Shown in pieces: positions 1-64,000 of a stretch of 64,000 bases of DNA (position 1 is the stretch's first letter; the number at the start of each line of letters is the position of its first letter). A program made the translations under genes and the position numbers. The notes under the pieces were generated by a model. That model worked only from the letters and a program-made list of their open reading frames with translations. It did not search any database and was not told the DNA's origin. Source of the DNA: Lingula anatina. Its lineage: Eukaryota > Animalia > Brachiopoda. The DNA lies in the NCBI GenBank assembly GCA_051362555.1, contig CM120640.1:7068001-7132000 (forward strand), read 5' to 3'.

Positions 1-232
1 GGTCTGGAAACACATGTGGTGACCGCTGCAAATATTTTTCTTCTTTCATTCACCTTTGGAGTGTTGATCGATTTCGAAAACTCCTTAAGGACATCGCCAA
101 CCTGAAAATCAACGACGGAAATAAAGTCAATTGTAATTTACAAGTCACACTTACCCACAAAACATAAAAGCCGGTGTGTCTGGACAAAATCATACCTTCA
201 CGTCGGCCATGTTCCTTGTGCAATAGACCCAC
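1..232 (-). other. Possible 5' exons of a divergently transcribed gene leaving the window
   Basis: On the minus strand there is a TGG|gtaagt donor near 155 and a ttttcag acceptor near 102, followed by a frame open to the window edge. No recognisable protein family. Confidence 0.25.
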
Positions 233-404
233 AATGCTCTACAATTTAGGTCAAGTAAAAAGTGGATTAAAGTATTCACATGAACCATGGATTGGGGGTA
301 AACCACATAAATATAATAGAGTTTGTTCCATTTTATTGAGATTTAGAGTTAAAAATATGATGATGGATCACTAAAATACAGGACTGGAGTAAGTTATGGC
401 CATA

Positions 405-420
405 TAACACTTCCGGTCTC
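405..420. promoter_or_regulatory. ETS-type motif (ACTTCCGG) in the putative RAD51D promoter
   Basis: acttccggt lies about 120 bp upstream of the putative first splice donor. The motif is common in animal housekeeping promoters; function is inferred only. Confidence 0.3.
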
Positions 421-1063
421 TTTTTAGGTCAGAGGTCATCTGCTTCGTGCACGTGTTGTTGCCTTACAAATGTCCGCTACAAACACTGCTGTTTTACAAA
501 TATGTAGAATATCATGAATATGTAGTATTTGGTAAGTGAAGAATCTTGAAAATCTAAAGCAAAAACTGCATAGGGATGTGCTTGTCATCTTGTTTTATCA
601 TTGGTTTTCTCAAATTGATTTCAATTTTGAACCTCACATTGTAAACAAACCACAATTAAAATGTACATTGTACCTGTAAAACAACATTTCTTAGTATTGA
701 ACAATGTTATCTCAAACACAACATATTATCTTTATATGTAACAGTACTCAATGTAATCATGTTTGTGCCGAATTGAAGTCCACCCCTCTCAGTTCCGTTT
801 TTCTGTAGAATTTGACATCATTGGCCAAGACATTGTCACAATCATTATACAGTACTCAGTACTTACCAGTAATAAGTTTCAGTGATAAAATCGCTTCATT
901 ATTTTTAAATGTGCACTGGTAACATAAAAAGATGCTACTTTTTGTGTGAGTGAAAAAACAGCAAAATTGTAAATGTTGAAGGATAAAAAAAGATGTCTTT
1001 AAATAATCTTACTGGCCTTGTTATTGTTATTCACAGTGCCTGGTGAGTCCCCCACACAGAGAA

Positions 1064-4000
1064 ATGTCACTATTGAAACCTGGACTTTCACCTGTTTTAA
1101 CCCAAGATGTTATAGACACACTGAGACAACAAGGTGTGAGAACTGTGCTTGACTTCTTGGAACACGATGCAGAAGAAATGGTGAAAAAAGCTGGCATTTC
1201 CTACAAAGATGTGCTTGCAATAAGACATGTACTTCTTGCTCAGTATTCGGCTGTCCCAGTCAATGGAGCAGATATGTATGAAGATGCCTTAAACTCAATG
1301 GCAATTCTCCCAACAGGGGTAAAGAGGCAAGTAACTTTTACATTATTTGTTATAGTTGTCAAGGTATGCAGATTTGTAAATTAATCATTACTCATCTTAT
1401 TAAATTTATTTATACTAATACCGCTATGAATAGGCTCTTTAACAAAAAGTTTTCTAGCTGACTTGTCATTTACTCAGTATATGCTATAGTCTTTATTTTT
1501 CTCTTCTTTTCCAGTTTGGATACCATGTTGGATGGAGGTCTATACACCTCTGAGGTCACAGAATTAGTGGGACCAGCTGGAGTTGGGAAGTCCCAGGTAA
1601 AATTATCATGTACTTTTTGCTTTTATCTTGTTGACAGGTGGTGAAAGATTATAGCTTATATCCTTATCCATGAAAGGGAGAGAGGCGTCTGGAAACAGTT
1701 TTTATTCTGCATGCAAACATGTTATGCTGATAAGGATTGTCTTAAAAAATGAGTTTCCATATCAACTATTCACTGTCTGATGCAAAATACCATTTAAGTT
1801 CCAATAAAAATTTCTCTTAATTATCCTTCATCATAACTCTTTTGAAATAGAACTGTCAAAAATGCACTGGAAAACATTTTAATTGAGAGAAAAGTATTAT
1901 AGAATGATGAATAATTAGTATGCAGTTGAACTGAAAATCTCATCTTTTGTTCCAGCTCTGTATGTACATGAGTTTGAACATTTCTCGCAATCTAAAACAG
2001 AATATAATGTACATTGATTCTACTGGAGATTTCTGTATTCAAAGGCTTCAAGATATTCTCTATTCTGATCAGGTGGAAGATGAGGTACGTATATCATAAT
2101 ATACCTTCACATTTGAGTTTTGACTGCCACAAATTTTAGTATTATATTTTAATATATTTTTTAAAAATTGACTCCTCTTTAAATAAACCCATTTTAAAAG
2201 TTATTTTCAATGTTTCATTAATATTACAGGAGATAATCAATATACTTTCAAGGATAAAGTGTTCTAGAGCATTTGATATATTTGAAGTATTGGCACAACT
2301 CTGTGAGGTCACAAATCACTTGACAGCACAGGTAACACTCCCCATTTTATACTCTCATTGAGATTGATGAATCAATTTTACATTAAATTTTCCAGAAATC
2401 TGAGAGGAATAAAAAATATCAGAAGGTCCTTTTGAACTATTGATCTTAAAATGAATCAGGTTTTGCCAGATAATGGTTTGTAATATGCAATTTAATTCTT
2501 ACCTAAACTTTTTTACTAAGGCGTTAATGTATGTTTAAATTATTACAGACAAATGAATTCTATCAGCATTTGAAGTTGGTGATAGTGGATAGCTTGCCAG
2601 CTGTGGTTTTGCCAGTCTTTGGTGGAGCTCAGACAGATGGTAAATGTGCCTACTTAAAAAACAAGTGACCGGATTACAAAAAATCAATATTGATACAATA
2701 GAATAATGGGAAAAAAGGGTTAATTTGTGTGAGAAGTAAAGGGGAGAAAACAGAATGGCACATCTTTCTCTGTGTGCACAAGATTTGAGTCATTTTGTCT
2801 AGGAAACAAACCCTTTTATCAATTGGAAACTTTAATTTTTATGTACAGACACAGATGTGTCTGTACATATTGCCATCACCTGCGTCTGTCGTCGCCGTCG
2901 CCGTCGCCGTCGCCGATCATGTCGCCGTGCACTTTCAGCGTTAACACCATAAGTGGAAGACAGTTTTATTTTTTGGCTTTATATTTACAGAGCTGACTAA
3001 TATTCATAAAACGCAGGTCAAGTTCGAAAATCAGCATGATCTGGCCATTATTGTAAAATTTATGCTGTTTTTTCTCTTTTTAGCATATATGCAACACTGT
3101 TAACACATTTCAAGGAAAACCGATAGGCCTGTTGTCATGAAACTCACAGGAGTAATCAATCTTACTAAAACGCAGGTCAAGTTCGAAAATCAGCATGATC
3201 GGGCCACTATTTTAGTAGTTATGCTGTTTTTTCACTTTTCAGCATATATGCAACACTGTTAACACATTTCAAGGAAAACCGATAGACCTGTTGTCATGAA
3301 ACTCACAGGAGTAATCAATCTTACTAAAACGCAGGTCAAGTTCGAAAATCAGCATAATCGGGCCATTATTTTATAAGTTATGCCGTTTTTTCACATTTCC
3401 TCAGATTTAATTCTTAGGCATGTTAACAGTCTCATTATTTAGTTAAGAAGATACGTAAAAGTGTTTGTTTGACATTTCCTGCATCTTTACAACATTGTTA
3501 GTTGATTTTGTAAAAATGATGGTATACTTGTTATTGTGTATTGTGTAATAAAGTTTCAAAAATGGAAATAAACTCATATCATTGCGGTTTGTCAGATTCA
3601 ATCATTCACTATGTTCAGAATCTCAGAATGGAAGAAATTGGACATTTAACACTGTTTTATTGATATTTTTCCCATCTCATCAATTTTTTTAGTTGATCAT
3701 ATAAATATGCCAGTAAACTCTTAATTTTGTTTTATGTTAAAAAATTGTTAAAAATGGGAAAAAAACATTTCAGAACAGTGCCGTCTTGTTTACATTTTGG
3801 CATTTTTAAGTTGTGACTTTGAAGTTCCATGGGCCTGAAGACCTTTGCTAGTCACATTTTCTGAATATCCATGATACTAATATTTTATTATTAAAAATTG
3901 ATGGTCATTATGCTGTTAAACATTATGTAATATTGCATCAAAATTTGAAGAAAACCTATTTTGGGCACTGCTCCCATGATGACCATTTAAGAAAAACCAT

Positions 4001-7000
4001 GTCACTTACTGTTCTCAAACAGTACAGTAAATATATATAGATGTGTCTGTACATATTGCCATCACCTGCTTCTGTCGTCGCCGTCATCGCCGTCGCCAGC
4101 GCCGTGCACTTTCATTGTAAACAAGATAAATGGAAGCCAGTTTTACTTTTTGGCTTTATATTTACAGAGCTGATGAATATTCATAAAACGCAGGTCAAGT
4201 TCAAAAATCAGCGTGATCAAATCTATTTTAGAAGTTATGCTGTTTTTTCACATTTCCTCAGATTTAATTCTTAGGCATGTTAACAGTTTCATTATTTAAT
4301 TAATAAGATACATAAAAGTGTTTGTTTGACATTTCCTGCATCTTTACAACATTGTTAGTTGATTTTGTAAAAATGATGGTAAACTTGTCATCGTGTATTG
4401 TGTAATAAAGTTTCAAAAATGGAAATAAACTCATATCATTGCAGTTTGTCAGATTCAATCATTCACATAATGTACTTTTGCATCACAAATGACAGTAGCC
4501 TATTTTGTGCATAGTTATTTCCTGTTTTTTGTCTGTACATTTGACAGCTTTGCTGCCTTGTTTATGACTATATTGATTATTTTTTTTATTATCTTAGCCC
4601 CTGTATCTTTGTTGATAGAGATTTTAAATCAATGTTTCATGCTGTCATTTAGAATTTTGCTTTGCTATAATTTCCCACCTACACTGCTTAACTTGTTTCT
4701 AATATCAACTACAGGCGGAACATACATATCCTTGAAGCTAGATTCCCTTTCCAAGTTTTAATTTTGCTATTTTTTTTAAATTGAAAAGCCACAATGAAAC
4801 AAATTAAACCATATTTATTTATTTATGTATGTTAATGATTATTATCATTGCCATTAAATAAATGGGCATTTTTATAATAGTATACACATGTTGAATATTT
4901 CTCCTAATTTTGCAGGGCACGGATATTTAATGCATGTAGCAAGAATGATGAAGACATTGGCTGTAGATTTTAACTTGGCTTTAATGGTAGATAAACAATT
5001 ACAGTCCAGTTGAATTTATACATATGTTGGATAAAGGGCTATATATCAAAAATTAAATAGACTTTTTTCTTATTTTTGTCACTCTGTAATAATCTTTTTT
5101 TGAATTATTAAGTACATATTTTAGACTTCTACACTGAATATAGGTACCAGTAATTCAGCCAGTATAATTATGCAGTATATATTGTATGTTAACAATGTAG
5201 CAGTAACTTCGAAGGTATTGGTATTAAGTTGACCACAGATATTAAGTTTGAATAAATATTTTGAGTTTTATGTTTGCATGTGGACTACATGTATATGCCA
5301 TGGTTACCAGACTTACACTACACATACAGATTGCTTCTCTTTATTTATTCAGACAACAAACAATGTAGTACAGGGAGAAGCTGGGGAGACCAAACCAGCC
5401 CTGGGACGTGCGTGGAGTCACATCCCTAATACCAGGGTGGAGATAAAGAAACAAGACATTACACCTGATGGTGAAAATAGGAGAACAGCTGTACTTACCA
5501 AATGCTCAAGACAGGTAAGTCTGTTCAGTGTGATGTTACAGGTGTAATATCACTTTACCAGCTGTAAATACACTATAGCTGTGGCTGTAAGTGCTAGGTA
5601 TTGCTTCGTTGGTGCTTAATAATTGTATGGTGTGTTGGTTAATTCGTAGGTTTTGTGGTTAATATGGGTATTAGCACTAAAAGATCTGTGGGTAAGGTTA
5701 GGAAAGGACTGTATCAGCCAGATTTTCATAAATTAGATAAATTACACTTCATTTAACACAAGCTGACAAGCTCAGGATTTTTATGTACAGACACAGATGT
5801 GTCTGTACATATTGCCATCACCTGCGTCTGTCGTCGCCGTCGCCGTCGATGTCGCCGTCGCCGTCGCCGTCGCCGTGCACTTTCATCGTTAACACGATAA
5901 GTGGAAGACAGTTTTACTTTTTGGCTTTATATTTACAGAGCTGATAAATATTTATAAAACGCAGGTCAAGTTCGAAAATCGGCATGTTTGGGCAATTATT
6001 GTAGAAGTTATGCTGTTTTTTCACTTTTTAGCTTATATGCAACACTGTTAACACATTTCAAGGAAAACCGATAGGCCTGTTGTCATGAAACTCACAGGAG
6101 TAATCAATCTCACTAAAACGCAGGTCAAGTTCGAAAATCAGCATAATCGGACCATTATTTTATAAGTTATGCTGTTTTTTCACATTTCCTCAGATTCAAT
6201 TCTTAGGCATGTTAACAGTCTCATTATTTAACTAATAAGATACGTAAAGGTGTTTGTTTCACATTTCCTGCATCTTTACAACATTGTTAGTTGATTACGT
6301 AAAAATGATGTTAAACCTGTAATCGTGTATTGTGTAATAAGGTGTCAAAAATGGAAATAAACTCATATCATTGCAGTTTGTAAGATTCAATCATTCACTA
6401 TGTTCAGAAACTCAGAATGGAGGAAATTGGACATTTGACACTGTTCTATTGATATTTTTCACATCTCATCAATTTTCTTAGTTGATCATAAAAAAATGGC
6501 AGTAAACTGTTAATTTTGTTTTATGTTAAAAAAGTGTTAAAAATGGAAATAAACCCATTTCAGAATAGTGCTGTCTTGTTTCACATTTCCTCAGATTCAC
6601 TTTTTAGGCATGTTAACAGTTTCATTATTTAATTAATAAGATAAGTAAAAGTGTTTGTTTGACATTTCCTGCATCTTTACAACATTGTTAGTTGATTTTG
6701 TAAAAATGATGGTAAACTTGTTATCGTGTATTGTGTAATAAAGTTTCAAAAATGGAAATAAACTCATATCATTACAGTTTGTAAGATTCAATCATTCAGA
6801 AACTCAGAATGGAGGAAATTGGACATTTGACACTGTTCTATTGATATTTTTTCCATCTCATCAGTTTTCTTAGTTGATCATATAAAAATGGCAGTAAACT
6901 GTTAATTTTGTTTTATGTTAAAAAAGTGTTAAAAATGAAAAAAAAAAAAAAAAAAAAAAACATTTCAGAACAGTGCTGTCTTGTTTACATTTTGGCATTT

Positions 7001-8077
7001 TCAAGTTGTGACTTTGAAGTTCCATGGGCCTGAAGACCTTTGCTAGTCACATTTTCTGAATATCCATAATACTAATATTTTATTATTAAAAATTGATGGT
7101 CATTATGCTGTTAAACGTTATGTAATATTGCATCAAAATTTGGAAAAAAAATATTTTGGGCACTGCTCCCATGATGACCATTTAAGAAAAATCATGTCAC
7201 TTACTGTTCTCAAACTTACAGGAAAGAAACATGGGACTAAAATACAGCTTCAGTAGGCAATGCAGTCTGTTTGGTAATTCTTTCTGCTAGTTAAACAGTT
7301 TTTTTTTGTGAAAATTTAATTTTTCACATATTGGCATTTTCAAGGTGTGACTTTGAAGTTCCATGGGCTTGAAGACCCATGCTAGTCACATTTTCTGAAA
7401 ATCCATGATACGTATATTTTATTATTAAAAATTGATGGTCATTATGCTGTTAACCATTATGTAATATTGCATCAGAATAGAAGAAAACACAATTTTGGGT
7501 GCTGCTGCCATGATGACCATTCTGGGAAAACCATGTTACTGATGATTGCCAAACGTTCAAAAAAGAAATACAGGACTAAAATGCAGCCTGAGTTGGAAAA
7601 GCAGTCTAATTGGCTTCTTTTTCCGGAAGTTATACATTTTCAAAGTGTGAACTTGAACTGCCATGGGCCTGAAGCCTTATGCTTGTTACACATTTTACTT
7701 ACATTGGTATTACCTGTTGAGCATAATTAAAATTTGATGTTGAATTTGCAGTTTAACATAATATACTTTTGCATCAGGATTGACAGTAGCCTATTTTGTG
7801 CATAGTTATTTCCTGCTTTTTGTCTGTACATTTGACAGCTTTGCTGCCTTGTTACATTTGGAATTGACTTGAATGAAAGTCACAGACTTGAAACAGACCA
7901 TGTGGCATAGGAAGAATATAGGAGAGCTAATCAATATAGCTGTTAGACTAGCACATGTGCATTTATTTTACAAAAGTATATGTTAAAATATAATAATTTT
8001 TTTCTTTATTGTAGCCCACTGGCCTGACAGCAGAGTTCACAATCACTCCATCTGGCATAGAAACATATCACAGCTGA
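1064..8077 (+). CDS. RAD51D: DNA repair protein RAD51 homolog D (RAD51 paralog), 8 coding exons
   Basis: Exons 1064-1326, 1515-1596, 1956-2084, 2230-2331, 2549-2639, 4916-4986, 5353-5514, 8015-8077 splice in frame. Translation gives MSLLKPGLSPVL..., Walker A GPAGVGKSQ, YIDSTG, Walker B LKLVIVDS and KPALGRAWSHIPNTR, all typical of RAD51D. The first coding intron uses a GC donor. A probable non-coding exon ends at 531 (G|gtaagt), with an acceptor at 1036. Confidence 0.93.
2836..4562 (+). mobile_element. Helentron-associated non-autonomous element (HINE/DINE-1-like), family A, in RAD51D intron 5
   Basis: 5' T-run, then subterminal IR atgtacagaca with an adjacent inverted copy (tgtctgtacat), a (GTCGCC)n microsatellite, ~159-bp tandem units (3008, 3167, 3327), a 3' subTIR tgtctgtacat, a short stem-loop cagc-ttt-gctg and a CTTGTT end. 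A second 5' module restarts at about 4041. Confidence 0.75.
5778..7853 (+). mobile_element. HINE/DINE-1-like element, family A, in RAD51D intron 7
   Basis: Same termini and (GTCGCC)n tract as 2836-4562, with different internal block duplications (e.g. ~6180-6580 repeated at ~6580-6990). Confidence 0.75.
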
Positions 8078-8529
8078 CAGCATGTTACAGAGTATCAGTA
8101 TTTCCCAAGGACAATTTAGGAGATAGCACATATACTAAAGGTTCAACTTGAAAAGCACATTTTACCTTTTTTTAATACCAATGATTTTTTGAAAATTGTG
8201 CATGAAAATTTGCTTCGAAAAATGTGCACAGACTACAACAATGTTAAGTTAGTAAATATTAATAAATATGTGATTAATGAGTTACGGACATTAAATGTTT
8301 TCAAACATTGATATACATAATGTACTTGAATTATTTTAAAATGCCAATATTATGGCTGATATAGTCTTTGTAACATTTCTAGAACCTGAGATTGATGTGA
8401 ATGGAATTCCATTTGATGGATGTCGGAAAAAGTTATTTTTGCTAGGCACTGATATGCAACTGTCAATAAAAATATCTCACTATTATGTACATATATACAG
8501 TATATATATAATAAATCTGTAAAATATCT

Positions 8530-11500
8530 TTAATGTTTCTTCTTGTTTCTTATCCTTCTTTTCAGCAATAGCGTATGGATGATCACGTCCACAAATTCAA
8601 GCAAAGTTATTAAGCTGGCCCCAACAAATAGTCCTAGGGATCCACCAATGTCACCTAAAAAGAAAATAAACTGAAGTTAATGCATACCAGTTGAGAATGC
8701 GACATAATAAACGGTGCAATTCTGTTCTGGTGTGTAGCCGTAATCATTAGTAAAAACGCACATATTGGAATCTAACCGTAAGTTCCGGTCGTGTGCTTCA
8801 TTTAATGGACTGGTTTAAAAAATGAAGATAAAAAATTATGCATTCGAGAATACTGTCAGTTAACCTGGGAATTTGCGCTGTTGACATGGTTACTCTTTTT
8901 GTTGAATTTCAAAATTTAAGTGTTATGCATGAAATAACATTATTGTTAATTATGTAGTAATGTACAGTTTAATATCGAAAGTCACCCTAATCATCAAATG
9001 GAACCTTTTATCTAGATTGTTTCATAATATTGAGTTAATTAAAAATGAGGAAATTAAGAAGTCATTGAATTCTTATCGTGTCAACTGAACACAACAGTTT
9101 TAAATATCCGGCAAGGTTAAAGAAAGCGCTCCCGTCACTGCAAACGCTAGTAAATAACTTACTCCACAAGCTATTAGTGTCATAAGCTATTTGCTGCTTG
9201 ATCTCCTCGTAGCTTAACTCTTTCAGAAAAACATCGAGCTGGAGAAAATTTTCCCTGAAACAAAAATGGATCGAAGATTATTTAACCTAGGCACTGCAAT
9301 TCTATTATGGCATCTCAAAAGTAAACTTTACTATTCTATGAAAAAAGCACCGCTTCGTATGATGGCCAGTATGACAAACGAATTTTAGCTGTCTCCTGAC
9401 GTTGATTAGAATACTGAGAAACTGGTGATAGTACGAGTACGTCGCAAACAAGAAAAAGCTTGTTATTCCGTCAATCTTGTTGCATTCAGCGAGAGTCCCC
9501 TTGGAGTCGGTGCGCATTAGCTAGGTCGACATATCTCATTCTAACCAGTCCCTTAGTGGTTTGTTTCTTAAGTAAGTGTACAATAAATGTGATGGGAAAA
9601 AATTCTGTAAAATTTTCATTTATATTAGAGTGTTTTATTTCGTCCATATACTTAGTTAACTCACATAAAGAAGGTTGCGTCAATTGTGTTCTTCCTCTGA
9701 AACGAACCCAGTTGCTCTTGCAGTTTGAAAAAAGCAGATAGGAAAAGTTCATCTTTACTGCCAAGTGACATGTCAAGGTCGGCATGTTGTATTAGTCTCC
9801 CAATTTTTATGTCGATCTCTGCTGATTTGTTCTGTATGTCTATTTCTGCAAAATCTGCATTCGTGAGAACTTGAAGCCCCGGCATGGAGATATTGTCTAA
9901 TGAACCCCGTGGGTAGCGTAGCATTCTCCGGACAATGTCGAGCAGATAGGCACTATCTGATGTGTTTGAAAAAATATCGCGAACATCTTGGTGTATCTTC
10001 TGGTAAAAATTATCCAGAATAACTTCACTCATCATGTTCTGCCACATTTCAGTGTAAGCAAATTGATATTGATGGAGGCTGTCAAGCAATTCTCTACCTC
10101 TAGACCGCGCAGCCCCGAAGAAACGTTGCATATTCAGTAATTCTTCTTCGACGGCTGGCGACGTAAATGACACCGCAACTTCTGTCTTAGAAATGTTGTC
10201 GTGTTTTATGTAATCTTGCGCTTTGTCGATGGATTGTCGCAAAGTTATGGCGGCTGTCTTTCGCAGAGAACTCATATCTTGTAAGAGCTGGTCTATTGGC
10301 CATAGGACGTTCGCCATTGTTGTATGCAAAGTTTCGTTACATACATTAAATGTTTGCACTATGTTTTCCAACATTTCCTTTGGTTTAGCAACAATTCGAT
10401 CATAGATCATATACTTCCGATAAAGGAATTTCTTTGCCATGGAAATATAAGTATCGATACTGGTTTGATATAAAGTCTCATTGTGGGTTCCGTTTTCGAA
10501 TATTTGCTTTGCTACGAGACGCAAATTGTGCAGTGACTGTACATATAAACCTGAGTATTTCATTATATTTTCAAAATTATAATGAGTGTTCTTTAGATCA
10601 TGATGTAACAAATACAACGAAACATAGGTCATATCATAATGCCGATCGGGAGTCGTCAAATAGGTCAGAAGAGGGAACCCGTCAATGTAAGCCTCGTAAA
10701 CTTTTGTTAAATTAGCACGCGCCCTGTTGGCCAAACTAAGTTTTGTTAACAAGTTCGTGTCAACTATTTGAAATATGGCTTGACGAGAGCATGTGTCGTT
10801 ATGGTCTGTAGAACGCGCACAGTCCATCATGTGCTTGAAAAGATCATGAGTTTGGAAAAACCCTGTTGTCACATGAGAAAACGTCCTTTCATCCATCACA
10901 TTCCACCCTCTGATAAAATCATTATGATATGTGTGAACGCTTGCCGCAAGACCCCGGTCACTGTGAAAAGCAATTCTTAGCCTCAGTCTTTCCGTCATAG
11001 AAATAATGGTACTTTTGACTAACTCGAGAATAATTGTTATGTCATCAAAAAAGCGAAGTATATCTTCATATTTCTCCAACAAATCTTTAAATTTAGCCTC
11101 GTCGTCTGTGCGTATGGCCTGATCAACCTTTTGTCGAATTTCTCTTGCTTTGACGTATTTCTTTTGAAGCAGCTGTAAGCCTTCACTTCTCAGCCAGGTT
11201 TCTGTATTGAAATTAGAAATAGTGGCGTATGTGGTCGTCGTGTCGAACAGCGTTCTATTACAGGGTACTGGACACGGACACGCCTCAGCACTGCGTTCGT
11301 ATGTTTCTGAAAGTCATTGATTACATTAATTTATTTTATGTAACTTGCTAATGGCATATATGAACTTTTAAGCAAATCATTTAATCATGCAACTTCATTA
11401 CGATCTTTTGAACATTAGAAACCAAATTATACCGCGGCTCCAATGAAGACGGTTTGCGAAGCTCAATGAAGATGAAGAGGCAGTCAGCCAGTTTTGGTGC

Positions 11501-13159
11501 TTGTCTTAGCCATAGTTTTCCTCGTACTTAAACTTACCTAAACTGGGTCTCAAGCAAGTGGCGTAAGTTGACAGATTACATACAGAAGGGTACCCTAGGG
11601 AGAAGTAATAAAACGCGGATAATGTTTATATATATAAATTATATTGAACGTTAAAGGCAACAAGATTAAAGATACCATGTGACTTTTCCGATTTTTTTTT
11701 TTCATTTTAACATATATCTGTTCAGAAGTATTGTTAAGTTTAAACATCTATTTTAAAGTGTACATGCACACGATGCTTCCACGTAGAAGTGTATTGGATG
11801 CACAGTTGAAATAATCCTAAGAATACACAATATAAATGGAACAGATATTGTTACATTGCGGTAAAGACAACTGGTAGGCCTACCTGTATATATCTCCGGC
11901 ATGTAAAAGTCACGGCAACCACATTGTTCTACCACGTGTCTTGCCTCACAGTCCAGATCACAGGCTGGAACTGAATAATAGTCATAATACCTCAGCTCAC
12001 GACTGCCACATTTACCATGCGGAGGGATCAGGTTCTCCACCTGCAATTACACAGAGGTAATTTCTTTTATCCATTGGAACAATACGTGGTTTAGGAACGC
12101 TTGTTGGATAGTTGTAAATAGGGGCCTGTTTTACAACCAATAAGTTAATAAATAAAAAGACCCATTGGTCTTAACCTCAAACCTAAAATTTTGGTGTCGT
12201 TAAATTCGGTAATAATTTTATTACAGTTGACTACATCTGATCATTTGTATGTCAAAGTATAATAAAAGTATTTAAAAATAAAGACACATTTTCAGCCGTA
12301 AGTTTTTAAATAATAGCGACCCTGTGGTCAGCATTGCTTGTACATGTTCATGAGGAAAGGAGGTGCGAGAGGTTCGGTAGGTATTTGCAATAGGACACAA
12401 GTGGTATAATTTCAAACGGTTTCAACAGCTCTTCCGAGACGGAGAACTTTAATAAGATACAAATTACATATCTCAAGTACGAACCATTGTGAGCAATGCA
12501 TGAAACTGTTCTCTGCAAAAGATAAGCACTACTACAGAGAATTCGATCAGGTACCTAAGGGGCAACTAGGAAACGTTTCGCTGAAATAAAATACCTTAAT
12601 AACAGACATTCCCACGAAGGCGTGTGATCCTGGTGGTATGGCTTGCCCCAAATCCCGCACCAAGGGAACCTCGTGCTGCTCGTGTAAGAGAACTTTGAGG
12701 CCAGCAGAACTAAATGGACCGCTCATGTACTCATACTGTTCTATGTTGATTGTCAGCCTAAGACCGTGTTCAGCGCCTGAAATTATATGAGGCCCTCTTT
12801 ACGACTTCTGGGTGTTTCCAGATCTGCTATTCTCCACTCGACGCGCCTGTTTCATGAGCAGGTCCAAATAAACTGAATTAAAATAATTTGTTCTCTAGAA
12901 AATGAATTATGTCTGTTGGCCCTACTTCGAAATAATTCATAAGGTACTGATAACTGAATATTCACTATTGCCCAAAATTGTAAGTGTGGCATGCGAAAGT
13001 TTAACATGTTTGCAATATACCCGTTGCAAATGTATCACTTTCATTTTTAAATTCGTAACTGTTCATATCTGCAATATTAAGTCACGCTCAAAGTAGTCGT
13101 TATTTTATGCGATATGTGTACCAACCGTTTGGCGCAACAGTGTGTGTGTGTGCGCGCGC

Positions 13160-13190
<31 letters not shown>

Positions 13191-16100
13191 TGTGTGTGAA
13201 TTCCACCAAAATATCGCAGCATTTTGTCGTTGAAGTTTTAGACAGAAATTTATTAACTGTTATTTACTGTTTTCTCTTCGTTTCATTTTAAATAATTAAT
13301 ACACTTCAATACAAAGTTACTCATTTGACCCAATCCTAATTTGCTTAAAATCCTTTTTCTCTAGACGACGGTAAAAGCTGTCAATTCTAATCTGTTGATC
13401 TGCTCGGAATAAGGTTGGAAAGGTTTCAACCTCCCGGGGGATTGTTGATGAATTGCATGTGGATAATACATTTGTATAATGGTTACCTGATAACAACAGT
13501 GTTGAAGTGTCTCCTGCAATAGGTGTACCTCTCATGTTCATTAGCCAAGAAAGGTCGCTTTAATTCTAACATCAATATTTCAATAACAGAGCACATTGCA
13601 ATGCAAATCAAGGACAACCCCCAAGATGGAAGTACGCTGTGTTCATTGATAGTCCTGACATGTTGCCTCTTTCACACACAGGACACTTATCAGTGAACTC
13701 AACGTACTTTCGTTTTGGTAGTTTAACCCCCTGTAAATGATAACAAAGACAACTGTACTCTAGACCTACCTGTCTGAGCTGTTGTTCTAACGGGTTTGTT
13801 CCCTCCGTTGAAAGTGAAACAAATGCCGTGATCTGTTTGAATCCTCTCGAAGTCGGAGTCGGAACAAAGCTCGTTGTTCCAGCGGCAACTAAAATACAGT
13901 GCATACTTTTTATTTGCCAAACTTAATAACTTTTTAACATAAAAGCAACATGTATCCTTTTTAAAACTAAAATAAATTAAAAAATCTGAGATGAAAATGT
14001 ACATATTTTGTTGAAATCAAGTTCAAATCAAATATCTACTTTTGTATTACAGTGAGACTAGCTGTAAAAATCAGCGAGTATAGGGGTTACAGGCAAGGTA
14101 ACCGTACTGCAGGTGAGTACCTTAGTATCATATCTTCTTTGGTATGTGCATTTAGTTGGAATATGTCCCCTATCGTGCCATTTCTGGCTCTATCTGTGTG
14201 ATTCCCAGTGATCACACTCGAGTAAAGCTCATCTATTATTTCGTAGTGACCATTTTCCGCTGCTTTTGACATCCTGAAATACGTCCACAATCAGTATGAT
14301 GGTGGAATAGCATCCCCAACCAACAGTTAGTTGTACTTCCAATATTTTAACAAGAAGTAAAGGCTATTGTGACCTTCTACCAATTTTTTATTCGATGCCC
14401 ACAGATATCTATCTGGCTTTTCTGTGCATAGTTCATTACTGTACCAGTGAGATTATTTAATGACGTAATTATCACCTATCTAGCCTATCTGGTAGAGAAA
14501 AGTCCAGTACTGACATTCCAGATGAGCTTAACAAGCAGCCATCTTTATTTTACAGGCAAAAAGAAGCAATGCAGACTTTTTTCTTTAAGAAATAATCGCG
14601 GAGTAAAGCAAATTTTGACTTCGTATTACTTTTGGATAGCCATTAAAACTTGAATATATTACTTTTTAAGTTCTGAAAAAGAGTATGGGCCTTTGAAATT
14701 CACACAGTATCAGAAGTCTTTTCACTGATTATTTATATTATACCGATTTGATTGTTTGTACATCAGCTTACTGGAATAAATATAAGTTACAGTGTACACA
14801 CATTCCATGAAATAACTTACTTGAATGCGTTCAGGTTGCATATTGTAACGGCAGGGAAGGTTATTTTGTCAGCATAATTGATTTTGACGTTGACAGTGAC
14901 CGGCCAAGAGCGATAGTATATGACAGACTCTATCAGCTGCATTAGAAACAGACCGGCCCCAAGCAAAACCAGAAAAATCCATATAACTCTGAAAAACAAA
15001 CAAAGAACATGTCATCAATGCCTGATCCAATTCATTTTATACTGAAACTTCAAATTACATTCCGGTTTTTTTTTCGGGGGTTGGGGGTCGGGGTTGGTGT
15101 AATTCAATGGTAGATGGAACTTCTTTACTAAATGCACAATTTGTTTTTTTTTATCATTAGTATGAATAGAGACAACTGTATTAACAGATTAAAATAAAGG
15201 TTTATTAGCCTATGGTTTGCAAATTGGCATATCGTTTTGATTCAAATTTTGTATCTGATTGTACGCTTCGGGCAAACGTCAGGGCCGTAGCCTGAGCAAA
15301 ATGCCAGGGGGGGGGGGGCAGTAAGCGGACACAAAGGGGCGAAGCTACCGAGGGGGGTGGGTGTGGTGTGTAAAATTCCAAATTCCAGGGGGGGCAGCTG
15401 CCCCCCCTGCCCCCCCGGAGGCTACGGCCCTGAACGTTGTCTACATGTCCTACACATCGAGAGTAGAATGAGACCCATTAAAGGCGCCAATGAGAAACAA
15501 CACGAGTGGACTGATATTTAGTCAGCGAATGGTCGAAACTCGAACACATCAGCAATCATTAATAATTTACATGTTCTGAAGACAGCTACTCCTTTTCAAA
15601 GTTCACTTTGCAGGTTCAGCAGTTCCTTTAACAATGGCATTTCATCATTATACAAGCTACTAAATTCTTAAGTGTAAGGATATAAGCCTTGTCAAGATTA
15701 AACATCTGTGTCTCTAAATGTCACTAACCCTTTGAAATTGATTTACCAATCAACTGCAATTTTAACATTTAATGGCGTAAGGGGGTCGACACGTTAGAAA
15801 TGTCTACCTTATCCGCTTAGATACATGTAGTGCAGAAATATACATTATCATGGTTTGAGAAAATTATGAGATAACAACGTGGTCTAAGGTGTAAAAATTC
15901 TGAAAATTGGCATGACGCCTAGGGCGGTTCCACTGTTTGATTTTTCATTTTTTTTCCTCGGAGATATGGGCCACTTGTTACAGTGGTCTATTTAAGGTAG
16001 AGACATCACTTCGCCCTCTTCACTGATAAAACCAGAAGTAAGCCTTCCAGGAAATTTCCGACTTCCAGTACACTTGATGTTGTGATTAAAACGGTGTTGC

Positions 16101-19034
16101 TGGCTGTTCTGGTTTAAAATCAATATTACGGTTTTCCAAAACGCCGTTGTTATGTCATCAACTTATAATTGCAAATACTCCCGGATGTATTTTGATGCGA
16201 CAGCATAACGTGACTACGTGTACTTCCGCATTATCTACACGGGTAAAGAAAATTAATGGGGTATTTTCCAGAAAATGAGACATTAAAATCATACTCTGGT
16301 AATCGATCACAATAGTTCACCTACAAAATTTGGACCCTTTCCCTTTCAGAAATCTTAAGTGCTGTCACGTTTCATAAATAATGAATCTCTGACCATCTGC
16401 GAAAATCACATAGCCTACGGATGAGTGCACCTTAGACCAATCTAAACGAAACTAACTATTCTTGATGGAATTATTCATTATTTTGATGAGTCGAAATAAT
16501 TCCCATACAAATGTTATTTCCTAGTTAATTACTGTGTGTGAAAATGGATTATGACATATCTGCACGTGTACAAAAGACCTGGGAGAAAAATCTCGGGTTT
16601 CATAGTACTATTGTACCCTGAGGATACAAAACTGACTTAAATCTCCGCTAGCAAAGGGGTACTGGTTATGAAAGTGGGTTTACAACAGACCCTGTACCTC
16701 AGGGTACGGGGTGTTTGGAGGGGGGGGGGAGTAATTCAGTGGCAAATGCTTCCTCTGTTCAAACATGAACCATGCGACTGGGTGCTTCCATTAGTTGTCA
16801 ACTAGAGCTCAATCGATAATTTTATCTATGGCATAACAATAGCATGATTCAACATTCTTGGTGGCATTGGGGGCCACTTTTCTGTCTTATCTTGTCTTAT
16901 CAAAAAAAAAAAATCAAACTTCGTTATTGACAACAAATACGCATGATTTGCATATACCACATTTCAAAGATTCACAATCTGTTAGTTGTATAAAGAATAA
17001 TTAGATAACGACGCATTAAAGATAATAATGAGAGATGGGAATGGACTTCAATCGAGAAGCCTAGAAATACACAGGGTCCTTAAAAATGTTTTAACGACCA
17101 ATGTTTTAGTGTTTTTTTTTTTTTTTGTCTAATTTTACGGCGTAATCAGTGTCATTAAAATTGACGTTTTATATAGGGCTTATTGATTTATCCATACAAT
17201 AGAGTAAGCTGTAAGAGAAACCTTTTTCATCATAAAGTATTATAACATGGGATTTTGAGAGAAATGCGATCACAAACAGTGCTTCGCTTCAAAGCTTTTG
17301 AAAGCACAGGGGCGTTTTAGTCTTTTTAAAAGTAGACTAAAATATTATTCATAACTTTGTCACATATCCATTAAAAAGGGAGGATAAATGATATTTTAAT
17401 ATTAAAATATATATTCAGACATCTTCAAAACTAGCCGTTAACCTCATTTACTATCTAAATATTTGGCGAGTTTGATGTTAAGTTCCATAAGGCCACACTT
17501 TTTTATTTTTATGGATGACATCCTCTGGGGACCCCAAAGTCGGTGCGAGCTGGCGAAAAAAAAAAAAAAACAGTCCAAAAAAAAAAAAAAAACTGCTTAA
17601 GAAAAGTTATGTTTTCAGTACACAGCTGGAAACACTAATTTACCACAGAAACACGTATCAAACTAACAACATGTCTTTATCCATGCTCTCAAAATATTAA
17701 AGCATTGTGAATAGGGCCTACCTCGTAGAAAGGTAAAAAGTCATGAATATATATGCTGCATATTACCAAATCTATTTAAGGTTATTTCATGCATTCTGTT
17801 GGTATAGAAACCAATAAAACAAATATCAAATAAATAGCGTGTCTTTATTTGTACTCTCAGAAAATTAAAGCATTGTAAACACTTCACAGAATTGTTTAAA
17901 AAATTAAGCAAAGATAGGCCTATGCTTCCTACTACTAAGGTAATTTCGGTCGATGCCATTTTGTCTACTTCGACTCACACGCTAGCAGCCAACTATCGGG
18001 TGGCCTTATATTTAGACCAAATTTAGACCAAATACCGCGACGCTCTTGTCGACCCTTTTTTCGCTCCAAAAAGAAACTGGTATGTGCTGCTTTGGACAGA
18101 ATGTCACTGAAATTTTCCGGGCGATGATTGCTGGCCGCGGCCAGCCTTTCGTAAAATTGTAAAAGGGTGATATCTCCATGTCCAATATCAATGGCAAACC
18201 AATCCAAAACGACGGCCCCCGTTCTCTTTATGACTTTAATTGTCGTGTATTTTGAAATTAATGCTAGAGATGAAGTTGACGGCAAAACGGCCATATTTCC
18301 ATGTGGTGATAATACGCATGCGCAGAAAGCTCATTTTCCACACTCGGAACTACTCGGATGTCTCCGCAGTCGACAATGACAGTATGGAGCTTGCGGAATT
18401 AGCAGAGAATTGCCGATTGCATTTTCCGGCAAATTCAATAACGATGTTTGCGACAACCGACTTCCTTTGGGGGGGGGGGGGGGGGGGGGGGGCGGTTTGG
18501 GGGGGGGGGGGATTTTTTTTTTTTTTTTTTTTGGAGAACGGACGAAAATCGGTGCGCGCGCAGGATGTCATCCATAAAATTAAAAAAGTGTGGCCTAAGC
18601 AGAAATTTGTCACTATAATTCGCCTTACGTTTTCCCAATATATCAAATGCATACAGTATATGCATATTTATATACAACTGCTTAAGTGAAATGTTGTCAG
18701 TCGTGAGAAACTCGTTACATCGAGCGCTTATGGTGCCCGTAAAAAAATTCAGAGCAATCCATTGTCGAAAGTTATGAATTTTCAAACATTTTCAAGCATT
18801 TTTTAAATTTTTATGATTTCCAAACCTTCTCAGCATAAAAGGCGTGTCTTCAACTATCTTCCCAACTCCATGGAAAGTGGTCACGGTGCTGAATGTAGCA
18901 AATGCACTCTTCCACGTTGGCTCCTCTTCACTCTCCTCCTCTTTCGCTTTGAAGTCCGTGTCTATAACATTGACTCCGTAACTAAAATTGCCGTTCAAAT
19001 TTTTCTTTACTTCAGGCAAGTTGTTAAGTTCCAT
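8530..19034 (-). CDS. DEG/ENaC (ASIC-like) sodium channel subunit with ~500-aa extracellular insertion, copy 1 (967 aa, 10 coding exons)
   Basis: Exons 19034-18826, 14988-14821, 14273-14121, 13888-13770, 12776-12595, 12040-11884, 11594-11538, 11306-9665, 9254-9163, 8654-8530 total 2904 nt with GT-AG introns. Motifs: TTFHG, TM1 VIWIFLVLLG, FPAVTICNLN, GICFTFN, GLRLTINIEQYEY, a Cys-rich thumb, ENFLQLDVF, and TM2 SDIGGSLGLFVGAS. Confidence 0.93.
13141..13198. repeat. (TG)n(CG)n(TG)n alternating purine-pyrimidine tract
   Basis: Directly visible 58-bp tract in intron 4 of channel copy 1. Confidence 0.9.
15280..15432. mobile_element. 153-bp MITE
   Basis: TIR cagggccgtagcct / aggctacggccctg, flanked by the direct repeat aacgt (15275-79, 15433-37). 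G-rich interior. Confidence 0.8.
17491..18595. mobile_element. Non-autonomous PIF/Harbinger-like DNA transposon, 1.1 kb
   Basis: ~34-bp TIRs (ggccacacttttttatttttatggatgacatcct / aggatgtcatccataaaattaaaaaagtgtggcc) with a TAA target-site duplication on both sides. Not seen in intron 1 of the paralog. Confidence 0.85.
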
Positions 19035-19769
19035 TTTTCCGCTCCTGAAAAAAATCATATATGATTACTTTGGACCTGTATTATATTCAGTTTTCCATAC
19101 CCACAAATATATAAATCGCGGGGACCGATTAGCGGGCAATTTGTGTTTAAGTCTTGTTGGTGCTTATGGGGTTGTTCCACAATCTACGCCTACAATTCTT
19201 ATGAAAATATTAGCCCAGCTTCCGTTTTACGGAGAATCTCAAAGGTACTTTACTCCAGTTTGGTCCCCAAACAAACTATGGTTGTCTTGATAATATATCA
19301 TTAAATTATCCAAAATCCACATGTTATTGAATGTCGGTCAATCATTCATAACGTCATCGGCTATCGTTTTCACCAGTCTGAGCCACGTGCATTTTGGAAA
19401 ACAAGACCCAGTATATATTAACCAACGGATAAAACGAAAATGCAATTCTCTGCTTGTGAAACGAAAAACTTGCTGTCATTATTAACGTTATACTTACTTG
19501 ATGACAGCTGGGTAGTTAAGATAACCACAAATGATGAATCACGCGACGCCTATTAAAATGGGAAATATGGTCTATATCCTAGATTTATTATTGCAAATCT
19601 CTTAAAATCTAAATTACAACTAAATCAACGACAATGTAGTAGTTGCAATCATCTGTTGTTTAGATCATGCGAAGAGTAGCAAGATAAAATCAAAATCTAC
19701 TTTCTATTCATACTCATGCTGCCATGCATGTTATGCCAATTGTATCAGATTTAATGTCTGGTTTCTTTA

Positions 19770-20010
19770 TGTTTAGCACATTTCAATGGTGGCTGAACAT
19801 AGCTCGGCCGGATGGGCTATGTTGCGGTTTTTGTCCTTTCTAACATATTTACTGGTATTACCCCCATCAGCACAGGAAATATATATCGACATTTCTGCAT
19901 TTCTGACAAATGGAACCAGATTTCGATTTTTTAATGGCCTCAGAGTCTTTATCAGACATACAAAGTTAGTACATTTAGCCATTGTAGCGTATTTACACTA
20001 GTGCCAGAAG
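19770..20010 (-). promoter_or_regulatory. Conserved upstream non-coding block of channel copy 1 (candidate promoter/5' exon)
   Basis: Reverse-complement match to 46868-47100 upstream of copy 2. A shared putative non-coding donor (caa|gtaagt) lies near 19497 in copy 1 and 47385 in copy 2. Confidence 0.5.
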
Positions 20011-20153
20011 ATGATACACTATGGCTGTTTGAGCTGCCAAAGCATTGGCCTTGTCTGAAACTTTCTTAAAACTTATTTACTAAAAAGACTAGCCCTAGTT
20101 GTGGTGGTACAAATGTTCGTACACACCTTCCATTAGAACCTGTCTATCCGCAC

Positions 20154-20867
20154 TTAATAATACCCATTGTAGAATTATAGCCCTTTGATTGGTCAGTTGC
20201 AGTGTCCTATTCTGTCTAGCATGCTTGTGTTTTACTCTCATCTACAGACAGATAGATTGGCCTCATTTCTACGCCTCTGATTGGTCACTTACAAAGCCCT
20301 GTTCAAATGTTGTTTGGCATGTCAAAATTTACTTTCACTTGTTTGGAATCTTTTTAAAAATATTTTCAGATACTGGTATTGTAATTGTTAAAAGGTGTTA
20401 AATATTTTTCTTCTTTTTTTGTAGATTCGGATTGTTAAAAAGTACACCAGCAATCACATGTACTATCAATTAACTGGAGAATAACCAGCAAACCAAAAGT
20501 TTTATTTCTTTCTTTTGTATCTTGGTTGCTAGCCGGTGTAAAAAAAGACATTTCATCATGAACTATGAAGTCTAGGTCCCAGTTAGGGGAAATAGCAATA
20601 AAACGAAATTAGATACATGTAAAACCGCTGCACTGCGTGCCAAAATCTGCGCCCAGGCAAATGTTATTTTAAAACTCATTTGTTAAATTTTAACATTCCA
20701 TTGTGTGTCTTGTAATATTAGCACTAATATCTGTGACTGTGTCTAATCTTTCAATTAGATAATCACATCCTCATTGTCTGTATGCTTATATATATAAATG
20801 ATGTAGGCCTATAATGATAAATTATTTGCTGTCGATCCCCCTATAGGCTACTTTCGTGTTATATTAA
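20154..20867. mobile_element. Possible Crypton-like non-autonomous element
   Basis: Imperfect short terminal IRs (ttaataatac... / ...gttatattaa) and repeated gattggtc/gattggcc motifs near one end. The family call rests on recalled resemblance only. Confidence 0.35.
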
Positions 20868-22404
20868 GACTTGTGCAAATTGAGCTAAACCATTTTCAGT
20901 CTCTGCTCAATGCATTCTTTCTTAAGAGCCGTGACTCGATATTTTGATTATCCTGGTTTATTCAGTTTTTACTGTTCAATATCTTTTATCAATTATTTAT
21001 AGCCAAAGTGTCATGTCGTACAAATTCCCATTTCCTTATAGTCTGGTATATACTAACTATATTTTAGACATCTAAGTGTCTGCACCGTCTGTACCTTAAC
21101 TGTTTGTGTCCATGACAGCTCTTATCGGCCATTTTGATCGGTCAGACCTTTGTCATATTTTTAGTCTTAATATCCTGTTCATTAGTAGGCCTAGGATGTT
21201 CTAAAAAAGCGACCTTGATTGGCCAAATGTCCAACTATCAATGTTTGTGCGTGTTTGTTTGCTTACTACGTATAGTTAGTGGAATGTTTGTTGTAATTTA
21301 AGATGGAGGAAACGTAAAGTACTTGATATCGATATTTCCTGTCACGATGGCGACCTATATGAATCACGACACGATGGCTAGGGTTGATCACTGTCTGTAC
21401 CTTAGCTATCTGCCTGTACACACTACACACGTTGCAATGTCACTCTAATCCCATGGGTGAGCGTTGCGTTTCTTTCCTTTGATAAAACGTATTGCACTCA
21501 AGTTTCAGAATAACAGAACCATGCTTAGAACGGACAAATCAATCCGGAAAAAAGTTTGCTTTGCTCCTTACAAGTAGACAATACAAACATAATTGTGCTT
21601 ATATCAGCTGTTACTCTTAAGTTGGTCGATGTTCTAGATTTCCTTTACCGTCAAACATGCACATTATTTTTACAAATTGAGTTATCAGATAGGCGTACTG
21701 ATGCGACACTTCTTTACTCCATTGGTGCGATATCGTCTAATGCAGGAGATTGCGTTTCATGGATCAAATTTTCAAAAAAAAAAAAAAATAAAAAATAAAA
21801 AAATAAAAATTAATAAGTTAAAAAAATTAAATAAATGTGTCAGCGAAAAAGAAATTGTAATTAATAAGAACCCATTCTGGTAATCCCCCGTTCTTTATTA
21901 TTCCGCTATGCTATCTGACCAGATTGTGCTCATATAATCTTCTATCATCTTGTTTTTCATCTACGGGATAATTACATTATACTCTACCTTATTATTCCAT
22001 TAGAATTGGCGTCAGTACCTGTGCCAAACTGAGAAACAATTGGTCCGTTCATGTCGTATTCCCCAGTTTACATTGACGATTCAGCTCACGTATGGTGTGT
22101 TTGGGCGTGTTGCAGCTAGTTTATGTAGTCGATATTTACCTTAATAGATGTGCATATTAATGAGATATGAATGAAGAATGAAATGAAGTGGATCCATACG
22201 AGTAGGAGCCTATTATCCCTATTGAAATTTGATCATTTAGTCGCTTTCTTGATTCCCGTACATCTTAAGATATAAGATTTTAATGTAAATATATGGTGAC
22301 TGATATCTCATTTATGGGACGTGGAACTTCTAATACCGGGGTGGGGTGCTGGGGGGGGGGGGGGCGTGTATTTGGTATATCTTGTGTAATAAGTATAAAT
22401 GACA

Positions 22405-22452
<48 letters not shown>

Positions 22453-23302
22453 AGCTTTGACACTATATAATAATAATAATAATAGTATACGGACAATACA
22501 ACTGGCAAGAGATACTTATTTTCAAAATATACGCACCGAGCGTTCAGCTGCAGAAAAAAAAAACAATTGACAGACAAGTGTCCGCAAGCAAGGTAACAAA
22601 GGACAATATTGGTCATGAGTGACTGCATTTGTAGATTAGAGCAATCCCAAACCATCCTACACAATCTAAGTGCCAATTCATTATCGTTCAACTATTGTGT
22701 GCACAAAGCCAAAAGACTAAAAAGAGTATCAGTACTCGATATCGTTGATTTTTTAAATTAATTCCTACTTAACTGGATTCCATCTCAATCCAGATCAATT
22801 CTAGCCATTGATTAATCGGTTTACTTCATGTTCATTTTTGTTGTCTTTCAACATTATCATTTTCTATAAATCAGCTAATTAATTGATCCATCAACTGAAT
22901 ATGGATCACACCAAAATCTAGCCCATTTCTTACCTATCCCGATAATTTCATCATAACCCGTTCATAAATGTCTGTTGCTAACAGACTTTTTAATTAACTA
23001 ATTAATCAATGAATTGGGACCAAAATCTTATGGTTTGTTACTTGGTCCCCTTCGACAAAAATCCGCCCACAACTATTTCCCTAATGTTAACCATTGTACT
23101 GGTACAGGTTGTACTTCTGCTGGTGGTTTTTACCATTAGGTGCATCAACATCCTTAACTTTTTTTGTCCCTTTCTGGCAATTAGTATTTGGTATTTTTAC
23201 AGTTAAACCGACACCAAGGGATTTATGCATAAGTTTACTAAAAATAACATGACCCATATCATGTTAAATTCACTTGTTAGGGAGTTTGGAAATACATAGT
23301 TT

Positions 23303-23538
23303 AACTAGAAAAGCACTCCGAGAGAGCAGACCTTCGCCAAGGCAGCAATTTTATTATTATTATTGATTGATTATTGATCCGGATCACCACCAAAAATTAT
23401 TCATCTGTTCCTTGGCCCACTTCTGACAGTTTCTGAAAATTTCAATAAAATCGGTCCATAACTTTTTAAGTTATGTTGATGACAGACAGACAGACAAACA
23501 AACAGGGGTGAAAACATAACCTCCTTGGCGGAGGTAAT
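23303..23538 (-). mobile_element. Short HINE/DINE-1-like element, family C
   Basis: On the minus strand: attacctccgccaagg subTIR, a (GTTT)/(GTCT)n microsatellite, 3' subTIR ccttggcgaaggt, an imperfect stem-loop and a terminal CTAGTT. Confidence 0.8.
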
Positions 23539-24317
23539 CAACGGCAGTATTAATTCTCCGGTTATAGTGTTCAAGTCGAGTTCTTACTCGTGCAATTCTC
23601 GTCCGTTTCTGGTTCTAACAATGATATCGATCTAAATCTTTTGATCTAAAGGGTCCTTGGAGGAACTTATAAAAGCCCAGGAGTCTATCTAGCTTATTGA
23701 TACTGAAGCAGTGGGGTACACAACACAAAATCAGGCATGGTCCTGAAAATCGCTACATGTTAACAATGTGGCGGAGCAAGCCACAAAGCAATTTCCTAAT
23801 GAAGAAAATTCTCTTTTGTAAACAGTCATTGCGTGAGCACACACAGACAAAAAATAAATGAAATAACGAATACATGACCACCAAGACCAAGGTATTCTTG
23901 ACAGTGATTTTCCGCCCATCAAGTTGAATGCTACTCAAGAACAAGAGGCAGTCGGTTCAATAAAACACTGCAAAAATAACATTAAATTCAGACAACTCGG
24001 GGGAAAAGTTTGCAAAGACTGGGGGGCTCCTTTTGTTGTTAAAAAATTTGAGACAGAGACATATTCCTTCAATTGTTGTACATTTCATCAATAAAACCCT
24101 CAAAACGAAATGCAGTAATTTCATCACGCTTATTATTATTATAAAAGGCTTACATTACTTCAGAAGTCTCAATGCCCACAGTTAATCAACATGGAAACAC
24201 ACTACCACTCTGCTTCCAAGAGTCCGTACTGTTGAACAAGACACAATCGTTTTTATAATGCTGTAACGTTATACAATAGCTTTATACTGTAACATTAATA
24301 TAGTTATCGTGAATGTT

Positions 24318-25480
24318 TTAATACACCACAGAAAATCCCCGAGTTTGCATTTGAACACAACTGTCTGCATGTTCTTCAATTTCCAGCACTGAGAACCCCG
24401 CTCCACAGATAGGGCACGACACTTTCTCCACATTTCCATTTGATGAAAAGGGCGAAGATTGTGTTTGTTGAGCTAGTGATGATTGTGACTGTGACGACTG
24501 GGAGTATTCCATCCAAGGAGGAGATTGTGACGGAGAAGAGGGGAAGCTGGATACCTCCCCGCACATGGCTGCATGGTGTTCAATTTCATCTCGACTAAAA
24601 GTATCTGAAGAAATAAACAAAACATTTAAGAGGTACAAAAACAGTCATTAACATCTAATTTCTACAAGGCTGTGCTTACAAAAAAGTACAGATTACACTT
24701 TCTTATTATAAAGAATGAAGATAAGGTAAAGACAAATTGTGAAGCAAATAAGTTTTTAATAACATTGCAAAAACGACACTTTTCAATGGAAATCTTTTAA
24801 TGGAAATCTTGATATTTTGTATCTTTTGCAATTCTTTAAAAATAACTTCCATATCAAGCTCAGTATGTATATTGTTCTGTTCTCCTGGCAAGACAAAGGT
24901 CAAAGAAAAAGTTATAATGCTGTTGACCAGACTTACCTCCACATATTGGACACTCTGTAGTGTTTTGAATATTATCACTAGCAGAATCCGTATTTGTAGA
25001 TTTTAAATCTACCCGTGTCTCATCTGGTACAGTTTGCACACTGTGTTTCCTGTCATAAACCAATCTCTTGGACCTTTTTCCTTTTGTACTCTGCGGTACT
25101 GTCACATTTCTCTCACTGGCACTGGATGGATAACTTGAACTGGATATGTCTGGTTTATGGTTTACTCTATGTCCTTTATGACCTGTGGTTGCAATTCTTG
25201 TTTCACCCTCAACATTCTCACTTCCACTGCTGTGTGGTGAATGAGAGGTTTCTAGAGACTTTATCTCTTTCTCGTCACAATCCATTTCAGTAATAAAAGC
25301 CTGAGCCATATCAAGAAACAGTTTCTTTTCCTCTTTACATAATTTCCTGCATTTAAGTTTCTCCATCTGATGTCTTAAATCTGAGGAATAAAAATATAAA
25401 TATATAACAATAAACTGCTAGTGTTAAAACATAAATACATTTTAAAATTTATTGTTATGTGAACATACATAAATGCATGT

Positions 25481-25516
<36 letters not shown>

Positions 25517-28349
25517 TCGTTACCTGCAAATGTAAGTGTGTCCATATCAATTACATCAAAATTGACTTCCCTCAAAAATGTTTTCACCTCATCTACAAAC
25601 TTAAAAAGAAGATCCTGATATAAAAAACTGTTGTAGAAATTCATTTGTGCCAATTTCAGGAATACAAAGTTAACCAATACTACAGTACTCAGTCATTATG
25701 TGACTTCATTAATTAATACAAAAAGTTAAAGTAGTCATTTATATCTATAACATCAATCAGAGCAGGAAAAAAAAACTTGTTGCCTACTGTTAGCCTGGAT
25801 TTCTTCAGCACTGGCTCTTCACTACTGTTATTTTTCATCAAAGTTGATCTTTTCACCAAATATTGAGGCAAATTTGTTGAAGCCTTAAGCACCAGCTGTG
25901 CTGTTCTAGGCAAAGCATCTCTGGGACTTGGACCGTTAGATGATGTACTGGCTATAGTAACTAGCCTATTCTTCAGGTGCTCTTCCTTCTCATCCCTAGG
26001 ATCAGCAATTAAATAAAAGTATAGAGAATTTTGAGGTCAAAATGTAATATGACATTCTCCAAAGTCATAAATGCATAAATGTGATTTTGTACATATAAGT
26101 CGAGAACAAATCTACGTACATTGAAGAAACATCTTTAACTTTTCTAGCCACCCGTAATATGTCTAGTTTACCAACATACTTGGCCTCTTTGTCCCCAAAG
26201 AAATGTTTCTTTATCTGACTGGCAGACTTCCAAGCAGGGGAGGAGTTTTGGCTTGTTTTATGATCCTGTGGTGTTCTGAAGGATAAATTTCTTCCCTGTG
26301 ATTTATTACAAGGTGGAGAAAAAGGCTGAAGTGAAAAATGAAAAATACACATTTAGAAAAAGTTAACAGACATGGGGCAGTTTGTTTGTTCCTTAACATA
26401 GTGGGACCAAATACTTAATTAACCAAGGATCCAGGGTCTGCTTTAGATCACATCAAATTTTAATCATAAATCTTGGAATTCTGTGGTTTATTGGAAAGAG
26501 CTCATGTCTGTTATACATTTACAGATAAACAAATAAATTATCAAATTAAGAGTTTTAATATGTATGCATAGATACTTGAATACTCAACAACACTGCACTT
26601 AAAACATTTTCTTGATCAATACTTGAACATAAGTTGGCACCAATAAAATGTTTTGTTACCTTTCTCCATACACATTATTTTGCATTCACCCTACGTTTTA
26701 CACATGGTATAGTTCTGCCATATAAAGTTAATTAGGGATAAAACTTGTCTCATTAGATATTATTTGCCAAAATCTGAACATAACAAATATGTTCAATTAT
26801 TTCAAATAGACCAATCAACACAATACACACCTCTTTGTTCTCATTAGTTTGTTCACTGCTGGCTGCAAGAATTCTGAGAAACATCAGTCCAAACTGAGAT
26901 TCCTTCTTAAATGGTTGACTACACAAAATTCTGACCCTGTCCCACTTTTGACAAGACACATCCTTGTCAAAATGTTCGTCTGGAAAAGAATGCCAGATAT
27001 AAAATTAATGGTAAACTATTGAAAATATTCTTCTAGACTAAATAAGTATCATTAAATTTACATGAGACATATGGTATAAGTATTCTAGGAGTTACTTTTT
27101 ATACATCATACACTGTATTCTATTTATCAACAAACAAAAACAGTTGTCAATTTGACTTTGCCTTAACAAACACCAATAACACGTCCTCACACCTTTATTG
27201 AACATTTGTGCCTTAACCTTATTCTTGCCCAGCTTTGAGTCTGCCACAGACATGAAGATGAAGGCTGGGATCAGGGTCTGATATGGTCGGTCTTGAGGCC
27301 AAGTGGAGAGACCCACCTGAATTGACACAGTGAAGCAGCCATAACTACCTGGAAACAGTAACAAAAACTTGGTTAAATTTCACTAAACAAGTGAAGAACT
27401 AGAACTAATTGAAAGATGTTAAAGAGTGCTTATCATAAAAAATAATCAAGAAATAAATGTGGATTTCCTGGCAATAAAATGAACCTTATGAATAGCTAAA
27501 TTGCATTGTTGTTCAAAGAAGATATTTCATCTGAAGAAACCAAAAATCAATGACTTTACAAATAGGAGAATGCAACAGCTGGCACAATGTCTTTAAACGA
27601 AATCTTGAAAAAATCGAATCAATCAGGCTATAATATCTTAATCATTTCAATATAAAGGTCATTAAAAAGTACTAATACCATATTCAAATGTGCATACAAG
27701 CACGGGTATAATCATGAACAGTTTTATACAGTAAATTTTTCTCCTTCCACACTGACCACATCAACAGACCTACTCACCAATGTCAATGTGTGTAATCTGT
27801 GTCAACTGTTCTAACTGAATTGTAGCCTCAATTTGTCCTTTAAGGTCACTTTGTGAACACAACCACTTCTTGTTCTGTACCTCACCGCACAGAAGATTTT
27901 CCACCGGGTGCTTTTCATCCTAATAAAACGAGCAACACATAGTATAAATTTAACCTTTCATGGAATTAAGTAGATGCCAAAAATGATTCAATAGTTAGGA
28001 CGTACATACAGTACGACTTATTCTGCGACCATTAAATGTAATACCTGTGTTTCCACCAACGGATTAACAAACCGGATTAATAATGTTCGAGCATTTGATT
28101 GATGCCTTGTAAGCTGTATTAAAAATAGTGAGCAAGCATACCGATTAAGAAATTCTGAAAGATGCGGAGTTGAAGATACGGAGGTATTTGTTACACCACA
28201 GCTTTCATTTCGAGTTATACACAATATGATACTGCAAAGCACTTTAAGTGTGAATTGTTAACATGATTTAACACAGCTAAAACTTACTGGCATTTTTCTC
28301 TTACCTGAGAACTAAAAGAAACTACATATTTCATTCGCACAGGTGCCAT
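24318..28349 (-). CDS. XNDC1N: XRCC1 N-terminal domain-containing protein (XNDC1N-like) with two C-terminal UBZ-type zinc fingers, 9 exons
   Basis: Exons 28349-28305, 27919-27778, 27348-27193, 26979-26831, 26325-26180, 25995-25788, 25614-25524, 25380-24937, 24604-24318. The N-terminus MAPVRMKYVVSFSSQDEKHPVENLL...STWPQDRPY...DSKLGKN...WDRVRILCSQPF..FGLMFLRI matches XNDC1N better than XRCC1. The C-terminus has CPICGDTFSRDEIEHHAAMC and CPICGAGFSVLEIEEHADSC. No BRCT domains. Confidence 0.85.
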
Positions 28350-28884
28350 TGCTTCCGCTTTTCCAGTTTCGCGGCAATTTTCATAATCTCGTTCCTACGA
28401 TTTAAAAATCGTGCATATTTTCATGCAAGAGCATATATTTCTTTACGTTTAGTTCTGTTAATTTTGGTGGAATTATAATTGGACAATCACGCTTGCATTA
28501 AATTTCAAATTTGCGTAGAATTATGGAGCACGTAGCATCAAGAGTAAAATAGTTGCCCACGTGACAACGGTGACAGCTGGTGAACTAGGCCAAAAGCATA
28601 TATGTCTCTCCGTTTCAAAACCAGAGATCCATAGTTCGAGAGTCAATTTCAGCTCTGTGTTATCTTAGTTGACATATATATCTCTAACGTTGTCGGGAAA
28701 TGTACCAGGTCTTCACAGCTGATCATAGACCGGATTTTAAACGATTTCGCTTTCATATGAACCTGTTTTAATGTTAAAGACCTTTTCCAGTGTTTACTCT
28801 CTCTCGCTGTATTGCGTCGTATTGCGCATTTCAGCTCCACCGGCTGTTCATGGCTGTTTTCACGTGAACCAGGCACGCACGACA
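28350..28884. promoter_or_regulatory. Probable bidirectional promoter between XNDC1N-like and CYP4-like genes
   Basis: Only 535 bp separate the divergent start codons (28349 on -, 28885 on +). CACGTG boxes lie at about 28558 and 28861. Confidence 0.55.
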
Positions 28885-43490
<14,606 letters not shown>

Positions 43491-44869
43491 GGATTGATGT
43501 GATTAAAAAGGTCTTTAAAAAAACATTGCTAATTAGAAGTTATTTAGTCTAAGGGGACGCTTAAATCATAGATCCTAAACAGGTTCTTTGTCTTTGAAAA
43601 TCAGCATGGTCAGATCATTTTTACATTTTTTTTTTTTTTAATTATTTTGGGGAGATTTGTACCAAACCAAATTTTTGATGTACTTCAAATTTGTTCTGTG
43701 GCTTTGCATGCAAAGGGAGGCAGTTTCCTTTTTGTTAAAATCAATGTGATACGATTATTTTTAAGATGGTTGTTGATTTAATGCATCTTTTTTGCATTAT
43801 TTCGGCTGTGCATGTTCACTCCATAATTGCCAGACTGCATTTTTGTTTTACTTCAAATTTGTTCAGAATCTCTGTTTAGTCAAAAGGAAGGTCAGTTTTG
43901 AAAGTCAGCACATTTCCAAATTGCATAGATAATAATAACAGTACTTTGATAGACCCCAAGTTGCAAGCAATAGACAGCATGAATTTTACTTAACATTTTA
44001 AGCAGTGGCAAGAATACAGTGTATTATCATTAAAGCGTAAAGCACAATTACTTACAGCCAGCATTTCTGAGGATATTTTAGAATTTTTATAGATACCATA
44101 TATATGTACATGCAGCAGTACAAGTTAAGTATAATCAACAATGATCTACATGAAATCGAGGTTATATAATTGACAAGATGGAGTCGATTGAACTGAATTC
44201 AGTTAATATTTAATCTTATAAATATTTGAGATGTAAGGAAAGTTTCATATGTCTTTGAAGACTAATCAAATTTGAATGATGCAAAATGTTTTCTGTATAT
44301 AAAACAACACAGGACTGGTAAGTGTTCTGATGAAATGTATTTATCAACATAATCCTTTTATTTTTTTAAGAAAAAAAATGTTTATGTTTGAATTGCCTTG
44401 GCAATCCTGAAGAGAAATGTTAAGGAAATGTCATGTTTGCCAGTGTTTTTCACATTTATTGGAATTAATATTATTAAATTAAGTATAATTCTAAGTTTTT
44501 GATACATTTATGAATGCTTACATATCAATATTTATGTACATGTGAAATATCAGTATGTGCACAATTTCTTATAGGGTCCTATAAGAAATTTTCGTAAAGG
44601 TGTGCATATCAGTATGTTCCAATATATTTACAGTATGTTACTATATAGCAAGATGATTTTATTACTTACTAGCAAAGAATAAAATATTGATGCCCAATCA
44701 TATTAGCCTTAGGGAAATAAGGCCATAAAAAATTAAACATCAAATTATATGTGAAAATAAAACATAACTTTCCCAAATTTAAATATATGATTATTTACAT
44801 CCAGAAATTATTATTTTGAGGGCAATCTGAATGCAGTATCCATTCTACTTAATCACTGGAATGTACTGT

Positions 44870-45337
44870 ACTTGTGAATGCTGTTATTTTTCCATACAGT
44901 TTACGAGTTGGGCTATATCAAAAAATACAATGTTGCAATATTCAGTAATGAAAATAAAATGTGAAATACTCCAATATTAGCAGGGAAATACCCATAGTTA
45001 CTTTTAACTCTAATACTAGGAAGTCATATACTGGCAATCTACATTGTAGTTATGACCTTGAAATTTACCTTTGTTCGCAAATATCCAAGGTCTTATATTT
45101 ACCATTGAACCATTTACCAATCTTACTGGAACCTTGGATTTGACCTTTTACGTTTCCCCGTGATTTGGTTATAAACTGTAATTTTCAAGAAAAAATTAAG
45201 AACTCTTGTTTACTGCCTTTTGTAGAACTTTGTAGAACACTGGAGACGATGCCGCCTTTTTTGTTTTCCATACAAATGTGCTTACTCCAGCTGGTGTTAC
45301 AATACCCGGAGGTGGTATCACCTTTCTGAACCTCTAG
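44870..45337 (+). mobile_element. Older degenerate relative of HINE family B
   Basis: Similar to 38520-38987, with a single decayed monomer. Ends ccagctggtgttacaatacccggaggtggtatcacctttctgaacctctag. Confidence 0.65.
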
Positions 45338-46867
45338 ATGATGGTTGTTTTATGGGAGATGAAGCCTTTTTGTTATTCCCTGGATTGTTTTTTATCACGT
45401 TCGTGCAATGGCTGCAAACAGTTCCATTTCGTTTCCAGGTAGATTTTGTGTAGGCCTATGAAATCAATAAAGATTTATAAAGTGGCTTACATATTAAATG
45501 TCTTAACTGTCTCCGTATTATTATCAATTATGAATGAAAACAATCGGGAAATTGGCTGCTGGTGTCATTGGCACAACCTTGGTTATTAACCATTGTCAAA
45601 ACGCAATGATGCAATGATTGGCTGTTGTGGTTACCCAATATTATAAGTCCCAAACTCGCTTCGAAGCAGCATTTACTCAGTTAACTCGTTGTCTTAATGT
45701 CTTATACAAGCAAATCAAATTTCCCGCAAGAGTAAAAATGAATTGCAGAATCGAGTGGATGGTTTGGTAATCACGTACTGAGACACGCTGCATATAGAAA
45801 CCGGGGTATTGGTGATTCCAGAATCTAGCTACCACACAGGTAAATATTGCAGTGAAATACTGTGCTATTTTGAGCTTCTCACTTTATGACCAGCATGTAA
45901 TTTAATTTAATAACATTACGTTTGCATCTACATGTATTAAGCTGAGATTCAAAAATCCTTAATTTTCTAAAATATGGCATCACGGGTGCTAATACTTTGC
46001 TGGTTTAATGCACAAAATATTTATAAGATTAGCGGGATTATGAACTCATTAGAATTAATAAGGTTGGCTGTAAATGTAATCACTCAACATCGTCCGTAAC
46101 TATTAAGCTGGCGGCCACATGTCTGTCAATCATGGTTTCTGCAGGCGGTTACTTGGTGCGCATGTTTCTAAAACTATCAATACCTGCCAGCCGCATTGTC
46201 GCTGCATGCAGGATATATTTTTTTTTTTTATTTCTGAGGCATGGCGCCAGAGATTTTCTAGTTGTCATTTCGGGAACAGTCTTTTTCCTCCAGGTTGGCT
46301 GATCAATTGGCCAAACATGGTTCTGTTCTACTGGAATGTGAATAATGACCCCCCCCCCCCCAAAAAAAAAAAAAAAAAAAAAAAAGGGTTCCAGTAGATA
46401 CCTGTGTAATAGTCTATAAGCCGTATAGTGGGGCATTATAACACGTATTGCAATGCATCGTGTGTATATTTTGGTCAGTCTGACAACAGAGTTGCATTTT
46501 CATTTGGTTTCCACTGATCAACCACAATTACAAGAGTGACAAAGAATTTTAAAGGAATCATGAATTTCGGCGCCCAATTTAACATTCTTCAAGAGGAATG
46601 GGCCAGAATTTTTTCCTGTATGCAAATCATTGCTAGACAAGTCCTTGCACTTGGTATCGATGATTAGTACCATTTCTAACTGGATAAGTTTTAAACGAAT
46701 ATCAATAATATAGACTGCCATGCCCCCCTCCTTCATTTCAGATATAAAGATCGGCCAGAGCTGGTCACATTAGCAAAACAAATCTAGCAAAGTTTCAGAA
46801 AAGACCGGTGCCTGGATTGTTCAAACATACCGGGTAATCGTAATGTTTTTGAACGTAAGATTACCTC

Positions 46868-47100
46868 TCTCTGGCACTGATGCAAATGGCTTAATGTACA
46901 ATTTTTGTATATCTGATAAAGTCTCTGGGACCATTAAAAAATCGTTGAAATCTCTTTCCATTTGGTATCCGAGTCAGAAATGTCGATAAATATTTCCTGC
47001 ACTGATGGGGTTGAAACCAGGACACATGTCACAGAGACTAAAACCGCAACATAGCCCATCCGGCCGAACAATGTTCAGCCACTATTGAAATGCACTGAAC
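46868..47100 (+). promoter_or_regulatory. Conserved upstream non-coding block of channel copy 2
   Basis: Inverted homolog of 19770-20010 (e.g. aaaccgcaacatagcccatccggccga). Confidence 0.5.
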
Positions 47101-48135
47101 AAATGGAAATTAAATATTGTCTAAATCTGATACGATTAGTATCACAGCAAAAACAAATATGAATATCAATTTTGAATAGCATTAGATTTTATCTTACTAT
47201 TCTTGACATGTTAAAAAACAAAAGATGATTGGATCTACTACATGATTGTAGTACTTAATATATTATTTAAGCTTAACATACGCACCATTAAAGCTAGGAT
47301 AGTGTAGGATAGTGACCATATTTCTCATTGCCATAGGCGCAGTGTTGTGCATCGTTTTTTGCCATAACTAACCAGTTTTCATCAAGTAAGTAAAACTGTT
47401 ATTTTGATTGATATTTTTTCATTTCAAAATCACAAGATTGCATCTACGTTATATCCTTTGATGTGGCTTAGGCTGATGAAAATGAGTAGCCAATGACTTA
47501 AAAAGTCGACATTACGATATTGACGTAAAACCGTTTAACGAATGATTGGCACACATTTAATTACATGTAGTTGTGATAACTAAATGATAAATTGTCAAGA
47601 CAATCATAGTTTGCTTTGATGACCGAACCGGAGTAAGCCAACTTTCAGATTCTCCATAAAACGCAGATTTATAGGTGCATATCGCAAATCAAATGCATAA
47701 ACTTCAGGTCCGATGGCGAACTATCTTCTTAAAACTAAGGGCTCATTCCCAGTGAAACTTAAGTTCTACGTAGATAGATTCAACTCCAATGAAATCAGAT
47801 TAACATATTAACACGCCTCCTCCTGGCGTTGAGTATAATACAGAAAAGCTGGTGATTATATATCTGTAAATCAGACCCCGCGGGGTTGGAACGATCTAGG
47901 TAGAATGATAGTTTTATTGGAAAAGAGCCCCAAAACTCCTAAAGTCGCCTATCAAAATCGATCCCCCGCAAGTTGAAGAGTGTCGAAAGCAATAGTTCAG
48001 AATAACCGTAAGTAGAAAGTTACCTGAAAAATCAGAAATTTGAAAAGGAGCCGTAACCGCCAATATACCTGTGAGCACGGTCAAATAATTATGACACATA
48101 TTAATCATATTTGATTTTTTCAGAGGGATCGGAAA

Positions 48136-51100
48136 ATGGAACTTGACAATCTGGCTGAAGTCAAGAAAAAATTAAACGAGACTTACAACTACGGTGTCAA
48201 TGTTATAGACACGGACATCAAAGGGAACGAGGAGGAAAGTGAAAGAGAACCTACATGGAAGAGTGCATTTGCTACATTCAGCACCGCGACCACTTTCCAT
48301 GGAGTTGGGAAGATAGTTGAAGACACGCCTTTTATGCTGAGAAGGTTTGGAAATAATATGATTGCACCAAAAATTATATACTTATTCACTTTGAAAAGAA
48401 TGGAATGTTCCTAACCTTCTGCCCTGCTTTGTTTTACGGCTACAAAAACCGGTCATTGTAAGGAGATTCTCGTTGTTCAGAATATTTTATTTAATGCTTA
48501 GCACAATTTTACACGGCTGTATATGTGTGCAAGATGTCGGGAAAAGCAGCTTTTAAGCTGATATGATGCCGAAAGTCATAGTGACAAATTCATTAAATTC
48601 TTATAGAATGAACAAATTTTACATCAAATTCGTCAAATGTCTGGATAGTAAGTAAGGTCAATTATATCAGTGGCTAGTTAAAAATGTATCTGGTTAGATT
48701 TTTTAATTATCTATCTATTCTATCTATTCAATCTAAAGTAAAAGTTGTCGAATTTATAATTTTCATATCTACTCTATTTTTACGCATACTTACAGGTTGC
48801 AAAGCTTTGAAGCGAAATGCACCATTTGTTTCCACATTTCTGATGGTATAATTTCAACGTCCCATGCTACGTCAGGCACAATTTATATGAAAAAACATTA
48901 TATTACAGCGCAATCTATTGTATGCACAACTCGATAAGCGTTACAAAAGCAGCCAAGAAAACTAATAAAGAAAATTGACTTTTTAAAAATAAGTATCGAT
49001 CAAGTTCTAGTTGGTAGTTAATGAAAGTACCTGAGTGCATTGTTCTTGTCAGAACAGAGGAAGCATTCGCCAATGAATCACCCTCCCAAACAACTCAGAC
49101 CCTGAGATATTCAGACCATGCATTTTGGTTGTCAATGACGAAATTTGCTTTTGTTTGAACTGGATAAGGCAGAAAAATCGCCCCCTATGCCGCCAAGAAT
49201 GTTGAGTGGTGGTATTGTGATGGCATAGATAAAATATCGATTCAGCTCTAGTTGACAGCTAATGGAAGCACCGGGGTGCATGGTTTATGTTTGAAGAAGC
49301 ATCCCCCGTTGACCCCCCCCCCCCCCCCCCTTAAAAAAAAACCCCGCACCCTGAGATACGGTCTGTTGGAAACACTTCCATAACCAGTACCCCTTTGCCA
49401 TCTTCAATGGCAGAGATATGCTGGGTAGATACAAATCGGTATTCGAAAACACAGGGTTCCTTAATACTTTGAAACTCGATGTATTTCACCCATGTCTGTA
49501 ATATACGAGTCGGATATGTCATAATCCATTTTTACCCACAGTAATTAACTGGGAAATGGCCTTTATCTGGAAATTATTTTGGCTGAATTATATTTTCAAA
49601 TCATCAGTAATTGTAAGTTTGGTTTGAAATACTTTATGATATACTCATCCGTATGAGATTTTCGCAGATTGTCTTCGATTTATTATTGATGAAGCGTGAC
49701 AGCAGACACTTAAGGGCACTCAAAATATAAAGGCAAAAACAGGCGTTTATGTAAACTTGTGTCCAATTACTGCGATTGATTACTATACTATGTCACGTTT
49801 AAAAAAAACCTTAATTGTGGGGAAAATACAAAAATTGAAAAAACACGAACGAGAGACGAGATTAATTTTGTGCGGGTCGATTAATTCATAAAACACATAA
49901 TGCTGAAGGCATTTTGAATTAATAATAAAGGCAAAATTTACCTTAGGCATCAAGGAATAAATGTTCAAAAATCCGTTTTTGGTAATCTGTCTCTCAATCA
50001 AAAACAAGGCCAGTTGTCAACAGATCATTGTAGTTTGGGAGAAAACGTGAAAAGGAGACTTCAGCTGATCTGCTATTATAATATAGGTTGCTTCTGCTCC
50101 AAGTCATAAAACATTGTTAAAGGGGTTCCACCCGCCATCGAATTAAACCAAAATTTAAACGCCTTTTATTTGAACAAAATTCCCATCAAAAATACATTTC
50201 ATCCTGCATTAACAACATGTTTTTTTTTCAGAGTTATATGGATTTTTCTGGTATTGCTTGGGGCTGGTCTGTTTCTAATGCAACTGATAGGGTGCGTCGT
50301 ATACTATCGCTCTTGGCCGGTCACGGTCAACGTCAAAATCAACTATGCTGACAAAATTAACTTTCCTGCCGTTACAATATGCAACCTGAACGCATTCAAG
50401 TAAGTTATGTCTTAAAATGTATGTGGACTGTAACTTAATTCCAATTAGCTGATGTACAAACTTTAAATCCGAAATTTAATATTTTAATGAAACAACCAAT
50501 GAAGAAGATCTTGACTTTATGCGAGTTTTTTAAGCACCATTCAGTGTTTTAAAATACGTATGCCACGTTATAAGTTTGAAGACTATTCAAAATATACACA
50601 AAGACAACATTGTTTAAATGGTTGGTTCAACTTGGTTGGGTCCCAAACAATGCTTACATTATTTCTTTTTACCTCCAAAATCAATGGCTATTTGGTGAGT
50701 TTAACGGGAGGGTGCTAGACAACTCGAGGTCTCCACCACATGCCAGTTGGATGATGACGTCTTTTTCTTAAAAAATACGATTATCGCTGGAAAGACAGTA
50801 CAGTACAATACATCTACATGTATGCGCACAGAATATGATGTATTGATTGAAATATCTATCAATTAAAAAAATTGTGATTCTGGTGGAGAGTAGTACATGT
50901 TCTAGACTATATTTCTTGTTAAAACATTGAAAGTACCGCTGTTGTTTGGTGACGACAGTCCACCTTCATACTAATTATTTACACTCTACCAGGGCCGCGG
51001 ATTGATTTTTTACTAGATATTAACGAATATGTCACTGGTTAAATAGATGACTAATGTCTGCAATCTCTCCGCCTCAACAAATATGTCCACAATAATAATT

Positions 51101-54100
51101 GCGGCCCTGGTAGACGGTACTTATTATAACCGTATTTCAGGATGTCTAAGGCAGCAGAAAATGGCCACTACGAAATAATAAACGAACTTTACTCGAGTGG
51201 GCTCTCTGGGAATCACACAGACAGAACCGGAAATGGCACGATAGAGGACTTATTCCAACTAAATGCACATACCAAAGAAGATATGATATTAAGGCACGCA
51301 CATGATACGTTACCATATTTTCCTCAAACCCCTTTACTTTCTCATTGCTACGAGTATTCTGGTTTTAATACAGAAGAAAACATTCGTTTTAAACAAAACA
51401 CAAATTTTTCTCAGCAGTTTTCATTTATCTTCAATTGTAAAGGGATACACCCTGCTGTAACGTTACAGAGAAGTTTGGAAAATAAAAAGTGTATATTATG
51501 TGTTATCTTATAGTTGCCGCTGGAATAACGGTATCTGTTCCAATTCCGATTTCGAGAAAATTCAAACAGATCATGGAATTTGTTTCACTTTCAATGGAGG
51601 AAATAAACCCGTTAAAACAACAGCTCAGACCGGTAAGTCTAGATCACGGTCGTCTTTGTAACCATTCACATTGTGATGTGTTATGTAATTGATATTAGAA
51701 TTAAAGCCACCCTTTATGGGTAGTGAATCCATTTCCTTTACGTACACATGTTATTCAGGATTGTTGAAACATTTTCATTCTTAATTCCCATTAAAACGAC
51801 AGATAATAATTGGCAGCTTTTACCATCTTTTTGTGCAAATAAGGATTTGGCCAAAATAGCTAAATTTGCGAAAATAAATACCCGGCAAATGAATAAATAA
51901 CAAGAAAAGGAAAAACTTGCTTTTATTTTAATAAATTTCTGTCAAATGCATCAGCGACAAAGGGTGATATCTTGGCGCAATATGAGGTATTTATACATCT
52001 ACAGTATGTACAGCGTTACTCAAAAAGGCGAGATGGATGTAGAATAGCAGATCTGGAGACATCCAGAAGTACGTAAAGAGGGCTTCATATGATTTCAGGC
52101 GCTGAACACGGCCTTAGGCTGACAATCAACATAGAACAGTATGAGTACATGAGCGGTCCATTTGGTTCTGCTGGCCTCAAGGTTCTCTTACACGAGCAGC
52201 ACGAGGTCCCCTTGGTGCGGGATTTGGGGCAAGCCATACCACCCGGATCACACGCCTTCGTGGGAATGTCTGTTATTAAGGTATTTTGAAACGCTCCCTT
52301 ATTGCCAGTTAGGAACTTGATCATAACTATTTTTCAGTAATTAGCACTTACCCATTGACTTGTTGATTCTAAGATAATGACTTCCTTTAAAACTATTCAG
52401 CTCGTGTAGTAGCCTACTGTATGCCTGCAAGAGAAACGGCCCCTTGTTGCCCTTTAGGTACCTGATCATAAAAATCTCTCGGATAAAATTGTATTAGCAC
52501 CTGCCGTTTATAGGAAGTAAAAATTTAGATAATGGTGTGTTTTTGAAATTATGCAACTTCTTCAAACCTTCTGCCTATAACCCTATAACAAGGTACTTTT
52601 AAAATGGTAATTCCAGCATGTGAAACCATATAACCTGCATCCTATTCTAAATACCTGTCGGACCCCTTGGACCTCTCTCCCGCACAACCAATGCTTGGTC
52701 AGTTTCGAACCTCGGAACGAAAATTGGTTTTAGATTATAGTCTTATATTTTCAGTCTATTTTATACATGATAGAACAGTAGTCAACTAATATGGAAATAT
52801 AAGGATTATCGCCGAATTTAATGAGACCCAACTTTTTGGTTCTGAAGTTATGACCAATTTAAGTCTGATTCATTCATTCTTTCATTCATTTATTTGTTGG
52901 TTAGTTGGTTGTGGAACCTGTCCCTGTTTACAACTATCCACAAAGCGTTCCGAAAACGTTTTGTCTGGACGGTTAAAAGAAATTACATCCGTGTAATTGC
53001 AGGTGGAGAACCTGATCCCTCCGCATGGTAAATGTGGCAGTCGTGAGCTGAGGTATTATGACTATTATTCAGTTCCAGCCTGTGATCTGGACTGTGAAGC
53101 AAGACACGTGGTAGAACAATGTGGTTGCCGCGACTTTTACATGCCGGAGATATATACAGGTACCAGTTGTCTTAACCACAATGTAACAATCTTTGTCCAA
53201 TTTGTATTATGTCTTTTATGGAGTATTTTAACTGTGCATCCAGAACACTTCAGCATTTAATCATCGCGTGCACTTAATATACTTTTTTTGAAAAAGGAAT
53301 GACTTAAAGTTACAATTCTTCTGAACAGTTGTTGTTGTAAAAAAATGAAAAAATCGGAAAATTTGGAAAAATCACATGATTTGTTTAATATTTTGTATTA
53401 ACGTTCAACATCATTCATAACTTCACCCTAGGGCACCCTTCTGTATGTAATCTGTCAACTTACGCCACTTGCTTGAGACCCAGTTTAGGTAAGTGTACGA
53501 GGAAAACTGTGGTTAAGACGAGCAGCAAAACTAGCTGACTGCCTTTTCATCTTGAGTTTCGCAAATCGTCTTCATTGGAGCCTCGTTTTTTCCTAATGTT
53601 GCATTGAATATATCTATTCAATCTAAATGACATAATTTGCCATTAGCAAATGTTACAGAAATTTAAAAGAAGTTAATTGCTTTCAGAAACGTACGAACGC
53701 AGTGCTGAGGCGTGTCCGTGTCCAGTACCCTGTAATAGAACGCTGTTCGACACGACGACCACATACGCCACTATTTCTAATTTCAATACCGAAACCTGGC
53801 TGAGAAGTGAAGGCTTACAGCTGCTTCAAAAGAAATACGTCAAAGCAAGAGAAATTCGACAAAAGGTTGATCAAGCCATACGCACAGACGACGAGGCTAA
53901 ATTTAAAGATTTGTTGGAGAAATATGAAGATATACTTCGCTTTTTCGATAACATAACAATTATTCTCAAAACAGTCAAATCTTCCATAAGTACTATGACG
54001 GAAGAACTGAAACCAAGAATTGCTTTTCACAGTAACTGGGGACTAGAGTCTAGCGTTTTCACATATCATAATGATTTTATCAGAGGGTGGAATGTGATGG

Positions 54101-56288
54101 ATGAAAGGACGTTCTCTCATGTGACAACAGGTTTTTTCCAAACTCCTGATCTTTTCAAGCACATGATGGACTGTGCGCGTTCCTCTGACCATAACGACAC
54201 CTGCTTTCGCCCCGCTGTTTTTCACATAGTTGACATGAACTTGTTAACAAAACTTAGTTTGGCAAACAGGGCACGTGCCAATTTAACAAAAGTTTACGAG
54301 GCTTACATTAATGGGACCCCTCTTCTGACCTTTTTGCGGACCCCTGAGCGGCATTATGATATGACATATGTTTCGTTGTATTTGTTACATCATGATCTTA
54401 AGAACACTCATGAACATTTTGAATACATAATGAGATACTTAGGATTATATATACAATCACTGCACAATTTGCGTCTCGTAGCAAAGCAAATATTTGAAAA
54501 TGGAACCCACAATGAGACTTTGTATCAAACTAGTATCGATACTTTTATTTCAATGAGTAAGAAATTTCTTTATCAGAAGTACATGATTTATGATCGAATT
54601 GTTGCTAAACCAAAGGAAATGTTGGAAAACATAGTGCAAACATTTAATGCATATAACGAAACTTTGCATACAACAATGGCTAACGTCCTATGGCCAATAG
54701 ACCAGCTCTTACAAGATATGAGTTCTCTGCGAAAGACAGCCGTCAAAACTTTGCGACAATCCATCGACAAAGCGCAACATTACACCAAACACGACAACAT
54801 TACTAAGACAGAAGTGGCCGTGTCGTTTACCTCGCCAGCTGTCGAAGAAGAATTACTGAATATGCAACGATTCTTCGGGGCCGCGCGGTCTAGAGGCAGA
54901 GAATTGCTTGACAGCCTCCATCAATATCAATTTGCGCACACTGCAATGTGGCAGAACATGATGGATGAAGTTATTCTGGATAATTTTTATCAGAAGATAC
55001 ACCAAGATGTTCGTGATATTTTTTCAAACACTTCAGATAGTGCTTATCTGCTCGACATTGTCCGGAGAATGCTACACTACCCACGGGGTTCGTTAGACAA
55101 TATCTCCATGCCGGAGCTTCAAGTTCTAACGAATGCAGATTTTGCAGAAATAGACATGCAGAACAAATCAGCAGAAATTGACATAAAACTTGGGAGACTA
55201 ATACAACAAGCTGACCTTGACATGTCACTTGGCAATAAAGATGAACTTTTCCTATCTGCTTTTTTCCATCGTCAAGAGCAACTGGGTTCCTTTAAGAGGA
55301 AGAACATGATTGAAGCAACTTTCTTTATGTGAGTAAGTTAGGTAAACGGATTTAACGCTTAAAAACCATTAATAACCACACGTTAAGAAACCATTCAATA
55401 TAATTCGAACTCGGCCTTGGGCTCACTATAGATAAGACCTACTATCCAAAGAAAGAGAACCTAAGCTGTCACTCGGGTTTGATGTCCACCAAACGAAGTC
55501 CGCAGAGCCCGTTAGTGACTTCTAGTTAAATCCAGTTTTTTCGTGCTTTCATTTGAAGAAATCATTATAATGTACTTGAAAGCTTATGTAATCATCCCTT
55601 TTCGTTCCAGGGAAAATTTTCTTCAGCTTGATGTTTTTCTGAAAGAGTTAAGCTACGAGGAGATCAAGCAGCAAATAGCTTATGACACTAACAGCTTGTG
55701 GAGTAAGTTATTTAATAGCGTTTGCAGTGACGAGAGCGCTCTCTTTAACCTTGCCGGATATTTAAAACACTGATGAGTTCAGTTGACACGCAAACATCTT
55801 TTTAATTTCCTTGATTTTTTTTAGTTGACGGCGTATTATGAAACTACAATTTAGATATTAGGTTTCATTTCATGAAGGGCAAAATTAACAGTCAATGGCC
55901 TGTTGCTCGGCTGAACGTCGCTGAAAGCGTGTTTGGTGATAGTTGCTAAATCGACCGCTTGAGCTGAATTTTCATTGCTAAACATTATGGCTTGCATAAA
56001 TATAAGAAAATAATTTGCTATAACAGACGTCAACGGTAGAAATCCCTTAAAACGTCAATATTCTAAGAAACATATGTTTATGGTAGATATCTATGCGTCA
56101 ATTGTTTAACCATTGTAATACATTTTAGTAACTTAATACAACGTTTCTTTCTTTTGTTTTCAGGTGACATCGGTGGATCCTTAGGACTATTTGTTGGGGC
56201 CAGCTTAATAACTTTGCTTGAATTTGTGGACGTTATCATTCATACGCTATTGCTGAAAAGAAGGATAAGAAACAAGAAGAGACACTAA
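48136..56288 (+). CDS. DEG/ENaC (ASIC-like) sodium channel subunit with ~500-aa extracellular insertion, copy 2 (967 aa, 10 coding exons)
   Basis: Exons 48136-48344, 50232-50399, 51141-51293, 51514-51632, 52099-52280, 53003-53159, 53432-53488, 53687-55328, 55611-55702, 56164-56288 all match copy 1 in length. HG, FPAVTICN and GAS motifs are intact. The exon 3 donor is GC. Confidence 0.92.
50985..51114. mobile_element. Small MITE-like insertion in intron 2 of channel copy 2
   Basis: Inverted repeat tctaccagggccgc / gcggccctggtaga. Absent at the homologous site of copy 1 (~14280-14300). Confidence 0.65.
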
Positions 56289-58840
56289 AGATTCATAAAT
56301 GTTTTTCTAATAGTATACATATGCCGGTCGTGTATAAATATGTGAACATTGTAGAGCCACTTTATATTATGCATGTTGCATACCAGTGTCTGGTAAAAAT
56401 AAGTTTTTCAATTGGAAGAAATAGCCCGTTTGCAAATAGTAAGAAGAAGAAAGAGAAGACGATTAAACCAACTTAAAGACCTGCTTGGCTAGGCTTCAGG
56501 TAAAATTCAAACCCACATGACATATATATATAAAAATGACTCCATTTTTTAAATGGGAAAATTATCAGTTTTTTAGATACATAGTTTTAGAATCATTAAA
56601 ATATATTTCTGTGTTGCTTTGTTGTGTTTTTACTGTACATAATATAATTATAAGGTAGCCTGCTTTTCAGTTTTGTTGCTAACACTCAATAGGAATGTTC
56701 CGATTTTAAGAATTTATGACTTACAAAAATACAGTATCTGTAAAATTCACATTTTTTCCCGTACAGTTTAACGCGACTAACGCTTCTAGGATATTTTTGA
56801 ATTATCCAAAATATTTGCTGTAATCAGTCAATTAAGTTATAATTTACAAACAATCTTGCATCCATTTCATTTGCCATACTGAAAGCGGTCACTCTGGGGA
56901 TGGGATGTACCATGTGATATAGTTTGACTAAAAAACTTTTTTTACTTGCTGGTTGGCTTTGCTTAGCCTCAGAGGCATGTTCATTTCGAAAATTGGCAGG
57001 ATCGAATTTTTATTATTATTTTTTTTACAAAAGTTGGTGTTTACAGGAATGTGCCTGGTAACGTTAAAATAGGGAGTCTTTTTCATTAAGTTGCTATATG
57101 TTTGCAACCTTGCTGTCTGGTTGAATTTTTAATGACAGGTTTTATATCAGCATTTCTGTACGTGCAAAATACCAGCTAGAGTGTATGCATGTTACAATGT
57201 AATATTTAAAGGGTTTTCTTCACAAATTATGAATACATGTCTCATTACAAGGAGAAGTAATATTGTCATCCTTGTATATTGGAAAAGTTGACGTTTTCAA
57301 GATAAATAGCATGTTTGTATTGAAAATCATGAAAAAAAAAAAAAAAGATAAGAAAATGTCATGTTTGCCAGTTTTTCATATTTGTTGGAATTAATATTGT
57401 CAAGTTAAAACAGTTTTAGATATCTTTACGACAGGTTTAATATCAGCATTTCTGCATGTGCAAATTATTAGTATGTATACATTTAACATTATAGGCATTG
57501 CATAATAGAGGATTTCACTCACTGCTTTCATAGGAATGCATTAATTATTAATAATACAACATATACTAGTAAACTAGAACAAGTTACAGCATAAAAAGCA
57601 ATATCCGGGGAAAATGTTTTATCTCACTTTTATTTATATAAACAAATGTACAACTTTTAATTAAATAATCTGAATACAATATCTAGCCTTTTGAGTTTTT
57701 CTTCATCAATTGCAAATCCTTCTTTCAAAATGACTCACATGGAATGTACTTGAAAACGCAACTAAACTCATAAAAATATATAATCTGACCAACAAAGTAT
57801 CACATTTTCTAAATGCTGAGACAATTAAACTGCTCACCTTCCCAGATTTTTTGTAAGTTTCAGTCCTCTACTGACAAATCTTTTAATGGTTGATGTATTT
57901 CCGCATTAATGCTACTGCTTTTGTAACAATATGTTCTCTGCCTTATTGGCACTTTGCTTTTGTTTCTAGTATTAATACATACCTAAAATTAAATTATTCC
58001 TAATATACTTTTAAATTTTGCGACGATGTTTTTGATGAATGGAGGGTAGATTTTCTAGCAAAAATAACAACAGAAAAGATAAAGGAGATCAGTTGCCAAA
58101 AAGTGTTAAAATACATTAGGTTTCAAGCAATTCAGCAGCATGTAATCAATGATAATCAATTCACATCTGACATTCATTTAAAAAAAGTAATAAATAAATA
58201 AATAAAAAAAATTAGAAAAATTAATTAAACAGACTTAAAGTTTAATTTCTGTTATCAAAAGTGAGAAATTTATACCTACTGCTCTTGACAGGTTTTTTAA
58301 TGAAAACAAATACAATAAAACATTTACTTAAGTTTGTAAATGACCATCACTGGTTTTTTTGCTTAAAGGAAATTGCACCAATCATTTAATAATAAGAAAA
58401 AGCAAAATATCCTACTGAACAACTGAAATGTTACTTTTGTAACTGACTATAACAACATAATTTGTTGTGAACAAAAACTTGGATGTTTATAATTACGGAT
58501 TTAAATTAAGATATTGTGATTACATATGTTGATATTTGTTGCAATATTTAATTATTCACTTTTCATGTAAACAAGAAGTGGCATAGACGGTCAACATAGC
58601 GAACATTAAAAGCTGCATAAATGATTTTTCCATTATTATAAAGCTTTCGTCTAATATAACCAAAATTATTAAAATTCTCTGTTAATGGAGTTGAATTACT
58701 ATTGTACTAGATATACTAGTTTGATACAATCAGATATCATTAATTTCTTCTCTTGTACTGTTTAACCACTGGCAATATAAATTATGCAACTGAGAGTCAA
58801 GCCCAGTGAACCAAAATTACCTACCTATCATCAACTGGGA

Positions 58841-61800
58841 TTATGACTTAAATATCCTTACAGCTCTCACAACATACTGTCTACATATGGGGCACTCTGA
58901 CATCCGTTTGCCACAGTTAGTACAAGTCACTGAATGTCCACACTCCAGTAACACACAGTCCACTGTATGGTCCATGCAAATCTTGCACAGTGAGTCTTCA
59001 GGATTGCTTTCCATCCTAGTAGTGCTGGGTTTGTTGCCTGGAAGAAAAGATGTTCAATACCAATGCATTTCCAAGTTCCAAACTGGGCAAAAACCATTTT
59101 TTTAAATCTGGGGAATTAAGAATATTTACCTACACATCTAAACACCACATATTATAATGGCTATGAGCCATAAAATATTAATGTTGTGCTTTTTTTAACT
59201 TCCAACATAAATCTTGTCAAAATGTCTTTTATTTCTTACTTGTATATAGAAAATTTCAAATTAATGTAAGTCTTTACTGATTTCAAAAGGATCTCATGTA
59301 CTTCTAAATGCATAAACTTGTACAGGTACCTTGTTTCTCAGCCAGGCTGTGTATTTCTTCAGCTATTGAAAAATGAAACAAAATGTTGAAGAAATCAAAA
59401 TAAAAACATAAATATTAAAATCAATCTAAGTTTGAAAAATTTCAGTGCTTAATGTGATAAAACCTAGTGCACTAATGGAGTAAATGTGAAAACTGATACA
59501 ACAGTAACACAGGACTAGATTTGTGAACTCTCTCCTTTTCACTAGTCTCATGCAGAGAAAGAATTACTGACCTATGATCTCCACAAGTGTTGTCATATAA
59601 AAATACAGTGTGCATCAAATTAGGTACAAGAAAATCCTTACCTTTTCGTTGATTTTCTCTATATAATAAGACAATGAAAATACTTACCTTTTTTCTGATT
59701 TTCTTTATGTGACTGCCAAAGCCTCTTGGCCTTGTCCACCAACTCCCACTTCTCCACACAACCTTTATAATCCACAAAGTTGGCTGCCAGTAGTTCCTTG
59801 AGTTGCCGTGGAGACAAGGTGTCAATCTGCTCAATGTCATCTATGGCACTAAGTCTCATCCTTACATGTGGAGCTCTAGGGTCTGGTTCCTCCTGAATGA
59901 ATGAATCAAAATGTAAATAGATCTACAAGTAATATTGTAACTAAAACAAACAGCACTGATCTATCACAAATGTATTTTTTTAGGTTGTCATGCTTAAAAA
60001 AATTCATAATAAAATAATTTATTGTTATATACCTAACAGTAGTAGTAATAAAATGCAGATTTCATGGTATAAGTCAATTTCAGATAATTACAAACTAATA
60101 TTGTTGGAGGCAGTGTATGAGAGAAACTCAGTGACCTCATTATGTGCATTTTTCTTACATCACTGTCCATGAACCAATCATTCCCAATTCTCTCTTCAAG
60201 ATTTCTTCTTTCTTGCTCCTGCCTCCTCCTCAGTCTCTCATTTCTCTCCTCATCCGACTCCTGGTGGTTCAATTGTGTTGGAGGAGATTGCTCAGAATGT
60301 GTTGGTTGAGCTGGGGTTGGTTCTGGTGGTGGTACTGTGGAATGTGTGTCACTGTGCTCAATGTGTTCACTGCTGCTCTCATCAGATGATGGCACAGACT
60401 CCCTGTCATCTTGTACTTCATTTTGTAGTCTATGTTCCTGGCCACAACAAAATTAACAAATCTATAAATAAATTATTAAATAAAGAACAAAAAAAAAAAA
60501 AAAAAAAACAGCTGCCCCTCCCCCATGACAATCTCAATCTGCCAGTGTAAATAATGCAACAATTCAAACCTGGGATTGCATGCAGAAATAGGCAGTGTAT
60601 TAGGAGATAAATCTTATTCAATTTCATGCAAAGACATCTGCTTTTACAAACCTAAACACTTACTTTTAACACTTCTAAATGTCTTCGGTGTTCCTCTTGT
60701 TCCTCCAAGTATGACTGGTTGCCAGAGTGCCTCAGTATAAGCTCCACTAAATCATTCTTCTCCGTGCATCTTTGGTATTGTATCACATGTTTGTTAAGGT
60801 ACACTTTTAAGTCTTTCAGTCTGAGATCCATCAGTGTCTGTCTGTCAAACTGCTTGGAGGCAAACATCTGACAAAGTTGACATCTACGCTTGTTAAAAGT
60901 TACTCTAGTGAGACATGCTGAGCAGTGGTAGTTACCGCAGTCTAGGCAAATTCTCTGAAATAGTAAAACTGAAATTTCTAAACAGCTCAGAGTTTTTTTT
61001 TTGTGTAGATTGTTCAAATATGAATAATCTGAAGATAAAACACATCTATAGCGTATATAACCAATATGCCCTTGCAGGAGCCACTTCCTAATGCCCCTAT
61101 TTCACACAGACCACGAATACCACGAATTGCCAGGAATTGACAAATTTCAGGATTCGTAAGGATTCGTGAGATTTTGCAAATTTTCTGGCCTAATTTGATA
61201 CACTCTACGATTCAGTTACGATACAGGTGCGATAGTGTTATGAATATTTGTGGGATTCAGCTGGAATCGCACGAATATTGTCAAAAAAAGCACTACGATT
61301 TTTTGGAATCGTGACTTCATGGCCAAAATTTTGAACTGCTCAAAATTTTTGCCACGAATTCCCGATTGATCAAGAATTGCAAGAACTGACTGCGATTATA
61401 TACGAATCTGTTAAGAACTTCACGAACTGATTACGATTCAACCACGAATCCTGAAATTTGTCAATTCCTGGTGATTGGTGGGATGTGTTGTCTGTGTGAA
61501 ATAGGGGCATAAAAGAACTTTAGTCCAGTCTAAATGTTAAGACCAAAACTGTAGTTCTTTTTCACTATCTAATGCTAACTCAGTGGTATTAAACCAAATG
61601 AGATACCATGCCTGTTTTATAACAAGAAAGAAGTGGTTTTTGGATCAATGATTTTATTCTATTTAGTGAACTACTGTACATTGTTAAAACCAGCTAGGCC
61701 AGGCATATATTTCTCCACTCAGCCCTCTACCATTTCCAGTGAGTGGCCTCTCAAACTCAAGGTGGGCGTACATGTGTATCAACATGCTTCAATTAAATAA

Positions 61801-62022
61801 ATTTAGTAGATTCATCCGAATGATGTCACAAATTTCAGTGTAAGATCTGAAAATCTCTATCAACAAATTTCAATATATCTGGCTTACCTTTCTCTTCAGA
61901 AGACCAAACACAGCACCACATTTTTCACATGACATTATTGCAAGCTGGCTACTGCTGTCAACCTTATTTTGACCTTGACTCTGAGGTTGGCCTTGTGCTC
62001 CCCTCACTGCACCCGCCCCCAT
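58841..62022 (-). CDS. RNF34: E3 ubiquitin ligase RNF34/RFFL (CARP) family: FYVE-like finger, SAP-like repeats, C-terminal RING
   Basis: Exons 62022-61888, 60954-60664, 60437-60159, 59892-59688, 59362-59330 (33 nt), 59037-58841. Motifs: [37 protein letters not shown], and RING CKICMD...[34 protein letters not shown]. Confidence 0.92.
61092..61509. mobile_element. PIF/Harbinger-like MITE in RNF34 intron
   Basis: TIR tgcccctatttcacacagac / gtctgtgtgaaataggggca with an extended subterminal IR (ccaggaattgacaaatttcaggattcgt). TAA duplicated at 61089-91 and 61510-12. Confidence 0.85.
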
Positions 62023-62719
62023 TAGAGGCTTTTTCTTAATCCTGTTTTGTGATGTATGTATGTACCCTAGTTAGGTTGAAAACAGATTTCAACTGCCTGA
62101 AATACAACGCATTAAACCAATTAAGATCATTAAAAATGAAAGTAGAGGAGCTAAAAAGGGACATAATGTGAAACTGAATAAATATTTTACATGAGACAGG
62201 ATAGAAAAAAAATGAAATTTGTGAATATTTCACTTGTTGCCTACCCAAACTAGAATGGTTGATTTTTAAGGCAAATACAAATCATAATATTTTGCATTTA
62301 AAATTCTAATGTTGAAAAATTGCAATTCCATTTCTACTACTACTGCTATAACTTCTACTTGTATCAGAATAATTTCAGTGGCAAATAAGAGTTGTACAAA
62401 AGTACTATAGGTTAATGCAACCAATTTTCTTTTGAGCACAGTTTTGACTTTATGGCTTGTAACTTTAAAATGCATCAATAGACCTTTTTGGTATGCCAGG
62501 TGTCGCTTTTTAGTGACAACTTTTCCCATTTGGGGCCCTACCTGACAGGGCAGCAGGCAAGCTAGTCATAACATTTAGAGATGAGAAGTGAAGAGAAAGA
62601 ACATGATCTAATGAAATAAATGGTGCAAGAACTAAAAACAATTCTGAAAAATATGGGAAAAATTTAAGTGGGAAAAAAGAACAGTTGATTGCAAGAATTA
62701 ATACCATACGTGACTAAGA

Positions 62720-63167
62720 ACTGCATACTTCACATGATTGCATTACTGATGAAAAATTGACAGACTTTCAGTGGAGTGCTGATTTGGGAGATGTTCCACC
62801 AGTGACAGAGGACACTGTTACTGGTTATTTTTTAATACTCTGGACTGCGGTAAGAAAAACAACAATTTCCACTTAATTAACGGGGGCAGATTGAGCCCAT
62901 CTTCTGGGTCTTCAGGAAGACGGTCAGATATTCAAGTTTACACTGACGGGTATCTATTTTTTCTGTCGGAAGATGGTCAAAATGGAGAACGGAAAAACAA
63001 AGATATTTTGGAAGACTTGTCAGAAAATAGCTCTGAATCCACCCCTGATTAAAGCCAATAGCATTTTGCTGTCAGGTCATGTAAGTGACTTGATGGCTAG
63101 GAAAGGGACTGTAGACACCATGATTGTATGCTTGGGAAAAGTAAAAGCTACCATGAAGGAAAAACAT
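62720..63167 (+). pseudogene. Possible decayed transposon ORF fragment
   Basis: A higher-GC, coding-like stretch. The peptide LIKANSILLSGHVSDL...CLGKVKATMKEK resembles, from memory, the region preceding SWIM fingers in ISL2EU/YqaJ-type transposon ORFs. It is cut off by the adjacent MITE. Confidence 0.3.
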
Positions 63168-63572
63168 GGTATCTTGTGATCACGGTCTGTGCCCTGGATA
63201 CCCTGCGGCGTATTTACTGGCAGCGCGAGCGAGTTACTTCCAAAGCTGTAATTAATTCTCGGGTGCGCTCGGAGGAGATTCTAATACCTTGACGCATCGC
63301 TTGCCATCGGATCATGACGGTTGCATTCATATCTGTGTGTGTATAGCTTCTTCATCTTCTTCATCTTGTTGTTGCACAAAATTGACAAACACATTTTTCA
63401 AAGCAACCGCGACTACCATTTACTTTCTAACTTCCTTCTGCTCATGCATCAAGGTATCAGAATCTCCTCCAAGCCCAGCCGAGAATTAATTACAGCTTTG
63501 GAAGTAACTTGCTTGCGCTGCCAGTAATTATGCCGCGGGTATCCAGGGCATAGACCGTGATCACAAGATACC
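63168..63572. mobile_element. 405-bp MITE with ~95-bp terminal inverted repeats
   Basis: ggtatcttgtgatcacggtctgtgccctggataccc...ccaaagctgtaattaattctcgg is mirrored at 63479-63572. TSD not resolved. Confidence 0.8.
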
Positions 63573-64000
63573 GAAAATAGATTTTCAGATTTTTAGAAAA
63601 TAAATTTTCCATGTGAATGGAGCCTTTGATCAGTGGCTTTGCTATTCAAATATATGCTCACCATGAAATGCTCTCATTACATATGTTATCTGGATGGGTT
63701 TGAACCTTGTAAAAACATGAAAAAATATATTGCATAAGTGCCAATATCTTTCATGCATAAACACATCTTAGATATATAAAAAACACAAATCAAATGCTAC
63801 ATGTATACTGCAATCTCGACGACTAGAATCTGAATAGGTTAATGTCGCTGGGCCTGTTCGGCGTAGACGCGACGACGGTTAGTGTTAGTTACACAAGACA
63901 ACATTACGAATAAATATAGAGCCAGAAAACAATAGAAAATTAATGTAAAATAATTCAGTTCACATCTTGAATGGACGAAGTTGCAATTATCTTTAACGTG

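Follow-up and report, generated by a model that had tools for sequence, protein, structure and literature searches.

The question raised by this locus is why a DEG/ENaC channel should carry, within a single exon, some 500 residues between the thumb cysteines and the second transmembrane helix (TM2). Comparison of the window (the whole 64,000-nt stretch of Lingula anatina DNA analyzed here) with itself shows that it holds two inverted copies of one 10-exon DEG/ENaC gene. Joining the exons at AG/GT sites, with one GC donor in copy B, confirms spliced products of 967 aa for both copies, which agree in all exon lengths and are 91% identical as proteins. Copy B is identical at 958 of 967 positions to a protein annotated as 'uncharacterized protein LOC106170158 [Lingula anatina]' (P0001). 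The main features are as follows.

48136..56288, + strand: DEG/ENaC gene, copy B; 967 aa from 10 coding exons
48136-48344, 50232-50399, 51141-51293, 51514-51632 and 52099-52280, + strand: exons 1-5 of copy B
53003-53159, 53432-53488, 53687-55328, 55611-55702 and 56164-56288, + strand: exons 6-10 of copy B
8530..19034, - strand: DEG/ENaC gene copy A, exon lengths as in copy B, 967 aa
53687..55328, + strand: exon 8 of copy B, 1642 nt; end of the thumb, β10, α6, insert and start of α7
9665..11306, - strand: exon 8 of copy A, 1642 nt
53779..53802, + strand: knuckle helix α6, predicted to be kept, residues 380-387 (DSSP on the model)
53803..55314, + strand: insert of copy B, predicted all-helical, 504 aa, residues 388-891, between α6 and α7
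9679..11190, - strand: insert of copy A, counterpart of the copy B insert
54004..54666, + strand: predicted distal four-helix bundle, about residues 455-675, with many conserved polar and aromatic residues
55611..55702, + strand: exon 9 of copy B; end of α7, β11-β12 and top of TM2
56164..56288, + strand: exon 10 of copy B; TM2 (DIGG motif, GAS belt) and a short C-terminal tail

Exon 8 is flanked by AG and GT and is an open reading frame in both copies. Its coordinates (53687-55328 on the + strand and 11306-9665 on the - strand) bear out the single 1642-nt exon of the preliminary description, as does its span, which runs from just before CPCPVPC in the thumb to ...FFM|ENFLQLDVF. Differences between the copies are concentrated at residues 437-473 and 557-604, and the insert is under purifying selection between them (dN/dS of 0.29 for the insert and 0.16 for the core).

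The protein is assigned to PF00858, and this assignment, the ASIC1 match and the predicted model all place it within the DEG/ENaC architecture of two TM helices and an ectodomain of palm, β-ball, thumb, finger and knuckle. We infer that it forms a trimer and conducts cations. The match to ASIC1 in the PDB (207 bits, E = 3.5e-60) covers residues 27-137, 164-374 and 890-956 only, and the full model superposes best on ASIC1 as well (Z = 33.9, r.m.s.d. 12.1, 375 aligned). As in ASIC1 and ASIC2 (6ave, 9e4d and 6l6p; PF00858), the thumb cysteines, the HG motif (H55-G56), the DIGG motif of TM2 (D928) and the GAS belt (17 of 21 rows) are kept, and α6 and α7 are predicted to be in place. Unlike in those channels, 504 residues lie between α6 and α7, so that by alignment count 563 residues separate the last thumb cysteine from the TM2 aspartate, versus 66 in chicken ASIC1 and 66-94 in 10 ordinary relatives. 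The finger is indeed short, as had been noted, with 59 residues from cysteine to cysteine versus 80 in ASIC1. PMC10507113 names a wrist histidine (H73) and a palm lysine (K211) as proton determinants of ASICs. V100 and Q215 stand at these sites here, and among the family rows with residues there, histidine occurs in 0 of 16 and lysine in 1 of 18. Because ASIC1 is the best match and yet the proton residues are missing, we regard the channel as an ASIC-like DEG/ENaC that is not an ASIC. The published Lingula ASIC is listed as OIST g20471.1 and called a singleton.

By similarity the Lingula protein stands with BASIC/ASIC5 (9mky) on the ASIC/BASIC side of the superfamily (177 bits, Z = 26.8), but BASIC has 505 aa and no insert. 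FaNaC and WaNaC (7yvb and 8on7) are likewise lophotrochozoan DEG/ENaCs, but they are not the closest by similarity (127 and 80 bits, versus 207 for ASIC1) and, at 600-680 aa, have no comparable insert. For the brachiopod DiaaNaC, compared by description only, no insert is mentioned in the accessible portion of PMC11750451. ENaC (6bqn and 6wth; 114 bits) offers a different kind of likeness, in that an extra domain at the apex (GRIP), which regulates gating, also marks its subfamily; ENaC's addition, however, is on the finger side and protease-regulated, whereas that of the Lingula channel lies in the knuckle and is predicted to be all-helical.

The preliminary description had the insert replacing the knuckle, a view that has to be revised. 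The model keeps β10 (365-376), α6 (380-387), α7 (892-898) and β11, with residues 388-891 between α6 and α7, and because both helices are retained the insert appears to expand the knuckle loop from within. Its composition is as first reported: proline is scarce (2.0%, versus 4.9% in the core), 12 of 13 segments tested show a hydrophobic period of 3.5-3.8, in keeping with heptad-like periodicity, and the copy B insert has 11 sequons and that of copy A 9. Over 111 family inserts, 828 sequons are seen versus 411 expected from composition, and N547-x-T is present in 79 of 102 rows. The C-x9-C pair (C511-x9-C521) is found in both copies, but does not hold as a family trait. A conserved disulfide of this spacing was rejected, any C-x9-C being present in 3 of 111 inserts.

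AlphaFold predicts the insert with confidence, both within the full-length model (119 sequences; pLDDT 86.8, with ten-residue blocks over the insert at 82-98) and alone (102 sequences; pLDDT 96.0, pTM 0.88), and thus as ordered rather than disordered. The predicted structure is all-helical, with helices at 411-494, 500-514, 522-557, 586-620, 625-716 (one break) and 732-794 (one break), followed by shorter helices as far as 886; by DSSP on the model the longest have 84 and about 90 residues. Residues 470-663 superpose on four-helix up-down bundles, with a de novo bundle best (Z = 14.2); talin and α-catenin bundles (Z = 10.8-11.7) score as well as chemoreceptors such as the ligand-binding bundle of PcaY (Z = 11.3, r.m.s.d. 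2.9, 142 aligned). The two-tier TorS sensor matches loosely over model residues 11-519 (Z = 8.5, r.m.s.d. 5.7, 208 aligned), and TorS and TTYH2, which match from end to end at lower scores (Z = 8.5-8.6), fit a second, channel-proximal bundle. The insert is thus probably two stacked four-helix bundles, and the length of an 84-residue helix (1.5 Å per residue) would give it a height of ~12-13 nm. A folded helical module, spliced in and placed on the apex of a DEG/ENaC subunit, as first proposed, agrees with these predictions. Three of them may, as also suggested there, come together as a single bundle above the pore.

All of these structural matches are within the range of generic helical bundles. 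The up-down geometry is shared with Tar/Tsr/PcaY, TorS, talin and catenin bundles (Z = 8.5-11.7), but identities are 2-12% and the likeness is best taken as analogy, with no homology shown. Foldseek with the insert model returned nothing at E ≤ 1e-3 among PDB and viral models, the best ESM Atlas hit had a TM score of 0.41 (no match to the feature) and a VIA-wide structure search gave only generic four-helix bundles, a lack of match that is no proof of a new fold. Pfam on exon 8 yielded no more than a weak edge of ASC and coiled-coil families below threshold. A profile of the insert against PDB sequences found generic helical bundles only (best 6e-6, a designed three-helix bundle) and no match to bacterial 4HB or HBM sensor domains.

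How widely is the insert distributed? The insert alone (513 aa) matches 216 clusters (50% identity) at E ≤ 1e-3, and 57 at 1e-30, among 1.84 billion representatives. Among the best 150 of the 216 matches, the thumb cysteines lie upstream in 45 of 46 testable cases and β11/TM2 downstream in 17 of 18, and no free-standing donor of the insert was found. Named carriers among 20 looked up are Lingula, Capitella, Tubulanus, Lineus, Haliotis, Pecten, Mytilus, Ostrea, Littorina, Lottia, Elysia and Plakobranchus, with Dimorphilus as a cluster member; a separate protein search adds Mya, Saccostrea and Octopus. Word-index protein searches, which are insensitive, gave 1, 24 and 26 matches. Most matches are nameless, and the true range may be wider than the named brachiopods, annelids, nemerteans and molluscs.

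Insert length is 462-526 aa in 21 of 21 rows and falls into two subtypes, one of 491-526 aa and one of 462-474 aa that is without residues 791-832. The short subtype includes all molluscan rows, nemerteans possess both, and several insert-bearing paralogs are found per species. In a tree of channel cores from which the insert was cut out, 16 insert-bearing cores group together on one side of a branch (support 94/98, 95% of bootstrap trees); the outgroup is 13 other rows, few in number and with no reference ASIC, BASIC or HyNaC, and 7 of 36 rows whose cut points could not be located were left out. Exon 8 ends at the column of M896, and exactly there 76 of 100 fragment ORFs also stop (64 of them on arginine or lysine), as expected of read-through at a splice donor, which argues that the intron position after the insert is old. 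By sequence, then, these proteins constitute an uncharacterized brachiopod-annelid-nemertean-mollusc DEG/ENaC subfamily, defined by an unnamed knuckle domain, and we hold it very probable that the gene, the family and the folded domain are real. Two fragments, P0082 and P0093, have flanks that are not channel-like.

For the function of the insert, the reading that we favor (rough probability 0.4) is that of a sensor of a ligand or partner coupled to the gate. The insert is joined via α6 and α7 to the strand leading from the thumb and to the strand leading to TM2, and we infer that it alters channel gating. A ligand or partner outside the cell would bind where the two bundles meet, at a hub of conserved polar residues, and shift the long helices of the insert; these would pull on α6/α7 and thereby on β10/β11 and the neighboring finger, and the shift would open TM2. 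Three considerations favor a sensor: (i) 23 polar residues reach 70% conservation or more despite overall identities of 17-35%; (ii) paralogs are numerous and the differences between copies A and B are clustered and (iii) contacts between knuckle and finger serve ligand binding or the collar in related channels. For the last, PMC11026163 describes how the knuckle helix of the neighboring subunit in FaNaC helps to form the peptide pocket, and PMC6197857 describes knuckle-finger contacts at the apical collar of ENaC. Among the conserved positions are R459, H463, R481, E488, R489, R523, R/Y/D571-573, Y783, D789, N831 and D833 (70-98%), and many of them would lie near the junction of the two bundles, a clustering estimated from helix lengths only. 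By analogy, the likeness of the distal bundle to chemoreceptor ligand-binding domains would also count for a sensor, as would the loose fit of the module to the two-tier TorS sensor. Against this, the fold matches are generic, with de novo bundles best and talin and catenin equal to the chemoreceptors; the conserved polar residues could instead stabilize the fold or form trimer contacts; and the abundance of sequons fits an attachment to the surroundings at least as well, as does a Thr-rich loop of 215 aa that P0096 carries near residue 810. In addition, α6 of the FaNaC knuckle is relatively static during gating (PMC11026163).

Following closely, though in itself rather unlikely, is a mechanical role, in which the insert is a tether or lever to cuticle, mucus or matrix and its displacement gates the channel without separate link proteins. 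For nematode MEC-4, separate extracellular link proteins have been proposed. The long and predictedly rigid helices would suit such a lever, as would sequons at twice expectation with the recurrent N547-x-T, the loop of P0096 and the generic likeness to talin and α-catenin. That loop, however, is missing from the proteins of the window and the short subtype lacks 791-832 altogether, the talin likeness does not leave the generic range, and the core is ASIC-like rather than ENaC-like.

Less likely still is a structural or regulatory cap that drives subunit assembly, bridges a synaptic or epithelial cleft or keeps the channel closed for as long as it is present, while finger or thumb receive the gating stimulus, as in other DEG/ENaCs. 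The axis would be crowded by three domains of 500 aa on top of the knuckle collar, the static α6 of FaNaC agrees with a passive role, and the hemichordate channels P0167 and P0172, which have a different and shorter insert at the same knuckle site, indicate that this site tolerates passengers. Conservation across four phyla, together with the set of conserved polar residues and the two subtypes of length, nevertheless exceeds the needs of a spacer.

Returning to the favored sensor, we give slightly less than even odds to the broader proposition of a lophotrochozoan-wide, previously unrecognized subfamily with its own 12-nm sensor domain and no detectable donor, in which binding or pulling gates the pore via the knuckle. 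No description of the insert, or of a characterized DEG/ENaC subfamily with it, was found in the open literature, with most subscription journals outside this coverage. PMC10507113 notes uncharacterized lophotrochozoan DEG/ENaC groups, and insert-bearing sequences are present in its dataset as fragments. The words 'knuckle' and 'insertion' appear once each in the main text, in other contexts. Fragmentary sequences, together with an alignment trimmed in gappyout mode, which would drop the insert, may explain why it seems unremarked. The subfamily bears on how DEG/ENaC channels gain new gating stimuli and on whether force sensing needs a tether: a single exon adds a predicted self-folding domain of 500 residues, about doubling the ectodomain, in animals that include Octopus, oysters, mussels, Platynereis and Capitella. 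If the proposition is true, gating via a knuckle domain would be a route that no DEG/ENaC is described as using, and chemical or touch senses of molluscs and annelids that are so far unassigned may depend on it. The clean predicted boundaries of the insert make deletion and domain-swap tests in oocytes direct.

The length of exon 8 is 1 mod 3 and the exon carries β10, and it could therefore not be skipped cleanly; only one internal donor-like site passed a simple scan. In supplementary file 1 of PMC10507113, the Lingula transcript ORF comp141642_c0_seq1 (491 aa) extends from exon 4 over the joint of exons 7 and 8 and reaches into the insert. The seq2 ORF takes up at about residue 710 and covers the rest of the protein, exons 9 and 10 included; residues ~671-709 are in neither ORF. 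Platynereis transcript ORFs in the same supplement show the same joins. Inclusion of exon 8 at both ends is thus evident in published Lingula transcript ORFs.

Raw reads from four RNA runs with the same species label were placed on copy B coordinates. Run X1 has one-stranded reads, at a depth of 0.2-2.9, in five bins over 53831-55385, but no reads in the bin with the first 143 nt of exon 8; run X4 has reads in two bins of exon 8, and runs X7 and X5 have none over it. The sole listed splice joint is that of exons 1-2 of copy B (6 reads), with no exon 7-8 or 8-9 joint listed in these four low-depth runs, a depth too low to prove or exclude skipping of exon 8. That most of exon 8 is an intron, or a neighboring gene fused in by gene prediction, is nearly excluded already and highly improbable: the read joints at both of its ends, the residues between the two transcript ORFs and reads in its first bin are missing, but both junctions are crossed by Lingula ORFs and joined alike in Platynereis, gene models from four phyla repeat the architecture, the position of the intron is conserved and selection is purifying. 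Where reads near the 3′ end of exon 8 show differences, they match copy A at 12 of the 13 listed places.

Copies A and B of the channel gene differ unevenly along their length, with 97-99% identity in exons 5-7 and 86-93% in exons 1-4. The database protein P0001 (LOC106170158 of Lingula anatina) is otherwise B-like and carries A-type residues at position 51 and, in the stretch encoded around window 55260-55320, at 876, 877, 889 and 891, and an A/B mosaic pattern is also seen in published Lingula transcript ORFs from supplementary file 1 of PMC10507113. Taken together, the mosaic protein, the mosaic ORFs and the higher identity of exons 5-7 suggest gene conversion or allelic mosaics.

The donor of intron 3 in copy B (window 51294-51295) is GC, and its copy A counterpart is GT. 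In two RNA reads, a copy-A-type exon 4 start is spliced to position 51293.

Other genes and repeats occupy the following window positions:
1007-1381, + strand, RAD51D N-terminal exon, flanking the channel gene pair
2835-7853, repeat patchwork with a 159-bp unit among its components
33546-35172, 11-copy array of a 146-bp satellite
36476-36853, + strand, exon of a cytochrome P450, located between channel gene copies A and B
39967-43160, 22-copy array of the 146-bp satellite
60655-61101, - strand, RNF34/RFFL SAP-domain exon, flanking the channel gene pair

In two DEG/ENaCs of the hemichordate Ptychodera flava (P0167 and P0172), the corresponding knuckle position holds a different insert of ~180 aa, with no convincing similarity to the 504-aa type (hhalign probability 41). 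The long knuckle insert of Lineus longissimus P0162 (948 aa) is strongly diverged, and its match to the family profile is confined to the first ~110 residues (probability 91). In P0096, another database relative, the insert carries a Thr/Glu-rich, mucin-like loop of 215 aa (residues 484-698) near insert position 810.
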